A stretch of DNA of 64,000 bases from contig CAWIZE010000006.1 of the NCBI GenBank assembly GCA_963840545.1, positions 315,682-379,681 on the forward strand, in the 5' to 3' direction. Source of the stretch: an uncultured Pseudomonadota bacterium. Its GTDB lineage: Bacteria; Pseudomonadota; Alphaproteobacteria; Acetobacterales; Acetobacteraceae. Of the stretch, positions 1-64,000 are shown in pieces. Under the pieces are notes generated by a model, which saw only the letters and a list, made by a program, of their open reading frames with translations, was not told the origin of the DNA and did not search any database. The stretch's first letter is position 1. Every line of letters starts with the position of its first letter. The translations under genes were made by a program, and so were the position numbers.

Positions 1-167
1 CTCCTCGGGGCGGCCTTTTTCGCGTCCAGGGCGCCGGCGGGAGATCGCAGGCATAGACGTTCCCTCCCGAGTTGCCGGCGCCCCGGGCTCCGTATGCCCA
101 TTCGTACGCCCAAGCGGCTATTTTCTCCGTCATCGCGTCAACGACTTCCTATAAGTCTTTGGAAATA

Positions 168-242
168 TGGTGCCGGGTGAGGGATTTGAACCCCCGGCCT
201 TCGGTTTACAAAACCGCTGCACTGCCACTGTGCTAACCCGGC
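168..242 (-). tRNA. tRNA-Thr (anticodon TGT)
   Basis: The reverse complement folds as a 75-nt cloverleaf. Acceptor GCCGGGT/ACCCGGC, D arm GCAC-AGTGGCA-GTGC, anticodon loop TTTGTAA, T arm GGGGG-TTCAAAT-CCCTC, encoded CCA end. Confidence 0.9.
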
Positions 243-452
243 CCGGCGCCTCTTTCCCCCTCCCGTTCCCGGTTGGCAACCGGTTTTCGCAGCGCCAGAG
301 GCCGCTCGGCGCCCAGGGAACGCGGCCGTGGCGGCGCATGACGGGGGTTTCATCACTGCGCCAGGGCAACGTTCACCCCCGAAGCCCCAGTTTAAAGCAT
401 GCCGAGGCGCCGCCGCGGCGGCGACCTCTCAAGCCCATGCAAGGAGACCACC

Positions 453-1994
453 ATGCCTCAACCGACCACGTCACACCGCCGAGGGGGCCGGGTGCTGCGC
501 GCCTCGCTCCTTGGGGTCCTGCTGGCCGGCACCGCGCTCGGCGGCTTCGCCGCCGGCCAGAGCGAGTTCGTCAGCCCCGCCCATGCGGCCAACACGGGTG
601 CGGCCAACACGGGGGCGGCCAACACGGGGGCGGCCAACACCGGTGCGGTGAGCACCGACACGGCCGGGCTGCCGAGCTTCGTCCCCCTGGTGGCCCGGGT
701 GAAACCCGCCGTCGTCTCGATCACCAACGACCTCCAGCCCCACCCGGCTGACATGCAGGGCCCGCCGCCGGGCATCTTCCCCTTCCCGATGCCTTTCGGC
801 ATGAGCCCGGGGCAGCCTCAGGCGGTCGAAGCGCGGGGCTCCGGCTTCATCGTCGCCGCCTCGGGGATCATCGTCACCAACAACCACGTCGTGAAGGACG
901 CGAAGGCCCTCACCGTGACCCTCGACGACGGCACCAAGCTGCCGGCGCGGCTGATCGGCACCGATCCGCGGACCGACCTCGCGGTGCTGAAGGTGGATGC
1001 CGGGCATCCGCTTCCGTTCGTTCGCCTGGGCAACTCCAACAGTGCCCAGCCGGGCGAGTGGGTGGTCGCCATGGGCAATCCCTTCGGCCTCGGCGGGACG
1101 GTGACCGCGGGGATCGTTTCGGCGCTCGGCCGCAATATCGGCGACGGCCCTTACGACCAGTTCATCCAGACGGACGCGCCGATCAACGAAGGCAACTCCG
1201 GCGGGCCGCTGTTCGATCTCAGCGGCCGGGTGATCGGCGTCAACTCGGCGATCATCTCGCCCTCGGGCGGCAGCGTCGGCATCGGCTTCGCCATCCCGTC
1301 GAACACCGTGCGCACCATCGTGGCGGAGCTCCGCAAGAGCGGCCACGTGACGCGCGGCTATCTCGGCGTCGAGGCGCAGCCGATCTCCCCGCCGATGCAG
1401 CAGGCCCTCCACCTGCCGAGCGCGGACGGCGCGCTGATCGCCTCGATCCAGCCCGGCACCCCGGCGGACCGCGCCGGCCTGCACCCGGGCGAGGTGATCA
1501 CCATGGTGGACGGCCAGACGGTGAAGAACCCGCGCGATCTCGCGATCGACATCGCCGCCATCAAGCCCGGCGAAAGCGCGCATCTCACGGTGCTCAACAA
1601 CGGCAGCACCGCCGCCATGACCGTAGCGCTGGCGAGCCTGCCGAACGACATGACGGCCGCCAGCACGAGGCCGACCCCGAGCCATGCGCAGCTCGGCCTG
1701 GCGCTCGAGCCGATGAGCCCGGAGGCGCAGAGCCAGCTCAACCTGCCGTCCGGCACCGAGGGCGCGGTGGTGGCGGAGGTCGCGCCGAACTCGCCGGCCG
1801 CGATCGCCGGCATCCAGCCCGGCGATGTGATCGTCGGCGTGGGCGAGGCGCCGGTCACGTCGGTCCACGAGGCGCTGAACGCGATCCACGACGCCGAGCA
1901 CAAAGGCGGCGCGGTCGCGCTCCGTGTCCTGCACAACGGCCAGACCGTGTTCGTCGCGATCAATCTCGGCAAGGGCGCCGGCAACCAGGGCTGA
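453..1994 (+). CDS. htrA: periplasmic serine endoprotease, DegP/HtrA family (trypsin-like domain plus two PDZ-like regions)
   Basis: ORF 399..1994 with AAGGAG 6 nt upstream of ATG 453. Catalytic contexts TNNHVV, DLAVLKV and GNSGGPLF. Two PDZ-like C-terminal segments and a signal-like hydrophobic N-terminus. Confidence 0.9.
   Translation: MPQPTTSHRRGGRVLRASLLGVLLAGTALGGFAAGQSEFVSPAHAANTGAANTGAANTGAANTGAVSTDTAGLPSFVPLVARVKPAVVSITNDLQPHPADMQGPPPGIFPFPMPFGMSPGQPQAVEARGSGFIVAASGIIVTNNHVVKDAKALTVTLDDGTKLPARLIGTDPRTDLAVLKVDAGHPLPFVRLGNSNSAQPGEWVVAMGNPFGLGGTVTAGIVSALGRNIGDGPYDQFIQTDAPINEGNSGGPLFDLSGRVIGVNSAIISPSGGSVGIGFAIPSNTVRTIVAELRKSGHVTRGYLGVEAQPISPPMQQALHLPSADGALIASIQPGTPADRAGLHPGEVITMVDGQTVKNPRDLAIDIAAIKPGESAHLTVLNNGSTAAMTVALASLPNDMTAASTRPTPSHAQLGLALEPMSPEAQSQLNLPSGTEGAVVAEVAPNSPAAIAGIQPGDVIVGVGEAPVTSVHEALNAIHDAEHKGGAVALRVLHNGQTVFVAINLGKGAGNQG
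585..644 (+). repeat. 4 x 15-bp in-frame tandem repeat (GCGGCCAACACSGGN) encoding (AANTG)x4 in the HtrA N-terminal linker
   Basis: Direct reading: gcggccaacacgggt gcggccaacacgggg gcggccaacacgggg gcggccaacaccggt. Confidence 0.9.
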
Positions 1995-2016
1995 GCGTGA
2001 TTGCCTGAGGCGGGAA

Positions 2017-2048
2017 GGAGAGCGTCGTCGCCGGCGGCGGCGCTCTCC
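2017..2048. terminator. candidate bidirectional hairpin between convergent htrA and polA
   Basis: GGAGAGCG (2017-2024) pairs with CGCTCTCC (2041-2048), with a GC-rich 16-nt loop. It lies in the 60-bp gap between two convergent stop codons. There is no clear U-tract. Confidence 0.35.
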
Positions 2049-2054
2049 CCCGCT

Positions 2055-4787
2055 TCAGTGCGCTTCGGCCCAGTTGCGGCCGATCCCGGTCTCGACCGCG
2101 AGCGGCACGCTGAGCTCGGCCGCCCGCTCCATCACGTCCGCGACGGTCTTCGCCGTCCCTTCCGCCTCGGCGGCCGGGGCCTCGAACAGCAGCTCGTCAT
2201 GGACCTGCAGCAGCATCTCGGCGCTGAGCCCCGCCCGGGTCAGCGCCGCCGGCATCCGCACCATCGCGCGCTTGATGATATCGGCCGCCCCGCCCTGCAG
2301 CGGCGCGTTGATCGCCGCCCGCTCCGCATAGGCGCGGCGGGCGGGGTTCTTGTCGCCGATCCCCTCGATGTAGCAGCGCCGGCCGAAGGGGGTGAGCACG
2401 AAGCCGTGCGCGCGCGCCTCCTGCTTCGCGCTCTCCATGTAAGCCCGGATCCCCGGGTAGCGGGCGAAGTAGGTGTCGATATAGGCCCGCGCCTCGGCCG
2501 GCCCGATGGCGAGCTGGCGGGCGAGGCCGAAGGGGCTGATGCCGTAGATGATGCCGAAATTGATCGCCTTCGCCCGCCGCCGGGTAAGCGGGTCCATCCC
2601 GGCGAGCGGCACGCCGAACACCTCCGAAGCGGTGCGGGCGTGGATATCCTCGCCGCTCGCGAAGGCTTCCTTCAGCGCCGCGATGTCCGCCACATGGGCG
2701 AGCAGCCGGAGCTCGATCTGCGAATAATCGGCGCTCACCAGGACCTGGCCCGGCTCGGCTATGAAGGCGCGGCGGATCCGCCCGCCCTCCTCGGTGCGGA
2801 TCGGGATGTTCTGCAGATTGGGGTCGGTCGAGGCGAGCCGGCCGGTCGAGGTGCCGGCCATGACGAAGCTCGTATGCACCCGCCCGGTCTCTTGGTTGAT
2901 CTCGCCCACCAGCGCATCGGTGTAGGTCGATCTGATCTTCTGGAGCTGCCGCCATTCGAGCACCCGCGCCGGCAGCTCCGCGCCCTGCTCGGCGAGTGCC
3001 GCGAGCACGCTCGCATCGGTGCCCCAGGCGCCCGTCTTCATCCGCCGCCCGCCGCTGAGCCCCATCTCGTCGAACAGCACCTCGCCGAGCTGCTTGCCGG
3101 AGCCGACATTGAAGCTGCGTCCCGCGGCGCGGTGGATGTCGGCCTCGATCGCGGCCATGCGCTCGCTGAGCTCGACCGAGATGCGCGAGAGCTCGGCTGC
3201 ATCCACCTTCACGCCGGCGCGCTCCATCGCCGCCAGCACGGCGATCAGCCGCCGCTCGATCTGCTCGTAGAGGGCGAGCGCATGGGCCGCGCGCAGGCCG
3301 GGCCGCAGCGCCTGCCAGAGCCGGAGCGTCACGTCGGCGTCCTCCGCGGCATAGGACGTCGCCCGCTCGAGCGGCACGGCGGCGAAGCCGATGCGCGCGC
3401 GGCCGGTGCCGGTGACCTCGTCGTAGGTGATCGGCGCGTGGCCGAGATGGAGGCGCGAGAGCTCGTCCATCCCGTGGCCGTGCCGTCCGCCCTCCTGGCT
3501 GTAGGAGATCACCATGGTGTCGTCGATCGGGCCCACCGTCGGCGCGCCGGCGCGGGCGAGCACGTGGAGGTCGAACTTGGCGTTCTGGAGAATTTTCAAC
3601 ACCGCGGGGTCGGCGAGCAGGGGCGCGAGGGCGGCGATGGCGTCGGCGGGCGCCATCTGCTCGCCGGCGCCCTGATGGCGGAGCGGCACGTAGCAGGCGC
3701 GCCCCGCCGCGCTCGCCAGCGAGAAGCCGACCAGGTTGGCGGTGAGTGCCGCGAGCGAATCGGTCTCGGTATCGACCGCGACCACCCCCTTCTCGCGCGC
3801 CTCGGCGATCCAGCCCGCCAGCGCGGCGCGGTTCGTGACCGTCTCGTAGGGCCCGAAGGCGGGCGCCTGCGCCCGCTCGGCGCCGAGCGCTTCCGCCGCA
3901 CCCGCCTGCGGCCCCTGCTCGAGCCCCAGCCGGTGCATGACGCTGCGAAAGCCCTGGGCGGCGAGCCAGGCGGCGAGCCTCGCGGGCTCGGGCGGACGCA
4001 CGCCGAGGGCCGCGAGCGGCAGCGGCAGCGGCGCATCCGCGGCGAGCGTCACCAGCCGGCGGGAGAGGCGGGCATCCTCGGCATGCGCAAGCAGGGCGTC
4101 CCGCCGCTTCGAGGGCGGCATGGCGGGCGCGGCCCTGAGCACGCCCTCGAGGTCGCCGAAGGCGCGCACCAGCTCGCCCGCGGTCTTCGGGCCGATCCCC
4201 GGCACACCCGGCACGTTGTCGGTCGGATCGCCCATCAGCGCCTGCACCTCGATCACCTTCTCCGGCGGCACGCCGAAGCGCAGGGCGACCTCCGCCGGCC
4301 CGATCGGGCGCTGCTTGATCGGGTCGAGCATCGTGACCTCGGGACCGACCAGCTGCATCAGGTCCTTGTCGGAGGAGACGATCGTCACCGCCCCGCCTTC
4401 CCGCCGCGCCGCAGCGGCGTAGGACGCGATCAGGTCGTCGGCCTCCCAGTCGGCGAGCTCGATCGCCGGCACGCCGAAGGCCTCCGTCGCCTCGCGCACC
4501 AGCGGGAACTGCGGCACCAGCTCGGGCGGCGGCGGCGGCCGGTGCGCCTTGTAGGACGGTGCGAGGCGGTTGCGGAAGGTCTCGCGGCCGGCATCGAAGA
4601 TCACCGCGAGATGCGAGCCGGTGTGCTCCTTGAGCAGCTTGGCCAGCATGTTGGTGAAGCCGAGCACGGCATTGACCGGCGTTCCGTCCGGGCGGGTGAG
4701 GGGAGGGAGCGCGTGGAAGGCCCGGAAAAGGAACCCCGATCCGTCGACCAGGACGAGGTGCGGCGGCTCAGGTTTCGCCCCGGCCAC
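2055..4787 (-). CDS. polA: DNA polymerase I
   Basis: 910-aa ORF with a GTG start. The N-terminal 5'-3' exonuclease signature is LVLVDGSGFLFRAFHALPPL. A 3'-5' exonuclease region and a family-A polymerase C-terminus (SADYSQIELRLLAH, QVHDELLFE) follow. Confidence 0.97.
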   Translation of the reverse strand: MAGAKPEPPHLVLVDGSGFLFRAFHALPPLTRPDGTPVNAVLGFTNMLAKLLKEHTGSHLAVIFDAGRETFRNRLAPSYKAHRPPPPPELVPQFPLVREATEAFGVPAIELADWEADDLIASYAAAARREGGAVTIVSSDKDLMQLVGPEVTMLDPIKQRPIGPAEVALRFGVPPEKVIEVQALMGDPTDNVPGVPGIGPKTAGELVRAFGDLEGVLRAAPAMPPSKRRDALLAHAEDARLSRRLVTLAADAPLPLPLAALGVRPPEPARLAAWLAAQGFRSVMHRLGLEQGPQAGAAEALGAERAQAPAFGPYETVTNRAALAGWIAEAREKGVVAVDTETDSLAALTANLVGFSLASAAGRACYVPLRHQGAGEQMAPADAIAALAPLLADPAVLKILQNAKFDLHVLARAGAPTVGPIDDTMVISYSQEGGRHGHGMDELSRLHLGHAPITYDEVTGTGRARIGFAAVPLERATSYAAEDADVTLRLWQALRPGLRAAHALALYEQIERRLIAVLAAMERAGVKVDAAELSRISVELSERMAAIEADIHRAAGRSFNVGSGKQLGEVLFDEMGLSGGRRMKTGAWGTDASVLAALAEQGAELPARVLEWRQLQKIRSTYTDALVGEINQETGRVHTSFVMAGTSTGRLASTDPNLQNIPIRTEEGGRIRRAFIAEPGQVLVSADYSQIELRLLAHVADIAALKEAFASGEDIHARTASEVFGVPLAGMDPLTRRRAKAINFGIIYGISPFGLARQLAIGPAEARAYIDTYFARYPGIRAYMESAKQEARAHGFVLTPFGRRCYIEGIGDKNPARRAYAERAAINAPLQGGAADIIKRAMVRMPAALTRAGLSAEMLLQVHDELLFEAPAAEAEGTAKTVADVMERAAELSVPLAVETGIGRNWAEAH

Positions 4788-4793
4788 GTCCGC

Positions 4794-4985
4794 TCAGTGC
4801 CCTTGGGCCGGAGTCGCCCCCGCTTGGAGGAGGAAGAGGCGCGAGCAATAGGGGCAGACGGCCTTGCCCTCGACGAGGTGGAGGTAGACCCGCGGATGGC
4901 CGAGCGGCTCCTCCCCGCCGTCGCAGGCGGCGACCTCCGTGGTCACGGAAATGATCTCCGGGGGGATGGCGGCGCCGTCCGGCAT
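4794..4985 (-). CDS. zinc-finger (zf-CHCC type) domain protein
   Basis: The internal Met (MPDGAAIPPE...) gives 63 aa. Motif CDGG..PLGHPRVYL......CPYCSRLF. The stop lies 6 nt upstream of the polA start, a common alphaproteobacterial pairing. Confidence 0.7.
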   Translation of the reverse strand: MPDGAAIPPEIISVTTEVAACDGGEEPLGHPRVYLHLVEGKAVCPYCSRLFLLQAGATPAQGH

Positions 4986-5115
4986 CGTGTCCTCTGGGGC
5001 CTCGAATGGAAGGCCGAATGTGAGGCATGCGGGCGGTGCGTGCAACTCGCCCCCTTGGGCGCTCCCTGAGGCGGGCGGGCGGTCCGCGCCGATCTCGCGG
5101 CGCGGGGTGGTGCTG

Positions 5116-6102
5116 ATGGGAACGCTGATGGCCGGGGGTCTGGGCCTTGCCGGCTGTGCTGCGCACCTGGTGCCGGCGGGTCCTGTGGTGAGGCCGCCTG
5201 CGCTCGGCCGCGACGCCTTCGTGATGGCGGACGGCGCCCGGCTGCCCTACCGAACCTGGATCCCCGCCGGGCCGGCGCGGGCGGCGCTGCTCGCCCTGCA
5301 CGGCTTCAACGACAGCCGCGACGCCTTCGCCATCGCCGCCCCCCTCTTCGCGGCGACCGGGATCGCCGTCTTCGCGCCCGACCAGCGCGGCTTCGGCGCC
5401 GCGCCCGGGCGGGGCTACTGGCCGGGCACCGCGACGCTGGTGGACGACGCGCGCACGATGGCCGGGCTGCTGCTCGCGCGATATCCCGCCCTGCCGCTCT
5501 ATCTGCTCGGCGAGAGCCTGGGGGGCGCGGTGCTGATGCTGCTCGGGGCCGAGCCGCACCCGCCGCCCGTGGCGGGCTATATCCTCGCCGCCCCGGCCGT
5601 CTGGGCGCGGGCGGACATGAGCCTCGTCTTCCGGAGCACCCTCTGGCTCACCTGGAAGCTGGTGCCCGGGCTCACCCTCTCGGGCGCGGGGCTGGTCAAG
5701 GCTTCGGACAACCGGGCCGCGCTCGAGGCCCTGGGCGAGGATCCGCTGACCATCCTCGACACCCGCATCGACACGATCCACGGGCTCGTGAACCTGATGA
5801 GCCAGGCGATGGACGCGGCGCCGCGGTTCCGCGGCCCGGCGCTGATCCTCTATGGGGCGCACGACCAGCTCGTGCCCAAGCGGGCGATGGCGGCGATGTG
5901 GCGCTCGCTCCCCCGGGGTTCGCTGATCGGGGGCGCGCCGATCCGGCTCGCCTACTACGCGCGGGGCTATCATCTCCTGCTCCGGGACCTCGATCGGGGC
6001 CTCCCGATCGGCGATATCGTCGCCTGGATCCGCGATCCGCACGCCCCGCTCCCCTCCGGCGCGGACCGCGCCGCCCGGGCGTGGCTTGCCCGGCAGCGCT
6101 GA
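5116..6102 (+). CDS. alpha/beta hydrolase (lysophospholipase/monoglyceride-lipase-like), probable lipoprotein
   Basis: HGFNDSRDAF and the nucleophile elbow GESLGG. Lipobox-like LGLAGC follows Met at 5116. The upstream part of ORF 4939.. overlaps the zf gene and is unlikely to be coding. Confidence 0.75.
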   Translation: MGTLMAGGLGLAGCAAHLVPAGPVVRPPALGRDAFVMADGARLPYRTWIPAGPARAALLALHGFNDSRDAFAIAAPLFAATGIAVFAPDQRGFGAAPGRGYWPGTATLVDDARTMAGLLLARYPALPLYLLGESLGGAVLMLLGAEPHPPPVAGYILAAPAVWARADMSLVFRSTLWLTWKLVPGLTLSGAGLVKASDNRAALEALGEDPLTILDTRIDTIHGLVNLMSQAMDAAPRFRGPALILYGAHDQLVPKRAMAAMWRSLPRGSLIGGAPIRLAYYARGYHLLLRDLDRGLPIGDIVAWIRDPHAPLPSGADRAARAWLARQR

Positions 6103-6133
6103 CGGGGAGTAAGGGGAGTAAGGACAGGCTCAG

Positions 6134-6210
6134 GGACCCGTAGCTCAGCTGGATAGAGCGTCGCCCTCCGAAGGCGAAGGTCGCACGTTCGAATCGTGTC
6201 GGGTCCGCCA
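6134..6210 (+). tRNA. tRNA-Arg (anticodon CCG)
   Basis: 77-nt cloverleaf. Acceptor GGACCCG/CGGGTCC, D arm GCTC-AGCTGGATA-GAGC, anticodon arm TCGCC-CTCCGAA-GGCGA, T arm GCACG-TTCGAAT-CGTGT, encoded CCA. Confidence 0.92.
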
Positions 6211-6485
6211 TCTTTTCAATACGTTACGGCCGATCGGCGAGCGGGTATCCAGACGTGGATACCCCATGGCAACCCCGCGAACAGATTTCGCCCGGCCGCC
6301 CGGCTGCCGTCACGGCATCGCGAGCGCCATTTCGGTCTTGGGATCGGGCGCGCGCGTGAGGGCGGCGGATCGGGCGCGTCCACGCTCGCCAGGACCGGCG
6401 CACGGCAGTGAGCCGCCCCGCCCCGCCCCGCCCCGCCGCCGGCATCGTCACCCGATCAGCCGATCCCGCCCGCCCGCGATCCGCT

Positions 6486-6707
6486 CTAGCCGCGCCAGAA
6501 CGGCCTGCCGTGCTCGAAAGACGCCTGGGCGCGGCTGATCCCGATATCCTTGAGCCCCGCATCGTCGAGTGCAAGCAGCGCCCGGCGCTCGCGCTCGCGC
6601 TTCGCCCACGCGGCCAGCTGCGCCTTCACTCCCCTGAACGCGCCAACCGCCACCCGCACCGGCCGCGGCGCCGGCACCGAACCCTGCACGATCACGATCT
6701 GGTTCAT
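6486..6707 (-). CDS. DUF1127 domain-containing small protein
   Basis: The internal Met gives the 73-aa product MNQIVIV... The C-terminal RRALLALDDAGLKDIGISRAQA is the typical DUF1127 signature. Confidence 0.65.
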   Translation of the reverse strand: MNQIVIVQGSVPAPRPVRVAVGAFRGVKAQLAAWAKRERERRALLALDDAGLKDIGISRAQASFEHGRPFWRG

Positions 6708-6861
6708 CGTCGTCCTCCTCACATGAACGCTGGCGGCTTCATGTCGCCTCGCCCCCCGCGCAATCTCATCTCTTCCCCGCATTTGGGCGCAGTTTTTCCT
6801 CCTCACAATCGAATTCTCGTCATATAATCTGTGATGAAAAATCACGCGAACCGGAGCACCC

Positions 6862-7755
6862 ATGCCGCGCAGGCTGCCGCCGCTCAACGCGCTGCCCGAT
6901 TTCGAGGCCGCCGCCCGCCATCTCAGCTTCACCAAGGCGGCGGCGGAGCTGCACGTCACCCATGGCGCCGTGAGCCGGCAGGTGAAATCGCTCGAGGATT
7001 ATCTCGGCCTGCCCCTGTTCCGCCGCCTCAATCGCGCGCTCCGGCTGACCGACGCGGGGCAGGACTATGCGCGCAGCGTGCGCGCGCTCCTCGAGGCGCT
7101 CGCCTTATCGACAGAGCGCCTGCGCGCGCCGAAAGACTCGAGCGGCCTCACCGTCAGCACGACCTATTCCTTCACCAGCGGCTGGCTGGTCCCCCGGCTC
7201 GGGCGCTTCCGCGCGCTCCATCCGGATATCGACGTGCGGCTACAGGCGAACGACCAGCTCGTCGATTTCGCCCGCGACAGCGTCGATCTCGCGATCCGTT
7301 ACGGACGCGGCCCTTATCCCGGCCTCGCCGTCGAGCGCATCCTGGGCGACGATTACATGCCGGTCGCGAGCCCCGCCCTCCTGCAAGGCGCGCATCCGCT
7401 CAGGCAACCCGCGGATCTCCGCCACCACGTCCTGCTCCACGAGGAAGGCAACGAAGTGGATTGGCGCATCTGGCTGACGGCCGCCGGCGTCGCGGGCGTC
7501 GATGCCGCGCGCGGGCCGATCTTCAGCCACACGGCCATGGCGATCCAGGCGGCCATCCGCGGCGAGGGCGTCGCCCTCGGCCGCACCGCGCTCATCGCCG
7601 AAGAGCTCGCCTCCGGCCAGCTCGTCCGCCTGTTCGACCTCAAGCTCGAGGCGGCGATGGCCTACTCCATCGTCTGCCCGCCGCGCGCGCTCGCAGAGCC
7701 CAAGGTCCGCGCCTTCCGCGACTGGCTCCTCTCCGAAGCGCCCCGCACAAGCTGA
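6862..7755 (+). CDS. LysR-family transcriptional regulator (GcvA/AmpR-like)
   Basis: N-terminal wHTH LNALPDFEAAARHLSFTKAAAELHVTHGAVSRQVKSLE plus a LysR substrate-binding C-terminus. Confidence 0.88.
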   Translation: MPRRLPPLNALPDFEAAARHLSFTKAAAELHVTHGAVSRQVKSLEDYLGLPLFRRLNRALRLTDAGQDYARSVRALLEALALSTERLRAPKDSSGLTVSTTYSFTSGWLVPRLGRFRALHPDIDVRLQANDQLVDFARDSVDLAIRYGRGPYPGLAVERILGDDYMPVASPALLQGAHPLRQPADLRHHVLLHEEGNEVDWRIWLTAAGVAGVDAARGPIFSHTAMAIQAAIRGEGVALGRTALIAEELASGQLVRLFDLKLEAAMAYSIVCPPRALAEPKVRAFRDWLLSEAPRTS

Positions 7756-7764
7756 GCCCCCGCC

Positions 7765-9054
7765 CTAGTTATCCGTCCGGCCGTCCCCGCCCCCGCCCGC
7801 GCCCGCCTTCAATTCCGGAACCGCAACATAAACCCAGGCCCAGTTGCCGAGGAACATGATCGCAGTGACGACGAACACCCAGCGCAGGCCGAGCACGGCC
7901 GCGATCCCGCCGCCGGTGATCGGCCCGAGCGAATTGCCGAGGAAAGTGGCCGAAGCGGTCAAACCGAACACCGTTCCGCGCTGCTCCCGCGCGACCAGCC
8001 GCCCGACCAGCGCATTGGCGGTCGGCAGCAGCCCGCCGACGAAGCAGCCGACGCCGAACCGCTCGAGCACGAAGGCCCAATAGCTGCCGACGAAGGCCTG
8101 CGGCAGCGTCGTCAGCGTCGCCCCCATCAGGCAGATCAGCAGCACGCGCCGATAGCCGATGATATCGCTGCGCTTGCCGAGGAACGGCGAGGCGACGACA
8201 TCGGCCAGCCCCGTGACCGAGAACGCGGCGCCGGCGAGCGTCGCCAGCGCCGGCACATTGCCGATCAGCGCCTGGACGAAGAGCGTCACCACGGGCTGCA
8301 CCGTCTGCACGCCGAACTGCGCCAGCAGCAGCACGAGGAAAAGCGCCACCAGGGCAGGGGAGCGGGTGAGGATCTGCGCCATCCCGCGAAGCGAGCGGCG
8401 GCCCGCGCTCGGCCGCGGCGGCGTGAACGATTCGCGGACGTAACGCCACACCAGCAGCAGCCCGATCGCCGTGATCGCCGCGGTGGCGTAGAACGGCACC
8501 CGGTCGCTGTCGGTCGCGTCCGCGAGCAGCCCGCCGACCACCGGCCCGACCAGGCTGCCGACCAGCTGGCCCGTGCTGAGCCAGCCGAGCGCGTAGCCCA
8601 GCCGCCGTTCCGGAACCTGGCTCGCCACCAGCGCGATCGCGGTCGCGGAGAAGCCGGCGAAGGCGCCCATCAGCACGCGGCAGGCGAACACCTCCCAGAC
8701 ATTGCGGGAGACCCCCATGAGGCCGCAGAAGACCCCGATGGCGAAGGCCGAGCGCAGCAGCATCACCTTCCGCCCCTTGCGGTCCGCGAGCCGGCCCCAG
8801 AACGGCGAGGCGAAGGCGGCGACGAAGGAGGTCGTGCCCGCGAGCACGCCGGACCAGAGATCGATCGCGCCCGGGTCCCGCACGCCGAGCTCCGGCAGGA
8901 AGAGCGGCATGATCGGCGTCAGGATCGTGAACGACATCGTCATCACGAACTGGATGCCGACCATCCACCACATGGTGGATTGCCAGTAGGGGGACGCCTC
9001 GCCGTCCGCGGCAGCCGGCTTCGCTCCCGGTATGCCTGCTTGCCCGTCATTCAT
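7765..9054 (-). CDS. MFS transporter (drug:H+ antiporter-like)
   Basis: About 12 predicted TM segments. MFS loop motif GRLADRKGRK. Start chosen at MNDGQAG (9054); the upstream Arg/Gly-rich extension is implausible. Confidence 0.8.
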   Translation of the reverse strand: MNDGQAGIPGAKPAAADGEASPYWQSTMWWMVGIQFVMTMSFTILTPIMPLFLPELGVRDPGAIDLWSGVLAGTTSFVAAFASPFWGRLADRKGRKVMLLRSAFAIGVFCGLMGVSRNVWEVFACRVLMGAFAGFSATAIALVASQVPERRLGYALGWLSTGQLVGSLVGPVVGGLLADATDSDRVPFYATAAITAIGLLLVWRYVRESFTPPRPSAGRRSLRGMAQILTRSPALVALFLVLLLAQFGVQTVQPVVTLFVQALIGNVPALATLAGAAFSVTGLADVVASPFLGKRSDIIGYRRVLLICLMGATLTTLPQAFVGSYWAFVLERFGVGCFVGGLLPTANALVGRLVAREQRGTVFGLTASATFLGNSLGPITGGGIAAVLGLRWVFVVTAIMFLGNWAWVYVAVPELKAGAGGGGDGRTDN

Positions 9055-9204
9055 CGCACCGGATGATCCTCGCCGCGTCCTCCCGGCAGTTTCGGTCCTC
9101 CGCCGGCGATGTAAACCCGCGGACCGGCGACGCCGGCCCGCCCTTGACCCCCATCCCCGCCCGCCGCAGGTTGCGCGAACGGCTAAAAAAAGGGGGGAGC
9201 CCAA

Positions 9205-10551
9205 ATGCGCATCCGCAGCGTCCTCGCCGGCGTCGCCGCAGCGCTCATCCCATGCACGCTCGCGCTCGCGCTCGCCGCCATGCTCGCCGCGCCCGCCGCC
9301 CACGCGCAATCACCCACCACCCCCACCAGCCCCGCCTTCAACTGGCAAAAATACAACGGCGAGAAAGTCAGCTTCCTCAACGAGAACAATCCCTGGTGGA
9401 ACGAGCTCCGCCCCTACCTCCCCGAGTTCGAAAAACTCACCGGCATCAGGGTCCAGGTCGTCACCTTCCAGGAACAGCAGATGCGCCAGCGCCTGGTGAC
9501 GATCCTCCAATCGCAGAGCGACGAGGTCGACGCCTTCATGTCCCTCACCTCGCTCGAAGGCGCGCTCTACGCCCATGCCGGCTGGTACGCGGCGCTCGGC
9601 CCGCTCCTCCAATCCGCAACCGCGCCCGGCTATGACCTCGCGGACTTCAGCCCCGCCCTCGTCAAGGGCGAAACCTATGGCGGCGAGCTCATCGGCATTC
9701 CGCTGAACATCGAGGGGCCGGTCGTCTATTACCGCACGGACGTCTTCAGGAAATGCGGTATCGCGCCGCCGAAAACCCTGGCCGAGCTGACCGCCGCCGC
9801 CGCGAAAATAAAATCCTGCGAGCCGCACATGATCCCCTGGGTCACCCGCGGCCTGGCCCCCGCGCTCCCCTACACCTTCAGCAACGTGCTGCATAATTTC
9901 GCCGCCGACTATTTCGACGCCGCCGGCAGGCCCGATCTCTGCGCCCCCGCCGGCGTTGCCGCCATCGCCTGGTACGCGGACATGCTCAGGAAATACGGCC
10001 CGCCCGGCGCCGTGAATTACAGCTTCGTCCAGATCGCCGATCTCTACGGCCAGGGCCGCGCCGCCATGGCCTTCGAATCGAGCAACGAATTCACCCCCAT
10101 CATGGGCTCGCCCGGCCGCAGCGCCGATACCGGCCTGATGCTGCTCCCGCCCGGCCCGGGCGGCTCGAAGCCCACCGTCATCGGCTGGGGCCTCTCGATG
10201 TCCGCCTTCTCGAAACACCAGCCCGCCACCTGGTATCTCATGCAGTGGGCGACCAGCCCGGCGATGGAAGCGCGGCTGGCGCTCCGCGGCATCGCCCCGC
10301 CCCGCGCCTCGGTCGCCGCCTCGCCCGCCTACAAATCCTGGCTCGCCGCACTCCCCGCCCGCCGGCAATGGCAGGGCCTCATCGCCGAGCTCGCCGCCGA
10401 GGGCACGAGCGAGGTCGGCCCGCCGATCGATCGCCAGCCCCAGGCGCGCCAGATCATCGGCGAGGCGATCGACAGCGTCCTGCTCGGCCAGTCGAGCGCG
10501 AAGGCGGCCGCCTGCCACGCCGATACCGAGATCACGGCGATGCTCCACTGA
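9205..10551 (+). CDS. ABC transporter substrate-binding protein (sugar, solute-binding family 1)
   Basis: Signal peptide ending AAHAQ. Size and composition are typical of CUT1 binding proteins. Two MalF/MalG-type permease genes follow. Confidence 0.8.
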   Translation: MRIRSVLAGVAAALIPCTLALALAAMLAAPAAHAQSPTTPTSPAFNWQKYNGEKVSFLNENNPWWNELRPYLPEFEKLTGIRVQVVTFQEQQMRQRLVTILQSQSDEVDAFMSLTSLEGALYAHAGWYAALGPLLQSATAPGYDLADFSPALVKGETYGGELIGIPLNIEGPVVYYRTDVFRKCGIAPPKTLAELTAAAAKIKSCEPHMIPWVTRGLAPALPYTFSNVLHNFAADYFDAAGRPDLCAPAGVAAIAWYADMLRKYGPPGAVNYSFVQIADLYGQGRAAMAFESSNEFTPIMGSPGRSADTGLMLLPPGPGGSKPTVIGWGLSMSAFSKHQPATWYLMQWATSPAMEARLALRGIAPPRASVAASPAYKSWLAALPARRQWQGLIAELAAEGTSEVGPPIDRQPQARQIIGEAIDSVLLGQSSAKAAACHADTEITAMLH

Positions 10552-10598
10552 CCGGCGCGCTCCCGGCCGCGCTCCCGGCCGCGCGCCCGGGCGCTGCC

Positions 10599-11489
10599 AT
10601 GCCCGCGCGCCCGCGTCGCAGCCGGCCGCGTCGCCCCGCCCGCCACAATTTCCGCTGGATGCTGCTGCCCGCCGCCCTCTTCGTCGCCGTGATGATCGGC
10701 TTTCCCTTCCTCGATACGCTCTGGCTCAGCCACTTCTCGTTCCATTTCGGCTCCGCCGCGCACCCGATCGGCCTCGGCAACTACGCAGCCCTGCTCCGCG
10801 ACGGCGAATTCTGGAACGGCCTCAAAGTCACTTTTCTCCTCTATGTCCTGGCCTTGGCGCTCCAGCTCGCCGCCGGCCTCTACCTCGCGCTCCTCCTCAA
10901 CCGCCTCCGCCGCTTCCGCCGCCTGCTTCGCACGCTGCTCGTCTCGCCTTTCGTCATGCCGAGCGTCGTCGTCGGCATGATGTGGCTGGTCATCTTCGAT
11001 CCCACGATCGGCCTCGCGAACTGGGTTCTTGCCCTCTTCGGCATCCCGCCCGCGCTCTGGCTCGCCTCGCCCACCTGGGTCATCCCGACAATCGCCCTGA
11101 TCGACAGCTGGCAATGGGCGCCCTTCGTCGCCCTCATCCTCCTGGCCGGCCTGCAATCGCTCCCGGCCGACGTCTACGAAGCCGCCGCCATCGACGGCGC
11201 CTCCGGCTTTTCTCTCCTTCGCCGCATCACGCTGCCCCTTCTCGCGCCGAGCCTGCTCGCCGCCGCCATCCTCCGCAGCGTCGATCTGCTGCGCTTCTTC
11301 GACATCATCTACATCACCACCCAGGGCGGCCCCGGCAACGCCTCCGATACGCTCAACATCTACGCCTTTCGCCAGGGCTTCGTGTTCCTCGATATCGGCT
11401 ACGCCTGCGCGCTGATGGTGGCGCTCACCGCCGTCGTCGTTGGCGTCGTCCTCGCCCTCACCCGCCTCCGCCGCGTGCTCGCATGGTGA
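10599..11489 (+). CDS. sugar ABC transporter permease (MalF-like)
   Basis: Six TM segments. EAA-loop context YEAAAIDGASGFSLLRRITLPLL. Start at ATG 10599, just after the binding-protein stop. Confidence 0.85.
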   Translation: MPARPRRSRPRRPARHNFRWMLLPAALFVAVMIGFPFLDTLWLSHFSFHFGSAAHPIGLGNYAALLRDGEFWNGLKVTFLLYVLALALQLAAGLYLALLLNRLRRFRRLLRTLLVSPFVMPSVVVGMMWLVIFDPTIGLANWVLALFGIPPALWLASPTWVIPTIALIDSWQWAPFVALILLAGLQSLPADVYEAAAIDGASGFSLLRRITLPLLAPSLLAAAILRSVDLLRFFDIIYITTQGGPGNASDTLNIYAFRQGFVFLDIGYACALMVALTAVVVGVVLALTRLRRVLAW

Positions 11490-11496
11490 GGCGCCC

Positions 11497-12324
11497 ATGG
11501 TGAAATCAAGGCTCACCGCCCGCGCGCTCGGCATGCTCGACACCGCCCAGCTGCTCCTCGTGGCCCTCGTCGTCCTCGCACCGATCCTCTGGATGATCAC
11601 GGCGAGCCTCAAGAACCCGAACGCGGTCACGGCCTATCCGCCGCAATTTTTCTTCAGCCCCACCCTCCGCAATTACGCAACTCTCCTGCGCGCCATGCCT
11701 TTCGCCCGCGACGCCCTGAACAGCGTCGTCATCGCCTCGGGCGCGACCCTCCTCGGCATCATCCTCGGCGTCCCCGCCGCCTTCGCGATCTCGTGGAACC
11801 GCCTCAACTGGCCCGCCGTCACCCTCCTCGCCGCCCGCATGGCCCCCGGCGCGCTCTTCCTCCTTCCCTGGTACGTGATGTTCTCCCGCATCCACGCGAT
11901 CGGCGATTTCTGGGTCCTCATCGTCACCCACGCCGTCATCACCCTCCCGCTCGCCCTCTGGACCATGCTTCCGGCGCTCGATGCGCTGCCCCGCTCCCTC
12001 GTCGAAGCGGCGATGATCGACGGCGCCGGCGATTTTTCTCTCCTTCTCCGCATCGTCTGCCCGCTGGTCGCCCCGGCGCTCGCGGTCAGCACCATCCTCT
12101 GCTTCGTCTTCACCTGGAATTACTTTCTCTTTGCCCTCGTCCTCTCGGGTTTTTCCTCCACCCCGCTCGTCGTCGCCGCCTTCAACTTCGTGGGCGAGGG
12201 CGTCACCGACTGGGGCGCGCTGATGGCCGCCGCGACCCTCATCGCCCTGCCGCCCGTCCTCCTCACCTTCCTCGTGCAGCGCCAGCTCACCGCCGGCCTC
12301 GCCGCCGGCGCCGTCAAAGGCTGA
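11497..12324 (+). CDS. sugar ABC transporter permease (MalG-like)
   Basis: EAA loop VEAAMIDGAGDFSLLLRIVCPLV. Start at MVKSRL (ATG 11497). Confidence 0.85.
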   Translation: MVKSRLTARALGMLDTAQLLLVALVVLAPILWMITASLKNPNAVTAYPPQFFFSPTLRNYATLLRAMPFARDALNSVVIASGATLLGIILGVPAAFAISWNRLNWPAVTLLAARMAPGALFLLPWYVMFSRIHAIGDFWVLIVTHAVITLPLALWTMLPALDALPRSLVEAAMIDGAGDFSLLLRIVCPLVAPALAVSTILCFVFTWNYFLFALVLSGFSSTPLVVAAFNFVGEGVTDWGALMAAATLIALPPVLLTFLVQRQLTAGLAAGAVKG

Positions 12325-12386
12325 ACCCCAGCCGCCGCCCGCCCCGCGCGCGACCGGCGCCGGAACAGCCCCGGCCAATGTCCGCC

Positions 12387-12785
12387 TCAAGCGGCCTTGG
12401 TTGCGATGAAACGCGATAGAGCCGAGCGCATATCCGAAAAGAGAGCCGCCCCGAAAATACCCGTGCCACGATAATAATAAGTGGCTCCTGAATCCGAATC
12501 GACGACGGCCGACAAATGCGATCGCCGCCATTTCTGGCGGGGCTTTGCCATGGCAAAGGCGATCAACGCTTGGTCCGGGTTTTTTGTCACCACGACCGGA
12601 ATGGTCATGTAGCCACCCAGCCATAATGACGAAAAAGGCAGCTGCTTCCGCTTGCTGTAATATTCTCCTGCAGCCAGCAAATTGGCCAAATCGTCGGCCT
12701 CCGCGTTCTCAACCTCGGAGACCACAAGAGTCTGCGAGATGATGCTTATCGCCTTCCAGGCCACATAGAGTCCGCGATGCCACAA
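12387..12785 (-). CDS. hypothetical protein (AT-richer, no recognisable family)
   Basis: 132-aa ORF with a TTG start in a locally lower-GC stretch. I recognise no motif. Confidence 0.4.
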   Translation of the reverse strand: MWHRGLYVAWKAISIISQTLVVSEVENAEADDLANLLAAGEYYSKRKQLPFSSLWLGGYMTIPVVVTKNPDQALIAFAMAKPRQKWRRSHLSAVVDSDSGATYYYRGTGIFGAALFSDMRSALSRFIATKAA

Positions 12786-12942
12786 TTTCCGGGGTGACCC
12801 TTACTGTTTTCCAGCCGGATCCCGTCTTGGAGCCCTCCGGATCTGCCTTGACGCGAACCGATATCTCGACATTCCGAGCGACGTCATAGTTTCCCCGGCG
12901 CAGGCGTTGATCGATGGCGGTGACAAGGGACGAACCGGTCAT
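12709..12942 (-). CDS. hypothetical short protein, overlapping and possibly once fused to the 12387..12785 ORF
   Basis: Internal Met MTGSSLVTAIDQRLRRGNYDV... The frame differs by one nucleotide from the downstream ORF and overlaps it by 77 nt. Confidence 0.3.
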   Translation of the reverse strand: MTGSSLVTAIDQRLRRGNYDVARNVEISVRVKADPEGSKTGSGWKTVRVTPEIVASRTLCGLEGDKHHLADSCGLRG

Positions 12943-13170
12943 AGAAGCGGTCTCCCGAACCGACGGCGACGCCGTCGACGTTCGGGGAACGCTACCCCCC
13001 GCTCCGCGCGCCCGGCAACCTCCGTCCTGCCTTTCCCCGATGGTTCGCGATTTCGTGTACCCTTGCGGCGATTCCGCCCGCCCGCTCACCAGGCCCCGGC
13101 GCTGCCCCACCTTGCGGACTCCCATCCGACCAAATATATACCCCAATCTATACACACCATCGAGAGCCCC

Positions 13171-13440
13171 ATGCCGGAAACCCGCAAGGCAAAGCTGTTC
13201 CGCAACGGCGCCAGCCAGGCCGTGCGCCTGCCGGCCGAGTTCCGCTTCGAGGGCAGCGAGGTCTACGCCACGCGTGACGAGCAGTCCGGGGACGTGACGC
13301 TCTCCACGCGCCCGGGCGCGCGCGCCTGGGGCGAGTTCTTCGCCCTCATGCGCACCATCGACGTGCCGGCGGACTTCATGTCCGAGCGTCCGATGAACGT
13401 CCCGCCCGAGGAGCGCGGGTTGTTCTCCGACGCCGGATGA
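13171..13440 (+). CDS. vapB: type II antitoxin, VapB (AbrB/SpoVT-fold)
   Basis: MPETRKAKLFRNGASQAVRLPAEFRF is the classic SpoVT/AbrB swapped-hairpin N-terminus. There is a 4-bp overlap with the downstream PIN gene. Confidence 0.85.
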   Translation: MPETRKAKLFRNGASQAVRLPAEFRFEGSEVYATRDEQSGDVTLSTRPGARAWGEFFALMRTIDVPADFMSERPMNVPPEERGLFSDAG

Positions 13441-13853
13441 CGGTGCCGCTCCATCTGCTGGATACCGACATCGCGAGCTTCGTCATCAAGGCCCGCTCGC
13501 CCGCGATCGAGGCGCGCCTCGCCGCCATTCCCCCGGACCGCGTCTGCCTCTCAGCCGTTACCCGTGCAGAACTGATGTACGGCCTCAAGCGGCTGGCGCC
13601 GTCGCATCGGCTGCATGTCGGCGTGCATCAATTCCTCAAGCTCGTCCACGCCCTCGCGTGGGATTCCGACGCCGCCGACTGCTATGCCGACATCCGCCAT
13701 CGCCTGACCACCACCGGCCAGCCGATCGGCGAGATGGCCATGATGATCGCCGCCCATGCGCTTTCCGCCGGCGCCGTTCTGCTCACCAGCAACACCCGTC
13801 ACTTCGCGCGCCTCACGCCACCGCTGGTGCTGCTGAACTGGAACGAAACCTAG
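13437..13853 (+). CDS. vapC: type II toxin, VapC (PIN domain)
   Basis: LLDTDI..., TRAELMYG, ...MIAAHA and LLTSNTRHF are PIN/VapC landmarks. Confidence 0.85.
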   Translation: MTVPLHLLDTDIASFVIKARSPAIEARLAAIPPDRVCLSAVTRAELMYGLKRLAPSHRLHVGVHQFLKLVHALAWDSDAADCYADIRHRLTTTGQPIGEMAMMIAAHALSAGAVLLTSNTRHFARLTPPLVLLNWNET

Positions 13854-14249
13854 CGCGGCCCTTCCGACCGAAGGCCGCGCGTCTCCGGCAGAGCTTGGGC
13901 CATTCACCGCACACCAGCGGCCGACGGCCGCTGGCTCGATCCGGTCAGGTCGCTGACGGATTGGACCGGATAGATCGTTGACAGGTCTGTTGCACGGCGA
14001 GAAGGGCCCCGCCGATGCCTTGGAGCGAGACCTGCGCGATGGACGAGCGGATGCGATTTACTGTTGCGGCGAGCGCGCGCTCGTCGGATCGGGGTGCCGC
14101 CCTCAATCCTCCATCCGTCGCAAGCCGCGCGAGCCGCCAACCGCCCAAGAGAGAGCGGCGCAGAGCGCAGGGTCCATCTTTCCCTCGCCCGCTCTCACGC
14201 CAAACCCGGTCCGCCGCCCCTGAGTGAGGCCTCGCCCTCGCCGCCGTGC

Positions 14250-14942
14250 TCAGGAGGGCACGGCGGCGAGGATCTCATCGGCACTGCCGATCGCCCGATC
14301 CATGCATCCGAGGAACCATCCGAGCCACGGCGTGATGTCGAGATCGCCCCGCTGCGTCGCTTCCAGCCTTTCATAATACGCGTCGCGCTCGCGACGGATC
14401 TGCGCCGACATGCTGTAGAACCGCTGGGAGCTCCGTTCGCTCTGCGCAAGCATCATGTCGGCGATCGCCCGCGCGATCCGCCCGTTGCCGTCGTCGAACG
14501 GATGAACCGTCACGAACCGGAGATGAGCCACCCCCGCCTTCAGCACCGGATCGATCGGCGGGGCGCCGTTGAACCAATCGAGAAACGCGCACATCTCCCG
14601 ATCGAGGCGCCCGGCTTCCGGAGCCTGGGAGTGGGCCCGCTCCCGCCCGACCGGCCCGGAAACGACCTGCATCGGCCCGGCGCGGTCGTCCCGCCATGCC
14701 CCCACCCTGCCGCCGCGCGCGGTCGGGGAAAGCGCGGCGTGCCAGTCGAACAGCCGCTCCGCGGTCAGCGTCTCCGCATATCCCTGGGTCGCGTCGAGCA
14801 TCATCTCGACCACGCCCTCCACGGTCCGGTCCGCCAGGGCGCCGATATCCATCCCGAGGCGGGCGATCGCGACGGCTCCGATAACCTGTTGATAACGCCT
14901 GGAGGGCGCCATTGGCGTCTTTTTATTGCAATTGGGCGCCAT
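14250..14942 (-). pseudogene. Fic/DOC-family protein, 5'-truncated (DUF4172-type N-terminus missing)
   Basis: Fic motif HPFDDGNGRIARA. Similarity to the long Fic family starts only at about RRYQQVIGAVAIARLGMD. The ORF start overlaps the promoter/start region of the divergent higB-like gene. Confidence 0.65.
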
Positions 14943-14948
14943 TGGCGT
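14904..14948 (+). promoter_or_regulatory. two direct copies of GGGCGCCATTGGCGT (each with the palindrome CGCCA-T-TGGCG), candidate operator/promoter of the higBA-like pair
   Basis: Copies at 14904-14918 and 14934-14948. TTGCAA-N16-TATATT spans the second copy, just upstream of ATG 14960. Confidence 0.45.
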
Positions 14949-14959
14949 ATATTCCGAGG

Positions 14960-15304
14960 ATGCCGAGCGTTCCTCTCGCCGTCATTGAGACGCCGCAATT
15001 TCTGCGGCAAGCCGAAGACGTATGGACGGAGGCCGAGCGGCAGGAATTCGTGGATTACATCGCCCGCAACCCGGAGGTGGGTGACTTAGTCCCGGAGACG
15101 GGTGGCGTTCGCAAGGTGCGCTGGCGCCGCCAGGGGACAGGCAAGCAGGGCGGGGTGCGGGTGATCTACTTTTATTACAACGCGGTGACGCCGCTGTTCC
15201 TGCTCATGGTCTACGCCAAGGCTGTGCGCGAGGATGTAGCGCCCGAGGCGAAAAAGGCGTTGGCGGAATTCGCGGCACGCATCAAGCGCGCCGTGCGTGG
15301 ATGA
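14960..15304 (+). CDS. RelE/HigB-like type II toxin
   Basis: GGVRKVRWRRQGTGKQGGVRVIYFYY....LFLLMVYAKAVREDV matches the HigB-2/RelE-like family pattern. The toxin-first gene order is HigBA-like. Confidence 0.7.
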   Translation: MPSVPLAVIETPQFLRQAEDVWTEAERQEFVDYIARNPEVGDLVPETGGVRKVRWRRQGTGKQGGVRVIYFYYNAVTPLFLLMVYAKAVREDVAPEAKKALAEFAARIKRAVRG

Positions 15305-15319
15305 GGCGAGGAGGGCGAG

Positions 15320-15610
15320 ATGAACAGGTTCAGCCGTGATCTGGTGCAGGGCATGGAGGAAGCCGCCGCCTTCGCGGAAGGCAAGAAGGCTGGCGCGCGC
15401 GTGCACGTCGTCGCAGTGCCCGACGTGCGCGCCATCCGGCAGCGGCTTCACATGTCGCAACAGCGCTTCGCCGAGACCTACCGCATTCCGCTTCCGACGC
15501 TGAAAAACTGGGAGCAGGGGCGCCGCGCACCGGACGCGCCTGCCGCTGCCTACCTGCAAGCCATCTCGCGCCAGCCGAAGGCCATCAAGGAGGCGCTACA
15601 GCATGGATGA
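15320..15610 (+). CDS. HTH (XRE-type) antitoxin partner
   Basis: VRAIRQRLHMSQQRFAETYRIPLPTLKNWEQGRRAPD is a typical XRE HTH. The gene starts 16 nt downstream of the toxin. Confidence 0.75.
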   Translation: MNRFSRDLVQGMEEAAAFAEGKKAGARVHVVAVPDVRAIRQRLHMSQQRFAETYRIPLPTLKNWEQGRRAPDAPAAAYLQAISRQPKAIKEALQHG

Positions 15611-16056
15611 TCGGCTGTGATGCGGCCAGCTAAGATACCCGTGCGGGTCGTGTCTCGCCGAGTGGTGTAGGAGCTGCGGGTCAGTGGCCCGCCGGAGCGA
15701 CCGCCGAGAGCCTGGCGGAGGCGGGCTGTCCAGCGACATCCGGAAGTCATCCCCCGGCGACACGAGGAACTGACCCCGGTGCGGCTTGCTGCCCGGCCAG
15801 CGGTGTTTCTCTGTTCGGCTGAGCGAGGCGGTTTCCCCATCCCGGCCTGGTCTGGGCAAGGCGTCGCGCGCAGCCGCGGTCAAGCATGGCCGAAGGCCAC
15901 CGGCGGAGCCGGCGCGCGGAGGCCGAGGGCATCACTCAGAAGCAGGTGATGACCCGAGCCCTCGCTGCGGCGGGGCTTCCGGTCGATCCGCCTGATCTGG
16001 AAGATCGGACACCGCGGCGGCGCAGAGCTCCCTGGCGATTTCAGCTTGCCCTACTA

Positions 16057-16071
16057 TATCACGGAGTGATA
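16057..16071. promoter_or_regulatory. palindrome TATCAC-GGA-GTGATA, candidate TA operator
   Basis: A perfect 6-bp inverted repeat ending 6 nt upstream of the GTG start at 16077. Confidence 0.35.
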
Positions 16072-16076
16072 GAAAC

Positions 16077-16448
16077 GTGCCCGTTCGCTTGCTGAAAGAC
16101 CCCGAGTTCGATCGCTGGGCGCGCAAGGTGGGCTTGATGGATCAGGCGCTTCGAGCCGCCGCGGACGAGATTGAGAAGGGCCTCATCGATGCCCGCCTGG
16201 GGGGTTCCCTGGTCAAGAAGCGGGTGGCGCGGCCTGGACGCGGCAAGAGAGGCGGATATCGAACGATCCTGGCGCACCGGCAGGGGGTGCGACTGATCTT
16301 CCTCCACGGCTTCGCCAAGAACGAGACGGACAATATCACCAAGAGGGAGCGCCTGGCGCTTCTGGCTCTTGGTGATGAGGTACATGGGCCATGCCGAGCA
16401 GGTCATCGACGAGCTGGTGGCCAAGCAATTGCTTATCGAGGTGTGTGA
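16077..16448 (+). CDS. RelE/ParE-superfamily toxin (COG4737-like), C-terminus possibly frameshifted
   Basis: F.RWA.K.GL.D..L....EIEKGLIDARLGGSLVKKRVARPGRGKRGGYRTILAHR....IFLHGFAKNETDNIT matches the family pattern. The stop overlaps the antitoxin ATG (GTGATGA). Confidence 0.7.
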   Translation: MPVRLLKDPEFDRWARKVGLMDQALRAAADEIEKGLIDARLGGSLVKKRVARPGRGKRGGYRTILAHRQGVRLIFLHGFAKNETDNITKRERLALLALGDEVHGPCRAGHRRAGGQAIAYRGV

Positions 16449-16750
16449 TGAGCCGGATCCTGAAGAACGTCCACGCATCGGCCAAGCGCCTGCATGATGC
16501 GGGATACATGGATGCAATCACCATGCGCGAGTTTGACGCGCTGTGTCTGCCACCGTTGCACGACTATTCCCCGGCGCAGGTGCGTCGCGTCCGCGAGCGG
16601 ACCAAGGCGAGCCAAGCCGTTTTCGCTGCCGTTCTGAACGTCGGCGCCACTACGGTCGCCGCGTGGGAACAGGGCACCAAGAAGCCGTCTGGCGCCGCCG
16701 TGAAGTTGCTCGATCTGGTGGAGCGCAAGGGGCTGGGAGCGCTCGCTTAA
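16448..16750 (+). CDS. HTH antitoxin (COG2944/NadS-like)
   Basis: TMREFDALCLPPLHDYSPAQVRRVRERTKASQAVFAAVLNVGATTVAAWEQGTKKPSGAAVKLLDLVERKG matches the family pattern. Confidence 0.8.
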   Translation: MSRILKNVHASAKRLHDAGYMDAITMREFDALCLPPLHDYSPAQVRRVRERTKASQAVFAAVLNVGATTVAAWEQGTKKPSGAAVKLLDLVERKGLGALA

Positions 16751-16868
16751 GCGGGCGGGAAAGGGAGTGGAGGGGGAGGAGCAGGGCCCAGAACTTGTCC
16801 CCTCGGGGATTTGCGCATCCCTGTTATTCTGGCTGTATGAACAAATCTTCCGCGAGCGCCTTGAGCGT

Positions 16869-17056
16869 GTCAATCGGCGCGCAAATTCGATCTCGTCCAG
16901 CGTAGGCCAAAATGCTCTGATATTGTGGGGTTTTCGAAAACCTCGAGGGGTCGGGAGCGGCGTCGAACGTCGAGCCCGGCGATCAGCCGATTCGTCGAAG
17001 ATCACCAACGCATTGGAGGTGCTTCGGGACGGGGTCGATTTTGGGCGCCGATTGAC
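16869..17056. mobile_element. MITE-like element, copy 1 (188 bp, ~30-bp terminal inverted repeats)
   Basis: Left end GTCAATCGGCGCGCAAATTCGATCTCGTCC. The right end reverse-complements to GTCAATCGGCGCCCAAAATCGACCCCGTCC. It is about 85% identical to the copy at 18735..18923. Confidence 0.75.
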
Positions 17057-17212
17057 AGTCAATGCAATCTCGGGCCAACCGGCCTATGCGGGAAGCTGAG
17101 CGGCAGCTCCGGCTTCACGGTCTGGGCGCTCAAGCAGGGCAAGCCTCACCCGATGCGCTGCGCTGCGATCGCCGAGGCGGCCCGGCTCTGCATCCGGGCC
17201 TGACGGCTCGGC

Positions 17213-17662
17213 CTATCGCGGGGCATGCGCCTGGCGGCCGCGGGCCGGCGCGGTCGTGTCCTGGCGGGCCCTGAGAACGGCTAGGGCAGCAGGATCGTGG
17301 TCGAGCAGAGCAAGTGCGCTGCCAACGGCTCGGCTCGGAAGCAGGTCGCCCGTCTCGTATTTCTGAAAGGCGCGCGGGCCGCCACCGATCAATTGCCCGG
17401 CCTGCTCCTGGGTCAGGCGGAGCTTCTTGCGGATGCGGCGAATCTCTGCCGGATCGAGGAGACCTTCGGTCCGCGCCTTTAGCCGGTTAAGCGCCCGATC
17501 GGATAGCTTCATGTCCGCGCCGGTGTGGATGCTCTCTTCGGACGCATCGCAATACCAGCCCGGCATCTGGAAGGTGATGCTTTCGCCCTTGTAGGTCAGC
17601 GTCATCGGGCGCTCGTCCCGGTGCATTGGCGCTCCCGTTGCGGGGCAAACGGGATCAGTCAT
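17213..17662 (-). CDS. mqsA: type II antitoxin MqsA (zinc-ribbon-like N-terminus plus HTH)
   Basis: EIRRIRKKLRLTQEQAGQLIGGGPRAFQKYETGDLLPSRAV forms the HTH. The N-terminal ribbon retains only 2 of the 4 usual Cys. It overlaps the mqsR stop by 8 nt. Confidence 0.85.
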   Translation of the reverse strand: MTDPVCPATGAPMHRDERPMTLTYKGESITFQMPGWYCDASEESIHTGADMKLSDRALNRLKARTEGLLDPAEIRRIRKKLRLTQEQAGQLIGGGPRAFQKYETGDLLPSRAVGSALALLDHDPAALAVLRARQDTTAPARGRQAHAPR

Positions 17663-17972
17663 CGTCTTTCTCCTTGAACGACGATAGCAAAAATTCCCTC
17701 ACCGCATCGGCGGTGAATTTGACGTAGAGCAGGCCGGCAGGCGACGGCACGTGATGCACGTCCTGGCAGATGCGATGATCGGCATACGCTGTCATCGACT
17801 TATGGAAGTGCGGCCGTTGCATGAGCTGGATGGTCGCGACCATCTCGGCCCGGCCGAAGCCGAGTGCGGCAGCGCCCCTGATGGCGGCGCCTGTAGCGTG
17901 GAGTTTGTCCACGCTGTCGAACGCCCCTTTGAAGGCGTCGAGGTCATAGGTCGGCTTGCGCTTCCCCGTCAC
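17655..17972 (-). CDS. mqsR: type II toxin MqsR (mRNA interferase)
   Basis: FHKSMTAYADHRICQDVHHVP...LYVKFT.....LLSSFKEK aligns with E. coli MqsR (FYKSMTTYSDHTIWQDVY...LYLKIT...IVSFKEK). Confidence 0.88.
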   Translation of the reverse strand: MTGKRKPTYDLDAFKGAFDSVDKLHATGAAIRGAAALGFGRAEMVATIQLMQRPHFHKSMTAYADHRICQDVHHVPSPAGLLYVKFTADAVREFLLSSFKEKDDD

Positions 17973-17980
17973 CCAAGTAT

Positions 17981-18023
17981 ATTACACCATTATGGTGTAA
18001 TGTCAAGGCGCACCTTGATGGTG
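17981..18023. promoter_or_regulatory. two CACC-N5-GGTG palindromes upstream of mqsR, candidate MqsA operators
   Basis: ATTACACCAT-T-ATGGTGTAAT (17981-18001) is a perfect 10-bp-arm palindrome. A second CACCTTGATGGTG lies at 18011-18023. Both sit in the mqsR 5' region. Confidence 0.6.
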
Positions 18024-18165
18024 TATTCCGGCCTTAGAGACCGCCATACGCGCGGTAACCAATATCTTGCGTAGAGTTCGTATAGGCCGTATCATGGATT
18101 TACCGGTCTTACCAAGGATACGGACATGAGCCCTTCTGTCGAGCTCTCCCCAGACATTCGCCCGC

Positions 18166-18687
18166 TTGCAGGCACATGCGGTGCCGCTGGTGGACAATAT
18201 CGAGACCGTCATAAACAGGATGGTCGATTTCTATGAGAGCAGAGACGGGGCACCCGTCGCGGCATCCAAGAACGGCGACCACGAAAAGGTCCGTCAGTTC
18301 AATCCGGCAACGCCTCCGGACCTGACGCACACGAAGGTTCTGTCGATCGAGTTCTGCGGCAGGCTATTCGACCGCAGCCAGACGAACTGGAACGGCCTGC
18401 TCAATGCCGCGATCCGTGAGGCAAAGGGGCGCGCAAAGACGGCGAAGGACCTGAAGTCCCTAATCTCCATCCCCTTTGTGGACGGACAAAAAACCGATGA
18501 AGGCTATCGCTACCTTGCCGACATCGGAATCTCGGTTCAGGGTCAGGACGCCAACGGAGCGTGGCGGGCAGTCTATCACATTGCCCAGCAGATCGGCGAG
18601 CGGGTGCTCGCTACGTTCGTCTGGCGCGAGAAAGAGGGTGCTGCGTTCCCCGGCGTGACGGGCCGCTTCTCGATGTCGGGGCGTTGA
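18166..18687 (+). CDS. hypothetical protein (173 aa, no recognised family)
   Basis: ORF with a TTG start, divergent from mqsRA, between the two MITE copies. No motif recognised. Confidence 0.45.
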   Translation: MQAHAVPLVDNIETVINRMVDFYESRDGAPVAASKNGDHEKVRQFNPATPPDLTHTKVLSIEFCGRLFDRSQTNWNGLLNAAIREAKGRAKTAKDLKSLISIPFVDGQKTDEGYRYLADIGISVQGQDANGAWRAVYHIAQQIGERVLATFVWREKEGAAFPGVTGRFSMSGR

Positions 18688-18734
18688 TATCGGGGCGCGC
18701 GGGGCTTCCCCGGCGTCGATCAGGCGGCGGGCGC

Positions 18735-18923
18735 GTCAATCGGCGCCCAAATTTGATCCCGTCCAGCATAGGCCAAAATGTTCTGATACTGCGGGGTTTT
18801 TCGGAAACCCCGAGGGGTCGCGAGCGGCGCCGAACGTTGACCCTGCTGATCAGCCAATTCCTCGAAGATTACCAACGCATTGGAGGTGGTTCGGGACGGG
18901 GTCAACTTTGGGCGCCGATTGAC
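18735..18923. mobile_element. MITE-like element, copy 2 (189 bp)
   Basis: Ends GTCAATCGGCGCCCAAATTTGATCCCGTCC and GGACGGGGTCAACTTTGGGCGCCGATTGAC (27 of 30 TIR match). Same orientation as copy 1. Confidence 0.75.
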
Positions 18924-19225
18924 AGGCGGGGACCACGGCGCAGTTCCGGGGATCCCTCCGATCCCCCGGTGCCCAGCGGCGCTGCGCCACACCCCACCCC
19001 ACGCCTCGCCCGCTCGCGTCCCACCCCGCGCGCCGCCTTCCTTCCCCCCTCCCGCACATTTCCGGGTGAGCCCCGCTCGCGTTCGCTCGCCTGGCACCGC
19101 CTTCCTTCCCCTCGCCCGCATTTGGCGGGACAGGGTGGCGAGCGGAGCGAGCCGGGTGAGGGCGCCGCCCACCACCACGCCATCACACGGAGGGCGGCCC
19201 TGGAGTCGCGAGCCACCCCATGCTA

Positions 19226-19239
19226 GGTTACATGTAACC
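19226..19239. promoter_or_regulatory. perfect 14-bp palindrome GGTTACATGTAACC, candidate mazEF operator
   Basis: Read directly; it ends 14 nt upstream of the mazE-like ATG at 19254. Confidence 0.45.
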
Positions 19240-19253
19240 GCAAGAGGCGACCC

Positions 19254-19490
19254 ATGCCGGCACCAACCCCTGCCAAGCCGTCGCGCGATAAGGTGCGCGC
19301 CCATCGCGACCGCTTGCGCCGCCATGGCCTCCGCCCGATCCAGATCTGGGTTCCGGACGTGCGGTCACCCTCCTTCAAGGCCGAAGCCCACCGCCAGGCT
19401 CTGGCCGTTGCGAGGAGCGGGCACGCCAAGGAGGACCAGGACTTCATCGATGCCGTTTCCGAACTCGGCCACCCCTCCGACGCGGAATGA
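19254..19490 (+). CDS. mazE: MazE-family antitoxin (DUF3018-like)
   Basis: KVRAHRDRLRRHGLRPIQIWVPDVRSPSFKAEAHRQ is typical of DUF3018/MazE-like antitoxins. There is a 4-bp overlap with the toxin. Confidence 0.8.
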   Translation: MPAPTPAKPSRDKVRAHRDRLRRHGLRPIQIWVPDVRSPSFKAEAHRQALAVARSGHAKEDQDFIDAVSELGHPSDAE

Positions 19491-19831
19491 AGCGCGGCGA
19501 AATCTGGACAGTGGCCGCGGGCCAAGGATACGCGGGCAAGCCGCGGCCCGCCGTGATCCTGCAGGATGATCGGTTCGACGCCACGGACTCGGTCACGCTC
19601 TGCATCGTCACCACCGACCCCACCGACGCGCCTTTGTTCCGTCTGTCGATCGCCCCGAATGAAACGAACGGCCTCCGCGCCCAATGTCGCCTGATGGTCA
19701 ACAAGATCACGACCGTCCCCAAGGCAAGGATCGGCGCTCGCATCGGGCGCCTCAACGACGAGGACGTCGTACACCTCAACCGCGCGGTTATCGTCTTTCT
19801 CGGAATGGCGGGCGCCAACGCCGATGCCTGA
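19487..19831 (+). CDS. mazF: MazF/PemK-family endoribonuclease toxin
   Basis: MKRGEIW.V....GYAGKPRPAVILQDD.......VTLCIVTT is typical of MazF/PemK. Confidence 0.85.
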   Translation: MKRGEIWTVAAGQGYAGKPRPAVILQDDRFDATDSVTLCIVTTDPTDAPLFRLSIAPNETNGLRAQCRLMVNKITTVPKARIGARIGRLNDEDVVHLNRAVIVFLGMAGANADA

Positions 19832-19965
19832 CGAAGGACGAAACATCGCATCCGGCCCGGTGCTTCACCGACCGGCAGCAATAACAGAGATTGCGCAATT
19901 CTTGGCATCACCCTAAATAAGCCACCTGCGGGGCCTACCCGCGCGCGAAGGAGGGCAGGGCGGGC

Positions 19966-20211
19966 GTGAACGTGTCGATCGGCAATCGGTGGGAGAAATT
20001 CGTCGAGCACGCCGTGAAAAGCGGCCGCTACGGCTCCGCGAGCGAGGTCGTCCGTGAGGGGCTCCGCCTCGTCGAAGAGCGCGAGGCGAGGCTCCGCGCG
20101 CTCAAGGAAACTTTGAGCGCCTCAATCGCCGAGGGCGGCAGCTCCACCGACGATGACGTCGCCGCCGCGATCGCGGCCAAGGCCGCCGAGCTCGCCGCAC
20201 AGGGACTCTGA
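19966..20211 (+). CDS. parD: ParD-family (RHH) antitoxin, orphan (no parE downstream)
   Basis: VSIGNRWEKFVEHAVKSGRYGSASEVVREGLRLVEEREARLRALKETL is the ParD signature. GTG start. Confidence 0.8.
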   Translation: MNVSIGNRWEKFVEHAVKSGRYGSASEVVREGLRLVEEREARLRALKETLSASIAEGGSSTDDDVAAAIAAKAAELAAQGL

Positions 20212-20541
20212 GCGCCGCGTCTGCCACGCCCCAGCCAAGCATCGGGGCTCCGAGCCGCCCGGTGGACGATTACCGTCCAGGGTCGGCCACCTGAAAGTTA
20301 GAGCCACCGAGCGCGGGTAAGCCCAAACAGGATCTCTCCCCGGCTCCTTCCATCACGTCAAAGCAGACGCAGGCTTGCGATTTGAACTTGGCGTCGCGCT
20401 CGTGGCACACCCGCTAAGGTGTTCCCAATACAGCGACTTCCTTGCTTGGAGCAACGCACCCGTCTACCCTCCAACTCGAGGAAACCTGACCAAGCGTTCG
20501 GATCAGACCGGCTGCCAGAGACGGAAGGCAAGTAGCGGGAG

Positions 20542-21939
20542 ATGGACGTCGGGTATGGCCCTGAAGCGGAACGCACGCGCCATCTAGCCGAACTCACGCG
20601 CGGTTGGGGTGCGTGGAGCTCAATTTCGCTCTACCTCGACCGGTGTCAGGTCGACACGCCGGACGAACTCGTTAAGGCCACCTGGAGGCACGTTCAGCAG
20701 CTGAGAGACCAAGTTGGAAAGGTGGTAGACTTCGGAGCGGGGGACGGGCGTTTTGCACGCCACGGCCAGTACTCGGAATACCTCGGGTACGAGATCGACC
20801 GCCACCGCTGCTCCGGCGTCGCCCTCCCGAAAAACGCGACCCTGCTAAACCGCTGCGCCTTCTCAGACGAGATCGTCGACGCAGATCTCTCCATCGGCAA
20901 CCCCCCCTTTGTCCGTAACCAGGATCTGCCCGACGGCTGGCGGCAGAAGGCCTCGACCACGCTACTCCGGAGGACAGGAGTGGCAGTCTCGGGCCTCGCA
21001 AACGCGTGGCAGTACTTTTTCCTGCTATCCCTGGCCAGCCTCAAGCCGAATGGGCTGTGCGCACTGGTCATTCCGTACGAATGGGTGTCGCGTCCTTCGG
21101 CCAGGGAGCTACGCAGCTACCTAATAGAACAACGCTGGAATGTCAGCGTATACCGCCTCGTGGATACGACCTTCAACAGCGTGCTTACGACCTCCTCCGT
21201 TACGATCGTTGATAAGGCCCGGCGCGACGGGAGTTGGCTATATTTCGAGGAGAGAAAATCCGGTGCCTACAGGCCGCTGCAGTCGGCCAGCGGCGCAGCC
21301 GACGGCGTAATGCATTATTTGCGGCGTTCCGAGGTCGATCGCAACAGACCACACGCGATCCGCGGTTTGAGCCCTGGAACGCAGAAGGTACTCACCCTCA
21401 CCGAGGGTGAGCGGGTTCGGTTTGGCCTCCAAACCGACCGAGACGTGGTCCCATGTATCACCACACTGCGCCACCTTCCCGGGAATGTGAAAGAGCTCAA
21501 TGAAACCAACTTTCGGAAATTCTACCGCACGCCCGGCCAAAAGTGCTGGCTGATTAGAACCGACATTAAGCCGAGCCGGACACTCCAAGGGTACCTCAAC
21601 GTCGTGCCCGAAGGCGACTATCAGACCAGCACCTGCCTTGAGCGCGACGAGTGGTGGAAATTCAACATGCCACGCGTTCCCCCGCTGCTTATGGCGATGA
21701 GCTTCAAAGGGGAGTTCCCAAAGGCCGTGCGAAACAAGATCTCCGCTCGCGCGGTCGGTGGAGTGTGCGGAATATACAATCTCACCAAAGCCCAAGCTAC
21801 GCGACTAACGTCCGGGCTCGACGGCCTGGACATCCGCCCCCGCATCGTCGCCCACTCAAACGGGCTGCGAAAGATCGAAATCAACCAGCTCAACGCCCTA
21901 CTCGTCGAGGCGCTTCTCCGCGACCCGATCGCAGACTGA
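20542..21939 (+). CDS. N6-adenine DNA methyltransferase (gamma-type, Eco57I-like), no nuclease domain
   Basis: Motif I VVDFGAGDGRF (20722-20754). Motif IV GNPPF (NPPF at 20899-20910). The ~230-aa C-terminal half has no recognisable nuclease motif and is probably a target-recognition domain. Confidence 0.85.
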   Translation: MDVGYGPEAERTRHLAELTRGWGAWSSISLYLDRCQVDTPDELVKATWRHVQQLRDQVGKVVDFGAGDGRFARHGQYSEYLGYEIDRHRCSGVALPKNATLLNRCAFSDEIVDADLSIGNPPFVRNQDLPDGWRQKASTTLLRRTGVAVSGLANAWQYFFLLSLASLKPNGLCALVIPYEWVSRPSARELRSYLIEQRWNVSVYRLVDTTFNSVLTTSSVTIVDKARRDGSWLYFEERKSGAYRPLQSASGAADGVMHYLRRSEVDRNRPHAIRGLSPGTQKVLTLTEGERVRFGLQTDRDVVPCITTLRHLPGNVKELNETNFRKFYRTPGQKCWLIRTDIKPSRTLQGYLNVVPEGDYQTSTCLERDEWWKFNMPRVPPLLMAMSFKGEFPKAVRNKISARAVGGVCGIYNLTKAQATRLTSGLDGLDIRPRIVAHSNGLRKIEINQLNALLVEALLRDPIAD

Positions 21940-21948
21940 AGGCGAACC

Positions 21949-24204
21949 GTGACAGTCCATCATATCCTCGATAAGGGCACACTGACGTTCAGCATCGAAA
22001 GTCGAATACTTCGCGAACTTGGCGAGCGCCTCGTCAAGCAACCGGAGGTAGCCATCGTCGAATTGGTCAAGAACGCTTACGACGCGGACGCCACCGAATG
22101 CACTATCAGCTACGACCCGGGCAACGCGATCACGGTCAAGGACGACGGGCTCGGCATGACGCTCGCGCGCTTCACTGACGGTTGGATGCGCGTCGGCACA
22201 CGCTCGAAAGAAGCAGTGGGCCTTAGCGACAAGTTTGGTCGTCTTATCACTGGCGAGAAGGGCATCGGCCGCTTTGCGGTCCGATTCCTAGGGCGGGCCC
22301 TCCACCTTGAGTCGGTTGCTGACGACCGCGGCCGAGAACGGCGTACCCGCCTAATCACCGATTTCGACTGGCAGTTATTTGACCAGCACGAGGACCTCGG
22401 CGAAGTACGAGTGCCGTACCGGCTGGAGCGTGCCAACGCAGACACCCCGATCGGCACGACGCTCGCTATTACACGACTGCGACCCGAAATTGCGCGGCTC
22501 GACCTACGAAAGGTGCGAACGGGGTCAATTGGCGTGCTCACGCCGCTGCGATCGTTATTCCGCCGAACGCCGGGCACCGATGCGGCGGATCCCCCGAAAC
22601 GAGCGGACCAACCGGACCCCGGATTCACCCTGGAAATCCAAGAAGGCGAAGGCGAAGCTCCGCAGGACGTCGCGGGCGCGATCCTTGAGGGGTTCGTATT
22701 GCGTGCGCGCCTCCAGCTGAGCGGCGACCGGGTCGATCTTCAGGTCTATCGGCGCGACGAACAGAAGCCGTATTTAGCCGTCGTCGATACCTACCACAAC
22801 CAACTCGGGAAGCTGTACACAGACATCCGGTTCTTTCCACGCAGGAAGGGGGCGTTCTCGGAAATGCCGATCGACGGTCGGCAGGTGTCCACATGGATCG
22901 CCGCCAACTCCGGCATCGCGGTCTTTGACCGTGGATTCCAAGTTCAGCCCTACGGCACACCGTCTGATGATTGGCTACGACTGGCCGCGGACAATGCGCG
23001 CAACGAGCGCGCCCCTCGCTCCGATATCGCCAAGAAGCACTTCCCGATGCCTCCACAGGTCCGGGCGTCGACCTCGGAGAATTGGATGCTACGTCTCCCG
23101 CAGTCAGCCCAACTTGTCGGACTTGTCCAAGTGGAGGGCCGGCGGGCCAATGAGCGCGGAGCAGGCGAAGACGACGAGGGGCTTATCGCTTCGGCCGATC
23201 GAGAAGGGTTTGTAGAAAACAATGCCTTCTCTCAACTCCGAGACTTGGTCCGTGGGGCAGTCGAAACGATTGCGTACGCCGACCGGCGTCTCCAACAGGA
23301 ACACGAACAGACAGCGCGTGACGCGCTTGTCAAATCCATCCGCCGAGAGGCGCAGCTAGCAATCAGCGAAGTTCAATCCAACCGCAATATTGCAGCGCCA
23401 GACAAGGCGAGAATTGTTGCGGCGTTGGCCCAGACCCAACAGCTGGCTGAGCGACAGGAGGAGGTCGCCCGGGAGCGCGAACGGCAGCTAGAAATCATGA
23501 GTCTTCTTGGGGTCGTTGCCGGCTTTATGACGCACGAGTTTGGCATCGCATTGCAGGAGCTGGAGACAACGCACGCTGACCTGCTCGTACTTGCAAAAAC
23601 CCAGCCGAAGTTTATCTCGGTTGAGCAAAGAGTCTCTGACCACATCAAGAGCCTGCGCGAGTTCGTCACCTACTCGTCGGCCTACATCCAAGGCACTCGG
23701 AGCAAGCCAACGACGCCCTACCCTGTCAAACCGAGAATACTGCAAGTGAAGCGCATCTTCGGAAGATACGCCGAAGAGCGAAAAATCGAGGTGGAAATTA
23801 ACACCGAACCCGATCTGATGGCGCCGCCCGTTCCAGTTTCGCTCTACAACGGGATAGCTCTCAACCTTTACACCAATGCCCTCAAAGCGGTGACAGCCAA
23901 AACTGGCACTGGTCCCCGAATGATCGCGTTCCGCGCGTGGAACGACAATCGCTGGCATCACCTCGAGGTGTCCGACACAGGTATCGGCATTCCAACGGCA
24001 CTTCGAAGTCGTGTGTTCGATCCACTATTTACGACAACCAACTCCCGACGCGATCCGCTCGGTTCAGGGATGGGGTTAGGCTTGGCCCTAGTGAAACGAG
24101 GCGCCGAAGCGTTTGGCGGCCGCGCCGAGCTTGTCGCCCCACCACCTGACTTCGCAACCTGCGTGCAAGTCCGCTTACCACTGGACGTCGAGGGTGTCCG
24201 CTGA
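21949..24204 (+). CDS. GHKL (MORC/MutL-type, HATPase_c_3-like) ATPase fused to a histidine-kinase core (H-box plus HATPase_c), cytoplasmic
   Basis: N-terminal Bergerat motifs: ELVKNAYDA (22060-22083), DDGLGM (22141-22158), GEKGIGRF (22252-22275). A coiled-coil-like middle region follows. H-box GFMTHEFG (His529 at 23533-23535). C-terminal N, G1, F and G2 boxes: NLYTNALKA, DTGIGI, VFDPLFTT, GSGMGLGL. No TM segment. GTG start. Confidence 0.85.
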   Translation: MTVHHILDKGTLTFSIESRILRELGERLVKQPEVAIVELVKNAYDADATECTISYDPGNAITVKDDGLGMTLARFTDGWMRVGTRSKEAVGLSDKFGRLITGEKGIGRFAVRFLGRALHLESVADDRGRERRTRLITDFDWQLFDQHEDLGEVRVPYRLERANADTPIGTTLAITRLRPEIARLDLRKVRTGSIGVLTPLRSLFRRTPGTDAADPPKRADQPDPGFTLEIQEGEGEAPQDVAGAILEGFVLRARLQLSGDRVDLQVYRRDEQKPYLAVVDTYHNQLGKLYTDIRFFPRRKGAFSEMPIDGRQVSTWIAANSGIAVFDRGFQVQPYGTPSDDWLRLAADNARNERAPRSDIAKKHFPMPPQVRASTSENWMLRLPQSAQLVGLVQVEGRRANERGAGEDDEGLIASADREGFVENNAFSQLRDLVRGAVETIAYADRRLQQEHEQTARDALVKSIRREAQLAISEVQSNRNIAAPDKARIVAALAQTQQLAERQEEVARERERQLEIMSLLGVVAGFMTHEFGIALQELETTHADLLVLAKTQPKFISVEQRVSDHIKSLREFVTYSSAYIQGTRSKPTTPYPVKPRILQVKRIFGRYAEERKIEVEINTEPDLMAPPVPVSLYNGIALNLYTNALKAVTAKTGTGPRMIAFRAWNDNRWHHLEVSDTGIGIPTALRSRVFDPLFTTTNSRRDPLGSGMGLGLALVKRGAEAFGGRAELVAPPPDFATCVQVRLPLDVEGVR

Positions 24205-24932
24205 TGGCCGAACGAAAACCATCGATCCTCCTGATCGACGACAGAGAAGACCTGTTGGGGGACATGCGGGACCAGCTATCAGCGCTCGTGCCAACGGAAG
24301 AGGCAGAGATTAGGATTTGGGTTCCAAGCGACGCCGCCAAGAGCCCCCTAGAGTCCTTCGGAAGCAAGATTGACGATGAAACAATTCTGGTCGTCACGGA
24401 CTATGACCTCACCGGCAGAGGCGTAACCGGCCTATTCGGGGCCACCATAGTGAGCTGGTGCCAATCGCGCGCATTGCCGGTCGGAGACTTCTCGCGGGCC
24501 AACACGGCCTCGATCCCAAAGGAACCGAATCTTTTCGAACTTCGGGTGCCGACGGTCCCGGAGGAGGCAGCGCAGTTCACTGCTTCGGCCTTTCGAGGTT
24601 TCAAGCGGTTCCGCGACCTCATCGTCGCCAACGAAGGCACGTCGTCTGCGAAGGGCAGCCCGGCAGCCGCACTCGCGTCACTCCTTGGTCGCCCGCACTT
24701 GGAGAGCCAATTTACGCTCTACATGTCCCGACTTGGGTCCGCGAACTCGTCGCTGTTCGACCGTCTTCGGAATTCTGTCTCTCCTGAGGAGGCCCCGGAG
24801 AAAGACAAAAAGGCGCGGCTTCTCGCGTACGTTCTTGGGCACGTTCTGCTGAACGCTGTCCTGAAGTACCCGGACCGATCCTTTCAATACAGGCTCTCTG
24901 TGCTTACGTCGCCACGGTGCCGGCCGAGATAG
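24204..24932 (+). CDS. receiver (REC)-like domain protein, terminated by a TAG that is in frame with the next ORF
   Basis: SILLIDD (Asp12/13) and ILVVTDYDL (Asp66 at 24399-24401) resemble receiver acidic-pocket and phospho-acceptor positions. The start overlaps the upstream stop (TGATG). Confidence 0.6.
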   Translation: MAERKPSILLIDDREDLLGDMRDQLSALVPTEEAEIRIWVPSDAAKSPLESFGSKIDDETILVVTDYDLTGRGVTGLFGATIVSWCQSRALPVGDFSRANTASIPKEPNLFELRVPTVPEEAAQFTASAFRGFKRFRDLIVANEGTSSAKGSPAAALASLLGRPHLESQFTLYMSRLGSANSSLFDRLRNSVSPEEAPEKDKKARLLAYVLGHVLLNAVLKYPDRSFQYRLSVLTSPRCRPR

Positions 24933-25307
24933 GTGCCATCGCCCCATTGTTCGCTGAGGCTAAGTACCGATGGGCCGTTCTCCGAGCAAGGAAGGTACTT
25001 TTGGCGCGAGGACGTCGATGACGCACTCGACACGATGGCAGCCTCGCTTGCAGATGAGGGGTTCGAGGAATTTGGAGATTTTAACAGAAAAGCCGTGGAG
25101 ATTAAGCTTGGTCGATCGCTGGCCACCCACGAATGCACACGTTGCGGAGGCCGAAAGGGCGGCTTTCTTTGCCCTTTTACACAAAGGCCAGTCTGCCAAC
25201 GCCCAGACTGCTCGGTGCCCGCAAGCGGCTGGATCCCTGAGGGCGCGCAGCTATGCCGTGTGGAGCGCGGATTCTATGACGAATGGGCTCCCTTACTTGG
25301 CCTCTGA
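24933..25307 (+). CDS. Cys-rich ORF in the same frame as 24204..24932 (continuation or separate GTG-start gene)
   Basis: It begins at the codon immediately after TAG 24930-24932. It contains CTRCGG....CPF.....CQRPDC......C, a zinc-ribbon-like pattern. Confidence 0.45.
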   Translation: MPSPHCSLRLSTDGPFSEQGRYFWREDVDDALDTMAASLADEGFEEFGDFNRKAVEIKLGRSLATHECTRCGGRKGGFLCPFTQRPVCQRPDCSVPASGWIPEGAQLCRVERGFYDEWAPLLGL

Positions 25308-25323
25308 CGACTGACCCGCGATT

Positions 25324-26110
25324 ATGACTGGAGAGGCGCGGCGCTTGCTGAGGGAGCTACAGACCGCCTGGACGGGCGTACGGGCCGGAATGGCAAGAAT
25401 GTACGGCGCGAGCTCGGTAGAGCCAAAGGACTATCTGCAAATCTTCAAGGTCGAAGACGAAGAATGTGGCCAAATCAAGCTGGACGTCAGCCCAGTGGTG
25501 CTCAACGTTCCCGAGCGAGCAGGCAGTGGTTCCCTTGACCTCTACGTTGCCATCGCGGGATGGCTGTTGTTTGCTACGCGGAGGAACCAGGGCGACCCGA
25601 TCAGGACAGAGCGCTTTGGGACGAAGATTGGATATTTTCGTGCGAAGCGTGCGACACTTCAGCATGTTTATGGCGCGCATTACGACATCGAGGAAACGGC
25701 TCCGGGGCACCCCGTTTTTCACGGGCAAATTGCACCGCAGATGGAGTTCAGCAGCGATGTCCTCAACCTTTTTCATCGAGGCGGGGAACCCGAGAATCTC
25801 GTCAAACCGATCCTGAGGAACGTACCGTGTCCCGACCGCGCAGATGGATGTGTTCTCAGTGATCACCCAGGTTTGCGCAGACCACCTTATGTCGGCAGAC
25901 TCTGCCGCGGAGGTGCGGGAGGCCTTCAACTCGCTCCGAAAAGCCTGCGACTTTTTCACAGGCGCTGCAAATCGGCTAACGTACCTGAACAGCGGACCCG
26001 CAATATCCTGCTACCGGTCAACCCACTGGTACTCGGCACCACCGCCAGGCAGCGCCGCCGCCCGCGCGCAGCAAGGTAACGCACCCGCGCAGCCATTGTG
26101 CAAGTACTAA
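25324..26110 (+). pseudogene. unknown protein, apparently frameshifted (frame of 25324 switches to frame of 25844)
   Basis: After about 25817 the first frame becomes Arg-rich junk. The next frame, which has a stop at 25814-25816, continues with protein-like PTAQMDVFSVITQVCADHLMSADSAAEVREAFNSLRKACDFF up to 26110. Confidence 0.5.
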
Positions 26111-26315
26111 TGAAAAACCACGGGCGACGCTGCGCGATCGGCGAAGGCCTTCAGGTTGGGCGCGGCGACGGCGCCAAGGGCTCGCCTCCTGAGGGCCGGC
26201 GCAGCGCCCGAGGCCCTTCACAGCGAGGATCTGCCAGCGCGGAGCGCGGACGAGCAGCCGATCCTCGGCCACCGCGACCCATTTTGCCCCGCCCGCCCGC
26301 CTGAGGAGTACCCTC

Positions 26316-26576
26316 ATGACCAACGCCCAAGCCCTGATCGATAAGATCAAAACCCTGCCGCCCGAGCGGTTGGGCGAGGTCGAGGATTTCGTGGACTTTA
26401 TCGCCGCGAAATCGCGGCGGCTCGCCGCATTGGACCGGCTGCTCGCAATCGCCCCCGCGCTGGAAGCGGCCGGTGCGCCGCCGATCACGGAAGACGAGAT
26501 TCAGGCCGAAGTCGACGCCGTCCGCGCCGTCCGCGCCGCCCGGCAAATCCGAGGCGGCGGCGCGGATCGTCCTTGA
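26316..26576 (+). CDS. antitoxin-like protein (DUF2281-like N-terminus)
   Basis: ALIDKIKTLPPERLGEVEDFVDFI is typical of DUF2281-type antitoxins paired with PIN toxins. Confidence 0.6.
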   Translation: MTNAQALIDKIKTLPPERLGEVEDFVDFIAAKSRRLAALDRLLAIAPALEAAGAPPITEDEIQAEVDAVRAVRAARQIRGGGADRP

Positions 26577-26826
26577 CACCAATGTCGCCCTCTCCGCCCC
26601 GCTCCGGCGTGGCACGCCCTATCGGCTCCTCGACACCATCCGGCATCGGGAACAGATGCAGCTCTTCACGAGCATCGTGCTGCTGGAGGAATTGGCCGAG
26701 GTTCTGATCAGGCCAGCGTCATCGAAGCGCCTTGCCATCATCGGCCTCACCGCCAGCCAGATGCTCGCCGATTACGTCAATTCCGTCGATCTGGTGGCGC
26801 CGCTCGCGGTCCCCGCCACCCAATAA
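26563..26826 (+). pseudogene. PIN-domain (PIN_3-like) toxin remnant, no nearby start codon and 3'-truncated
   Basis: RIVLDTNVALSA.......LLD.......LFTS..LLEELAEVL matches the N-terminal two thirds of the family. The ORF ends before the expected RD..D and TGD acidic motifs. Confidence 0.5.
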
Positions 26827-26901
26827 AGGCTCCTTCCGCCCCGATGGCCCCGCCCGCCCGCCCGCGATATCCTCCCGCCGCCCGCCCGAGGAGTCGCCGC
26901 C

Positions 26902-28332
26902 ATGGACCAGCCCACCGCCTCCCCAAATCCCCCCCCCACCCGCATCGAGGAGGACGCCCTCGGCGACGTCCACGTCCCCGCGGCCCACCTCTGGGGCGCC
27001 CAAACCGAGCGCTCCCACGAAAACTTCCTCATCGGCGTCGAGCGCTTCCGCTGGCCCCGCTCGGTCATCCGCGCCCTCGGCATCCTCAAGAAATCCGCGG
27101 CGCTGGCCAACCTCGAGCTCGGCCAGCTCAGCCCCGAAAAAGTCGCCCTCATCACCCTCGCCGCCGACGAGGTGATCTCGGGCGCGCTCGACTCCGAATT
27201 CCCCCTCGTCGTCTTCCAGACCGGCTCCGGCACCCAGACCAACATGAACGCCAACGAGGTCATCTCCAACCGCGCCATCCAGATCGCCGGCGGCACCCTC
27301 GGCTCCAAGACGCCCATCCACCCCAACGACGACGTCAACCACTCCCAGTCCTCAAATGATACTTTCCCGACCGCCATGCACATCGCCGCCGTCGCCGAGA
27401 TCGCCGACCGCCTGATCCCCGCCGTCCGCACCCTCCGCGACACCCTCGCCGCGAAAATCGCGCCCTATGACCACATCGTCATGGTCGGCCGCACCCACCT
27501 CCAGGACGCAACCCCGCTCACCCTCGGCCAGCTCATCTCCGGCTGGGTCGCCCAGCTCGACGACGCCATCGGAACGATCGAGCGCGCCCTGCCCGGCCTC
27601 CTCGAGCTCGCGATCGGCGGCACCGCCGTCGGCACCGGCCTCAACGCCCATCCAAGCTTCGGCGAGACCGTCGCCCGCAAGGTCGCCGAGGAAACCGGGC
27701 ACGCCTTCATCTCGGCCCCCAACAAGTTCGCCGCCCTCTCGGCCCACGACGCCATGGTCAACGCCTCCGCCGCCATGCGCACCCTCGCCGGCGCCCTGAT
27801 GAAGATCGCCAACGATGTCCGCTGGTATGCAAGCGGCCCCCGCGCCGGCTTCGCCGAGCTCCTCATCCCCGAGAACGAGCCCGGCTCCTCGATCATGCCG
27901 GGCAAGATCAATCCCACCCAGTGCGAGGCGCTGACCATGGTCGCCGTCCAGGTCTTCGGCAACGACCACGCCGTCGCCTTCGCCGGCTCCCAGGGCAATT
28001 TCCAGCTCAATGTCTACAAGCCGGTGATGCTCCACAACGTCATCGAATCCGCCGGCCTCCTCGCCGACGCTTGTCTCTCCTTCGAGCGCCACTGCGCCCG
28101 CGGCATCGAACCGAACGAGAAGCGCATCGCCGAGCACCTGAACAATTCCCTCATGCTCGTCACCGCCCTCAATCCCCACATCGGCTACGAGAAATCGGCC
28201 AAAATCTCGCTCACCGCCTACCGCGAGGACATCAGCCTCCGCGAAGCCGCCCTGAAACTCGGTTTTCTCACCGCCGAACAATTCGACGCCTGGGTCCGCC
28301 CCGAGGACATGACCCACCCCCTCGCACCCTGA
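26902..28332 (+). CDS. fumC: class II fumarate hydratase
   Basis: Signature [16 protein letters not shown]. Full-length 476 aa with a typical N-terminus [25 protein letters not shown]. Confidence 0.97.
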
Positions 28333-28349
28333 GCCGGGCGGGGGAAAAA

Positions 28350-29546
28350 CTGCTCCGCGCCTCGGTCGGGATCGTCGGCGCCGGCCCCGCGGGCCTGATG
28401 CTCGCGCATCTCCTCGCGCGCGCCGGCATCAACTCGATCATCGTCGAATCCCGCACCCGCGCCGAGATCGAGGCCACCATCCGCGCCGGCGTCCTCGAGC
28501 AGGGCACCGCCGAGCTGATGGCCGAAACCGGCCTCGGCGCCCGCCTCGCCCGCGAGGGCCAGGTCCATCACGGCATCCGCTTGCGTTTCTCCAACAGCTT
28601 CCACCGCATCGACCTCGCCGCCCTCACCGGCCGCTCCATCACCATCTACGCCCAGCACGAGGTCCTCAAGGACCTCATCGCGGCCCGGCTCGACGAAGGC
28701 GGCGCGATCGTCTTCTCCGCCAACTCCCTCACCCTCCACGACCTCGAGACCGACACGCCCTCCCTCCGCTACCTCCATCACGGCCAGGAGGCCCGCATCG
28801 CCTGCGACTTCATCGCCGGCTGCGACGGCGCCGCCGGCCCCACCCGCCACGCCTTGCTCGGCCTCGCCCCGGGCGCCGCCCAGCGCCTCTTCGAGCGCGC
28901 CTATCCCTTCGCCTGGTTCGGCATCCTCGTCTCGGCCCGCCCCTCCGCGCCCGAGCTGATCTATGCCCGCCACGAACGCGGTTTCGCCCTGATCAGCACC
29001 CGCTCGCCCGCCGTGCAGCGGATGTATTTCCAGTGCGACCCGAACGACGAGCCCGACGCCTGGTCCGACGACCGCATCTGGAACGAACTTCACGCCCGCG
29101 CCTCCGGCCCCGATTTCCGGCTCAAGGAGGGAAAAATCTTCCAGAAGTCCGTCATCCACATGCACAGCCGCGTCGCCGAGCCGATGCAATTCGGAAAACT
29201 CTTCCTCGCCGGCGACGCCGCCCACGTCGTCCCGCCGACCGGTGCGAAGGGCCTCAACCTGGCGATCGCCGACGCCTTTCTCCTCGCCCGCGCCCTCTCC
29301 GCCTTTTACGCGACCGGCCGCCCCGAGTTCCTCCGCGCGTACTCCCCGACCGCCCTTGCCCGGGTCTGGCGCGCCCAGCATTTCTCATGGTGGATGACCT
29401 CCCTCTTCCACCGCTTTGAAGAGGCGGAAGAATTCGATCGCCGCCGCCAGCTTGCGGAGCTCGAGATGCTGGTCACCTCGCAAGCCGCCCAGACGATGCT
29501 CGCGGAGAATTACGTCGGCCTGCCACTCGTCCCGGAGGAGAGATGA
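28350..29546 (+). CDS. pobA: 4-hydroxybenzoate 3-monooxygenase
   Basis: It aligns along its whole length with PobA: GIVGAGPAGL, IRAGVLEQG, DFIAGCDG, LFLAGDAAHVVPPTGAKGLNLA, ENYVGLP. No ATG, GTG or TTG lies between the fumC stop and the GxGxxG motif. CTG 28350 is proposed as the start. Confidence 0.85.
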   Translation: MLRASVGIVGAGPAGLMLAHLLARAGINSIIVESRTRAEIEATIRAGVLEQGTAELMAETGLGARLAREGQVHHGIRLRFSNSFHRIDLAALTGRSITIYAQHEVLKDLIAARLDEGGAIVFSANSLTLHDLETDTPSLRYLHHGQEARIACDFIAGCDGAAGPTRHALLGLAPGAAQRLFERAYPFAWFGILVSARPSAPELIYARHERGFALISTRSPAVQRMYFQCDPNDEPDAWSDDRIWNELHARASGPDFRLKEGKIFQKSVIHMHSRVAEPMQFGKLFLAGDAAHVVPPTGAKGLNLAIADAFLLARALSAFYATGRPEFLRAYSPTALARVWRAQHFSWWMTSLFHRFEEAEEFDRRRQLAELEMLVTSQAAQTMLAENYVGLPLVPEER

Positions 29547-30448
29547 CGCAACGGATCAACCGCGCGATCGAGCTGCTCGATGCCGGCCAGGCAATATACT
29601 ACACCGGGGCCCATTCGGGCCATGCCCTGACCTGCGCCCAGGGCCGCGAGGATGCGAAAACCTGGGCCGATTACATCAATATCGGCATGGAGCACGGCGC
29701 TTTCGACATGGCCGGCCTTGCCGAGTACATCCGCGGCCTGCTCGAGGCCGGCCCGACCCGCTCCGGCCACCGCACCCCCGCCGTCATCGTCGAGGCGCCC
29801 GTGAACGGCGTGGACGAGGCCTCGGTCCGCGTCAATGCCTGGCAATTCCGTCAGATTCTCGCCCGCGGCGTGCACGGAATCGTGCTTTGCCAGGCCGAAC
29901 GGGCGGATTCGGTCCAGGCTTTCGTAGCCAGTTGCCGGTTTTCACACCATAAAATGCCCCCCGGTACGCCCACTCTGCCCACTTTGGCCACCCTCGCCAC
30001 CGGCACCCGCGGCCGCGGCTCGGAAGCAACCGCCGCTCCTGTCTGGGGCCTTGATTCCGAAGACTATATTCGCCGCGCCGATCCCTGGCCCCTCGATCCG
30101 GCGGGCGAGCTCCTCCTCGGCGTGAAAATCGAATCGCCCGCCGCCGTCGCCCGCTGCGAAGAGATCCTTGCAGTACCCGGCTTGGGTTTCGCCGAGCTCG
30201 GCCCCGGCGATCTGAGCCTTTCTCTCGGCTATGTCGCCATGCCGCGCGAGCCCTATCCGCCCGCGATGCAGGCGGCGCGCGAGCGCGTCTTCGCCGCCGC
30301 GCGGGCCAACAACCTTGCTTTTCTCGAGGCTTGCACGCCGGAAACCATCGCCGCCCGGCTCGACGAAGGGGTGCGTGTCATCGCCGGCGGAAGCGAGGAA
30401 ACCGCGCGCATCGGCCGCCGCCACCAGGGCCGCCGCATGGCGGTTTGA
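29543..30448 (+). CDS. HpcH/HpaI aldolase/citrate-lyase family protein
   Basis: Family-like segments IGMEHGAFD, GVKIESPAAV and ELGPGDLSLSLG. ATGA overlap with pobA. Confidence 0.65.
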   Translation: MTQRINRAIELLDAGQAIYYTGAHSGHALTCAQGREDAKTWADYINIGMEHGAFDMAGLAEYIRGLLEAGPTRSGHRTPAVIVEAPVNGVDEASVRVNAWQFRQILARGVHGIVLCQAERADSVQAFVASCRFSHHKMPPGTPTLPTLATLATGTRGRGSEATAAPVWGLDSEDYIRRADPWPLDPAGELLLGVKIESPAAVARCEEILAVPGLGFAELGPGDLSLSLGYVAMPREPYPPAMQAARERVFAAARANNLAFLEACTPETIAARLDEGVRVIAGGSEETARIGRRHQGRRMAV

Positions 30449-30454
30449 CGCCGT

Positions 30455-31435
30455 CTACCGCCCCGTCCAGGCGCTCGGATCGATACGGATTCTTCCCACC
30501 TGTATCAGCGTCTTAGCCTCCGGCTCCGCGCGCTCCTCGGAGAGCCTGAGCGCGTTGAGCGCCAGCATGAAGGCAATGGCGCCCATCAGCGAGCCCGGCA
30601 GCCAGAGGATCAGCCCGCCCATGTGCTGGTCGTGCAGCGCGCTGATCCACGGATAGAGCCGGCCGCAGAGATCGTAATAGCCGTAGAGGACCTGGCCGGT
30701 CATCGCGACATAGGCGCCGAGCGGGATCACCGGCAGCATCCCGAAGAATGCCGCCAGCATCCGCGTGAAATACGAGATCGCCGCCGGCGGCTGCGGCCGC
30801 GGATCGAGCACCAGGCACCAGAAAAGCACGCCTTCGGCCGCCATCAGCACGTTCATCGCGTCATACAGGCGCCAATCGATCATCACCCGGAGCACCACCA
30901 CCGGCACCACCTGCCCGACGATCAGCACGGCGAAGAGGATCGTCGCAATCACCGGCTGCTGGACGATGCGCAGCACCGCCGCGAAGGGCCGGGCGCGGAG
31001 GAAGCGGAGCACGATCCCCGGCATCCCTTCCTTGAGCGTTGCCCCCGGCCAGGAGAGGGCGATCAGGAACGGGCCGAGATCGTGCAGCACGAATTGCTGC
31101 GCCTGCGTCGCCATGAAGAGATGGAGCGAGAGGTAGGTGAACCGCGTCTGCACCGCCGCGTACATCGCGACGATCGCAATCCCGTAGCACGCCTGCCGCC
31201 AGAGGGCCGGCCGCGCCGCCGGGGCCATCCGCACGAGCCCGCGACCGTACCAAAGAAGCGCCAGCGCCGACCCGAGATACTCGATCCAAGAGAACTGCCA
31301 CGGCCCCCAGGCGGGCATCTCCGCCGGATGGAAGGCGGAGAACCAGGCCAGCGCGGCGCCGATCAGCACCACGATCCCGTGCGGCCCGACCTCGTCGAAG
31401 CGGGCGCGGCCACCCTGGAGCGTGGCGGCGGTCAC
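30455..31435 (-). CDS. polytopic membrane protein, cytochrome c oxidase assembly (Caa3_CtaG)-like
   Basis: About 7 TM segments. The pattern W.F......YL......LWYGRGL...........R...YG...V.......R..YLS..LF resembles the CtaG family. The assignment is tentative. Confidence 0.45.
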   Translation of the reverse strand: MTAATLQGGRARFDEVGPHGIVVLIGAALAWFSAFHPAEMPAWGPWQFSWIEYLGSALALLWYGRGLVRMAPAARPALWRQACYGIAIVAMYAAVQTRFTYLSLHLFMATQAQQFVLHDLGPFLIALSWPGATLKEGMPGIVLRFLRARPFAAVLRIVQQPVIATILFAVLIVGQVVPVVVLRVMIDWRLYDAMNVLMAAEGVLFWCLVLDPRPQPPAAISYFTRMLAAFFGMLPVIPLGAYVAMTGQVLYGYYDLCGRLYPWISALHDQHMGGLILWLPGSLMGAIAFMLALNALRLSEERAEPEAKTLIQVGRIRIDPSAWTGR

Positions 31436-31438
31436 GGT

Positions 31439-33352
31439 TCAGAACCCGAACATATGGTCTAGGGAAAAGACCCCTTCGCCCGCCATCAGCCCGTGATAGC
31501 CGAAAAGCCGGCAGGTCGTGTCGCGGATCAGCACGTATCCGGCCGGGCCGGCCTGGCTGAGCATGGAGGCGGGAAAAATCTGATCCGGAAAAATCATCGC
31601 CGAGCCCGAGCAGGCGATTTTTATCCGTTCCTCCGCGATTGCCTGTCCCGCTGAATCGTGCAGCAGAAGCGCCGTGTCCGAATGCGCGTGCCAGGCCGCC
31701 GAAGCCGGATAGATGAGCACCGAAAAACTCCGACGTCCGCCCTCGCCGAGCTTGAGAAAGAGCCGCGTCGAAAGGCCGGGCGGCGGTCCGCCATAGGATT
31801 GCGGCTCGTCCTTGTAGGTCATCAGCGTGTTGAAGATGTGCGAGCCGAAGCTCGTCTCCGCGGTGTGCCCGGAGCGCCGATGCTCGTAGCGCATCAGCGC
31901 GTGCATCCAGCCATCCGCCTCGCCACCGTCGCGGAAATCATAGACGAGCTCGGCGTGCCCGCCGGTTTCGGCGAGCGCGCCATCCGCCAGCACCGCGTCG
32001 AGATCGAGCGCGACGTCGTGCCGGCGCGGCAGGCAGCCCAGGAAGTGCTCGCCGACGCGCGCGCCCGCCGCGTCGAACACGTCGAGGCGGAGCGGCAGGG
32101 TCGTCTGGGTCTCGGCCATCGGGTTGGGCTGGACGGTGCTGCGGAAGCGCTCGCGCGGCAGCACGGGGAACGGGAGAAGAAAGCCGCGGCCGAGCAGGTT
32201 CGAAAGCGAGCGCAGGCCCGGGTCGGGGCGGAGGTCGGCCCGCTCGACATTGACATGCGCGATATGCGGCCGCCCGTTCCGCACGATCTCGTAGCGCGGC
32301 CGGACCATGTGCCGTCCGGCGCGCACCTCGATCTGCGCCGGCCAGTTCAGGCCGGGGAGGAGTTTTGCGACGTTCACCGCGACGGTCGCGTAAGGCGGCA
32401 CGGTGCCGGGCAGGGCCACCGGCGCCTCGGCGCCCATCCGATCGAGCGTGATCCCGCCTTCCGGGATCGGCGCGGCGTGGCTGTTCTGCACCCAGAGCAG
32501 CACTGTCTCGTCGGCGCGCGGCGCCGGCAGGCCGGCATAGCGGGCGGACGGCCAGGCGTTCGCGTCGTGCGTGCAGGAAAGGGCCGGATGGTCCGCGCCA
32601 TTGGTCGAGAAGGTGTCGAGCGCGTATTTCACGACATCGTGCCCGGCGGCGCCGATCACCTGCAGGAAGAGCTGGCCGGTGAAGGGGGGCAGGCCGAAGC
32701 GGGCGCGAATTTGGCGGCTGTCGAAGGCGATCCCGCCCGGCCCCTCGGGCGCCTTCTCCTCCCAGCTTGCGAGCTCTTCGCCGCCACGGCCGAAGAGCCG
32801 GAGCCAGAGCCGCACGTCGCGCGCGCCATAGCCCGCCCAGTAATTGGCGGTGACCAGCCGCGTCGAGAGCCCGTCCTGGTCGCGGAAGAAGGCGTAGTTG
32901 GTCGCGAAGTTGAGCGGATCGAGATAGCGCCGGCGGTTGCCGAGCATCGCCTCGGGCAGGCGAACCGTATCGAGGCTCGCGATCGCCGCCCCCGAAGGGC
33001 CTGCCGCCGCAAGACGGGCTTCGATCCGCGCTGTATCGAAGGCGGCGATCAGCACCGTGCGCGCGCCCGAGCCGCCGAGCTCGGAGAGCGGCCGGCAGCG
33101 GAAACCCGCCCGTTCGGCGCCGATCTCGCGCACGTCCTGGACGAAGATGCCAGCGAGCTTCGGCGGCTCGGGATAGAGGGCGAGCAGGGCCGGGGCGATG
33201 CCGTCGGGGTCGAAGAGGGCAACCGGCGCCGCCGCGGCGAGCCTTGCGTAGAGGCGCGCCACGGCCTCGGCGGCGAGCGGATGGGCGAGCGCCTTGTAGA
33301 CCACGTTGCCGCCGCGCCGCTGATCGAAGGTCTCAATCTCGAGCATCACCAC
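31439..33352 (-). CDS. hypothetical protein (637 aa, soluble, no recognised domain)
   Basis: A long ORF tightly packed between the ELM1-like and CtaG-like genes (6-nt and 3-nt gaps). Composition is consistent with host coding. Confidence 0.6.
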   Translation of the reverse strand: MVMLEIETFDQRRGGNVVYKALAHPLAAEAVARLYARLAAAAPVALFDPDGIAPALLALYPEPPKLAGIFVQDVREIGAERAGFRCRPLSELGGSGARTVLIAAFDTARIEARLAAAGPSGAAIASLDTVRLPEAMLGNRRRYLDPLNFATNYAFFRDQDGLSTRLVTANYWAGYGARDVRLWLRLFGRGGEELASWEEKAPEGPGGIAFDSRQIRARFGLPPFTGQLFLQVIGAAGHDVVKYALDTFSTNGADHPALSCTHDANAWPSARYAGLPAPRADETVLLWVQNSHAAPIPEGGITLDRMGAEAPVALPGTVPPYATVAVNVAKLLPGLNWPAQIEVRAGRHMVRPRYEIVRNGRPHIAHVNVERADLRPDPGLRSLSNLLGRGFLLPFPVLPRERFRSTVQPNPMAETQTTLPLRLDVFDAAGARVGEHFLGCLPRRHDVALDLDAVLADGALAETGGHAELVYDFRDGGEADGWMHALMRYEHRRSGHTAETSFGSHIFNTLMTYKDEPQSYGGPPPGLSTRLFLKLGEGGRRSFSVLIYPASAAWHAHSDTALLLHDSAGQAIAEERIKIACSGSAMIFPDQIFPASMLSQAGPAGYVLIRDTTCRLFGYHGLMAGEGVFSLDHMFGF

Positions 33353-33358
33353 TCCGCA

Positions 33359-34282
33359 TCAATCGAGGCCGAGCCGGCGGCGCATCTCTGCTGCGGCCTC
33401 GGCGGTGTCGTCGAGCGCCGTCACGCTCCAGCCGGCGAACCGTCCGGCGAAGGGCCGCACGCGCCCGCACGCCTCCATCGCGGCGACGAAGAGCCGGTTG
33501 CGCCGCGACCGGCCGGGCAGGGGGGCTAGCATGACCGGTGCCGTGGTGGCCACTGCCTCCGAGATCATCGAGACCGAATCGATCGTCACCACGATGGCAT
33601 CCGCAAGCCCCAGCAGGCCGAAATATGGGTTTCCCCCGCTGCCGTCCCAGACATAGCCGCCGAGCGGCGCGATCGCCTCGCGGAGCGAAGCCGCCGCCGC
33701 CGGGTCGGTCCGGCGGGAGGGCGTCGCGGCCACGCCGACGCCGTCCCGCCTCATCATGGCCGCGAGCTCGGCCCCGAGTGCGGCCCCGACGGCGCGGTCG
33801 AGCCGGAAGCGGCCATTGGCGCCGCCCACCAGCACCGCGACCAGCGGGCGCGGCAGGTGCGCGAACCGCGGTGCCCACTCGGCCGCCGCCGCGGCGAGCC
33901 GCGCCGGCGTCACGCGGTGGAGCGCTGAGCGGGTGACGATGACGTTGGGGCCGGAGATCTCGTCGTGCCGTGCCGCGAGGACGAGGTCGAAGCGGTCGAG
34001 CGGGAGGCGTGGGTCCTGAACCTGGACCACCCGCGAGCCGCGCCGGCGCAAGGCCGCGCCGACCGCGGCCCCGACTCCGCCGACCCCGATCGCGAGCTCG
34101 GGGAAGGGCGGCGCCATCCCGACCGCCGCCAGCGGCGCGGGCCAGGCACGGGCGGCCAACCAGCGCCAGGGCGCCCGCGGGGCAAGGGGGAAAAACTCGG
34201 CGGCGAGGCCGGCCGCCTCGGCAAGCCCGAGCCCCTGGGCCTGGAGCCCCGCATAAGGCTCGGAGAGGATGCCTGTCTTCAC
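33359..34282 (-). CDS. ELM1/DUF1022-family protein (mitochondrial-fission-ELM1-like, glycosyltransferase-like fold)
   Basis: DLVLAARHDE..GPNVIVT..ALHRVTP..L, VAVLVGG and ATPSRRT are family-like segments. Confidence 0.6.
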   Translation of the reverse strand: MKTGILSEPYAGLQAQGLGLAEAAGLAAEFFPLAPRAPWRWLAARAWPAPLAAVGMAPPFPELAIGVGGVGAAVGAALRRRGSRVVQVQDPRLPLDRFDLVLAARHDEISGPNVIVTRSALHRVTPARLAAAAAEWAPRFAHLPRPLVAVLVGGANGRFRLDRAVGAALGAELAAMMRRDGVGVAATPSRRTDPAAAASLREAIAPLGGYVWDGSGGNPYFGLLGLADAIVVTIDSVSMISEAVATTAPVMLAPLPGRSRRNRLFVAAMEACGRVRPFAGRFAGWSVTALDDTAEAAAEMRRRLGLD

Positions 34283-34294
34283 ACCGCGCCCTCT

Positions 34295-35464
34295 TTACAC
34301 GGCGAGCGATTCCATCTCGCGCCAGAGCGCCGCCTTGCCCTCGAACCCGACCCCCGGCAGCTCGGGCAGGGTGACGAAGCCGCCCTCGACGCGCGCCCCG
34401 TCGGGAAAGCCGCCATAGGGCTGGAAGAGATCGGGATAGTTCTCGTTGCCGCCGAGGCCGAGGCCGGCGGCGATCGCGAGCGACATCTGATGCCCGCCAT
34501 GGGGGATGCAGCGCAGCGGCGACCAGCCATGGGCGGCGAGCATGGCGAGCGTGCGGCGGTATTCGCAGAGCCCGTAGGAGAGGGCGCAGTCGAACTGCAG
34601 CCAGTCGCGGTCCGGGCGCATGCCGCCATAGCGGATCAGGTTGCGGGCGTCCTGGTGGCTGAAGAGATTCTCCCCCGTCGCCATCGGCCCCGGATAGATT
34701 TCTCCCAGTGTCGCCTGGAGGTGGAAGTCGAGCGGATCCCCGGCCTCCTCATACCAGAAGAGGGGAAAATCGCGTAACTGTTTGGCGTAGCTGATGGCCG
34801 TCTCGAGATCGAAGCGGCCGTTCGCGTCCACGGCCAATTGGGCGTCGGTGCCGATCTCGGCCAGCACCGCCTCGATCCGGCGGCAATCCAGGGCGAGCGG
34901 GGCGCCGCCGATCTTCATCTTCACGACCGTGTAGCCGCGGTCGAGATAGGAGCGCATCTCGCCGCGAAGCGCGGAGAGGTCTTTTCCCGCGTCGTAATAG
35001 CCGCCGGCGGCATAGACGAAGACGCGCGGATCGGGCGCGCGGTCGGCGCGCTCCGCCAGCAGGCGGAACAAAGGCCTGCGGGCGATTTTCGCGGTTGCGT
35101 CCCAGATCGCCATGTCGAGCGTGCCGACGGCGACCGAGCGCTCGCCATGCCCGCCCGGCTTCTCGTTGGCCATCATCACCGCCCAGACGCGGTCGGGGTC
35201 GAGGTTCTCGCCGGTCTCGTCGAGGAGTGCTGCGGGCGGGGCTTCGAGGATGCGCGGGGCGAAGCGCTCGCGGATCAGCCCGCCCTGGCCATAGCGACCG
35301 TTCGAGTTGAAGCCGTAGCCGATCACCGGCCGTCCGTCGCGCATGATGTCCGTCTCGACGGCGATCAGGCTGGTCGTCATCCGCGAGAAGTCGATATAGG
35401 CGTTGCGGATCGTCGAGGCGATCGGGGCGGTGCGTTCATGCACCGCGACAATTCGTAGGGACAT
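34295..35464 (-). CDS. enolase-superfamily enzyme, D(-)-tartrate dehydratase-like
   Basis: IRNAYIDFSRMTTSLIAVETD...GYGFNSNGRYGQGGLIRERFAPRILEA...NEKPGGHGERSVAVGTLDMAIWDA closely resembles Bradyrhizobium TarD as I recall it. Confidence 0.75.
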   Translation of the reverse strand: MSLRIVAVHERTAPIASTIRNAYIDFSRMTTSLIAVETDIMRDGRPVIGYGFNSNGRYGQGGLIRERFAPRILEAPPAALLDETGENLDPDRVWAVMMANEKPGGHGERSVAVGTLDMAIWDATAKIARRPLFRLLAERADRAPDPRVFVYAAGGYYDAGKDLSALRGEMRSYLDRGYTVVKMKIGGAPLALDCRRIEAVLAEIGTDAQLAVDANGRFDLETAISYAKQLRDFPLFWYEEAGDPLDFHLQATLGEIYPGPMATGENLFSHQDARNLIRYGGMRPDRDWLQFDCALSYGLCEYRRTLAMLAAHGWSPLRCIPHGGHQMSLAIAAGLGLGGNENYPDLFQPYGGFPDGARVEGGFVTLPELPGVGFEGKAALWREMESLAV

Positions 35465-35502
35465 TCGGCGGTTGCTCCGGCTGCTCTCAGGTCCGCCTGT
35501 CT

Positions 35503-36624
35503 TCAGGCGAGATCGGCCGCATCGTGCCGCGCCGGGGCGGGAGAAGCCAGATGCGGGGCGAGGCCGGCATCGAGCTCGGCGAGCAGGTGCGCTCCGAACG
35601 CGCTCCAGGCGGTGGTGGGCGCCGCCGTCGGCGACGGCGGGATCGGCTCGCGCGCGAGCCGGGCGAGGCAGTCGGCGAGCGAGGCGGGGTCGGGGTCGGC
35701 GAGGCGGGCGAGCCTTTCCGTCCCGAGCTGGGTCGCGAGGCCGCCGACCCGGGTCGCCACCACCCAGCGCCCGGCCGCGAGCGCGCCTGCGGCGACGCCG
35801 CTCTGGCTCGCCTCGCGATAGGGCAGCACGACGGCGTCGGCCCAGCCGAGCAGGGCGGCGATCTCCTCCTCGGGGACCCAGCGGTTCTCCACCGTGACGA
35901 AGTCGAGCGCGGCGAGGGCCGCGAGGGCGGGGCTCGCGGGCCCGCGCCCGACCACGCGGACGATGAAGAGGCCGGGGGGCAGGCGCTTGAGGGCGGCGGC
36001 GAGGAGGTCGAGGCCCTTGTAGCGGAGGAGGCGGCCGAAAAAGAGCAGATGGAGAGGACCGTCATGCGCGCCGCGCGCGGGCACGGGGCCGAAATCGAAG
36101 GGCGGGTGGGAGGCGAGGAGCAGCCGCTGGTCCGGGCCAAGACCCTGGGCGCGGAGACGCGCGGCGACGTGGGGCGAGAGCGCCACCAGCAAGGCGGCTT
36201 GGCGGGCGAGCCGGCGCTGCATTTGCATCTGCAGGGGGAGCCCATCGCCCGGATGGGTCTCGGCGTCATGGATCACGACCGCGAAGGGGATGCGGAGGCG
36301 GCGGAGCGCGCTGGCCATGAGCAGATCGAGCGGCGCCGGCATGGCGCAGACGGCGGCGTCCGGGCGCAGGGCGCCGACGCGGCGGGCGAGCTCGCCGATC
36401 CGCCACGGAGCAGCGGCGAGCTGGCCGAGCAGCCCAGCGAGGCCCCTATAGGTCGGGAAGGGGAGCGCGCAGGTGGGCGGCGCGCGGCCCTGGAGAAGCT
36501 CGGCCTGGGCGGAGAGCGAGAGGATGGCCTCGGTGCCGGGCAGGCGGCGGAGGCCGGCGGCGAGCTCGGCGGCGAAGCGCGGCCCGGCGCCGAATCGGCC
36601 CCAATGCCAGACCAGGATTTTCAC
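35503..36624 (-). CDS. glycosyltransferase (GT4/GT-B type)
   Basis: MKILVWHW..... N-terminus and a C-terminal VVLPYREASQSGVAAGALAAGRWVVATRVGGL donor-binding region. Confidence 0.7.
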   Translation of the reverse strand: MKILVWHWGRFGAGPRFAAELAAGLRRLPGTEAILSLSAQAELLQGRAPPTCALPFPTYRGLAGLLGQLAAAPWRIGELARRVGALRPDAAVCAMPAPLDLLMASALRRLRIPFAVVIHDAETHPGDGLPLQMQMQRRLARQAALLVALSPHVAARLRAQGLGPDQRLLLASHPPFDFGPVPARGAHDGPLHLLFFGRLLRYKGLDLLAAALKRLPPGLFIVRVVGRGPASPALAALAALDFVTVENRWVPEEEIAALLGWADAVVLPYREASQSGVAAGALAAGRWVVATRVGGLATQLGTERLARLADPDPASLADCLARLAREPIPPSPTAAPTTAWSAFGAHLLAELDAGLAPHLASPAPARHDAADLA

Positions 36625-37886
36625 CGACGCGCCTCTATCCCGATCCCGGCCAGCGCGCGTTGGAGGGGTGCTACGCCGAGACGGGAGAGCGCCATCGCGC
36701 GGCCCTGCGCGCCGAGGCCGGCGCGGGCGGCCGGATCGTCAGCGAGGCGGGCGAGATGGCGGGCGGCCTGCCCGATGTCGGGCTCGGCCCAGACGGCGCC
36801 GGGGGCCTCGTAGACGCCGCGCGGATCGAGAGCCGGGATGAGCCGGTAGCCGACGAGGGCCGCGCTCGTCTCGTCCATGAAGTCGAGATTGCCGGACCAA
36901 CCGGTCGCGACCACGGGCTTGCCGAGCAGCATGGCCTCGGCCGGGACGAGGCCGAAGCCCTCGCTGCGATGGAGGCTCAGCACGATGTCCGCCGCCTGGG
37001 TCAGGGCGTGGTTGTCTGCCGTGGCAAGGGTCTCGGTGAAGAGGCGCACATTGGGCAGTTCGGACACCATCGCGGCGAGCTGAGAAAAATCCTCGCGGGC
37101 GGAGCCCGGGTTGCCGACCTTGAGCAGCAGCAGCCGGTCGGGGCGGGGACCGAAGGCCGCCCGGAACGCCGCTACCGCCGCCTGCGGGTTCTTCCGCACA
37201 TAGCTCGAGGAGATGCTGAACGAGACGAGCACGATCACCGCGTCTGGGGGCAGGCCGAAGGCCTGGCGATCGCGCGCGGAGGGAGTGGGCGGGGCGATCG
37301 CGAGCGGATAGGGCACCACCCGGACACGGCCCGGCAGGAGCGGCTCCACCGCGCCGGCGGTGAAATTCGAGGACACCCAGGCCTCGTGCACGAAGCGCGC
37401 GCCGGCCTTCCAGGTGGGCGGCACCGTGCCGAGCTCCCAGTTCCAGAAGCCGATCATTCGCCGGCCCCGTACCAGCCGGCGGTTCTGGTGCAGCAGCACC
37501 CAGGGCAGCATTGCCGGGTTGACGTGCAGCGCGAGCGCGGCACCTTCCGGCGGCTCCGAAGGCGCGGGGGGCGGGAGGTCGGACGCCGCGCCGGGCCACA
37601 TCGGCCCGGTGATGTCGAGCGGCCAGGCGCCGATGCCAAGATGCTCGAGCGCCCGGATCATCAGCCGTGCGCCCTCGCCGAGCCCGGAGGAGCGGGAAAG
37701 CTCGCCGGCGACGATGAGCCCCGGCGGCAGCCCGGGCCCGGCCGGCGGGGCGGCGCGGTCCGGGCGCGGGGCGAGGAGCGCCATCGTCTCGGCGAAGAGA
37801 CGCCGCCGCGCGCCGGCCGGCAGGAGGCGCCAGAGCCGATGTGGGAGGGTGAGGGGCGCTGCGAGGGCGCTTGGCATGCGGAGCAT
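36621..37886 (-). CDS. glycosyltransferase (GT4 type)
   Basis: LSLHRSEGFGLVPAEAMLLGKPVVATGWSGNLDFM is the EX7E-type motif region. The start is uncertain (37886, 37877 or 37922). Confidence 0.7.
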   Translation of the reverse strand: MLRMPSALAAPLTLPHRLWRLLPAGARRRLFAETMALLAPRPDRAAPPAGPGLPPGLIVAGELSRSSGLGEGARLMIRALEHLGIGAWPLDITGPMWPGAASDLPPPAPSEPPEGAALALHVNPAMLPWVLLHQNRRLVRGRRMIGFWNWELGTVPPTWKAGARFVHEAWVSSNFTAGAVEPLLPGRVRVVPYPLAIAPPTPSARDRQAFGLPPDAVIVLVSFSISSSYVRKNPQAAVAAFRAAFGPRPDRLLLLKVGNPGSAREDFSQLAAMVSELPNVRLFTETLATADNHALTQAADIVLSLHRSEGFGLVPAEAMLLGKPVVATGWSGNLDFMDETSAALVGYRLIPALDPRGVYEAPGAVWAEPDIGQAARHLARLADDPAARAGLGAQGRAMALSRLGVAPLQRALAGIGIEARR

Positions 37887-38026
37887 TAGGTGCCGGCCCA
37901 ATCCACGGCCGGCAAGCCCCACATATCTCGTTCCAAGGGCGGCGGCGGACTTCCGCGAGAGGAATCTCTCGATTAGGCTGACAGGTCACGGCCGGGAAGC
38001 GGGCCAAAAACCGGGGAGGCTAGGCG

Positions 38027-39283
38027 ATGTCGATCACCAGGCGTGGTGTGTTGGCGATTCCGGCGCTTGCGGCGGTGCCGGCGGCGATGCCGGCTCCCGC
38101 GGGGGCGGCGGCTCCGGTCAGGATCGGATATATCGAGCCGCTTACCGGCAATGCCGCGTCGGCCGGGCAATCGATCAAGCAGGGGGTCGAGCTTGCGCTC
38201 GACATCATCAACACCCCGCATCCGGACCTTGCCTCCCTGCCGCTGGCCGCGGGGGCGGGGTTGCCGCGGCTCGGCGGGGCCGCGGTGGACGTGGTCTGGG
38301 CGGACAACCAGGGCAGCCCCGCGGTCGGGCAGGGCGACGCGCTCCGGCTCATCACCCAGGACCACGTGGTGGCGCTCTGCGGCGCCTACCAGTCGAACGT
38401 CACGCTGACGGCGAGCGCGGTCGCCGAGCGCTACGGCATTCCGTTCATGACCGGGGAATCGGTCGCCGCCAACCTCACCGAGCGCGGCTACAAATGGTTC
38501 TTCCGCACCACCCCGTTCGGGCCCGACTTCGGCAAGCTCTATCTCGATTTTCTTGCCGATGTCGCGAAAACGGGCATGGCAACCGGGAAAATCGCGATCG
38601 TGCACGAGAACACCGACTACGGCACGTCGGTGGCGGGCTCGATCACCGACGCGGCGAAGGCGCGCGGCCAGGCGATCGCGCAGACGATCTCGTACAACGC
38701 CAACGGGACGGACGTCTCGCCGCAGGTGCTGGCACTGAAGAACGGCAAGCCCGACGTTGTCATCTTCGTCAGCTACACCTCGGATTCCATTCTCTACATG
38801 AAGACCTTCCACACGCTCGGCTATCGCCCGCCGATCGTGATCGGGGATGATTCGGGCTTCTCCGACCCCGCCTTCGCCAAGGCCGTCGGCAACCTCGCCC
38901 AGGGCGCGCTCAACCGCAGCGCCTTCGTTCCCGGCAAGCCGGACAGCCTCACCTACAAGGTGAACGCGCTCTTCCGGCAGAAGACCGGGCGCGACCTCGA
39001 CGACACGACGGCGCGCTCGATGGAGGGCTTCTTCGTGCTCTGCGATGCGATCAACCGCGCGGGCTCGACCCGGCCGGACGCGATCCGCGCCGCCCTCGTC
39101 GCGACCGATTTGCCCGCGAGCGCGCTGATGATCGGCTACAAAGGCGTAAAATTCGACGCGTCGGGGCAGAACACGCTTGCCTATTCGCTGATGATTCAGC
39201 TCCAGGGACCGGGATATGTGCCGGTCTGGCCGCTCGAGGAGGCAACGGCGAAGCTCGAGCTTCCCTTCAAGGGCTGGACCTGA
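38027..39283 (+). CDS. ABC transporter substrate-binding protein (branched-chain amino acid/LivK-like)
   Basis: Tat/Sec-like signal MSITRRGVLAIPALAAVPA. Peripla_BP_6-like IGYIEPLTGNAASAGQS. LivHMGF-type genes follow. Confidence 0.8.
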   Translation: MSITRRGVLAIPALAAVPAAMPAPAGAAAPVRIGYIEPLTGNAASAGQSIKQGVELALDIINTPHPDLASLPLAAGAGLPRLGGAAVDVVWADNQGSPAVGQGDALRLITQDHVVALCGAYQSNVTLTASAVAERYGIPFMTGESVAANLTERGYKWFFRTTPFGPDFGKLYLDFLADVAKTGMATGKIAIVHENTDYGTSVAGSITDAAKARGQAIAQTISYNANGTDVSPQVLALKNGKPDVVIFVSYTSDSILYMKTFHTLGYRPPIVIGDDSGFSDPAFAKAVGNLAQGALNRSAFVPGKPDSLTYKVNALFRQKTGRDLDDTTARSMEGFFVLCDAINRAGSTRPDAIRAALVATDLPASALMIGYKGVKFDASGQNTLAYSLMIQLQGPGYVPVWPLEEATAKLELPFKGWT

Positions 39284-39305
39284 GCCGCCTGCCCCGTCCG
39301 GCCGG

Positions 39306-40163
39306 ATGATCCTGCTTCAGCTCGCGGTGGACGGGCTCCTGCTCGGCGCCGTCTATGCGCTCTTCTCCTCGGGGCTGACGCTGATCTGGGGGATGATGAA
39401 CGTCGTCAACTTCGCGCACGGCGACTTCGTGATGCTGGCGATGTACGTGGCGTTCTTCGCCTTCACCCTGCTCAAGGTCGGGCCGATCGTCTTCGTGCCG
39501 CTGGCGGCGGTGGTGCTGTTCGGGCTCGGTGTCGTCGTCTACCTCGCCTTGGTGCGGCACGTGATGCGCGGACCGATGCTGGCGCAGATCCTCTCGACGT
39601 TCGGGCTCGCACTTTTTCTGAGGTATTCGGCGCTCTGGGCCTTCTCGGCGAACTTCGTCTCGCTCCCCGACGGGCTGGTCGGCGGCGTCTATGATGTCGG
39701 CGGGATCCGCCTCTCCGCCTCGCGCCTTCTGGCGGGCGCGACGGCGCTCGTGCTGACCCTCGGGATGCATCTGCTGCTGACGCGGACCGATCTCGGCAGC
39801 CGCATGCTCGCCGTTTCCGAGGACCGCGTGGCGGCAGCCCTGGTCGGCATCCGCGCCGACCCGATGCAGGCGCTGGCGTGGGGGCTTGGGGCGGCGGCGA
39901 CGGGGGTCGCGGGCGGACTGATCGTGCTCTTCTTCTACGTCTCGCCGGAGGTCGGCAATTCCTTCACGCTGCTCGCCTTCGTCACCGTCTGCCTCGGCGG
40001 GTTCGGCAGCGTTCCGGGGGCGTTGATCGCGGGGCTGGCGATCGGCGTGATCGAGTCCTTTTCCGCCTATTGGCTCGGGCCGGCGACCAAGGACGTGGTG
40101 GTGTTCGGGCTTTTCGTCGTGCTGCTCTGGGTGCGGCCCCAGGGCCTGCTCGGGCGCGCATGA
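39306..40163 (+). CDS. livH: branched-chain amino acid ABC permease (LivH-like)
   Basis: LLLGAVYALFSSGLTLIWGMMNVVNFAHGDF is the canonical LivH N-terminus. Confidence 0.85.
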   Translation: MILLQLAVDGLLLGAVYALFSSGLTLIWGMMNVVNFAHGDFVMLAMYVAFFAFTLLKVGPIVFVPLAAVVLFGLGVVVYLALVRHVMRGPMLAQILSTFGLALFLRYSALWAFSANFVSLPDGLVGGVYDVGGIRLSASRLLAGATALVLTLGMHLLLTRTDLGSRMLAVSEDRVAAALVGIRADPMQALAWGLGAAATGVAGGLIVLFFYVSPEVGNSFTLLAFVTVCLGGFGSVPGALIAGLAIGVIESFSAYWLGPATKDVVVFGLFVVLLWVRPQGLLGRA

Positions 40164-41140
40164 GGGTCCTCCCAGGCTTTGTCCCCCGGGCTGCGCTGAT
40201 CGGGTGCGCGATCCTGCTCATGATCGCTCCCGTGTTGAGCGGCAACCCATTCTACCAAAGGATCGCGGCGCTGGTGGTGCTGGCGGCGATCTCGGCCTCG
40301 GCGTGGAACGTGATTGGCGGCTATGCCGGCCAGGTCTCGTTCGGGCACGCGGTCTATTTCGGTATCGGCGGCTACGCGGCGCTCCTTTCCTTCACCAAGC
40401 TCGGCCTGCCGCCGATCGCCGGCGCGCCGCTCGGCATGCTCGCGAGCCTCGTGCTGTCGGTGATCGTCGGGGTGCCGAGCTTCCGGCTGCGCGGGCATTA
40501 CTTCTCGATGGCGACGATCGCGATCGCGGCGCTGGCGGAGCTGCTCGTCACCAACTGGGGATGGGCGGGCGGAGCGATCGGGCTGATGGGCCCGGCGACG
40601 CCGCGCTCGACGGCCGACCTCCTGTTTCGGAGCGCGCTTCCCTATTACGCGATCTTTCTCGTCGTGCTCGCCGTGCTGCTCGCGCTCACCTGGTGGATGC
40701 AGCGGAGCCGGATGGGCTTCTATCTGCGCGCGCTCGGGACGGGCGAGCGAGCGGCGGAGAGCCTCGGCGTGCCGATCCGGCGCTACAAGCTCTATGCGCT
40801 CTTCATCTCCGGCGCCTTCACCGCTCTCGCCGGCTCGCTCTATGCGGTGATGATCGGATTCATCGATCCGGACAGCGGATTCGGGATCCTCGTCTCGGTG
40901 AACATGGTGGTGATGGCGGCGCTCGGCGGGGCGGGGACGTTGTTCGGCCCGCTCGCCGGGGCGATCATCCTGGTGCCGCTCGAGGAGACGACGAACGCGC
41001 TGCTCGGCGGCGGGGGCACGGGTGCGGCCTATGTCGCCTATGGCATCATCATCATGTTGATCGCGCGCTTCAGCCCGGGCGGGCTCGCGCAATGGGTGCC
41101 GCGTATCGCTTCGGGAAGGCGGGCGCGGCGTGCTGCTTGA
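40160..41140 (+). CDS. livM: branched-chain amino acid ABC permease (LivM-like)
   Basis: NVIGGYAGQVSFGHAVYFGIGGYAA is the LivM signature. ATGA overlap with livH. Confidence 0.85.
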   Translation: MRVLPGFVPRAALIGCAILLMIAPVLSGNPFYQRIAALVVLAAISASAWNVIGGYAGQVSFGHAVYFGIGGYAALLSFTKLGLPPIAGAPLGMLASLVLSVIVGVPSFRLRGHYFSMATIAIAALAELLVTNWGWAGGAIGLMGPATPRSTADLLFRSALPYYAIFLVVLAVLLALTWWMQRSRMGFYLRALGTGERAAESLGVPIRRYKLYALFISGAFTALAGSLYAVMIGFIDPDSGFGILVSVNMVVMAALGGAGTLFGPLAGAIILVPLEETTNALLGGGGTGAAYVAYGIIIMLIARFSPGGLAQWVPRIASGRRARRAA

Positions 41141-41858
41141 GGCGAGCGGCATCGTCAAGGCGTTCGGGAGCTTCCGCGCAGTGGACGGGGCGGATCTGGC
41201 ACTCGCCGAGAACGAGCTGATCGGGCTGATCGGGCCGAACGGGGCGGGGAAGAGCACCTTCTTCAACTGCCTGGCGGGCGAGGCGCGGCCGACACTGGGA
41301 AGCATCCGGTTCCGCGGGGTGGACGTAACGGCGCTCTCGCCGGCGGCGCATGCGCGGCTCGGGCTTGCGCGGACCTTCCAGGTGCCGGTCGTGTTCGAGG
41401 GCATGAGCGTGCGCGAGAACGTGATGGTGGGTGCGTTCCTGCGCCATCCGGCACGGCGGCTGGCCGCGGAGAAGGCGGACGAGGTGCTGGAGTTCACCGG
41501 GCTGGCTGCGCAGGCGCAGACGCCGGCGACCGCGCTTGGAACGGCGGGGCGCAAGCGGCTCGGGATCGCGCGGGCGCTGGCGACGGAGCCCTCCCTGCTG
41601 CTGCTCGACGAAGCGCTGGCGGGGCTCACGTCGGCGGAGGTGGAGGGCGCGATCGCGCTGGTGGCCCGCATCCACGCGCGCGGCATCACGCTGGTCGTCG
41701 TCGAGCACATCATGGAGGTAATCCATCGCCTCACCCGGCGTGTTCTGGTGTTCAACCAGGGGCGCGTGATCGCGCAGGGAACGCCGGCGGAGGTGACGGC
41801 GGATCCGGCGGTGATCGAGGCCTATCTCGGGCGCCGCGCCCACAGGCTCGCGAAATGA
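41130..41858 (+). CDS. livG: ABC ATPase (LivG-like)
   Basis: Walker A GPNGAGKST, signature/Walker B region LLLLDEALAGL, and a C-terminal AYLG tail. Confidence 0.88.
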   Translation: MLLEASGIVKAFGSFRAVDGADLALAENELIGLIGPNGAGKSTFFNCLAGEARPTLGSIRFRGVDVTALSPAAHARLGLARTFQVPVVFEGMSVRENVMVGAFLRHPARRLAAEKADEVLEFTGLAAQAQTPATALGTAGRKRLGIARALATEPSLLLLDEALAGLTSAEVEGAIALVARIHARGITLVVVEHIMEVIHRLTRRVLVFNQGRVIAQGTPAEVTADPAVIEAYLGRRAHRLAK

Positions 41859-42577
41859 GCGACGTGCTGCTCAGAGTCTCGAATCTGGCCGTGCGCTACG
41901 GTGATCTCGTCGGCGTGGCCGACGTCTCGTTCGAGGTTGCCGAGGGCGCGGTGGTGGCGCTGCTGGGCGCGAACGGCGCGGGCAAGACGACGACGTTGAA
42001 TGCGCTCGCGGGGCTGGTCCGGCCGGCCGGCGGGACGATCGCGTGGCGGGGCGTGCGGATCGATGGGCTGGCCGCGCACGCGATCGTAGCCAAGGGGATC
42101 GCGCTTTCGCCGGAGGGCTGGCGGCTCTTCGTGCAGCAGACGGTGGAGCAGAATTTACGGCTGGGGGCAACAGCGCTCGCCGAACGGGCGCGGCTTGCGC
42201 CTCTGCTCGAGCGCGTTTTTTCCCTGTTTCCCCGCCTTGCCGAGCGCAGGCGGCAGAGCGCGGGAACGCTTTCGGGGGGCGAGCGGCAGATGCTCGCGGT
42301 GGGGCGTGCCCTGATGAGCGATCCCAAGCTTCTCATGCTCGACGAACCGAGCCTTGGCCTCGCGCCCGCCGTCGTGGACGTGATGTACGAGACGCTCGGA
42401 CGGCTGAGCGCCGCGGGGCTCACGCTGCTGATCGCCGAGCAGTCGATGGAGCTGGCGCTCGAGATCGCCGACCGAGCGACGGTCTTGCAGACGGGGCGGA
42501 CGGTGCTTTCCGGCACCGCACGCGAGATCGCGGAAAATCCGGACCTGCATCGGGCGTATCTCGGCGCGGCGCTGTAG
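41855..42577 (+). CDS. livF: ABC ATPase (LivF-like)
   Basis: Walker A GANGAGKTT, signature LSGGERQML, Walker B LLMLDEPS. Confidence 0.88.
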   Translation: MSDVLLRVSNLAVRYGDLVGVADVSFEVAEGAVVALLGANGAGKTTTLNALAGLVRPAGGTIAWRGVRIDGLAAHAIVAKGIALSPEGWRLFVQQTVEQNLRLGATALAERARLAPLLERVFSLFPRLAERRRQSAGTLSGGERQMLAVGRALMSDPKLLMLDEPSLGLAPAVVDVMYETLGRLSAAGLTLLIAEQSMELALEIADRATVLQTGRTVLSGTAREIAENPDLHRAYLGAAL

Positions 42578-42697
42578 CCGGATGCGCTCGAGATCGATAT
42601 CACCTCTGGCGGGATCGGGCAGCCGGCGAACTCGTGCGCGGGCTGCTCGGCGCTTCGCTGACCGCCAAAGCCGTGAAACTGATCGCCAAGTCGAAGG

Positions 42698-42734
42698 CTA
42701 GAGCGCGATGATCAAAAAAATCACAGCGCTCTAG
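42698..42734. terminator. hairpin between convergent livF and the P-type ATPase
   Basis: CTAGAGCGC (42698-42706) pairs with GCGCTCTAG (42726-42734). There is an inner TGAT/ATCA pair and an A7 loop. It overlaps the ATPase stop codon. Confidence 0.5.
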
Positions 42735-45121
42735 GCGATTCTGAGGCCGCGAAAAGTCGGAACCTTCACCAGATCCATGACGACGCCAAGCACGATGGCC
42801 GCGGCAAGCGTCCCGAGGACGACCGAGGCCGGCAATGGCGTCATCGCGATTCCTCCGACGGACAATGCCGCGGCGATCAGAACATCGAGCGTGGACGACG
42901 CGGCGAGCCAAAGGCTCGGGCGGGAGCCCCACAGACGCCGGTGCTGACGAATGGCGTAGATGGTTGCCTGGCTCCCAAACACCAGGGCAATAAACGCAAG
43001 CGTTCTGAGTGCGTCGATCCCGAGACCCATCGCGAACTTGCCGACCGCCAGGACCCCGCTGCAGAAGGCCAGCAGGCAGACGGCCATGACGATTCCCGCG
43101 ATCGTCAGACGGCCGATGCGCCACGCATTCGGCGTCGGAGACGGCCGTACGTTGTCCGTCGTCAATGACATGGCCAGGAAATCACCCGCGACCATTATGA
43201 TGACCATCAGCAGCGGGGTGAGAATAGCGTGCCCGGTCATGACGAGACCGACGATCAGGAACAGTACCGTCACTATCTTCTTGATGATGGAGTTCAGCGT
43301 ATAGGTCAGGATCCGCTGGAACGTCACGCGGCCCTCCTTGACCGCGGCGAGGACTCCGCCGAGGCCGGGTTCGGTCAGCACCATGCCGGCCGCCGACTTG
43401 GCGACGTCGGTCGCCGTCGCGACCGCGATTCCCATCTGTGCCTGGCGCAGCGCCGGCGCGTCGTTGGCGCCGTCCCCGCACATCCCCACAATATGGCCGG
43501 CCGCCTGGAATGCCTTGACGAGCTCGTATTTGTCCTCCGGCAGAACGCCGGCGAAGACCGCGAATTGGTCGGGATGAACGCTCACGGGGATCGGCCCCGG
43601 CGGACAGATGGCGCCATCGAGCCCAACCGCCTTCGCCACGATGGCGGCCGTCACCGGCGCATCGCCCGTCACCATGACCGCTCGCACGCCCAGCCCATGC
43701 AATTCGGTGACGAGCGCCGCCGAGTCCGTGCGCGGCGGGTCGCTGAGCGCGATCAGCCCTGCCAGCTTCATCGCATTCGGCGGTCCCGCCGCAACCGCCA
43801 GCACCCTGAAGCCCTTCCCTTCGAGCTCCTTCGCCGCTTCGCTCGTGCCCGGCGACGGCTGAGCAAGGCCGATGACGGCAGCGAAGGCGCCCTTGACGAT
43901 GCGTTGCGGGCTCCCGCTCGAATCGGTTGCGCTCGCCTCGGACATCTTCTTCGCCGGATCGAAGGCCGCAAACTTAATCAGCTTCGGCGCGTCGGGGACG
44001 GCCTTGCTCGCGGCGGCTGCGCGAACGGCGCCATCCACCGGATCCTGTCCGCCATCCGAGCTGGCCAGGCAGGCCAGCGCCAGAACGTGCGCCTCGTCGA
44101 ACCCGGGCGTGGGGCGAACCGTCGTCACGGACAGCGCGTTGCGGGTCAGCGTGCCCGTCTTGTCGGCGCACAGGACATCGATCGATGCGGCTTCATCCAC
44201 CGCGGAGAGCCGCGTGGGAAGGACGCCCCGCTTCGCCAGGGCGCGCGCGCCGAGCGCGGAGGCCAGGGTGAAGGTGGCGGGCAACGCGACCGGTATCGAT
44301 GCGAGCACCGCCGTCAGGACGAGCGGGACGATCTCGGCGAGCGGCATCCCGAGAGACCAGGCATCGGCGATCAAGAGCACGATGACGACGCCATTGAACG
44401 CGGCGAGATTGCGCACGACGCGCAGAACCGCCTTCTGCTGCGAACTTACGACGTGGGCGGTGCGAACGAGCTCGGCGGTGCGGCCGAACTTGGTGCGCGC
44501 TCCGGTCGCGGTGACCTTGGCCTCCGCCTCGCCGCGCCGGACCAACGCCCCTGCGTAGGTCTCAACGCCCGCGCCGGCTTCGATCGGGACCGATTCGCCG
44601 GTCAGCATGGATTGATCGAGCAGCACTTCGCCGGCGATGAGCAGTACATCCGCGGCAACGACGCCACCGAGCGACAGCTTCACCACATCGCCCGGGACCA
44701 ATTCCGCCGCGAGCATGGTCTTCCATCCGCCGTCGCGGCGGACGGATGCATTCAGCGCCAGCCGCGACTTCAGCGCGGCAAGGGTCGCCTGCGCGCGGCT
44801 CTCCTGGGCCAACCCGAGCGCGGCATTGAACACCAGGAGGGCGGCAATGATCGTTGCCTCGACATACTTGCCGAGCACCAGCTCGAGCACGACCGCCGCC
44901 TCCAGCATCCACGGAACCGGCGCCCAGAATTTTGCGATCGCCATGCGCAGGGGATGCAGCGCCGTGTCCGGCATCGCATTCGGGCCAAACCTCTCCAGCC
45001 GACGGCGGGCCTCGTCGCTCGTCAGGCCGCCCTCGGGAACGGTGCCCGCGGCGCTTGCCGCCCCGGCAGGCAGCTTGGCAGGCAAGGCGCTTCCCGGGGT
45101 CAGCCGTGCTGCCATGCTCAC
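42731..45121 (-). CDS. P-type ATPase, P3A (plasma-membrane H+-efflux)-like
   Basis: [44 protein letters not shown] and GMCGDGANDAPALRQAQMGIAV. About 800 aa with no metal-binding N-terminus. Confidence 0.8.
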   Translation of the reverse strand: MSMAARLTPGSALPAKLPAGAASAAGTVPEGGLTSDEARRRLERFGPNAMPDTALHPLRMAIAKFWAPVPWMLEAAVVLELVLGKYVEATIIAALLVFNAALGLAQESRAQATLAALKSRLALNASVRRDGGWKTMLAAELVPGDVVKLSLGGVVAADVLLIAGEVLLDQSMLTGESVPIEAGAGVETYAGALVRRGEAEAKVTATGARTKFGRTAELVRTAHVVSSQQKAVLRVVRNLAAFNGVVIVLLIADAWSLGMPLAEIVPLVLTAVLASIPVALPATFTLASALGARALAKRGVLPTRLSAVDEAASIDVLCADKTGTLTRNALSVTTVRPTPGFDEAHVLALACLASSDGGQDPVDGAVRAAAASKAVPDAPKLIKFAAFDPAKKMSEASATDSSGSPQRIVKGAFAAVIGLAQPSPGTSEAAKELEGKGFRVLAVAAGPPNAMKLAGLIALSDPPRTDSAALVTELHGLGVRAVMVTGDAPVTAAIVAKAVGLDGAICPPGPIPVSVHPDQFAVFAGVLPEDKYELVKAFQAAGHIVGMCGDGANDAPALRQAQMGIAVATATDVAKSAAGMVLTEPGLGGVLAAVKEGRVTFQRILTYTLNSIIKKIVTVLFLIVGLVMTGHAILTPLLMVIIMVAGDFLAMSLTTDNVRPSPTPNAWRIGRLTIAGIVMAVCLLAFCSGVLAVGKFAMGLGIDALRTLAFIALVFGSQATIYAIRQHRRLWGSRPSLWLAASSTLDVLIAAALSVGGIAMTPLPASVVLGTLAAAIVLGVVMDLVKVPTFRGLRIA

Positions 45122-45329
45122 GCTCCCCCACTTGGCGCAGGCACGCGCCCCTCGGCGCGCGGCATGTGATCCCCGTGGGAAACCTCAGCCCCGGTCTGGC
45201 CTCCCGTCCACGCCCGGCATGTGCGGCCGCGGCACGCCAGCCTGAGGGGCCCGATCACTATCGACATGATGAGAGGACGGAACCAGGTGCGTCTCACGTC
45301 CGACCCATGCGACGCCGGGCGAACAGGAT

Positions 45330-45971
45330 TCACCCTGCCGCATGAACGGGACGATCCGCAAGCGCCGCCGCTTTCACGCCTGCATGCACATCGAGGCGGG
45401 AGGGGTTGAGCGTGCCGAGGATTGCCTTGGCGCGCGCTGTCTCCTCGGCCGTGCCGTGCGCCATCACCAGGAAGCTGTCGGATTTCACGGCGGTCTCGTA
45501 CTGGATCACGCTGTCCTTCGGCACGCCGATGCCGTAAAGCGCGGCACCAAGCGCACTCAGCCCGCCGACCACGACCGCGCTCTCGACGGCGGAAATCGCC
45601 ATGGCGGCCAGATATCCGAGTATGACGACATGCCCGATCACAGGAATGGTCAGGAACAGCCCACCAACGAACCAGCCCCAGAGGCCACCCCAGAACGCGC
45701 CGCGGGTGCCCCAGAACTTGATCCGGTCACCAGCATTGTAGAATCCGACGACCTTTTCGTCGGTATGGTATCCCTTGCCGACGACGCTGAGATTCTTCAT
45801 GTCGAATCCGGCCGCGGCCAGATCTTTCACGGCTGTTTCCGCCGCCCGGTGATCCGCAAAGACGGCGACGACTGTGTCAATTGGTTCTATCTGATCCTCC
45901 TTTACGAGACGATGCGGGGCGCGGCGACGGCTTTGCCCCGGGCACGTCAGGTCGGGCACAGGCCGGGACAA
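45330..45971 (-). CDS. general-stress-type membrane protein (Gly-zipper TM, DUF1269-like)
   Basis: VAVFADHRAAETAVKDLAAAGFDMKNLSVVGKGYH followed by glycine-rich TM helices. The exact start is uncertain. Confidence 0.55.
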   Translation of the reverse strand: MSRPVPDLTCPGQSRRRAPHRLVKEDQIEPIDTVVAVFADHRAAETAVKDLAAAGFDMKNLSVVGKGYHTDEKVVGFYNAGDRIKFWGTRGAFWGGLWGWFVGGLFLTIPVIGHVVILGYLAAMAISAVESAVVVGGLSALGAALYGIGVPKDSVIQYETAVKSDSFLVMAHGTAEETARAKAILGTLNPSRLDVHAGVKAAALADRPVHAAG

Positions 45972-46045
45972 AGCCCACGAGCCGACATTGGAGCCGCCGT
46001 GGCGATACTCGGCATTGATCTAGGTCAGACAGGTTCGGAAACTAC

Positions 46046-46446
46046 TCAGCCGAGATAGCCCGGGTGCGCCAGCCGGGCCGACGCCGGTGCGGCGCCCGCG
46101 TCGCGGGCAACAAACGATATGCCAAGCGAAGCGTATTGCACCTCCGTGACGGTGTTGTCGCGGCGCCAGGAAAGCAGCGGCACGATGGCGGCGAGTCCGG
46201 GGCCTGTCGCGATCATCGACATGTACGGATAGGGCGGCGGCGTCAGGATGACGCCGTGCTCCATGCCATCACCGTAGTCCATGTTCACCAGGTTGAAGTG
46301 AACCTGCGCGCCGAGCGGTACCACGAGGGTCGGATTGGTGAGGCCGTGAACCTCGAATGCCTGATCCTCATGGCCGGGTTGGCGGCGGAGACGGCGACCC
46401 TCCCGGCGACCGCCGCGACCTCTCCGATTGCGCCTGCGCTCGACAT
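46046..46446 (-). pseudogene. cupredoxin/sulfocyanin-like remnant (frameshifted, copper ligands not evident)
   Basis: NPTLVVPLGAQVHFNLVNMD....HGVIL resembles a cupredoxin beta-sandwich. A signal-like MSSAGAIGEVAAVAG... lies in another frame upstream. No C-terminal C..PGH..M ligand motif is present. Weak call. Confidence 0.25.
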
Positions 46447-46601
46447 GGCGCCGCCTTTCCGATGCCTGGTGCGACCAGTCGGGAGCTTCGGGCCGCGCGG
46501 CCGCGGTCGCATTGAGCAAGCTCACATATTGAGCAAGCTCACATTGCGCAAGATCAACGGCGGCTGCGACCCGCAACCCGTTGGGTGCGGCCGGGTCTCC
46601 G

Positions 46602-46877
46602 CTATCGCGTCATCCGGCCGATCGCCTCGACCAGCTCATCCACCTTGCGGCGCTGCTCGACGATTCCGCCCGAGGCGAAGGCATCCGCGACGCAGTGGCC
46701 GACATGATCGCGCAGGATCTGCTCTTCCACCTTGTGCAGAGCCGCCCGCACGGCGGCGATCTGGGTCAGCACATCGACGCAGTAGCGGTCCTCCTCGACC
46801 ATACGGAGAAGGCCGCCGACCTGGCCCTCGATCCGCCGCAGCCGGGTGCTGACCGCCTCTCTCGCTCCCTCGTGCAT
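46602..46877 (-). CDS. csoR: CsoR/RcnR-family copper-sensing repressor
   Basis: The 91-aa product has RLRRIEGQVGGLLRMVEEDRYCVDVLTQIAAVRAAL....L.DHVGHC (the C-H-C ligand pattern). Confidence 0.88.
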   Translation of the reverse strand: MHEGAREAVSTRLRRIEGQVGGLLRMVEEDRYCVDVLTQIAAVRAALHKVEEQILRDHVGHCVADAFASGGIVEQRRKVDELVEAIGRMTR

Positions 46878-46901
46878 ATCCGGGGTGTCCTCCTTGATAC
46901 T

Positions 46902-46918
46902 ATACCCGTGTGGGGTAT
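46902..46918. promoter_or_regulatory. CsoR-type operator ATACCC-GTGT-GGGGTAT in the csoR/copA divergent intergenic region
   Basis: A GC-tract pseudo-palindrome of the TACCC-N-GGGTA type, read directly between csoR (start 46877) and copA (start 46980). Confidence 0.6.
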
Positions 46919-46979
46919 ATGAGCCTTCAGGACGACGGCGGCAAGGGCGCGGACCCGGCGGCTTCGGGGACGCGCGCAG

Positions 46980-49388
46980 ATGGAGATGATCATGGACGAG
47001 CAGAACGGCATGCCAGAGCACCATCATCGGGACCATCATCAACACCGTGGCGGGGTCGGTGGAGGTTCGGCGGCGGTGGTCGATCCGGTCTGCGGCATGC
47101 CGGTGGATCCGGAACGCTCGAAGCACCGGTTCGAGCACGAGCGGAAAACCTTCCATTTCTGCTCGGCGGGCTGCCGGGAAAAATTCGCCGCCGACCCGGG
47201 CCGCTACTTGAAGCCGGAGGCGGACGCGAAGGCCGACACGCATCCGCCGGCGCCGCCGGGCACGATCTACACCTGCCCGATGCACCCCGAGGTGCGCCAG
47301 GACCATCCGGGCGCCTGCCCGATCTGCGGCATGGCGCTCGAGCCGCTGGCCCCCGCGGCGGAGGCCGGCGGGAACGCGGAACTCGGCGATATGCGCCGGC
47401 GCTTTTGGGCAGCGCTCGCGCTCGCGGTGCCGGTGGCGGTGCTGGCGATGGGCGGTTACGTGCCGGGATTCGGACCGGCGCTCGCGCGGGCGGTGCCGGG
47501 CGTGGCGTCGGGTTGGATCCAGCTCGTGCTGACGACGCCGATCGTGGCCTGGGCGGGCGCCATCTTCTTCATCCGCGGCTGGCGTTCGGTCGTCAACCGC
47601 AGCCTCAACATGTTCACGCTGATCGCCCTCGGCACCGGCACGGCTTACCTCTACAGCGTTGTCGCGACGCTCGTGCCGGGCCTCTTCCCCGCCGGCTTCC
47701 GCGCCGCTGACGGCACGGTGGACACCTATTTCGAGGCTGCGGCGGTGATCACCGTCCTGGTGCTGCTCGGCCAGGTGCTCGAGCTTCGCGCGCGCGAACA
47801 GACCGGCAGCGCGATCCGTGCGTTGCTCCATCTCGCGCCGAAGGCCACGCGGCGCGTCCACGACGACGGGACGGACGAGGAGATCACGCTCGATCGGGTC
47901 CAGGTGGGCGAGCGGCTCAGGGTTCGCCCGGGCGATGCGGTGCCGGTCGATGGCATCGTGCTGGAAGGCAGCAGCTCGGTCGATGAGTCGATGGTGAGCG
48001 GCGAATCGATGCCGGTCCTCAAGCAGCCGGGCGAGGCGCTGATCGGCGGCACGGTGAACGGCACCGGAGCCTTGGTGATGCGCGCGGAGAGGGTGGGGGC
48101 GGATACGGTGCTCGCCCGCATCGTCGCCATGGTGAGCGAGGCGCAGCGCTCGCGCGCGCCGATCCAGCGCCTGGCCGATCTCGTCGCCGGCTGGTTCGTG
48201 CCGGCGGTCATTGGCGTCGCCGTGCTCGCCTTCGTGCTATGGGCGATTTGGGGGCCTCAGCCGGCGCTCGCCTACGGGCTGCTTGCCGCGGTCTCCGTGC
48301 TCATCATCGCCTGTCCGTGCGCGCTCGGCCTTGCCACGCCGATGTCGATCCAGGTGGGGGTCGGCAGGGGCGCGGCCGTGGGCGTGCTGATCAAGTCCGC
48401 AGAGGCGCTCGAGCGAATGGAGAAGGCCGACACGCTGGTTGCCGACAAGACCGGCACCCTGACCGCGGGCAAGCCGCATGTGACCCGGATCGTGCCTGCG
48501 CCGGGCTTCGCCGAGGAGGAGGTGCTGCGGCTTGCCGCAGGCCTCGAGCGCGCGAGCGAACATCCTCTCGCGGCGGCGATCGTGCGTGCGGCGAGCGAGC
48601 GCGGGGTGGCGCCGGCGGAGGCCGCGGATTTCGAATCGGTGACCGGCCAGGGCGTGCGCGGGCGTGTCGACGGACGCGAGGTCGTGCTCGGCAACGCGAA
48701 ACTGATGCAGGCCGGGGGGGTGGCGATCGGGGCGCTCGGGGCGGTCGCGGATGAACTGCGCGCAAGCGGGGCCACGGCACTCTTCGTTGCGGTGGAGGGC
48801 AAGGCGGCGGGGGTCGTGGCGATCGCCGATCCGATCAAGGAAAGTGCGCGGGGCGCGCTCGAGGCGCTGCGCGCCGAGGGCATGCGCATCGTCATGCTGA
48901 CCGGCGACAACCGGCGGACCGCCGAGGCCGTGGCGCGCCAGCTCGGCATCGACAGCATCGAGGCCGACGTGCTGCCCGAGCAGAAGCATGAGGTGGTGCG
49001 CCGGCTGCGCGCTGAGGGAAGGGTCGTGGCGATGTTGGGCGACGGCGTGAACGACGCGCCGGCGCTCGCCGAGGCGGATATTGGCATCGCGATGGGCACC
49101 GGAACCGACGTCGCGATTGAGAGCGCCGGCGTCACGCTGGTGAAGGGCGACCTCGCCGGCGTCGTGCGGGCGCGGCGGCTGAGCCGGGCGACGATGCGCA
49201 ACATCCGCCAGAACCTCTTCTTCGCGTTCGTCTACAACGCCGTCGGCGTGCCGGTTGCCGCGGGCCTGCTGTACCCGGTCTTCGGCGTCCTGCTGAGCCC
49301 GGTCATCGCGGCGCTCGCGATGTCGCTGAGCTCGGTCTCGGTGGTGACGAACGCGCTGCGTCTGCGGTGGGTCGATCTTGATTCTTAA
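46980..49388 (+). CDS. copA: copper-translocating P1B-type ATPase
   Basis: [17 protein letters not shown] and [10 protein letters not shown]. The N-terminus has a TRASH/YHS-like CGMPVD...FHFCSAGC motif and YTCPMHPEV....CPICGM instead of a classical HMA domain. Confidence 0.92.
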
Positions 49389-49485
49389 GCATTCTTAGAA
49401 TGCGCGACTGTAATGTTAGGGTTCTCGCGGGAAGATGAACCGCCCCGGGTTCGCCGGAGGCTCCAACTCCTGAGAAGGTGGAGCG

Positions 49486-49815
49486 ATGACAAGCAAGACA
49501 ATGAACAAGTTTTCGCCAGAGGTGCGTGATCGCGCGGTTCGGATGGTGCTGGATCACGAGCGGGAGCACCCGTCGTGTTGGGCAACGATCACCTCGATTG
49601 CCGGCAAGGTCGGCTGCACCGGGCAGACACTGAACGAGTGGCTGAAGAAGGCGGAGCGTGACAGCGGACGGGCGCCCGGGGTGACGACGGAGATGGCCGC
49701 GAGGCTCAAGGCCCTGGAGCGGGAGAACCGGGAACTGCGGCAGGCCAATGAGATCCTGCGCAAGGCGTCGGCGTATTTTGCCCAGGCGGAGCTCGACCGC
49801 CGACAAAAGCCATGA
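49486..49815 (+). CDS. IS3-family transposase OrfA (HTH plus leucine zipper)
   Basis: [15 protein letters not shown]......W..I.SIA.K.G....TL.EW and [32 protein letters not shown]. Confidence 0.9.
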
Positions 49816-50717
49816 TTGCGTTCATCGACGATCACCGCGGGGCGTATGGGGTCGAGCCGATCTGCGAAGTGCTGCCGATCGCCCCATCGAGCTATCACGT
49901 CCATGCTGCCAGGCGGGCCGACCCGTCGCGGCTACCGGCACGGGCCAAGCGCGATGCCAGGCTGGAGCCGGAGATCGCGCGCGTGTTCGATGAGAACTTC
50001 CAGGTTTATGGCGTGCGGAAGGTTTGGCGGCAGCTGAAACGCGAAGGCCAGGAAGTCGCCCGCTGCACCGTGGAGCGCCTGATGCAAGCCATGGGTGTGC
50101 ACGGTGCTATCCGCGGCAAGCCGGTGAGAACCACGATCGGCGACAAGGCGGCACCATGCCCGCTGGACCACGTCAACCGCCAGTTCAAGGCCCCGCGGCC
50201 GAATGCGCTCTGGGTCGCGGATTTCACCTATGTCGCGACCTGGGCGGGCTTCGTCTATGTCGCCTTTGTCATCGATACCTATGCCCGACGCATCGTCAGC
50301 TGGCGTGTTTCGCGAACGGCACATGCGAGCTTCGTGCTCGATGCTCTCGAGCAGGCCCTACATGACCGGCGGCCGCGGTGTCAGGGGAGGCTGGTGCACC
50401 ATAGCGACCGGGGTAGCCAATACGTCTCGATCAAATACACCGAGCGTCTCGCCGAAGCCGGTATCGAGCCGTCCGTGGGCAGCGTCGGCGACAGCTACGA
50501 CAACGCCCTCGCCGAGACCATCAACGGCCTCTACAAGGCCGAGGTCATCCATCGGCGTGGGCCATGGCGGTCGTTCGAGGCCGTCGAGTTCGCCACACTG
50601 GAATGGGTGGACTGGTTCAACCACCGCCGGCTGCTGGAGCCCATCGGCAATATCCCGCCGGCAGAAGCCGAACAACGCTACTACGCTATGCTACAAGAGC
50701 CAGCCATGGCAGCGTGA
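49812..50717 (+). CDS. IS3-family transposase OrfB (DDE/rve integrase core)
   Basis: [20 protein letters not shown] and [21 protein letters not shown] overlap with orfA next to an A-rich ACAAAAG stretch, a possible programmed -1 frameshift site. Confidence 0.9.
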
Positions 50718-50756
50718 CTCAAACCAAACGGCCTCCGGCAAATCCGGGGCGGTTCA

Positions 50757-50893
50757 AAGACGAGATCGCGATCGTGTTCTGCGGCTCCAAGAAGAGCCTT
50801 GCCAGCGGCGTCCCAATGATGAACGTGCTGTTTCCGGCGCCGATGGTGGGGCTGATGGTGCTGCCCCTGATCTTCTTCCATCAGATCCAGTAG
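50757..50893 (+). pseudogene. 3' remnant of a bile-acid:Na+ symporter-family (YfeH-like) gene, split by the IS and ending at an internal TAG
   Basis: DEIAIVFCGSKKSLASGVPMMNVLF.....LPLIFFHQIQ then TAG then MVCATLVRRYARR (homologues read HQIQLMVCA). The frame is continuous with 49389-49435 once the IS and one TSD copy are removed (1325 nt, 2 mod 3). Confidence 0.6.
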
Positions 50894-51641
50894 ATGGTCT
50901 GCGCCACGCTGGTGCGGCGCTATGCAAGGCGCGGCGATCCGCGCGACGTTCGCTCCGCCGGCGGAGGGGAGGGCCACGGCTCCATTCGGCGCGCGTATCG
51001 GCTGCGGTGGGGTGGAAATGTGAGACCCTGGCCGGCGCACCGCATCTCTCGGAAGGAGACGCCCTGCGTTGCGAGCCGTGCCGGCGCCATCGGCGCCATC
51101 AAGCGCAACGACGGTCATTGCGTCCGGAACGCCGGGACGCTGAATCGCGACCCGGCCATGCTGCGGCGGTCTCCGGGCGATTGGCCGGGGTTTGCTGCCC
51201 GCGTGACGCGCCGGGCGCTGGTCGCGGAGTGGAGCTTGGTTCCGGTCAGGAAATAGTCGCGGGAGACTCCAATGGTTGGGTCCCGTTATACCAAACAGAG
51301 TCCGGGTGGGGCGGCGGAGCGATCGGAGGTCACGATTGTCAGCGTGGCGAATGTGGCTGAATTGCGGACATGGCGGGGTCCTGCCGCCGGCTGGAAATCA
51401 GAGATTGAGGCGGTCACACGGAAATCTCGTGGGGCCACTGCGCGGATCCCGTCGTGACGGCTGTGACGCACGGTTACGATATGCAAAGGGCGCGCGCGCA
51501 AGATAGTCTCATGCGTTTGCTGCATGTGCGAATGCCACCAAGGGAGGATGGCGCATCGTCGGTGGCATACCAAACTCCGCAATCGACGGGCCAGGCAACG
51601 AAGCCGAGAACGGGCCCGCTAACGACCGAAATGGAGTTTGT

Positions 51642-51884
51642 GTGATGAAGACCTTCCTTGGTATCGCGCTCTCAGCGCTCGTGCTCATGGCCCCTGTGAT
51701 CTCCGAGGCCGCGAGCCCGACGCAGTCCGCTGCTTATGGCAATCAGCATCCGTTCGCGCAGCTGGACTATCAGAACGGCATCCACCTGATGCCCGCCTCT
51801 CCGGTGGCGCATCGCGCGATTGCCGCCCCGACGCAGCGGGACAGCACGATGTCGCTGGTGAACCAGACCGGCGGCGAGCGGTGA
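51642..51884 (+). CDS. small secreted hypothetical protein
   Basis: 80 aa. Clear signal peptide MMKTFLGIALSALVLMAPVISEA. Lies in an AT-richer spacer. Confidence 0.45.
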   Translation: MMKTFLGIALSALVLMAPVISEAASPTQSAAYGNQHPFAQLDYQNGIHLMPASPVAHRAIAAPTQRDSTMSLVNQTGGER

Positions 51885-52221
51885 GTGCCAGCTCGGGACA
51901 GACGAATAGCCCGATCTGACAGCGCAGGTGTCTTACCACAAGTGCGGGGCGCGCGGGAAATCGCACGCCTCGCGCTTTTCGCTTTTTTCGATAGCGTGCA
52001 TCTGTGATCGCGCGGAAGCCGGATGCCGAGGCCGGGCGCCATGGGGGCGCTGACCCCGATGCGGAAGATGCGTCCTCGGTATGACGCCATGAGCAGCGTG
52101 CATTGGCGGGCAAGAGTCGGAGCGGCGAGAATGTGGTCAGCAAGCACGCTTGAACCGCGGCGTTTCGGCCCTCCGCCATTCGAAAAACGCGAGGCCGTTC
52201 GCCAGAGGAAAGGAACCGACG

Positions 52222-53151
52222 ATGGCCTCGACCACTTCCCCCCGCAATCTTGACGCCAACCTGTCGCGGTATCTCCGCGAGGTCCGGAAGTTTTCTCTGC
52301 TCTCGGCCGAGGAAGAGGTCGCGCTTGCCCGCCGATGGCGCGACCAGCGCGACATCGAGGCGGTGAATTGCCTCGTCACCGCGCATCTCGGGCTCGTGGT
52401 GAAGATCGCCCGGGGCTATCGCGGCTACGGGCTGCCGCTCGCCGAGTTGATCAGCGAGGGCAACATCGGCATGATGCAGGCGGCGATGCGCTTCGACGCG
52501 GAGCGCGGATTCCGGCTCGCGACCTACGCCATGTGGTGGATCCGCGCCGCGGTCCAGGAACACGTCCTGCGCTGCTCATCGCTGGTGAGGGTCGGGAGCG
52601 CGGCGGCGCAGAAAAGACTGTTCTTCAACCTGCGCCGGCTTAAAGTGCGGATGGACGTGTTCGGTGACGGCGATCTCGCGCCCGAGCAGGTGAGCAAGAT
52701 CGCGCAGGTGCTGGATGTGGGAGAGCAGGACGTGATCCGCATGAACCGCCGCCTGGCCGGACCCGATCGGAGCCTGAACGCGCCGGCGCGTACGGAGGGC
52801 GAGGAGGAATGGCAGGACTGGCTGGTGGACGAGACAGAGAGCCAGGAAACGGCAATGGCCGAGCGCGAGGAGATGGACGGGCGCAAGGTCCTGCTCGCCG
52901 GCGCTCTGAAGACGCTCAAGGAGCGCGAGCGCGCTATCCTCTTCGCGCGACGGCTCAAGGATAAGCCGGCAACGCTCGAGGAGCTTTCGCAACGCTACCG
53001 CATCTCGCGCGAGCGCGTCCGCCAGATCGAGGTGCAGGCCTTCGGTAGGCTGCGGAAGGCGATGAAGGCGATGAAGGCGGAGATCGCGAATCGCGATGGC
53101 GGCGCGCGCCTCCGGGCTTCGGCCGGGTGTCCGGCGAGCGTGCGGGCGTGA
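52222..53151 (+). CDS. rpoH: RNA polymerase sigma-32 (heat-shock sigma factor)
   Basis: RpoH box QKRLFFNLRRLK. Region 2 is LISEGNIGMMQAAMRFD. Region 4 is LSQRYRISRERVRQIE. RBS AGGAAAGGAA lies before ATG 52222. Confidence 0.93.
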   Translation: MASTTSPRNLDANLSRYLREVRKFSLLSAEEEVALARRWRDQRDIEAVNCLVTAHLGLVVKIARGYRGYGLPLAELISEGNIGMMQAAMRFDAERGFRLATYAMWWIRAAVQEHVLRCSSLVRVGSAAAQKRLFFNLRRLKVRMDVFGDGDLAPEQVSKIAQVLDVGEQDVIRMNRRLAGPDRSLNAPARTEGEEEWQDWLVDETESQETAMAEREEMDGRKVLLAGALKTLKERERAILFARRLKDKPATLEELSQRYRISRERVRQIEVQAFGRLRKAMKAMKAEIANRDGGARLRASAGCPASVRA

Positions 53152-53188
53152 CCAGGGTGGCTTGGCAGGGCGACTTGAAGGAGGCGTG

Positions 53189-53977
53189 ATGCTCGTCGGC
53201 GGCTTGGCGCAAGCCGGACCATCCATTCTGGCGGCATTTCTCGCGTCGCTGGTCGAAGGTGTCGAGGCGCTGACGGTCGTGCTCGCGGTGGCGAGCGTGC
53301 GCGGTTGGCGCGGTGCGCTGAGCGGCAGCTTCGCGGCGCTGGCGGCGCTGGCAGCGGTCGTCGCCGTCCTCGGCCGGGCGCTCGCCCTGATCCCGCTCGA
53401 TCTCATCCAGGCCGTCGTCGGTGCCTTGCTCCTGCTGTTCGGCTTGCGCTGGCTGCGCAAGGCGATCCTGCGCGCGGCGGAGGTCATCCCCCTGCACGCC
53501 GAGGACGCGGTCTTCGCGCGGAACACGGACATGCTGCGCCGGTCGGGGGGCGGCGGCAGTGGCGGCCATCCCTGGGGGGACGGGCTCGGCTTCGCCACCA
53601 GCTTCCAGGCGACCATGCTCGAGGGCGTCGAGGTCGTGTTCATCGTCATCGCCATCGGCGCCGGGAGGAATGGCCTGCTGCTGCCGGCGAGCCTGGGGGC
53701 GGCCGGCGCGCTCCTCGTCGTTATCCTCCTCGGGGTCGTGATCCGTCGACCGCTCTCCGCCGTGCCCGAGAACACGCTCAAGTTCGTGGTCGGCTGCCTG
53801 CTGTCAGCGTTCGGCACGTTCTGGGTCGGTGAAGGGATCGGCGTGCGCTGGCCGGACGGTGATTGGGCGATGGGCGGCCTGATCTTGGGTTTCCTGGCGG
53901 TCGCATCGAGTGCGGTGCGGTTTTGCCGCAGGCGGGCGCGATCCTCCGCGCGCGTGAGCGGGAGCCTGTCGCCATGA
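53189..53977 (+). CDS. membrane protein with duplicated EGVE motif (COG4280-like)
   Basis: About 6 TM segments. LVEGVEALTVVLAV and MLEGVEVVFIVIAI are repeats. RBS GAAGGAGG lies before ATG 53189. Confidence 0.55.
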   Translation: MLVGGLAQAGPSILAAFLASLVEGVEALTVVLAVASVRGWRGALSGSFAALAALAAVVAVLGRALALIPLDLIQAVVGALLLLFGLRWLRKAILRAAEVIPLHAEDAVFARNTDMLRRSGGGGSGGHPWGDGLGFATSFQATMLEGVEVVFIVIAIGAGRNGLLLPASLGAAGALLVVILLGVVIRRPLSAVPENTLKFVVGCLLSAFGTFWVGEGIGVRWPDGDWAMGGLILGFLAVASSAVRFCRRRARSSARVSGSLSP

Positions 53978-54192
53978 AGGGGCTCGGCCGCATCGTTTCG
54001 GAGATGGTTGGATTGTTCGTGGATGACGGCCGCTTCGCACTGGCGATCCTTGCCTGGATCGGCGTCGTATGGAAACTGCTGCCGCGGCTCGGCCTCGCTC
54101 CGGAGGGGGATGGGGTGGCGCTGTTTGCAGGCCTTGCGGCAATCCTGCTCGAGGGCGCCTGGCGGCGTGCCCGGGGGCGGCGCCGAGGCTAG
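53974..54192 (+). CDS. small membrane protein (72 aa)
   Basis: ATGA overlap with the upstream gene. Two hydrophobic helices. Confidence 0.45.
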   Translation: MKGLGRIVSEMVGLFVDDGRFALAILAWIGVVWKLLPRLGLAPEGDGVALFAGLAAILLEGAWRRARGRRRG

Positions 54193-54226
54193 GCCTGCAC
54201 GAGCGGCGCGGAGGTGACGGGCAACG

Positions 54227-55132
54227 ATGAACTGGAGCTCTTTCGACCTCAATCTCCTGGTGGTGTTCGACGCGGTCGTCGAGGAAAGGAACCTGACCCG
54301 GGCCGGGCGGCGGCTCGGAATGAGCCAGCCCGCCGTGAGCCACGCGCTGGCGCGCCTGCGCCACATGCTCAAGGACGAGCTCTTCGTGCGCACGCCCGAC
54401 GGCATGCACCCGACGCCGCGGGCGGAGCGGATGGTCGAGCCGGTGCGCACCGCGCTCAGGGACCTGCAGGTGACGCTGGAGGCCGACGAGTTCGAGGCCG
54501 CGGAGGCCGAGCGGAGCTTCACGATCGCCGCGAACAACCACGCCGCGCGCGCGGTGGTCCCGGCGCTCGTCCGGCGGGTGGCGAGGCTCGCGCCTTCGGT
54601 GGTCCTCGACGTGCGCCCGATCGGCCTGATCGATGTGCTCGACCAGCTCGACAACGGCGAGGTTGAGCTCGCGCTCAGCACGCTGACCGAGGGCGGCGAC
54701 CGCTTCAAGTGCGTGGGCCTCCTCGAGGACGATTACGTGGCGCTCTTCTGGAACGATCATCCGGTGGTCGCCGCCGAGCCTGAGCTTTCGCTCGAACGGT
54801 TCGCCGGCCTGCCGCATATCTTCGTCACCTCGAGCGGCGACGATACGCGCTTCATCGACGAGGCACTGGCACAGCATGGCCTTGCGCGCCTGGTCTCGGC
54901 CAAGATGCCGCTCCATTCCCTGATATCGGTGCTGGTCGGCTCGACCGCTCTCGCCGTGGTGCCGCGGCGGGTCGCGACAGATCTTATCGCGGTCTGCCCG
55001 CTGATCATGCGGGCGCTGCCGTTTCCGTCCGTGCGCGTCGCGCTTTCGATGATCTGGCACCGCCGGCTCGATAATCATTCTGCCCACCGTTGGCTGCGCG
55101 GCACGGTCAGGGCGACCGTCATGGGGACATAG
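54227..55132 (+). CDS. LysR-family transcriptional regulator
   Basis: FDLNLLVVFDAVVEERNLTRAGRRLGMSQPAVSHALARLR forms the wHTH. Confidence 0.88.
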   Translation: MNWSSFDLNLLVVFDAVVEERNLTRAGRRLGMSQPAVSHALARLRHMLKDELFVRTPDGMHPTPRAERMVEPVRTALRDLQVTLEADEFEAAEAERSFTIAANNHAARAVVPALVRRVARLAPSVVLDVRPIGLIDVLDQLDNGEVELALSTLTEGGDRFKCVGLLEDDYVALFWNDHPVVAAEPELSLERFAGLPHIFVTSSGDDTRFIDEALAQHGLARLVSAKMPLHSLISVLVGSTALAVVPRRVATDLIAVCPLIMRALPFPSVRVALSMIWHRRLDNHSAHRWLRGTVRATVMGT

Positions 55133-55159
55133 CGGGGCCGGTACAAGAGGCGCCGGCCG

Positions 55160-56287
55160 TCACTTGCGCATGCGATAGGAGCGCGCGCCGAGCTTCGCCA
55201 CGGTGCCGCGGTCAAGGACGAGGTAGTCGGTGCGTATCGGCACGCCGTCGAACCAGCATTCCAGGATCTCGCGGGTTCCGGCAGCAGAGCGCGCCTGCGC
55301 GGAGAGCGTGGCGCCCGCGAGCGGCGTCGGGCTCGTGGCGGGCGAGAGAGCCCCAGAGGCATCCGCGGCATAGCCGGCGAGCTGCTCCGTTTCCAACGCG
55401 CGCGCAACGGCATTGCGGTCGCAGATCGGGTCGCGGGCGGTGTTGACGAGATAGGCTCCGCGCTTCATCCGGCCGATCATCGGCGCATCGAACAGTCCCG
55501 CCGTTCCGCCGTGCAGCGGGCAATGGATCGTCACCACGTCGCAGATCGGCACCATGTCCGCGACACTCGGGTGATAGGTGAGGCAGAGCTCGCTTTCGAC
55601 TGCCAGCGGCAGCCGGCGCGGATCGGTGTAGTGCAGCCGCACGTCGAACGGCCGCAGGCGCCGCAGAACCGCAAAGCCGGCGCGGCCGGCGCCAACGCTG
55701 CCCACCTGCATCCCCTCCACGTCGTAGGCGCGCCGGACCTGCCCGGCGATGGTCTGCTCACGCAGAGCTCCCGGCGGGCGCGAAGGAGGGGCGTCATGGA
55801 CGAGGGAAAGAATCAGCATCACCGCATACTCGGCGGCACTGACGCTCGCCGACTGGGTGACTTCCGCGACCGTGAGATCATGCTCCGCGGCGGCCTCGAG
55901 ATCGACGTGGTCCGAGCCCACGCCAGCGGTGATCACCAGCTTGAGCCTGCGCGCCAGGGCGATGCGCGCCGCCGTCAGGCGCGCCGGCGAGCTCGGCTGG
56001 GAGATGACGATGTCCGCTTCGGGCAATGCACGCTCGAACACAGAGCCCGGCCCGTTCTCGTCCGACGTTGCGACGAGCCTGTGGCCGCGCGCAGCGAGGA
56101 AGCTCCGAAGCCCAAGCGCGCCCGAGAGGTCGCCGAGGAGCTGGCCCGGCCGGAAAGCGATTCCCGCCGGCGAGGGCAAAGTCTGCCCGTCCGGATAGAG
56201 CCCGGTATCGGGAACACCGTCCCGCTTGTAGGCGAGGGGACGGTCCCCCGTCGGATCGTCGTAGAGGACACAAAGAATGTTTGCCAC
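55160..56287 (-). CDS. NAD-dependent formate dehydrogenase-like protein (D-2-hydroxyacid dehydrogenase superfamily) with altered active-site positions
   Basis: It aligns end to end with Pseudomonas sp. 101 FDH as I recall it: ILCVLYDDP, GQTLP.P, TAGVGSDHVDL, GAGRAG, HYTD, NTAR, AAGTREILECWF. The PF, N146 and H332 contexts are replaced. Confidence 0.75.
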   Translation of the reverse strand: MANILCVLYDDPTGDRPLAYKRDGVPDTGLYPDGQTLPSPAGIAFRPGQLLGDLSGALGLRSFLAARGHRLVATSDENGPGSVFERALPEADIVISQPSSPARLTAARIALARRLKLVITAGVGSDHVDLEAAAEHDLTVAEVTQSASVSAAEYAVMLILSLVHDAPPSRPPGALREQTIAGQVRRAYDVEGMQVGSVGAGRAGFAVLRRLRPFDVRLHYTDPRRLPLAVESELCLTYHPSVADMVPICDVVTIHCPLHGGTAGLFDAPMIGRMKRGAYLVNTARDPICDRNAVARALETEQLAGYAADASGALSPATSPTPLAGATLSAQARSAAGTREILECWFDGVPIRTDYLVLDRGTVAKLGARSYRMRK

Positions 56288-56507
56288 GTGGCGGTTTCCT
56301 TCGGCAGCCCTCGGCCGGTCGCGGCTCGCGATGGCGCCGATCCGCGGCGATTGATGCTCCTGGCCAGGGATATACGTGCCCGACCGTCGCTTCGGTCATG
56401 AGAACAGTGCATGTGCCGATGCAGGGAGAGGCAGCACCGCGGGCTCCGCGAGGAGGTCCCGTCACGGCTGGCGAAAAATCGAGATCCGTGGCCCGGAGGC
56501 GGTTGCA

Positions 56508-56891
56508 GAGGAACGCCTCGGGCGCCTGTTCGAGCGCCTCTTCGACCACCTCGGGAAATTCCTCGTGGAGAGCAAGCGTGCCGGCCCCGCAGAGGAGGAG
56601 GAGCGGGTCGGCGATTCGGGCTGCCGCGGCGAGAAAGTCGGCGCGGCTCCGCATCGGGTCGAGCTCGCCGGCGACGAAGCGGATCGCCGCGTGGCGGGCG
56701 CCGGGGGCGCGTGTTACCGTGAGTTTTTCCGCGAGCGGCGCGCCGCCCGGCCACTCCGGATCCGCATCGACGTGGCCACGTGCCATCATACCAACAACGA
56801 GACGAGTGACGTTGCGGCGGTAGAGCAGTGGTCCGAACAGGGGAGGGTCGGCGGCGCGGCCGACCGCCGCCTGTCGGCGCGTGAGGGGCAT
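56508..56891 (-). pseudogene. possible alpha/beta-hydrolase C-terminal fragment (decayed)
   Basis: PLLYRRNVTRLVVGMMARGHV.DP.W, FVAGELDP and LALHEEFPEVV resemble hydrolase C-terminal halves. The ORF has no N-terminal half and runs on into the FDH-like gene. Weak call. Confidence 0.25.
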
Positions 56892-56933
56892 CGGCGAAGC
56901 GTCCCGTGGATGGAACGTCGTGGCCAGGATGCG

Positions 56934-57446
56934 TCAGGAATCGCCCATCTCAAAATTACCGGTCTCAAAATCGCCCGGCTGCGGCGGGGCGATCGGCGTG
57001 AAGAGGGTGCGGTCCGGCTTGAGATCGAGGAGCGGCGTTCCGTCGAGGCAATCGAGCCCGCGCACGAAGATCGTTGCGCCATCGATGCGGATGAGATGGG
57101 CGATCGCGGTGCCGATCGGGTTGGGCCGCACCGGGGAGCGCAGGGAGAACGTTCCGCGCGCCGTGCCGTCATTGGCCGGGCTTTGCCGCAGGAGGTCGCG
57201 GCGCGAGAGGTGCAGCCAGTAGATCACCTCGATGCGCGGATAGCGCGCGAGCCCGTCGAGGGCCGGCGCCCAGGGCGGAAAAATCTCGATGCGGCAGACC
57301 GGGCCGTCGGGCCGGCCCTGGCGCGGTGCGGCCAGACGCGATGTCCAGGGTGTGGCGATGCGGCCGATGAAGACCAGGCCGGCATCGGTGGGGGGCGGCG
57401 GATCGATGGCGACCTCGCCCGGGCGGATCTCGTTCTCGCGAACCAT
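56934..57446 (-). CDS. trmO: tRNA (t6A37-N6)-methyltransferase TrmO/TsaA (YaeB family)
   Basis: [21 protein letters not shown] and [14 protein letters not shown] are YaeB/UPF0066 signatures. Confidence 0.8.
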
Positions 57447-57496
57447 GGCGCATTGTGGCACGCCGCGGCCTGCGGCGGGACCCTGCGCCAGTCCAG

Positions 57497-57997
57497 TCAA
57501 GCCGGACCTTGCGTGGTCGCGCGGCGCGGCGCCCGCACGAACGAGACGAGAAGGGCGGCGAGCGTGCCGATCAGGATCTCCGCGACGCGCTGCATGGGCA
57601 GCGTGAAGGTGGGGCCGCCGGCGGGCGCGAGGACGACGATCGTCAGCGTGATGCAGGAGAGGCGGAGCGTCTGCCAGGCGGCCGTGAGCAGCACCAGCGG
57701 CACCATGCCGACGACATAGAGCGGCAATGCCGGCAGCCCGTGGAGCCGGCCGACGATGGCGAGCGCGCCGACCGCCGCCCCGATCAGCGTGCCGATGAAG
57801 CGGTTGCGGCTCGCCGCCACGGTCCCCGGCAGGTCCGGCTGGGTGACGATGACCACGGTGATGAGCGACCAGTAGCCCTCCGGGAGGCCGAGCAGCCAGG
57901 ACGTGCCGTAGGCGAGCGCGCAGGCGAGCAGGATGCGCGCGGCGTGGCCGAGCTGCGCCGGGCCGAACGGGGGAAGAGTCACACGCATCGGCGCCAT
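57497..57997 (-). CDS. FUSC-family (aromatic/fusaric-acid-exporter-like) small membrane protein
   Basis: [20 protein letters not shown].......[15 protein letters not shown] is the typical FUSC N-terminal domain. Confidence 0.65.
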
Positions 57998-58136
57998 CCG
58001 TTCCGGAGGCGGCCATCATGGGCAGGGAGGTCCCGGGCTCGCAAGGAACCAGGCCGCGTTGCCAGGCCGCCTTGCCAGGGCGCCGCCCGCCGGCCAGGGT
58101 GCCGCGCCCATCTGCCCCCAACGGAAGAGCGTGCGC

Positions 58137-59042
58137 ATGTCCGGCGTGCCGACCTTTGCCGTTCCGCCAAGCTTTCTCGGTGTTGCCCGCCACGGGCGGG
58201 ACGCTTCGTTCGTGCTCGCCGGCATCCCGCTCGATATCGGCACCACCAACCGCGCCGGCGCGCGCGACGGGCCGGCTGCGATCCGCCGCGCGAGCCGCAT
58301 GCTGGTGGACGGCGCCCATCCGCAATTCGGCATCGAGCCGGCGGCGCTCGATCTCGCCGATATCGGGGATTTTTCATTGGCACTCGGCGATATTCCGGGC
58401 TCCCTCGCGGCGATCGAGGCGCAGGCGGCGGGCCTCCGCCACCTGGTGGCGCTCGGCGGCGAGCACGGGATCACGCTGGGGCTGCTGCGGGCCCTCGCGC
58501 GCCGCATCGGCGAGAAGCTCGCGCTGGTGCAGTTCGATGCCCATGTCGACACCTGGCCCGACAATTTCGGCCAGCGCTTCGCCCACGGCTCGGTCTTCTA
58601 CCACGCGATCGAGGAGGGGCTGGTCGCGCCCACCCGAATGATCCAGCTCGGCATCCGCTCGCCGGTGGAGCGGGAGGTCTGGGACTGGACGGTCGGACAC
58701 GGCGTCACCGTGCTCAGCGCCGCCGACGTGCACGAAGCGGGGCCGGAAAGCGTCGCGGCGCGGATCCGCGCGGCGATCGGCGGCGGCCCCACTTATCTCA
58801 GCTTCGATATCGATGCCCTCGATCCCGCCTTCGCGCCGGGAACCGGCACGCCGGAGATCGGCGGCCTCGCCTCCTGGCAGGCGCAGGCGATCCTGCGCCG
58901 GCTCGGAGGCGTGGCCTTCGTCGGCGCGGACGTGGTCGAGGTCGCGCCTTCCTACGACACCGCCGAGATCACCGCGCTCGCCGCCGCCACCATCGCGTGG
59001 GAGTATCTCGCCCTGGTCGGCTCGGCGGCGGACGGCGGATGA
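58137..59042 (+). CDS. speB: agmatinase (ureohydrolase family)
   Basis: Mn-ligand contexts [23 protein letters not shown] and VEVAP. Confidence 0.88.
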
Positions 59043-59409
59043 ATCGCGGCCGGCTGCGGATCGGGTCTGGCATCCCGGACGAATTTGCATATCTTCTTCC
59101 CGCCGGGGTGCGTATAAGCGCGCCCCCGCCTCGTCCTTATGGGCGAGCGGGTTGACGCATCGCACGTGCCGCGAGCCCAGGGCATAAGTCCGGGGCACAG
59201 CAACGACGGGAACGCGTCCTTTTCGGTCGAGCCGGCCAGCCTGGGCCGGGGTCGTGAGGGAGCCGCCTATGTTGGCTGATCGGTTCGCTGCGATGCGAAG
59301 TTCTTGCAGCTTGGTCTGAGTTCGGTCGCCGGGGCGCAATCGCGCCCGGCGATGCCGCTCTCTTCCTGTTCCTTCTCACTCGTCCGGCGCGGCCTCAGCG
59401 CGCCGGCGG

Positions 59410-60675
59410 ATGCCTGCGAGGATTGCCGCGATGAACCTCTCCCGTGTCCGTTCCGCCGTCACCCCGCTTGCCCGCCGCTTCCCCGCTTCGGCCGAGCCCT
59501 TGCCCACCGTCGATGCGCTGATCGCGCGCGAGCGCCCCGAGGAGCCCGTGCACTGCCTCCGCCCGGCCGCCGCGACCGCAGCGGCGCGCGGCTTCGTCGC
59601 CGCGTTCGCCGGCCGGGTGCTCTATGCGGTCAAGTGCAACCCCGAGCCGGCGATGCTGCGCGCGCTCCGTGGCGGCGGACTCTCGCATTTCGATTGCGCA
59701 TCGATCACGGAGATCGCGCTGGTGCGCCAGATGTTCCCGGAAGCGGCGATCCACTTCATGCACCCGGTCAAGGCGCGGGGCGCGATCCGCGCCGCCTGGG
59801 CGCAGCACCTGGTGCGCGACTTCGCGCTCGACAGCATGGGGGAGCTGGCGAAGATCCGCGCCGAGGTCGGCGCGACCGGGACGGAAGATGCGCTCGGGCT
59901 CATCGTGCGGCTGGCGCTGCCGAAGGGCGGGGCCGTGCTGGATCTTTCGGGAAAATTCGGCGCCGCCGCCGAGGAAGCCGTGGCGCTGCTGCGCGCTGCG
60001 CGGCCGCATGCGGCCCGGCTCGGCCTCACCTTTCATGTCGGCTCGCAATGCCTCGATCCGCTGACCTGGCGGGCGGCGCTCGCCGAGGTGGCTTCGGTGG
60101 TCCGCCGGGCGGGCGTGGCGCTCGAGGTGATCGATGTCGGCGGCGGATTTCCGGTGGCGTATCCGGGCATGGAGCCGGTGCCGCTCGGCGCCTACCTCGC
60201 CGAGATCGAGGCGGGCTTCGAGCGTCTCGGCCTGCCGGATGCCGAGCTCTGGGCGGAGCCCGGGCGGGCGCTTGCCGCCGGCGCCGGCTCCGTCGTCGTG
60301 CAGGTCCAGCACCGCCGCGGCGCGGCGCTCTACATCAATGACGGCGTGTTCGGCAGCCTGGCGGACGCCGGCGCGCTCGGCTTCCGCTATCCGGTGCGGC
60401 TGATCCGCCCCGATGGCCCGGCGCCCGCGGCGCAAAGCACCGGCTTTTCCTTCTTCGGCCCGACCTGCGACAGTGCGGACGCGATGCGCGGCCCCTTCGT
60501 CCTGCCCGCGGACACCGCGGAGGGCGATTGGATCGAAATCGGCCAGCTCGGCGCCTATGGTGCCTGCCTGCGCACGGGCTTCAACGGCTTCGATCGCGCG
60601 CGCCTGGTCGCCGTGCGGGACGCCCCGCTCACCGCGGCCGAGGGCTGCGCGTGGCCGGCCTCGCTTGCCGCCTGA
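59410..60675 (+). CDS. type III PLP-dependent ornithine/lysine decarboxylase-like enzyme
   Basis: The PLP-Lys context is VLYAVKCNPEP. Also HVGSQ, DVGGGFP and GPTCDSAD. The start may be ATG 59410 or 59431. Confidence 0.85.
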   Translation: MPARIAAMNLSRVRSAVTPLARRFPASAEPLPTVDALIARERPEEPVHCLRPAAATAAARGFVAAFAGRVLYAVKCNPEPAMLRALRGGGLSHFDCASITEIALVRQMFPEAAIHFMHPVKARGAIRAAWAQHLVRDFALDSMGELAKIRAEVGATGTEDALGLIVRLALPKGGAVLDLSGKFGAAAEEAVALLRAARPHAARLGLTFHVGSQCLDPLTWRAALAEVASVVRRAGVALEVIDVGGGFPVAYPGMEPVPLGAYLAEIEAGFERLGLPDAELWAEPGRALAAGAGSVVVQVQHRRGAALYINDGVFGSLADAGALGFRYPVRLIRPDGPAPAAQSTGFSFFGPTCDSADAMRGPFVLPADTAEGDWIEIGQLGAYGACLRTGFNGFDRARLVAVRDAPLTAAEGCAWPASLAA

Positions 60676-60716
60676 CCCCGCCTGACCGGCCCGCCTGACT
60701 GGAAGGAGTTCTCCCA

Positions 60717-62126
60717 ATGGAAAAAATCCCCTTCGCCGGCCGCCTCGTCATGCTCGGCTGCGGCAGTATCGGCCAGGGCGTCCTGCCGCTGATCCTGAGC
60801 CACATCGACATGCCGCGCGAGCGCATCCGCATCCTCACCGCCGATGAGCGCGGCCACCAGGTGGCCAAGGAATCGGGCGTGGCGATCACGGTCGCGCCGC
60901 TGACCCGCGAGAATTTTCGCGCGCTGCTTGCCCCGATGATCGGGCCGGGTGATTTCCTGCTCAACCTTTCGGTCGATGTCTCGTCGGTCGCGCTGATCGC
61001 GCTCTGCCGCGAGCTCGGCGCGCTTTATCTCGACACCTGCATCGAGCCATGGGCGGGCGGCTACACCGATCCTTCGCTCACCCCCTCGCAGCGCTCGAAC
61101 TATGCGCTGCGCGAGAGCGCGCTGGCACTCGCGGCCGGCGCGTCGGACGGCCCGACCGCGCTGCTCACGCACGGCGCCAATCCCGGCCTCGTCTCGCATT
61201 TCGTCAAGCAGGCCCTGCTGAACATCGCCCGCGACACGGGCCTCGCTATCGAAACGCCGGCCGATCGGGACGGCTGGGCGGCGCTGGCCGAGCGGCTCGG
61301 CGTGAAGGTGATCCACATCGCCGAGCGGGACACGCAATCGGCCGATCTCGCCAAGGAGCCCGGCGAGTTCGTCAATACCTGGTCGATCGACGGCTTCGCC
61401 GGCGAAGGCCGCCAGCCGGCCGAGCTTGGCTGGGGCACCCACGAGCGGAGCTTTCCCGCCGATGGGCGGCGCCACGAATTCGGCTCGGGCGCCGCGATCT
61501 ATCTCCTCCGCCCGGGCGCCGGCACGCGCGTGCGGAGCTGGACGCCGCTCGAGGGGTCGTTCCACGGCTTCCTCGTCACCCATAACGAAGCGATCTCGAT
61601 CGCTGACTATTACACGCGGCGCGAGGCGAACGGCGCCGTGCGCTACCGCCCGACCGTGCATTACGCCTACCACCCCTGCGACGACGCGGTGCTCTCGCTG
61701 CACGAGATGGCCGGCAAGGAGTGGCAGCGGCAGGGCCGGCAGCGGCTGATGATGGACGAGATCGCCCGCGGCATGGACGAGCTCGGCGTGCTGCTGATGG
61801 GCCACGCGCGCAACGCTTATTGGTACGGCTCGCGCCTGACGATCGCGGAGGCGCGGCTCCTGGTGCCGTACAACAATGCGACCAGCCTGCAGGTGACCGC
61901 CGCGGTGCTCGGCGGGATGGTCTGGGTGATCGAGAACCCGCGCGCCGGCATCGTCGAGGCCGATCAGGTCGACCATGCGCGCGTGCTCGCGCTCGCACTC
62001 CCCTATCTCGGCGAGATGGCGGGCGCGTACACCGAGTGGACACCGCTCGCCGGGCGCGGCGTGCTCTTCCCCGAGGAGGTGGACGCGAGCTCGCCCTGGC
62101 AGTTCGGCAATTTTCGGGTGACCTGA
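60717..62126 (+). CDS. hss: homospermidine synthase
   Basis: Near-collinear with bacterial HSS as I recall it: GCGSIGQG, NLSVDVSS, SNYALRE, GANPGLVSHFVKQAL, IHIAERDTQ, VTHNEAISIADY, YAYHPCDDAVLSLHEM, NAYWYGS. Confidence 0.93.
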   Translation: MEKIPFAGRLVMLGCGSIGQGVLPLILSHIDMPRERIRILTADERGHQVAKESGVAITVAPLTRENFRALLAPMIGPGDFLLNLSVDVSSVALIALCRELGALYLDTCIEPWAGGYTDPSLTPSQRSNYALRESALALAAGASDGPTALLTHGANPGLVSHFVKQALLNIARDTGLAIETPADRDGWAALAERLGVKVIHIAERDTQSADLAKEPGEFVNTWSIDGFAGEGRQPAELGWGTHERSFPADGRRHEFGSGAAIYLLRPGAGTRVRSWTPLEGSFHGFLVTHNEAISIADYYTRREANGAVRYRPTVHYAYHPCDDAVLSLHEMAGKEWQRQGRQRLMMDEIARGMDELGVLLMGHARNAYWYGSRLTIAEARLLVPYNNATSLQVTAAVLGGMVWVIENPRAGIVEADQVDHARVLALALPYLGEMAGAYTEWTPLAGRGVLFPEEVDASSPWQFGNFRVT

Positions 62127-62177
62127 GGAAAGCAGGCGCCCAAGCCCCGCCCCAGGTCCCACTAGGATTTTCGCTGG

Positions 62178-63314
62178 ATGAATCCCGGGGAGCCCGCAAG
62201 GGAGCTAACGGTGGCCTCCGGCAGCATCGTCGCCTATCGCCTGTTCGATATCGCCTACGCGATCGATCTGCCGGCCGCCGAAAAACTCTGGACGGAGCGC
62301 TCGCAGAGCTGGAGCACGCGCGCGCGGCTCAGCGCCACGCCCCCGGAGGCGGTCTCCTTCGGCGTGCCGCCGGTCGAGGTGGCGCTCGAGCCGGTTTCGC
62401 TCGCGCTCGCGGCGGCGACCGTCCGCGCCGACGTCACCGCGCGCTTCTACGATTTCGGTGTCGTGACCTTCGCGGTGCGGGTGCCGGCCGGCAGCCTTGC
62501 CTGGTCGGACTATGCCGAGCGGATGAACCAGGTCGATCGGACCCTGCGCGCCGAAGGGGCCGGCGCGGGCCTCTGGGCCAGGCTGCTCGACGAGGTGCAG
62601 AGGCTCTTTGCCTCCGCCCTGGTGCGCCCCGCGAAATCGGCGGTCGAGGAGGATTACCTGATCGGCATCGTCTCGGCGTTCGACGAGGATCTGACCGCGG
62701 AGGCGCTGCAGAGCCGCATCGATCTCGCCCCGCTGCTCTCGGGCGAGCGGCGGGCGCTGTCGGAGGGGGCCCGGCAGGACCTGCTCCGGCAGCGTTTCTC
62801 CTACTACACGGACGATCTGGTGGTCCTGACCTGGGACCGCGCCTTCATCTACGAGCCCCGGCAGGATTTGGACGTCGCCGACGTGCTCGAGGTGGCCAAC
62901 GCGCAGCTCGTCGAGATGCGCTATTACGACGAGCTTCTCGATGCCGAGCTGCCGCGCATGTACGACCTCATCGAGCAGACGCAGCGGACGACGCGGCTGC
63001 TCGCGTCACGGCGCTTCGCCGATCTCGCGCGCCGGCTCTCGGGGCTGGTGGCCGAGGTCACGGAGCTGACCGAAAAGGTGGACAATGCGCTCAAGGTGAC
63101 CGAGGACGTCTATCTCGCGCGTGTCTATGCCGCCGCGCTCGAGCTCTTCCGCGTCTCCGTCGTCGGCGCCGCGGTCGATCGCAAGCTCGCGATCATCCGC
63201 GACACCTACGCCGCGCTCTACCAGGAGGCCTCCGCCGCCCGCGCGGCGCTGATGGAGGCGGTCATCGTCGTGCTGATCCTGATCGAGATCGTGCTCGCGG
63301 TGGCTCATCTCTGA
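62178..63314 (+). CDS. RMD1/DUF155-like protein with C-terminal TM helix
   Basis: RFYDFGVVTFAVRV resembles the DUF155 core. A coiled-coil-like C-terminal half ends in the hydrophobic AVIVVLILIEIVLAVAHL. Confidence 0.45.
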   Translation: MNPGEPARELTVASGSIVAYRLFDIAYAIDLPAAEKLWTERSQSWSTRARLSATPPEAVSFGVPPVEVALEPVSLALAAATVRADVTARFYDFGVVTFAVRVPAGSLAWSDYAERMNQVDRTLRAEGAGAGLWARLLDEVQRLFASALVRPAKSAVEEDYLIGIVSAFDEDLTAEALQSRIDLAPLLSGERRALSEGARQDLLRQRFSYYTDDLVVLTWDRAFIYEPRQDLDVADVLEVANAQLVEMRYYDELLDAELPRMYDLIEQTQRTTRLLASRRFADLARRLSGLVAEVTELTEKVDNALKVTEDVYLARVYAAALELFRVSVVGAAVDRKLAIIRDTYAALYQEASAARAALMEAVIVVLILIEIVLAVAHL

Positions 63315-63346
63315 TCGGGCCCACCTCTGATCGGGCGATCCCTTGA

Positions 63347-64000
63347 TCAGGCAAGCGACCGCGTGGCGAGGTTGACGGTGACGACATCGTCGGGCGTCTT
63401 GGCGTAGGGCCCGTCGCTCGACGGGTGGTATTCGAAGCGCAGGCTCTCCGCCGAGGCGATCACGCGCAGATAGCCGTAGTCCCGATCGTCGTAATTCTCG
63501 AGGGTGACTTCGTCGCCGCCGTCATCCGCGGCGTGGATGACGCTCGGCGTGCGCAGCACCTTGCCGCGGCGCGAGAGGCGCGCGAGCCCGTGGCCGCCAT
63601 TGCCGGCGATCAGGTAGGGAATCTCCGTCCCCGCCCGGCGGCGGGTGAAGCGCTGGTAGCTGTGGGCGTGGCCGGCGAGCACCGCGTGCGGCCAGACCCC
63701 GGCCTCCGCGCAGATCCGGTCGATCTGCTCGCCCATCTGCGGGCTGCCGCCATGCATGGAGTCCGCGACATAGACCGGATGGTGGTGGGCAATGATGACC
63801 GCGCCCGCGAATTTTTCCTCCTTGACGCGCCGCAATGCGGCCTCGAGGAAGTGGAGCTGCGAGCAGCCGACGCGCTCGTCGGCGATCACGCCCGGATCCT
63901 CGAGCGTGTTGGAATAGAGCGCGAGCACGCGGAGAAAGGGCGCCTCGAAGGTGAAGAAGACACCGGGCGCGATCTGCGCGGTGCGCGAGAGCCCGCCGGC
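63347..64000 (-). CDS. metallophosphoesterase (calcineurin-like), N-terminus beyond the window end
   Basis: IIAHHHPVY, LAGHAHSYQR and GNGGHG are phosphoesterase motifs. The ORF is open to the window edge. Confidence 0.75.
   Translation of the reverse strand, partial: AGGLSRTAQIAPGVFFTFEAPFLRVLALYSNTLEDPGVIADERVGCSQLHFLEAALRRVKEEKFAGAVIIAHHHPVYVADSMHGGSPQMGEQIDRICAEAGVWPHAVLAGHAHSYQRFTRRRAGTEIPYLIAGNGGHGLARLSRRGKVLRTPSVIHAADDGGDEVTLENYDDRDYGYLRVIASAESLRFEYHPSSDGPYAKTPDDVVTVNLATRSLA

Follow-up and report, generated by a model that had tools for sequence, protein, structure and literature searches.

A mosaic toxin-antitoxin and defense island adjoining fumC probably arose stepwise in place of a sugar-operon dehydrogenase gene

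Results

A soil Acetobacteraceae-like bacterium carries, adjoining fumC, a 14.5-kb patch of foreign DNA that stands in place of one gene of a sugar operon. We analyzed it within a stretch of 64,000 nucleotides (the window) and called its content with Pfam, NCBIfam, and PADLOC; the gene inventory proposed by a sequence-only reading was recovered, with corrections to the Fic gene and to one ORF of the SepA family. At its left end, the putative ORF(s) of low GC3 at 12387–13155 (reverse strand) have no family match, and at position 12772 one nucleotide is absent in two Illumina-derived contigs, which brings two frames together in one ORF encoding 184 or more amino acids. To the right lie vapB (13171–13440, forward), encoding an antitoxin of the AbrB/MazE fold (PF04014 for VapBC antitoxin), and the PIN toxin gene vapC (13437–13853, forward; PF01850), whose first 4 nt are also the last 4 of vapB. 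A RelE-like toxin gene with a weak PF06296 match (14960–15304, forward) lies 5' of its antitoxin partner, as in the higBA order, the partner being an HTH protein of the NadS family with an MqsA-type HTH (15320–15610, forward). The second RelE-like toxin gene (16077–16497, forward) matches PF06296 strongly and is paired with a COG2944-like antitoxin gene, also with an MqsA-type HTH (16391–16750, forward); one extra nucleotide at 16379, relative to an Illumina contig, shifts the frame of the toxin 3' end, and read-through yields a canonical 140-residue protein. The genes for a mazE-like antitoxin (19254–19490, forward; PF11455) and a PemK/MazF toxin (pemK, 19487–19831, forward; PF02452) form another pair.

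The mqsA antitoxin gene (17213–17662) and the mqsR toxin gene (17655–17972), both on the reverse strand and matching the MqsRA families PF15723/PF15731, are bracketed, together with a putative SepA-family gene (18166–18687, forward; NF047386, E = 1.7e-52), by two copies of a MITE-like repeat at 16865–17058 and 18731–18925, the two MITE copies noticed before. The copies, 194–195 nt long and 88% identical, lie in the same orientation and have ∼30-nt terminal inverted repeats (4 matches to the pattern observed, 0 expected), and the second folds into a long hairpin (z = −6.3). Short, noncoding, repeated, and bounded by inverted repeats, the element is MITE-like, with no clear target-site duplication in the flanks of either copy and no partner transposase found in the window; its terminal repeats are unrelated to the IS3 element of the window. 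One of the ORFs described earlier as unassignable, the SepA-family gene, thus has a family. In all three of the VapBC, MqsRA, and MazEF pairs, cognate toxin and antitoxin families are adjacent and full length. Compared with classical type II systems (VapBC, MqsRA, MazEF/PemIK, ParDE, and PF06296 with an HTH protein), the island shows the same families, sizes, gene order, and overlapping stop and start codons, but one parD stands without parE, one PIN gene is truncated, and one RelE-like toxin is frameshifted at its 3' end.

Three further features are decayed. The Fic pseudogene (14148–14942, reverse) retains the HPFDDGNGR motif and covers residues 73–331 of a 372-residue homologue; it had been read as 5'-truncated, which is correct, but it has also lost its 3' end and carries an in-frame stop at 14250–14252, so that it is not a full-length SoFic-type defense gene. 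The parD antitoxin gene (19966–20211, forward; ParD family match) is indeed an orphan, with neither an ORF nor a Pfam-detectable remnant of parE in 20211–20542. A DUF2281-like antitoxin gene (26316–26576, forward) scores slightly below the Pfam cutoff (E = 1.9e-5; 25.6 versus 26.5 bits) and, as proposed, accompanies a 3'-truncated PIN toxin gene (26566–26826, forward) that matches positions 1–67 of 115 in TIGR00305. The suggestion that modules abut at truncated genes holds at three joints: the Fic remnant stops where the next toxin gene begins, parD without parE is followed by a methyltransferase/kinase cassette, and the PIN gene breaks off 25 nt short of the point where homology to relatives returns.

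This cassette is a conserved mobile unit of four genes, all on the forward strand and spanning ∼5.5 kb (20542–26110). The first gene (20542–21939) is intact and encodes an Eco57I-type N6-adenine DNA methyltransferase with Eco57I/N6_Mtase Pfam matches and the motifs GAGDG and NPPF. The second (21949–24204), also intact, encodes a paraMORC-like GHKL ATPase fused through an H-box to a HATPase_c histidine kinase, with HATPase_c_3 at residues 32–127 and HATPase_c at residues 636–746; its H-box (T528-H529-E530-F531) is invariant in 28 homologues, and it retains the N, G1, and G2 boxes in both ATPase domains and all family-invariant residues. The product of the third gene (24204–25307) combines a REC-like domain, a helical domain, and a Cys-rich ribbon. 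Its structure model (pLDDT 87) matched the RcsB and NarL receivers in Foldseek, its acidic residues D12, D13, and D66 align with D12, D13, and D57 of CheY, and no wHTH was found with Pfam or whole-chain Foldseek. The fourth gene (25324–26110) encodes a His/Asp-rich protein of ∼245 residues that resembles no known family or fold: Pfam yielded nothing at E ≤ 10, and Foldseek found no counterpart in PDB or BFVD. Its own family comprises 434 clusters at 50% identity and has many invariant His and Asp residues. Two of the four cassette proteins are without family annotation. In the window sequence, the third and fourth genes appear interrupted: gene 3 has two compensating 1-nt indels (∼24871 and ∼24967) that produce a stop at 24930, and gene 4 has a 1-nt insertion at ∼25826 that shifts the frame.

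The four genes occur in the same order in Sphingomonas and Bradyrhizobium, inside the tail region of a P2-like prophage, and at an ICE-like relaxase locus. In total, the cassette turned up in six or more unrelated settings, with different neighbors each time. A Paraburkholderia plasmid carries a variant with the same order at 25–43% identity and an extra HTH gene, which is C-protein-like, lies upstream, and overlaps the methyltransferase start; in the five loci of the window type, the methyltransferase gene is not preceded by a conserved small ORF.

We next compared the site with the closest genomes by blastn. These (L001, L002, and L064) are genus-level relatives with 82–88% DNA identity and 89–97% permease identity. 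In all three the island is absent and a lone gene for a 322-residue Zn-dehydrogenase (ADH) lies between the permease gene and fumC, in the order SBP-permease-permease-ADH-fumC-pobA, with synteny extending on both sides. The island had been placed at 12325–26901, between the permease gene and fumC, and the homology breaks agree with that extent. On the left (12325–12330), homology ends at 12327, 3 nt past the permease stop and within codon 2 of the ADH gene of the relatives; on the right (26852–26860), it resumes ∼25 nt past their ADH stop and ∼45 nt 5' of the fumC ATG (26902). The position thus stands, but the island replaces the ADH gene and is not an insertion between two genes. Because ADH likewise follows the permease gene in five more distant relatives (L003, L010, L050, L051, and L061), making eight genomes with permease identities of 65–97%, the ADH state is ancestral.

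The description of the island as integrase-less was also borne out. In profile searches of the window, no integrase, transposase, or tRNA was found at either edge, where the island is flanked by LysR, MFS, and ABC genes to its left and by fumC, pobA, and an aldolase gene to its right. The sole transposase of the window belongs to the IS3 element at 49.5–50.7 kb, and its only tRNAs (168–242 and 6134–6210) are at the nearest 6 kb from the island, behind syntenic genes. Profile and repeat searches detected no recombinase domain within the island and no repeat at its junctions. GC and codon-usage profiles, which the sequence-only reading had suggested computing, are not host-like: GC is 0.58–0.68 in the island and ∼0.70 outside, and GC3 is 0.64–0.82 (0.88 in parD) compared with 0.87–0.93 in the flanking core genes. 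GC3 also varies by module (parD, 0.88; Fic, 0.82; cassette, 0.65–0.73). Conserved gene order with host-like composition, which would speak against an accessory island, is therefore not what we see, the site being empty in three relatives and the composition unlike that of the host. Among features used to recognize genomic islands, absence from relatives and deviant composition are both present; an integrase, tRNA, and direct repeats, which mark classical islands only, are not. The cargo at this site is found in a single lineage, represented by the window, contig L042, and reads in four soil runs (X1–X4); the same island sequence occurs on L042, a second and independent contig, and on Illumina contigs from the four runs.

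Discussion

Our results make it likely that the segment from 12328 to ∼26855 is a lineage-specific accessory island, a mosaic of selfish and defensive modules acquired stepwise, which replaced, almost base for base, the Zn-dependent alcohol/polyol dehydrogenase gene that closes a conserved sugar-uptake operon. It combines five type II toxin-antitoxin pairs with three decayed remnants (Fic, the orphan parD, and DUF2281 with the cut PIN gene), the MITE-bracketed unit of mqsRA and the SepA-like gene, and the 5.5-kb defense cassette. That GC3 differs from module to module and that the cassette spreads on its own both point to several acquisitions, in line with the repeated replacement that had been suggested. 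Because the cargo is known from one lineage only, stepwise assembly in situ is indistinguishable from the import of a ready-made mosaic. Without a site-specific recombinase, entry and remodeling most likely relied on recombination at sites between core genes or beside them, and each incoming module would have deleted part of its neighbor. Judging from what is known of their families, the toxin-antitoxin pairs would penalize cells that lose the segment and may act against phages by abortive infection.

We consider it unlikely that a single integrated element (a plasmid, an ICE, or part of a prophage) instead brought in all modules as a block and then decayed, losing its integrase and ends. Plasmids and ICEs typically carry genes such as parD, pemK, vapBC, and Fic, 283 plasmids have Fic homologues, the cassette has homologues in a prophage, an ICE-like element, and a plasmid, and no other cargo variant is known at the site. 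However, neither genes nor remnants for conjugation, replication, phage functions, or recombination were found in the 14.5 kb, megablast against 72,556 plasmids gave no match, GC3 ranges from 0.65 to 0.88 between modules, and in each of the other genomes different genes surround the cassette. That the linkage of island and flanks is an assembly or binning chimera is very improbable. Neither junction is crossed by reads or contigs independent of the window, L042 stopping exactly at 26853 and the short-read contigs at 12331; against this, the contig of the window itself is 391 kb long and syntenic with L001 on both sides, run X2 covers the core at ∼5–9x and the island at ∼1–7x in patches, the junctions hold no repeat that could mislead an assembler, and the tail of L042 is read-level noise. 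Least probable of all is that the region is ancestral and that the relatives later lost it and gained ADH instead. The three close relatives do come from a single clade (sharing 92% identity), but ADH follows the permease gene across all eight genomes, the GC3 of the island is far from that of the host, and the border truncates the PIN gene.

Like integrase-less islands at core-gene hotspots, the stepwise-assembled island we favor holds accessory cargo between core genes that is absent from relatives and deviant in composition, and is dense in toxin-antitoxin and defense genes and in remnants of earlier cargo. Unlike them, it replaces a gene of a core operon rather than occupying an intergenic spacer, and a single cargo state is known. 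Such islands are ordinary, and this is a textbook build-up of toxin-antitoxin and defense genes between core genes without a recombinase; its breakpoints are unusually clean, one operon gene having been exchanged for 14.5 kb. More deserving of follow-up is the cassette, which has been little studied.

From its domain content and conserved gene order, the cassette is a predicted signal-gated system resembling restriction-modification. The N6-adenine methyltransferase would mark DNA, and the paraMORC-histidine-kinase fusion would sense a DNA- or infection-related cue, autophosphorylate on H529, and in turn phosphorylate the REC-like protein on D66; that protein would turn on a response through its own helical/Zn-ribbon part or its His/Asp-rich neighbor. 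The latter is a candidate metal-dependent hydrolase, and its role as effector is a guess, as it has no fold relative. It may be, though this is somewhat less likely than not, that the cassette is a distinct and widespread defense system in which the kinase fusion acts through the REC/Zn-ribbon protein on a new family of His/Asp-rich effectors, alongside the methyltransferase.

One close comparison is Ambrosia (AbrR/A/B/C/D), which has a related architecture and is experimentally anti-phage (bioRxiv 10.1101/2025.09.30.679545). By domain content and order, both systems run from an N6-adenine methyltransferase through a HATPase/histidine kinase and a REC protein to a fourth gene, both combine restriction-modification-like with two-component-like parts, and both are carried on mobile elements. 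It is conceivable, if somewhat doubtful, that the cassette also works as Ambrosia does, with the kinase/REC pair controlling only the transcription of restriction-modification-like genes on infection and gene 4 or another gene supplying a nuclease, rather than with direct post-translational activation of an effector. Reporters of the Ambrosia cluster are induced on infection, and D60A in its REC protein abolishes defense (bioRxiv 10.1101/2025.09.30.679545); the upstream HTH gene of the distant Paraburkholderia variant fits such control as well. Yet the output part of the gene 3 protein is a helical domain and Cys-rich ribbon, with no wHTH detected by Pfam or whole-chain Foldseek, and the window-type cassette lacks a conserved upstream regulator, the counterpart of the HipB-like XRE regulator AbrR being present only in the Paraburkholderia variant. 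Pfam and Foldseek searches gave no HNH domain, and gene 4 is not a type IV HNH endonuclease like AbrD. The hosts differ too: Alphaproteobacteria, Betaproteobacteria, and Actinomycetota for the cassette, Pseudomonadales for Ambrosia.

Two-component-like modules of HEF_HK and Response_reg_2 proteins also adjoin restriction-modification systems (Bellieny-Rabelo et al. 2021, PMC8011034). The cassette kinase resembles their group 1 (PMC8011034) in being soluble and in combining HATPase_c_3, an H-E-F H-box, and HATPase_c, and in both cases a divergent REC-like protein without other known domains is adjacent and a DNA methyltransferase is nearby. In contrast to those modules, neither the kinase nor three gene 3 proteins matched PF19191/PF19192 at E ≤ 10, the methyltransferase is an Eco57I-type N6-adenine rather than a C5-cytosine enzyme, and there is a conserved fourth gene without a fold relative. 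Residues 13–188 of the kinase fusion resemble paraMORC/BbrUII-HgiDII-type GHKL restriction enzymes (NF050001, E = 1.8e-20; PADLOC REase_II), but the protein has no nuclease domain, and its C-terminal half is a histidine kinase. If the cassette is a working defense system, it would extend a newly described class that couples two-component signaling to restriction-modification-like enzymes and would add a new effector fold.

Indels of 1 nt affect two cassette genes (3 and 4), the leftmost ORF, and the second RelE-like toxin gene near its 3' end; either these parts of the island may be dead here, or the consensus may be wrong at these positions. The single-base indels of cassette genes 3 and 4 all fall at GTAC sites, and these GTAC-linked discrepancies might mark a motif modified by the cassette methyltransferase or by another one in the genome.

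An island in place of a single dehydrogenase gene

The closest matches to the window were found in uncultured Acetobacteraceae-like MAGs. In two genus-level relatives, L001 and L002 (permease identity 89%), and in a third, the metagenome contig L064, the genes are ordered SBP-permease-permease-ADH-fumC-pobA, where ADH is a Zn-dependent dehydrogenase of 322 aa with an ATG that overlaps the stop of the permease gene. ADH also follows the permease in five more distant relatives (L003, L010, L050, L051, and L061) and is therefore the ancestral state. The DNA homology of the three genus-level relatives to the window stops at 12327 and restarts at 26852-26860, and therefore what was replaced is ADH, starting at its second codon and reaching ∼25 nt beyond its stop; no ADH remnants were detected at the island edges. 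The sequence-only reading had proposed a comparison of the permease-fumC interval with that of relatives as the refutation of its accessory island. L001, L002, and L064 carry a single ADH there and no island, and the comparison thus supports an accessory island. Synteny with L001 extends on both sides of the island, except for two single-gene differences. An MFS transporter gene (∼7765-9000, minus strand) and an HpcH/HpaI aldolase gene (29543-30448, plus strand), both outside the island, are present in the window and absent from the syntenic L001.

A lower-GC accessory composition was evident when GC and third-position profiles were run: the window has a GC content of ∼70%, which drops to 0.58-0.68 over 12-27 kb with a minimum over 21-26 kb, and GC3 is mostly 0.64-0.82 in the island (0.65-0.73 in the four cassette genes described below and 0.88 in parD) compared with 0.87-0.93 in the flanking core genes. 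Likewise, the reported lack of an integrase, tRNA, or transposase at the edges held, as the only tRNAs in the window are at 168-242 and 6134-6210 and its one transposase belongs to an IS3 element at 49.5-50.7 kb. Rfam revealed no RNA family within the island, and a promoter and terminator scan of 26000-27000 returned nothing. No match was obtained for the whole island by megablast against plasmids, for the left-most ORF by tblastn against plasmids, or for FumC, the permease, VapC, and MqsR when looked up as exact protein sequences. Overall, the region is an ordinary integrase-less toxin-antitoxin/defence island, notable for the clean gene-for-island swap; the earlier finding is real and its interpretation largely right.

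Toxin-antitoxin modules and truncated genes

Family scans recovered every module named from the sequence alone: vapB/vapC; a Fic gene on the minus strand; a PF06296 RelE-like toxin (weak match) with a NadS-family HTH partner; a PF06296 toxin (strong match) with an MqsA-type HTH partner; mqsR/mqsA; MazE-like/PemK; ParD without ParE; an Eco57I-type methyltransferase followed by three genes; and a DUF2281-like gene with a PIN fragment whose match to the TIGR00305 profile is confined to positions 1-67 of 115. Two element copies of 194-195 nt with ∼30-nt terminal inverted repeats (16865-17058 and 18731-18925, in the same orientation) flank mqsRA and the gene at 18166-18687; this MITE had no blastn match in plasmids. 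The description of the remaining ORFs as unassignable fails for 18166-18687, which matches the SepA family (NF047386, E 1.7e-52).

The view that modules abut each other at truncated genes was confirmed at three places. The Fic gene, taken to be 5'-truncated, aligns from window 14891 to 14148 with residues 73-331 of a full-length 372-aa homologue encoded on a Methylocystis plasmid, in a single frame and across a stop at 14250. Therefore, its 5' end is missing as claimed, and it has in addition an in-frame stop and a lost 3' end; the 5' break coincides with the beginning of the neighbouring toxin gene. The Fic 3' remnant was missed by the Pfam gap scan and was visible only with the full-length homologue. 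ParD is unpartnered, with no detectable ParE remnant in the 330 nt between it and the methyltransferase, and stop-masked translations of the gaps at 20205-20600, 13850-14260, and 15605-16080 gave neither ParE nor any other remnant against Pfam. The PIN fragment is cut 25 nt ahead of the point where the relatives' homology restarts. Because of the Fic and PIN truncations, the orphan ParD, and the spread of GC3, the sequence points to an island that would have been built by several separate insertion and deletion events; with one cargo state found for the site, these may have occurred either here or in a donor.

An Ambrosia-like methyltransferase cassette

The one moderately interesting cargo of the island is the four-gene cassette at 20542-26110, an Ambrosia-like methyltransferase/two-component unit with two unannotated protein families. 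Its second gene encodes a 751-aa kinase in which a MORC-type GHKL ATPase at the N terminus is joined to a histidine kinase at the C terminus. The former matches HATPase_c_3 and, at residues 13-188, the BbrUII/HgiDII restriction enzyme family. Every residue invariant across 28 homologues is retained in the window kinase, including both ATP-binding motif sets and the H-box T-H529-E-F. Homologues with 60-75% identity were found in Sphingomonas, Bradyrhizobium, Ciceribacter, Brevundimonas, and one Actinomycetota MAG.

In gene 3 (40 sequences aligned; AlphaFold pLDDT 87), the N-terminal domain is flavodoxin-like, and the best specific Foldseek matches were receiver domains, namely those of RcsB (with near-certain probability) and NarL. 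The invariant D12, D13, and D66 of gene 3 align to D12, D13, and D57 of CheY, in a profile comparison that was itself not significant; the remainder of the protein, a helical domain and a Cys-rich ribbon, had no match. The gene 4 product (model pLDDT 81) contains many invariant His and Asp residues (in HVYGAHYD, GHPVFH, AQMD, ADH, and HWY) and belongs to a family of 434 clusters at 50% identity, with no match in Pfam and no usable fold match by Foldseek against PDB and BFVD. One protein of 596 aa (P0365) was considered as a gene 3-gene 4 fusion and rejected, as its gene 3 C terminus looks out of frame, a probable frameshift or gene-calling artefact.

In all contexts read, the order is methyltransferase (449-465 aa), kinase (737-758 aa), gene 3 (364-373 aa), and gene 4 (241-252 aa). 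These contexts comprise two chromosomes, a site among the tail genes of a P2-like prophage, a position beside a MobA/TraI relaxase, and a Paraburkholderia plasmid. The nearest intact cassette (L093 5422-10957; kinase identity 75%) sits in the P2-like prophage tail cluster, flanked by tail protein S on one side and baseplate/tail-fibre genes on the other. Sphingomonas carotinifaciens and Bradyrhizobium sp. USDA 4518 are further examples with all four genes intact. The plasmid version (L096 4337-9969, in NZ_AP023177.1) is a distant five-gene variant with 25-43% identity, in which a small added HTH gene overlaps the methyltransferase start; it adjoins an integrase and a parDE pair. Window-type loci have no conserved upstream regulator. 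The orphan ParD was ruled out as a dedicated cassette regulator, being absent from every other cassette locus.

Soluble kinases composed of HATPase_c_3, HEF_HK, and HATPase_c have been described beside divergent REC-like proteins and restriction-modification genes, mostly C5 methylases (Bellieny-Rabelo et al., PMC8011034). Ambrosia, validated in Pseudomonas aeruginosa in a 2025 preprint, consists of an XRE regulator, an N6-methyltransferase, a HATPase/kinase, a REC-wHTH protein, and an HNH endonuclease (bioRxiv 10.1101/2025.09.30.679545). The window cassette follows the same logic and places the first three enzymes in the same order. However, it lacks the XRE gene and the HNH domain of Ambrosia and, unlike the HEF_HK class, has no PF19191 or PF19192 match even at E ≤ 10. 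An uncharacterised variant of the Ambrosia/HEF_HK class describes it best.

Independent copies of the island and single-base indels

Illumina-derived contigs from four soil metagenome runs (X1-X4) agree with a large part of the island at 99-100%, and an independent contig, L042 (ENA ERZ25039540 contig_47819), matches window 17891-26853, near-identically to ∼23400 and with read-level noise beyond. None of these contigs, and no read of X1-X4, spans a junction. The right end of L042 falls at 26853, exactly the right border of the island, which may be a coincidence or an assembly-graph branch, its last 3.5 kb being noisy at the read level.

Relative to intact homologues, two corrections would restore gene 3 (+1 nt near 24871 and -1 nt at 24967) and one would restore gene 4 (-1 nt near 25826). 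The stretch separating the two gene 3 sites is frameshifted and meets a stop at 24930. Five further differences from the window occur in the Illumina-derived contigs: -1 nt at 12772, joining two frames of the left-most ORF; -1 nt at 16379, restoring a canonical 140-aa RelE-like toxin; +CC at 18147; and -1 nt at both 20334 and 20516. In 20 kb of core DNA, the same runs gave ∼80 substitutions and 0 indels. All four coding frameshifts lie at GTAC (4 of the 27 such sites in the island), three of them being one kind of event, duplication of the terminal C; two other discrepancies are at GANTC or CTGCAG-type sites. The indel discrepancies, confined to the island, look like consensus error tied to methylation motifs; they could also be real strain-specific decay or an odd mutational pattern. 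L042 agrees with the Illumina data at several indel sites and has both gene 3 corrections, yet within its noisy stretch, and no read of runs X1-X6, X8, and X9 covers the gene 3 and gene 4 indel sites. Therefore, genes 3 and 4 may be either pseudogenes or intact.

Other features of the window

The IS3-family insertion sequence (49486-50717) comprises orfA (HTH_Tnp_1), orfB (rve), and an ALIL frameshift pseudoknot (RNA motif 49770-49886); it adjoins a heavy-metal P-type ATPase gene (46980-49388) in a second lower-GC tract at ∼45-52 kb. At the other end of the window, tandem repeats (GCGGCCAACACGGGT-like) with a period of 15 nt occupy 585-665 within an ORF at 396-1994.

Follow-up and report, generated by a model that had tools for sequence, protein, structure and literature searches.

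A conserved cassette joining an adenine methylase to a predicted His-Asp relay, and its kinship with the Ambrosia defence system

Known relay systems and the layout of the locus

Ambrosia (AbrR-AbrA-AbrB-AbrC-AbrD) of Pseudomonas aeruginosa is a named and experimentally validated anti-phage system that consists of an N6-methylase, a HATPase kinase, a REC protein, an HNH protein and an XRE regulator (van den Berg et al., bioRxiv 10.1101/2025.09.30.679545). [quoted passage not shown] Kinases that combine HATPase_c_3, an HEF-type H-box and HATPase_c, and that lie beside receiver-like proteins, were described by Bellieny-Rabelo et al. 2021 (PMC8011034). Restriction-modification (R-M) genes are enriched near these HEF_HK/Response_reg_2 pairs, whose partners are mainly C5-cytosine methylases, Vsr and HNH_2 (PMC8011034). 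The original prediction that a His-Asp relay coupled to a methylase and a GHKL ATPase had not been described is outdated in view of these two papers.

The locus examined here lies in a window of 64,000 nucleotides from an uncultured bacterium of the Acetobacteraceae (contig CAWIZE010000006.1). ORF analysis of this window places four co-directional genes, g1 to g4, at 20542-26110 (Table 1). The predicted junctions were reproduced from the ORF coordinates: 9 nt between g1 and g2, a 1-nt overlap between g2 and g3, and 16 nt between g3 and g4. The four genes are translationally coupled and form a conserved unit. The block had also been described as AT-rich and as part of a toxin-antitoxin island, and both descriptions stand: G+C is 0.58-0.62 over 21-26 kb versus 0.65-0.74 in the flanks, and Pfam identifies MqsR/MqsA, ParD, Fic and a truncated PIN around the cassette. 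MazE/PemK were found on a near-identical contig, L005. The ParD-family gene runs in the same direction as g1 and lies 330 nt upstream of it, with no ParE-like frame in the intervening 20212-20541. It possibly regulates the cassette, or it may be no more than an antitoxin without a partner; in other loci, the equivalent position is occupied by a small XRE, HTH_37 or MerR gene.

Table 1. Positions of the cassette genes and the upstream ParD-family gene in the window
Feature	Position	Strand	Description
ParD-family ribbon-helix-helix gene	19966..20211	+	Pfam ParD_antitoxin, E 4.4e-18
g1 methylase	20542-21939	+	465 aa, intact
g2 kinase	21949-24204	+	751 aa, intact
g3 receiver protein	24204-25307	+	frames 24204-24932 + 24933-25307, disrupted
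g4	25324-26110	+	frames 25324-26079 + 25844-26110, disrupted

The disruption of g3 and g4, suspected from the outset, could be traced to three single-base indels. In g3, a G is missing after 24873 and a C is extra at 24968; the two changes compensate each other, and a TAG at 24930-24932 falls within the shifted stretch. In g4, there is an extra C at 25826. Three single-base repairs yield a g3 of 367 aa and a g4 of 261 aa that align end to end with their homologues. Because the indels break both genes, the cassette is probably inactive in this genome, unless they are assembly errors. We consider the chances about even that the locus is a decaying relic, in which genuine indels have turned g3 and g4 into pseudogenes and left the methylase and the kinase as the only proteins that could still be made. 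Three frame-breaking changes within 1 kb point in this direction, as does the decay of nearby island genes (the truncated PIN and a short Fic protein). By contrast, neither g1 nor g2 is damaged or shortened, two of the three indels are missing from the noisy contig L005, and each of the three changes falls in a short homopolymer context, where assembly errors are typical; the record itself is a metagenome-type contig.

Domain architecture of the four proteins

The g1 translation contains both FGAGDG and NPPF and matches Pfam Eco57I (4e-09) and N6_Mtase, in line with its proposed identity as a gamma-class N6-adenine DNA methyltransferase. Its best PADLOC matches are MTase_II (E 1.4e-17).

In g2, an N-terminal GHKL ATPase (HATPase_c_3, amino acids 32-127; Pfam, 4.4e-19) is followed by a middle region, a coiled coil, a DHp domain with H529-E530-F531 (H529 codon, 23533-23535) and a C-terminal CA domain (HATPase_c, amino acids 636-746; Pfam, 3.6e-21). 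The N-terminal ATPase is of the MutL/paraMORC type, with residues N42, D65/G67/G69 and G102-G107, and matches MutL, whereas the C-terminal half matches solved histidine kinases (E 1.5e-13). The Pfam domains, the H-box and these structural matches confirm that g2 joins a MutL/MORC-type GHKL domain to a complete kinase core. H529 and E530 of the 'MTHEFG' motif are invariant across 41 g2 homologues, and the catalytic motifs of both ATPase domains, together with the H-box histidine, are invariant throughout the g2 family. The kinase putatively lacks a transmembrane sensor domain. PADLOC gave no match for the kinase part.

Repaired g3 opens with a REC domain (amino acids 1 to about 118) that starts LLIDD...VVTDYDL and provides the acidic and phospho-acceptor residues D12, D13 and D66 (D66 codon, 24399-24401). 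This domain is followed by a helical region, by a Cys/His-rich module (H..CxxC..C..C..C) and, at the C terminus, by a helix. In the AF2 model (pLDDT 89.9), the N-terminal domain superposes on RcsB and other receiver domains (Foldseek), and the receiver aspartates are invariant across the g3 family, with D66 kept in 59/59 sequences. The modelled fold and the conserved acidic pocket with its phospho-acceptor aspartate thus agree with the receiver-like character first assigned to g3. In both the model and the alignment, an arginine (R114) seems to stand in place of the receiver lysine, which makes phosphotransfer to g3 uncertain. The output region, about 250 residues beyond the receiver, remains new and without a family assignment, and PADLOC found no match for g3.

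The product of g4 had been listed as carrying no recognised motif, and its sequence indeed has no match in Pfam, PADLOC or NCBIfam. Its family comprises 469 representative clusters of essentially always stand-alone proteins of about 240-260 aa that share a conserved core motif, H-Y-D...H-P-x-F-H-x-Q...R-x-P...M-D...D-H. The AF2 model of g4 (pLDDT 90.3, pTM 0.87) returned no Foldseek match at E<=1e-3 in PDB or BFVD, and with neither a sequence nor a fold match the family remains new. An assignment as HNH was ruled out by the absence of an HNH Pfam match and of similarity to AbrD in BLASTP and hhalign. The position of g4 and its invariant His/Asp cluster suggest that it is likely the effector, probably a metal-dependent hydrolase. 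The effector role is also likely because sister systems have HNH or metallo-beta-lactamase hydrolases in the slot of g4.

Conservation of the cassette and comparison with described systems

The same four families are found together in more than 20 independent loci from four bacterial phyla, a co-occurrence that bears out the proposed operon-like module. Each distinct locus whose kinase reaches 33% identity, and for which enough sequence exists, has all four genes, in the order g1 (-1), g2, g3 (+1) and g4 (+2) except in L027, where the methylase lies 3' of the kinase on the opposite strand; in every other close locus it lies directly 5'. As first proposed, g1 is a part of the cassette rather than of an R-M system encoded elsewhere. 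Carriers include Undibacterium, Caulobacterales, Bryobacteraceae, an Actinomycetota MAG, Paraburkholderia, Sphingomonas and Bradyrhizobium. Across the wider superfamily, the +2 slot is taken by a member of the g4 superfamily in 50/65 loci, while the rest have an HNH, an MBL-fold hydrolase or a different family there; in this biased sample, the g4 superfamily is far commoner than HNH.

The genomic surroundings of the relatives match the mobile-element and defence-island context foreseen for the window copy, which sits in a toxin-antitoxin island of low G+C. Neighbouring genes encode MobA/TraD, TrwB, Replic_Relax, ArdC, TniQ-like and terminase proteins, and conjugative elements and a Tn7-like transposon are among the surroundings; AbiEii genes adjoin some loci, and the cassette is also present on IMG/VR proviral contigs. 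The block is a conserved, horizontally transferred mobile unit.

Ambrosia shares with the cassette the order of methylase, kinase, receiver protein and small fourth protein, and both reside in variable genomic regions. Their double-HATPase kinases are homologous and similar in length (751 aa for g2, 747 aa for AbrB): AbrB(1-400) aligns with g2 at 26% identity over about 440 aa (BLASTP, E 1.7e-21), a g2-family HMM finds AbrB at E 1.5e-33, and g2 N42 corresponds to the essential N40. The receiver domains are likewise homologous (g3 family against AbrC family, hhalign, 96.6%, E 5.9e-10, 133 columns), with D66 aligned to the essential D60. Both systems have an N6-adenine methylase, AbrA in Ambrosia and g1 here, but the two belong to different subfamilies; g1 was rejected as an AbrA orthologue, as neither BLASTP nor HMM searches matched them. 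L077, L083 and L088 encode true relatives of AbrA (35-37% identity). Furthermore, g3 with its helical/Cys-rich extension has 367 aa versus 209 aa for AbrC, and the fourth gene of Ambrosia, abrD, encodes an HNH endonuclease, which g4 does not. In place of the XRE regulator AbrR, the window has only the ParD ribbon-helix-helix gene upstream of the cassette, and XRE-type genes among the cassette loci are confined to L010, L017 and L024. The cassette is found mainly in Alpha- and Betaproteobacteria, Acidobacteriota and Actinomycetota, whereas Ambrosia is found in Pseudomonadales. Among the g2 relatives, L058, L077 and L090 are Ambrosia loci proper; the published HMM bit-score thresholds are 100 for AbrA, 500 for AbrB, 150 for AbrC and 200 for AbrD (bioRxiv 10.1101/2025.09.30.679545).

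The HEF_HK/Response_reg_2 pairs resemble the cassette in uniting HATPase_c_3, a DHp domain with a His-Glu-Phe H-box and HATPase_c, as in g2, and in having an adjacent receiver-like protein without another known domain. They also share the tight kinase/receiver adjacency and the methylase association of the wider superfamily, in which a receiver-type gene lies at +1 in 71/72 loci and a DNA methylase nearby in 37/39. The H-box of g2 reads T-H-E-F-G; its isolated DHp region had no match to Pfam HEF_HK (PF19191) even at E<=10, nor had the N-terminal 132 aa of g3 to Response_reg_2 (PF19192) at E<=10. That work did not describe the g4 family, nor did it show a function for the pairs (PMC8011034).

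A comparison with MADS, Hma, DISARM and BREX, which had been called for, was run with PADLOC and assigned the cassette to none of them. Matches of g1 are weak and methylase-level (mad2 5.4e-05, DrmMI 3.8e-04, PglX 0.03), and g2, g3 and g4 match no other component of MADS, DISARM or BREX; for Hma, none of the cassette proteins gave any match. All four systems were rejected, with their non-methylase core genes unmatched (the other mad genes; DrmA/B/C; PglZ/BrxC/BrxL; the Hma helicase and ATPase). Detocs (DtcA/DtcB/DtcC), reportedly described by Rousset et al. in 2023, combines a TPR-type sensor kinase with two receivers, one serving as a buffer and the other fused to a PNP-type ATP nucleosidase, and reportedly has neither a methylase nor a GHKL sensor. 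It resembles the cassette as a His-Asp phosphorelay with anti-phage signalling to a receiver-linked effector. Unlike Detocs, the cassette has a single receiver protein, and Pfam finds neither TPR nor PNP_UDP in its four proteins.

A putative effector-switching relay and its alternatives

On balance, our analysis favors the view that the cassette is an Ambrosia-related branch of a defence family that couples a two-component relay to DNA modification, and that it acts as an effector-switching relay; Ambrosia is the sole experimentally validated branch of that family. In such a relay, g1 would methylate adenines of resident DNA, and the MutL/paraMORC-like ATPase of g2 would sense DNA state or infection in the cytoplasm and trigger autophosphorylation at H529. 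The phosphoryl group would then pass from H529 to D66 of g3, and phospho-g3, via its helical/Cys-rich output region, would turn on g4, the likely effector and probable metal-dependent hydrolase, either directly or by operon induction. The self-marking step may be wrong for this class of relays, because AbrA methylation did not protect phage.

A possible but rather doubtful alternative is that the relay works through transcription alone, as proposed for Ambrosia by its authors (bioRxiv 10.1101/2025.09.30.679545): phospho-g3 would bind DNA, infection would induce g1 and g4, and g4 would attack g1-marked DNA in a type IV-like manner. The infection-induced abrA and abrD reporters and the lack of protection by AbrA methylation are consistent with this proposal, as are the small XRE, MerR or RHH genes upstream in several loci; the modelled helical region of g3, with short strands after the receiver, could bind DNA. 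A Pfam scan, however, found no HTH family in g3, and no fold match supports DNA binding. Moreover, translational coupling of the four genes would mean that the regulator is made together with its targets.

Rather than serving immunity, the cassette could exert cytoplasmic two-component control over an orphan adenine methylase, an epigenetic function, or serve its carrier element by stabilisation or exclusion of rivals. Such a non-immune role would fit the lack of a recognisable nuclease domain in any of the four proteins, the carriage by conjugative and transposable elements, and the induction of related genes in plant infection and competition (PMC8011034). We regard it as unlikely, given the homology to phage-blocking Ambrosia, the HNH, MBL and Vsr nucleases that occupy the same slots in sister branches, and the patchy spread across phyla amid defence-island neighbours.

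Finally, it is highly improbable that the locus encodes a conventional restriction system built on a GHKL-type enzyme like BbrUII/HgiDII, with g2 as restriction subunit and g1 as cognate methylase: PADLOC REase_II models match g2, and so does NCBIfam restrict_BbrUII (E 1.8e-20), but these matches are limited to residues 13-188 (176 residues), with 73 bits for NCBIfam versus its cut-off of 550 bits. The kinase g2 shares with BbrUII/HgiDII and other paraMORC/GHKL ATPases of R-M systems an N-terminal GHKL ATPase and an adjacent methylase, whereas the rest of g2, instead of a nuclease or S5-type C-terminal part, is the DHp and CA domains of a complete histidine-kinase core.

Anatomy and conservation of the cassette

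The junctions between the four genes, as read from the open reading frames in the window, are 9 nt, a 1-nt overlap and 16 nt, and a scan for promoters and terminators returned nothing above shuffled expectation. g1 matches the Pfam families Eco57I and N6_Mtase, and its top PADLOC matches are type II methylases. g2 carries two ATPase domains: HATPase_c_3 (residues 32-127) at the N-terminus, where the GHKL region matches MutL among solved structures, and HATPase_c (residues 636-746) in a C-terminal half that matches histidine kinases, including their DHp domain (E 1.5e-13). In an alignment of 41 homologues, H529 and E530 in the "MTHEFG" motif are invariant, as are the motifs of the N-terminal ATPase (N42, D65/G67/G69 and G102-G107) and of the CA domain (N639/N643, D676/G678/G680 and G705-G711). 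G+C content is 0.58-0.62 over 21-26 kb, compared with 0.65-0.74 in the flanks, and the neighbours in the window are MqsR/MqsA, ParD, Fic and a truncated PIN gene, joined by MazE/PemK on the near-identical contig L005. In its four reading frames and their junctions, its domain calls, and its picture of an AT-richer block inside a toxin-antitoxin island, the original prediction is thus borne out.

Coordinates of the cassette genes and of the island features around them
Feature	Position	Strand	Remark
g1, N6-adenine methylase	20542-21939		465 aa
g2, double-ATPase histidine kinase	21949-24204		751 aa
g3, receiver protein	24204-24932 and 24933-25307		two pieces
g4, fourth protein	25324-26079 and 25844-26110		two overlapping pieces
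MITE-like element, two copies	16865-17058 and 18731-18925		~195 nt; 88-89% identical
ParD-family ribbon-helix-helix antitoxin gene, orphan	19966-20211	same as cassette	directly upstream of cassette
Antitoxin-like ORF, then PIN-domain toxin gene	26316-26826		PIN ends at 117 aa
Fic/DOC-family protein	14250-14942	-	230 aa; HPFDDGNGRIAR motif

Relatives of g2 are abundant (more than 1,400 matches), and the top 120 are all about 750 aa long and 61-75% identical to it. We drew cassette loci from genomes, assemblies, plasmids, metagenomes and IMG/VR. At every distinct locus with a kinase at least 33% identical and a contig long enough, g1 lies directly upstream of the kinase and g3 directly downstream, followed by g4; the sole exception is locus L027, where a methylase sits downstream on the opposite strand. 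Stop and start codons usually overlap between the genes. This shared arrangement shows that the four families co-occur and that the methylase belongs to the module, as expected if the genes form the functional unit that had been predicted.

The hosts include Betaproteobacteria (Undibacterium, Paraburkholderia), Alphaproteobacteria (Caulobacterales, Sphingomonas, Bradyrhizobium, Mesorhizobium) and metagenome-assembled genomes of Bryobacteraceae (Acidobacteriota) and Actinomycetota. Neighbouring genes at these loci encode MobA/MobL relaxase, TraD, TrwB, Replic_Relax, ArdC and AbiEii, and the cassette occurs complete on five IMG/VR contigs. Read from translations alone, TnsC/TniQ-like transposition genes and a terminase-like ORF are also among the neighbours.

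The receiver protein and the fourth protein

Both g3 and g4 are interrupted in this copy by single-base indels. g3 lacks a G after 24873 and has a surplus C at 24968, which together shift the frame over 93 nt and then restore it; the TAG at 24930-24932 falls inside the shifted stretch. g4 has one surplus C at 25826. With the three bases corrected, g3 becomes 367 aa and g4 261 aa long, and both align with their homologues over their full length. The two genes are disrupted, as had been suspected from the start, with the refinement that g3 is not simply truncated.

We regard it as an even call whether this particular copy is inactive. The three indels may be real and part of a decay of the island that also affected the PIN and Fic genes near the cassette; against this, each of the three falls in a short homopolymer context and two of them are absent from contig L005. 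That contig is very noisy (94% identity to the window, 132 gap openings), and for this reason we rejected it as an arbiter between real and artefactual indels. Both surplus Cs directly follow GTAC, in AAGTAC[C]GATGG (24962-24968) and AACGTAC[C]GTGTC (25819-25826), and such insertions could stem from a mutational hotspot or from basecalling or assembly that errs systematically in one sequence context. Two long public protein predictions considered as g3-g4 fusions that might point to a function of g4, P0460 (596 aa) and P0393 (376 aa), are instead frameshift read-throughs of g3 into g4; in both, the read-through sets in within the Cys-rich 3' portion of g3, which indicates that the same region is broken or mis-assembled in other data sets too.

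The model of g3 (pLDDT 89.9, pTM 0.89) superposes over residues 1 to ~118 on receiver domains, among them RcsB 5i4c (probability 1.0, target TM 0.53) and 3heb (probability 0.98). D12, D13, D66, S97, R114 and P116 are invariant in the family, and the strand positions in the model suggest that S97 and R114 replace the canonical Thr and Lys. Past the receiver, the chain continues with helices, a module containing H306, C308, C311, C320, C328 and C333, and a final helix; these ~250 residues gave no family or fold match. Scans of g3 against Pfam, NCBIfam and PADLOC families found nothing, and its profile met only noise among PDB sequences.

The same family scans found nothing for g4, whose profile likewise met only noise among PDB sequences. 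In its model (pLDDT 90.3, pTM 0.87), a long helix at the N-terminus precedes seven antiparallel strands and, at the C-terminus, further helices; Foldseek found no match for this model at E<=1e-3 in PDB or BFVD. Weak Foldseek matches to p32 and NTF2-like folds (TM ~0.16-0.24) were rejected. Invariant residues fall into the clusters H119-Y-D, H129-P-x-F-H133-x-Q, R171-x-P...M-D178, D189-H190 and C232-x-R-x-x-H237-W-Y (numbered as in the homologue P0243; numbers based on locus L006 are one higher), and an H-x-D...P-x-x-H...R core is common to g4 and the neighbour-gene cluster c2. A reading of the HxD...H as a 2-His-1-carboxylate dioxygenase was rejected on the spacing of ~12 residues and the lack of a jelly-roll match. 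Searching 1.84 billion representatives with the g4 profile gave 469 hits, nearly all stand-alone proteins of ~240 aa; the superfamily comprises at least 469 clusters at 50% identity. From its operon position and its His/Asp cluster, we infer an effector role for g4, which would probably be a metal-dependent hydrolase.

Relation to Ambrosia and a possible relay

Soluble kinases that join HATPase_c_3, a new DHp domain (HEF_HK) and HATPase_c have been described before (Bellieny-Rabelo et al. 2021, PMC8011034); 91.6% of them are linked to receiver-like proteins (Response_reg_2), and restriction-modification genes, mostly C5 methylases, Vsr and HNH_2, are enriched nearby. The H-box of g2 holds the eponymous H-E-F, but g2 and g3 do not match PF19191 and PF19192. 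Ambrosia, since named and shown to block phages, consists of AbrR (XRE), AbrA (N6 methylase), AbrB (double-HATPase kinase), AbrC (REC) and AbrD (HNH); mutating the predicted functional domain of each component abolished defence, and the mutant constructs include AbrB N40A and AbrC D60A (van den Berg et al., bioRxiv 10.1101/2025.09.30.679545). Taking the protein sequences from Table S1 of that preprint, we found AbrB to be homologous to g2, both by BLASTP (26% identity over ~440 residues, E 1.7e-21) and by the HMM of the g2 family (E 1.5e-33). Homology likewise links the AbrC family to the receiver domain of g3 (hhalign 96.6%, E 5.9e-10), with D66 aligned to AbrC D60; this significance arises only between family profiles, the single AbrC sequence giving none against the g3 profile. 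By contrast, AbrA has no match to g1, nor AbrD to g4.

With these two studies and the homology of AbrB and AbrC, the original claim of novelty, namely the absence of any named system with a His-Asp relay coupled to a methylase/GHKL pair, no longer holds. What stands of that interpretation is a real module that probably serves defence; its class is already described and named. The cassette is not Ambrosia in the strict sense. Rather, its branch differs in the methylase subfamily, in the output region of g3 and, above all, in g4.

Scanning metagenome contigs with the g2 alignment and clustering the neighbouring genes gave 80 loci with kinases 23-55% identical, a sample biased toward relatives of g2. 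The first slot downstream of the kinase holds a receiver-type protein in 71 of the 72 loci with enough sequence; 56 of these 71 belong to a g3-like cluster (~365 aa) with near-invariant D13 and D66. A methylase lies between two genes upstream and four downstream of the kinase in 37/39 loci with enough sequence, usually an N6 enzyme located upstream or three genes downstream, and in a minority a C5 enzyme with Vsr. At three distant loci (L036, L052, L063), a PAPS-reductase-like gene (weak Pfam match, E 0.0011) occupies the usual methylase place upstream of the kinase, which hints at a different DNA-modification partner. The second downstream slot holds the g4 superfamily in 50 of 65 loci (g4 family 14, c2 29, c5 7; hhalign links c2 to the g4 family at 93.7% and c5 to c2 at 95.5%), and otherwise HNH proteins (Ambrosia proper, at L058, L077 and L090), MBL-fold hydrolases or other small proteins. 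In this g2-biased sample, loci of the g3/g4 form far outnumber those of the HNH form, and among environmental bacteria the g3/g4 form seems the most common one of the class.

A related double-HATPase kinase occurs on 41 Campylobacter pTet-type conjugative plasmids, including L012 (Campylobacter jejuni NZ_CP092024.1), together with a 340-aa response regulator, whose C-terminal domain has no family assignment, and a convergent dcm. The papers that we consulted contain no description of this apparent variant that we could find.

To our knowledge, two-component signalling operates in very few anti-phage systems, and even for Ambrosia the way in which infection or DNA state is read by a cytoplasmic GHKL "sensor" is, as far as we know, not understood. 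The best-supported reading of the cassette is an Ambrosia-like relay, in which the GHKL sensor of g2 would trigger phosphorylation of H529, the phosphoryl group would pass to D66 of g3, g3 would control g4, and g1 would supply DNA methylation. Phosphorylated g3 could act on transcription or directly on g4; the Ambrosia authors saw operon induction on infection (bioRxiv 10.1101/2025.09.30.679545). Similarly, methylation by g1 could either mark self or generate the target. A regulatory role outside defence is less in keeping with the homology and context, and the domains present in g2 rule out a plain GHKL restriction enzyme.

More tentatively, the g4 superfamily (clusters c3, c2 and c5) may represent a new enzyme fold and provide the largest branch of kinase-coupled, methylase-associated immunity with its effector, activated by phosphorylated g3, whose Cys-rich output module may also be new; Ambrosia, with its HNH protein, may in that case be a minor side branch of a far wider class, here spanning at least four phyla. 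In this branch, a g4-type protein that no library recognises stands in for the familiar HNH nuclease, and the function of its superfamily is a question worth pursuing: work on g4 and its control by phospho-g3 could reveal new effector chemistry and clarify the role of the methylase in systems whose methylation may not signify "self". In annotation, the hundreds of gene quartets now entered as "sensor histidine kinase / hypothetical protein" could share a single label, that of one candidate defence module.

The surrounding island

Directly upstream of the cassette, the orphan ParD gene has no ParE remnant between it and g1. Some other cassette loci carry small DNA-binding genes of different families at this place (XRE-type HTH_3 in L010, HTH_37 in L017 and L024, MerR in L019 and L029), and for this reason ParD might have been recruited as a regulator of the cassette. 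Further upstream, the MqsR/MqsA pair and a 173-aa ORF are bracketed by the two copies of a repeated element that looks like a MITE, each bounded by ~30-nt inverted repeats (GTCAATCGGCGCCCAAATTTGATCCCGTCC).

On the downstream side, no continuation of the PIN toxin was found in any frame, and a fumarate hydratase gene begins 76 nt past it, which together mark this gene as the truncated remnant of a toxin at the island edge. The Fic/DOC gene sits at the opposite side of the low-G+C island, and its product is possibly truncated at the N-terminus.

Follow-up and report, generated by a model that had tools for sequence, protein, structure and literature searches.

A soluble histidine kinase with a second ATPase module where a sensor is usually found raises two questions: what does it respond to, and what does it control? 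Such a protein is encoded in the window, the stretch of 64,000 nucleotides analysed here. A preliminary description had presented it as one polypeptide carrying two Bergerat-fold modules, one MORC/MutL-like at the N-terminus and the other a histidine-kinase core at the C-terminus. Our results suggest that this AbrB-type kinase is probably the signalling core of a mobile, methyltransferase-linked cassette of four genes, a variant of the Ambrosia system. The features on which this reading is built are collected in Table 1.

Table 1. Positions in the window of the cassette genes, the kinase domains and the surrounding island
Feature	Position	Strand	Remarks
Low-GC island carrying the cassette	12907..26826	.	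GC 0.59-0.65 vs ~0.70; packed with toxin-antitoxin modules
Gene 1, predicted gamma-class N6-adenine DNA methyltransferase, Eco57I-type	20542..21939	+	465 aa
Gene 2, predicted AbrB-type soluble histidine kinase	21949..24204	+	751 aa, two GHKL modules
N-terminal GHKL ATPase core (gene 2)	22042..22329	+	aa 32-127; Pfam HATPase_c_3 69.3 bits, E 4.4e-19
Middle region, family-specific (gene 2)	22330..23280	+	aa 128-444; conserved across the family and in AbrB
Charged linker, predicted helical (gene 2)	23281..23493	+	aa 445-515, between middle region and DHp
DHp / H-box region (gene 2)	23494..23718	+	aa 516-590; predicted phospho-acceptor His529, then E530
Catalytic ATP-binding (CA) domain (gene 2)	23854..24186	+	aa 636-746; N, G1, F and G2 boxes; Pfam HATPase_c
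Gene 3, response-regulator-like protein	24204..25307	+	367 aa after correcting two indels
Gene 4, His-rich and conserved, in the effector slot	25324..26110	+	261 aa after correcting one indel

Translation reproduced the kinase ORF exactly as it had been delimited (GTG start at 21949, stop at 24202-24204), and all the motifs quoted from it were present at the places claimed. Those of the N-terminal part are ELVKNAYDA (aa 38-46), DDGLGM (65-70) and GEKGIGRF (102-109). Those of the C-terminal part are the H-box stretch LLGVVAGFMTHEFG (519-532), with His529 at nt 23533-23535, followed by NLYTNALKA (639-647), DTGIGIP (676-682), VFDPLFTT (689-696) and GSGMGLGL (705-712). A chance ORF is excluded, for more than 1,400 homologues, 60-75% identical, agree with it in length and carry both domains, and the family comprises 635 clusters (50% identity) at E<1e-30, mostly with full-length matches. 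A Pfam-A scan judged against the curated cut-offs matched HATPase_c_3 and HATPase_c, both well above them, in agreement with two Bergerat-fold modules in one soluble polypeptide. No further Pfam domain was found in the protein, even when the middle and DHp regions were scanned alone at E<=10. Nor was there any transmembrane segment: the top 19-residue Kyte-Doolittle window averages 1.5 and corresponds to the H-box helix itself. The Pfam scans and the hydropathy profile thus bear out a kinase with neither a membrane segment nor a known sensor domain, in which the N-terminal GHKL module (HATPase_c_3, aa 32-127) stands in the sensor's place. Judged from its sequence, gene 2 is indeed the gene of a soluble histidine kinase in which a second ATPase module, of MutL/MORC type, takes the place of the sensor.

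This reading could have failed on the N-terminal region, where the HATPase_c_3 match reaches 69.3 bits (cut-off 25). The three GHKL superfamily motifs (ExxxNxxD, DxGxG and the GxxGxG lid) are present as motif I (E38/N42/D45), motif II (D65-G67-G69) and motif III (G102-K104-G105-G107). In a set of 58 diverse kinase homologues, 22-58% identical, E38, N42, D45, D65, G67, G69, G102, K104, G105 and G107 were invariant in 58/58. The stretch from aa 13 to 188 aligns with the N-terminus of the BbrUII/HgiDII restriction enzymes (NCBIfam, E 1.8e-20), and the PADLOC type II REase models match the same stretch. In a PDB search, the closest solved sequence was MutL, over only about 60 residues, and in the alignment with AbrB, N42 corresponds to N40. 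The module is thus a predicted paraMORC-like GHKL ATPase, which would be expected to bind and hydrolyse ATP; indirect evidence for this comes from AbrB, whose N40A mutant loses defence.

The label 'MORC/MutL-like DNA-clamp-type' claims more than the searches show. Only the GHKL core of about 100 aa is recognisable; the middle region of about 320 aa showed no similarity to S5/transducer or DNA-binding domains (Pfam, aa 131-444, E<=10), and a PDB profile search with aa 128-450 returned no match. The region has invariants of its own (W141, F226, D341-W342, G391 and R418) and motifs that include DPGF, GFxVxPYG..DDWL and DREGF. Beyond it, from about position 475-497 onward, the family profile aligns with ThkA and ZraS in the helices ahead of their H-box.

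The same profile places H529 on the HE of AHEIRNPL (ZraS, ThkA) and of SHELRAPL (HK853), so that the predicted phospho-accepting residue falls on the phospho-His of three solved kinases. Among the 58 homologues, H529, N639, N643, G707 and G709 are invariant, and E530, D676, G678, G680 and G711 are at least 90% conserved. The CA domain matches Pfam HATPase_c with 76.1 bits (cut-off 26.4, E 3.6e-21), and PDB profile matches to DHp+CA structures of histidine kinases reached E values down to 4.5e-24. Note that the solved kinases were reached only with the diverse family profile: neither phmmer with the C-terminal half alone against the PDB at 1e-8 nor a close-family profile at 1e-12 gave a match. 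The kinase is not matched by Pfam HisKA, nor by HEF_HK (PF19191) even at E<=10. HEF_HK is matched by 4 of the 58 homologues (best E 5e-5), and a 38%-identical homologue (P0367) stays below it, with 19.9 bits where 24.1 are required. By these conserved residues and alignments, the histidine-kinase core of gene 2 looks competent.

The kinase gene is embedded between plausible partners. Gene 1 matches Pfam Eco57I (E 4e-9) and N6_Mtase (E 1.3e-4) as well as PADLOC MTase_II (E 1.4e-17), with DFGAGDG as motif I and NPPF (aa 120) as motif IV. Gene 3 lies directly downstream of the kinase in a tight operon, its start overlapping the kinase stop as TGATG. The REC-like protein that had been announced there is a real gene, but two frameshifts and an in-frame TAG interrupt its assembled sequence. 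At the N-terminus of the corrected product lies a REC-like (beta-alpha)5 domain containing D12, D13 and D66, the last being the predicted acceptor (nt 24399-24401); it is followed by a helical region with a wHTH-like conserved stretch and by a Cys-rich C-terminus. In its AF2 model (pLDDT 78) the N-terminal 90 residues reach about 84-95. The best compact Foldseek match was the REC domain 2rdm_C (probability 1.00, TM 0.61), with an E value of only 0.02, which is not significant; the full model gave weak flavodoxin-like and REC matches, none at E<0.01.

The acceptor Asp is invariant in 47/47 homologues of gene 3, and 4 of the 47 match Pfam Response_reg (PF00072; best E 2.9e-6). We consider gene 3 a REC protein because of the (beta-alpha)5 model, the invariant Asp and the homologues that match PF00072. 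Other comparisons were less informative. An hhalign run of the gene-3 family against an approximate E. coli CheY sequence gave 0.15% probability, not significant. Response_reg_2 (PF19192) gave 0 matches, including among the 47 distant-locus partners, with a Pfam copy from which this model is possibly absent. Genes 3 and 4 had no match in Pfam, NCBIfam or PADLOC, and PDB sequence-profile searches with either family returned chance-level matches or none. A cognate receiver with an acceptor Asp thus appears to adjoin the kinase, and phosphotransfer between the two is predicted from the sequence and the model.

Gene 4 is homologous to the same-position gene of many distant loci (hhalign 95.8% and 97.1%). 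Its invariant residues are, in the numbering of the homologue P0261, H115, H120, Y121, D122, H130, H134, Q136, R169, D176, D187, H188, C230, R232, H235, W236 and Y237. The AF2 model is confident (pLDDT 87.5, pTM 0.87); Foldseek found no match to it at E<0.01 in the PDB or BFVD, and no recognisable nuclease fold. By analogy with the HNH and metallo-beta-lactamase occupants of the same slot elsewhere, gene 4 may be a metal-dependent, nuclease-type effector.

What such a unit might do is suggested by Ambrosia, a Pseudomonas aeruginosa system of an XRE protein, an N6-methylase, AbrB, the REC protein AbrC and an HNH protein that blocks phages (bioRxiv 10.1101/2025.09.30.679545). In that study AbrB N40A, in the N-terminal GHKL, and AbrC D60A each abolished defence, and the genes were transcriptionally induced on phage infection. 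AbrC was reported to carry a wHTH, and phage grown on cells with the methylase alone stayed sensitive to the system. About 537 instances were reported, mostly in Pseudomonadales (bioRxiv 10.1101/2025.09.30.679545). Like the window kinase, AbrB (747 aa) combines HATPase_c_3 and HATPase_c. The two proteins share about 26% identity over the GHKL and middle regions (BLASTP E 3e-22; AbrB residues 1-399 compared), and the kinase-family profile aligns with AbrB at 100% hhalign probability (E 1e-56, 370 columns). Matched to the profile of the gene-3 family, the REC domain of AbrC reaches 93% probability and has its D60 in the acceptor-Asp column, so that the essential D60 equals D66 of gene 3. The gene order (N6-methylase, kinase, REC protein, small effector) is also the same, and both AbrA and the window methylase are N6-adenine enzymes with NPPF. 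The window methylase is, however, Eco57I-type, of another Pfam family and not similar to AbrA in a pairwise comparison. Upstream of it the window has no AbrR-like XRE gene, and the REC protein, helical and rich in Cys towards its C-terminus, is longer than AbrC (367 against 209 aa). Finally, gene 4 is His-rich, with no HNH match and no similarity to the HNH endonuclease AbrD. Taken as a whole, the best explanation, and one we hold to be likely, is that the window cassette represents a variant form of Ambrosia, with a predicted role in defence against phages.

Kinases of the HATPase_c_3+HEF_HK+HATPase_c type beside REC-like proteins and methylases had been described computationally (Bellieny-Rabelo et al. 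2021, PMC8011034). That paper noted HATPase_c_3 in the sensor's place, suggested that it may sense intracellular NTP and proposed a regulation of restriction-modification (PMC8011034). Its 'group 1' (HATPase_c_3, H-E-F DHp, HATPase_c) has the architecture of the window kinase, which reads T-H-E-F at the motif, and its proteins are likewise soluble and encoded next to a REC-like gene, with a methylase in the neighbourhood (PMC8011034). They differ in that the window kinase falls below the Pfam HEF_HK model, that its methylase is an N6-adenine enzyme whereas the C5 type was emphasised, and that the fourth gene was not counted into the unit (PMC8011034). The kinase architecture was therefore already known, computationally since 2021, and a distant relative was found essential for an anti-phage system in 2025. 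By sequence similarity AbrB, the published HEF_HK kinases and the window kinase belong to one very large family, present in many bacterial phyla and in archaea.

A survey of 82 species-level kinase loci showed how far the arrangement is conserved. A REC-like gene lies directly downstream of the kinase in 69 of them, a methylase within a few genes in 63, and all three partners are found beside it in 47. Four loci (L001-L004) carry the same four genes as the window, with the methylase directly upstream of the kinase. In other sub-types the effector position is occupied by HNH or metallo-beta-lactamase genes, and REC type and effector type co-vary across the loci. The family thus usually sits in a cassette of methylase, kinase, REC protein and effector, whose effector slot is modular: HNH, metallo-beta-lactamase, or the His-rich family of about 240 aa. 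This last family, which includes gene 4 and its confident model without a match among solved or viral structures, is the commonest effector family. From the 635-cluster family, the cassette habit and the modular slot it follows that the Ambrosia-type principle may be far wider than the instances reported so far.

In the window the cassette lies in an island whose Pfam matches include MazE+PIN, Fic/DOC, RelE+HTH, MqsR/MqsA, MazE-like+PemK, ParD and DUF2281+PIN, a toxin-antitoxin setting that would fit anti-phage activity. The interval from ParD (19966-20211) to the methylase contains no HTH/XRE ORF; a copy on a Paraburkholderia plasmid has an HTH gene that overlaps the methylase start. A scan of the cassette for promoters and terminators told little: it gave 0 sigma-70 promoter-like sites, and as many terminator-like sites as shuffled sequence leads one to expect.

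These observations can be joined into a working model. The N-terminal ATPase and the middle domain would form the input, their ATP binding or hydrolysis responding to a cue associated with infection, for which foreign or unmodified DNA, or else a nucleoprotein state, would be the most plausible candidate. The change would pass along the charged helical linker to the DHp, and the CA domain would then phosphorylate His529, a step to which the conserved motifs and the alignment with solved kinases point. From there the phosphoryl group would move to Asp66 of the translationally coupled REC protein, a partner found in place with its invariant Asp; this transfer is supported because AbrC D60A loses defence in the relative. 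The activated REC protein may in turn raise the expression of methylase and effector, as in the Ambrosia working model, or activate gene 4 directly. A DNA state as the input of the kinase is plausible, and fits the methylase linkage and the defence context. In a more specific version, which we consider improbable, the GHKL and middle domains would read DNA directly, for instance DNA lacking the N6-adenine methylation of the cassette, and the phospho-REC protein would license a His-rich, metal-dependent gene-4 effector of unseen fold. If this were true, the cassette would represent a restriction-like immunity with a phosphorelay placed between recognition and cleavage, and the three GTAC-adjacent indels described below could hint at the motif that the system modifies.

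The model would collapse if the C-terminal half had degenerated to a pseudo-kinase, or were a mere scaffold for dimerisation, so that the protein acted only as a paraMORC-type ATPase. The failure of the HisKA and HEF_HK models to match, and the published family members (groups 2 and 3) without one of the two ATPase modules, would fit such a loss. It is nevertheless hard to reconcile with kinase residues conserved in homologues down to 22% identity, with H529 aligned on the phospho-His of solved kinases, with a translationally coupled REC partner that keeps its acceptor Asp and with the loss of defence in AbrC D60A, and we regard it as very improbable. A different objection concerns purpose. 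Kinase and REC protein could be the housekeeping control of a restriction-modification unit, C-protein-like, which times or tunes the expression of the methylase and of some restriction-type partner, for instance when a new host is entered or as the ATP/NTP level changes, and senses neither infection nor DNA state. The 2021 proposals of R-M regulation and of NTP sensing by HATPase_c_3 (PMC8011034) go in this direction, as do the wHTH-like stretch in the REC-protein family consensus, the wHTH of AbrC, the transcriptional induction of the Ambrosia genes and the HTH gene of the Paraburkholderia copy. That induction, however, follows phage infection, and Ambrosia protects against phages; the continued sensitivity of phage from methylase-alone cells means that it is not a conventional R-M pair. 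Moreover, the co-variation of REC and effector is expected if the two cooperate, but would not be if promoter binding were the sole task of the REC protein, and the window cassette contains no classical restriction endonuclease (Pfam, PADLOC). We therefore think that control of an R-M unit is unlikely to be the role of the pair.

More weight attaches to the state of the cassette in this genome. Compared with intact homologues, gene 3 as assembled has lost 1 nt in the run 24869-24873, carries a TAG at 24930-24932 and has gained 1 nt at 24968; gene 4 is frameshifted by 1 extra nt at 25826. Since genes 3 and 4 are interrupted, either the assembly is wrong at three sites or the cassette has ceased to function here. 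It is possible, though it falls short of being probable, that it is a decaying remnant, with methylase and kinase intact, REC protein and effector frameshifted, and a kinase without functional output. Toxic effectors are commonly lost from defence cassettes, and the three 1-nt indels with the in-frame TAG could be read in this way. The shortened products of 242 and 244 aa are those on record for the 391-kb source contig, and the fumarase, FAD oxidoreductase, methylase and kinase of the window are all full length. However, each of the three indels alters the length of a short C (or C/G) run that follows GTAC directly on its 3' side, a coincidence very unlikely for independent random mutations (about 1e-6 by our own estimate) and more like a systematic base-calling or assembly error. 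In addition, the sequences outside the indels are well conserved and hold no further stops. Both reading frames would be restored by GTACCCCGG (or GTACCCGGG), GTACGAT and GTACGTG within 24860-24975 and 25815-25835. When the GC3 phase flanking all 54 GTAC sites of the window was examined for a general error at this motif, no clear frame change was found elsewhere (2 of 54 sites changed phase; control rate 2.6%). A near-identical metagenome contig (L005), 94% identical overall with 175 gaps and 86% identical in one aligned segment, is too noisy to decide the true sequence at the indels.

With the Ambrosia-like cassette as the preferred reading, the kinase can also be placed among other GHKL proteins. 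The paraMORC/MORC ATPases of R-M systems share the N-terminal GHKL with intact motifs and the methylase or R-M neighbourhood, but they are defined as GHKL plus S5, often with a C-terminal nuclease (Iyer, Abhiman and Aravind 2008, PMC2292703), and S5 is not detectable in the window kinase by Pfam or PDB profile searches. Compared with both paraMORC and BbrUII/HgiDII proteins, the C-terminal module is a histidine-kinase core rather than a nuclease. VcSduA of Vibrio cholerae (Shedu type I-D, formerly paraMORC3), likened here by description, is a validated anti-phage protein in which an N-terminal GHKL ATPase is required for control of a C-terminal output; this output is, however, a PD-(D/E)xK nuclease fused into the one protein, and neither a phosphorelay nor a methylase takes part (PMC12137116).

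MADS, Hma, BREX/DISARM and Detocs were rejected as the identity of the cassette: in PADLOC gene 1 gave only a weak mad2/DrmMI methylase-domain match, and the kinase only the type II REase models on its N-terminus, without a match to any other system. Detocs (DtcABC) is reportedly an anti-phage system in which immunity uses signalling from a histidine kinase to a receiver. It is said to differ from the window cassette in having another sensor region, a receiver protein that acts as a buffer and a nucleosidase effector fused to a receiver, and neither a methylase nor a second GHKL module. Lastly, the canonical HisKA-type sensor kinases (ZraS, ThkA, HK853 and AtoS) have the same DHp H-E motif and N, G1, F and G2 boxes in the CA domain, whereas the window kinase dispenses with TM, PAS, HAMP and GAF regions and has a second Bergerat-fold ATPase as its probable input.

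The preliminary description placed two Bergerat-fold ATPase modules in a single polypeptide, and our analysis confirmed this. The reading frame runs as proposed from a GTG start, encoding 751 aa, and its translation contains every motif claimed for the N-terminal GHKL module, the H-box and the N, G1, F and G2 boxes. Both modules scored far above the curated Pfam-A thresholds: HATPase_c_3 at aa 32-127 (E 4.4e-19) and HATPase_c at aa 636-746 (E 3.6e-21). No third Pfam-A domain was found, even when the middle and DHp regions were each scanned on their own at E<=10. Hydrophobicity peaks in the H-box helix, where the highest-scoring 19-mer averages only 1.5 on the Kyte-Doolittle scale, so the kinase should be soluble; the proposed lack of sensor and transmembrane domains held in the Pfam and hydrophobicity scans, respectively. 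Among the NCBIfam models, aa 13-188 align with the N-terminus of BbrUII/HgiDII-family restriction enzymes, and aa 447-748 with AtoS-type kinases. We consider this domain assignment solid.

The fusion is not a one-off: the kinase belongs to a conserved family. Over 1,400 proteins, found in Sphingomonas, Bradyrhizobium, Brevundimonas, Ciceribacter and others, are 60-75% identical to it, with the same length and both domains. When representatives at 50% identity were searched exhaustively, 635 clusters matched at E<1e-30, most of them along the entire length and with identities as low as about 27%; a scan of one genome per species located at least 574 loci in many bacterial phyla and in archaea. 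Note that the full-length archaeal homologues come from an uncultured archaeon, Halostagnicola, Nitrosopumilus, Nitrososphaerales, Halolamina and Methanoperedens (loci L009, L010, L056, L063, L066 and L068), and that such homologues also occur in CPR bacteria (Paceibacterota; loci L016 and L060).

Next, we analyzed conservation in 58 diverse members (22-58% identity), all 58 of which carry both Pfam domains. Residues E38, N42, D45, D65, G67, G69, G102, K104, G105 and G107, which form motifs I-III of the N-terminal GHKL module, are invariant, as are H529 and, in the N and G2 boxes, N639, N643, G707 and G709; E530, D676, G678, G680 and G711 are conserved in at least 90%. The family profile matched solved DHp+CA structures of histidine kinases (E down to 4.5e-24) and aligned the invariant His with the phospho-accepting His of ZraS, ThkA (AHEIRNPL) and HK853 (SHELRAPL). 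This is consistent with the proposed role of H529 as phospho-acceptor. By every sequence criterion, the C-terminal half is predicted to be a competent kinase core, which speaks against the degenerate dimerisation helix that the preliminary description had named as a way to refute its proposal.

The N-terminal half is recognisable only in its GHKL core. With the family profile, the closest solved sequence was MutL, over just some 60 residues. Conservation across the family is strong in the 320-aa middle region (motifs DPGF, GFRVxPYG..DDWL and DREGF), which has no match in Pfam or, by sequence profile, in the PDB. MORC and paraMORC proteins are defined as a GHKL core plus an S5 domain (PMC2292703), and the label 'DNA-clamp-type' given to this half is a hypothesis. 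The observations in the preliminary description were correct, and its interpretation found partial support.

Four closely spaced genes, the kinase second among them, form an operon (see the table). The same four genes are present in the same order in Sphingomonas carotinifaciens, Bradyrhizobium sp. USDA 4518 and two metagenome contigs; a MobA/TraI relaxase adjoins the cassette on one of these contigs. In the window, the cassette lies inside a low-GC island (0.59-0.65 vs about 0.70) made up almost wholly of type II toxin-antitoxin modules. The PIN gene paired with DUF2281 is truncated and abuts a fumarase gene.

Coordinates of the cassette and its surroundings (positions in the window)
Feature	Position	Description
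Toxin-antitoxin modules	12907-20211 and 26316-26826	MazE+PIN, Fic/DOC, RelE-like+HTH, MqsA-like HTH, MqsR/MqsA, MazE-like+PemK, ParD, DUF2281+PIN
Gene 1	20542-21939	gamma-class N6-adenine methyltransferase; Pfam Eco57I + N6_Mtase; motifs DFGAGDG, NPPF
Gene 2	21949-24204 (+)	kinase; GTG 21949, stop 24202-24204
His529 codon	23533-23535	H-box of the kinase
Gene 3	start 24204	putative receiver protein; ATG overlaps kinase stop as TGATG
First GTAC indel	24866-24873	gene 3; one base short in C/G run 24869-24873; assembled GTACCCGG, homologues imply GTACCCCGG (or GTACCCGGG)
Stop codon TAG	24930-24932	gene 3; in the out-of-frame stretch between its two indels
Second GTAC indel	24964-24969	gene 3; one C extra at 24968; assembled GTACCGAT, homologues imply GTACGAT
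Gene 4	25324-26110	effector-position gene
Third GTAC indel	25822-25827	gene 4; one C extra at 25826; assembled GTACCGTG, homologues imply GTACGTG

To place this arrangement in a wider context, we called ORFs and clustered the neighbours in 82 species-level loci. A REC-like gene lies directly downstream of the kinase in 69 loci, and a methylase, either Eco57I-like N6 or C5 type, lies within a few genes in 63, upstream or three genes downstream; 47 loci have methylase, REC gene and effector-position gene together. The effector slot is filled by a ~240-aa family that includes gene 4 of the window (three of its clusters are linked by hhalign at 95.8% and 97.1%), a second family with no known function, an HNH endonuclease or a protein with a metallo-beta-lactamase fold. 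Effector type varies together with REC sub-type: gene-4-like families and an N6 methylase accompany the main REC cluster, another 220-aa family of no known function and a C5 methylase accompany a second one, one short REC occurs with the metallo-beta-lactamase-fold gene, and another short REC with HNH, as in the anti-phage system Ambrosia. This suggests matched REC-effector pairs. As a side observation, a copy 39.7% identical on a Paraburkholderia largidicola megaplasmid (L086, NZ_AP023177.1) has an 81-aa helix-turn-helix gene (L086:3337-3582) overlapping the methylase start; a tyrosine integrase precedes this HTH gene by about 2 kb. Some members of the window clade thus have a regulator like the Ambrosia AbrR, which is absent from the window.

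Judging from conservation and modelling, gene 3 encodes a receiver protein, in agreement with the REC-like partner proposed previously. The close family matched nothing in Pfam or, by sequence, in the PDB, and hhalign against CheY gave no significant match. The AlphaFold2 model of an intact homologue (pLDDT 78 overall, about 84-95 over the first 90 residues) has a clean (beta-alpha)5 N-terminal domain; the top compact Foldseek match of the model was the response-regulator receiver 2rdm_C (probability 1.00, TM 0.61), at a non-significant E of 0.02. The Asp that ends beta-3 (D66 of the window protein) is invariant among 47 partners drawn from diverse loci, and an acidic residue after beta-1 is almost so; 4 of these 47 match Pfam Response_reg (best E 2.9e-6). 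The REC-like clusters are mutually homologous in this N-terminal domain (hhalign 93-96%). Beyond it, the protein is made up of helices and includes a conserved wHTH-like stretch (..PGPL....LAARLG..); in the window clade, it has a Cys-rich segment at its C-terminal end.

In the gene-4 family (for example, L003:11396-12121), residues H115, H120, Y121, D122, H130, H134, Q136, R169, D176, D187, H188, C230, R232, H235, W236 and Y237 are invariant (numbering of family sequence P0261). The AlphaFold2 model is confident (pLDDT 87.5, pTM 0.87) and consists of a long N-terminal helix, a large antiparallel sheet and a helical C-terminal part. Searches of the PDB and BFVD with this model produced no match below E 0.01 and none with a meaningful TM-score, and the family may represent a new effector fold. 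Since HNH and metallo-beta-lactamase-fold genes fill the same slot in sister cassettes, the position of gene 4 suggests a nuclease-type effector.

The design of this kinase is already published, computationally in 2021 and, through a distant relative, experimentally in 2025. Bellieny-Rabelo et al. began with a Pectobacterium protein having 'two HATPase domains (PF02518; PF13589)', defined the HEF_HK DHp and Response_reg_2 domains with 91.6% linkage between the two gene families, and reported their association with methylases and R-M genes (PMC8011034). The window protein shares their 'group 1' architecture and the H-E-F motif (PMC8011034) but falls short of the Pfam HEF_HK model, which 4 of the 58 homologues reach. 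The experimental precedent is Ambrosia, which was validated in P. aeruginosa in a 2025 preprint and comprises AbrR (XRE), AbrA (N6 methylase), AbrB (HATPase), AbrC (REC) and AbrD (HNH); its expression increases on infection, and the system was reported across Gammaproteobacteria only (10.1101/2025.09.30.679545). AbrB has 747 aa with HATPase_c_3 and HATPase_c (10.1101/2025.09.30.679545, supplement). The N-terminal GHKL Asn, mutated as N40A in ELVKN40AYDADA, and the REC Asp are both essential, defence being lost in AbrC D60A (10.1101/2025.09.30.679545). Using the 399 residues of AbrB given in the supplement, BLASTP aligned it with aa 10-423 of the window kinase (E 3e-22), and the family profile matched it with a probability of 100% (E 1e-56). 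For AbrC, the match to the REC-family profile reached 93% and placed D60 in the column of the invariant Asp. No similarity was seen between AbrD and gene 4 nor, in pairwise comparison, between AbrA and the window methylase, and no XRE gene lies upstream of the cassette in the window. The window cassette is a variant: its methylase is different, its REC protein is longer, XRE is absent, and a protein lacking a PDB or BFVD fold match takes the position of the HNH protein AbrD. Control of a defence output by a GHKL module also has a precedent in VcSduA, formerly paraMORC3 (PMC12137116).

The mechanism we propose builds on the two ATPase modules with intact motifs, the His aligned with known phospho-acceptors, the translationally coupled REC partner with its invariant Asp, the constant methylase linkage, the variable effector slot, the defence-island setting and the homology to a validated anti-phage system. 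The N-terminal ATPase and middle domain would form the input, whose ATP-dependent state would gate autophosphorylation of H529; the phosphoryl group would pass to D66 of the gene-3 protein, and phospho-REC would then turn on the output, either transcriptionally, as the Ambrosia model has it, or by activating gene 4 directly. The predicted kinase-REC relay is well supported by sequence. That the input module reads DNA state is an attractive guess because of the methylase linkage; the fact that phage pre-methylated by AbrA was still not protected (10.1101/2025.09.30.679545) warns against a simple R-M logic.

Finally, comparison with intact homologues revealed three 1-nt indels in genes 3 and 4, all directly 3' of GTAC. 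Given 10 GTAC sites in these 1.9 kb, the estimated chance of all three falling there is about 1e-6. The methylase and kinase, which together contain 12 GTAC sites, are intact, and GC3-phase analysis of the remaining GTAC sites in the window revealed no frame change like these. The indels could be a motif-specific artefact, either of base-calling at a modified site or of sequencing or assembly, or real lesions in the two genes. A metagenome contig carrying the same island segment (ENA ERZ25039540 contig_47819; L005:1-9108 = window 17891-26853) is 94% identical overall with 175 gaps, its long perfect stretches broken by patches too noisy to arbitrate between these explanations. Its methylase and kinase are also split by apparent frameshifts, and the contig probably represents a near-identical element assembled from long reads without polishing. 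Note that GC3 phase shifts across two more GTAC sites, at window 46318 and 55141, which may simply be gene boundaries.
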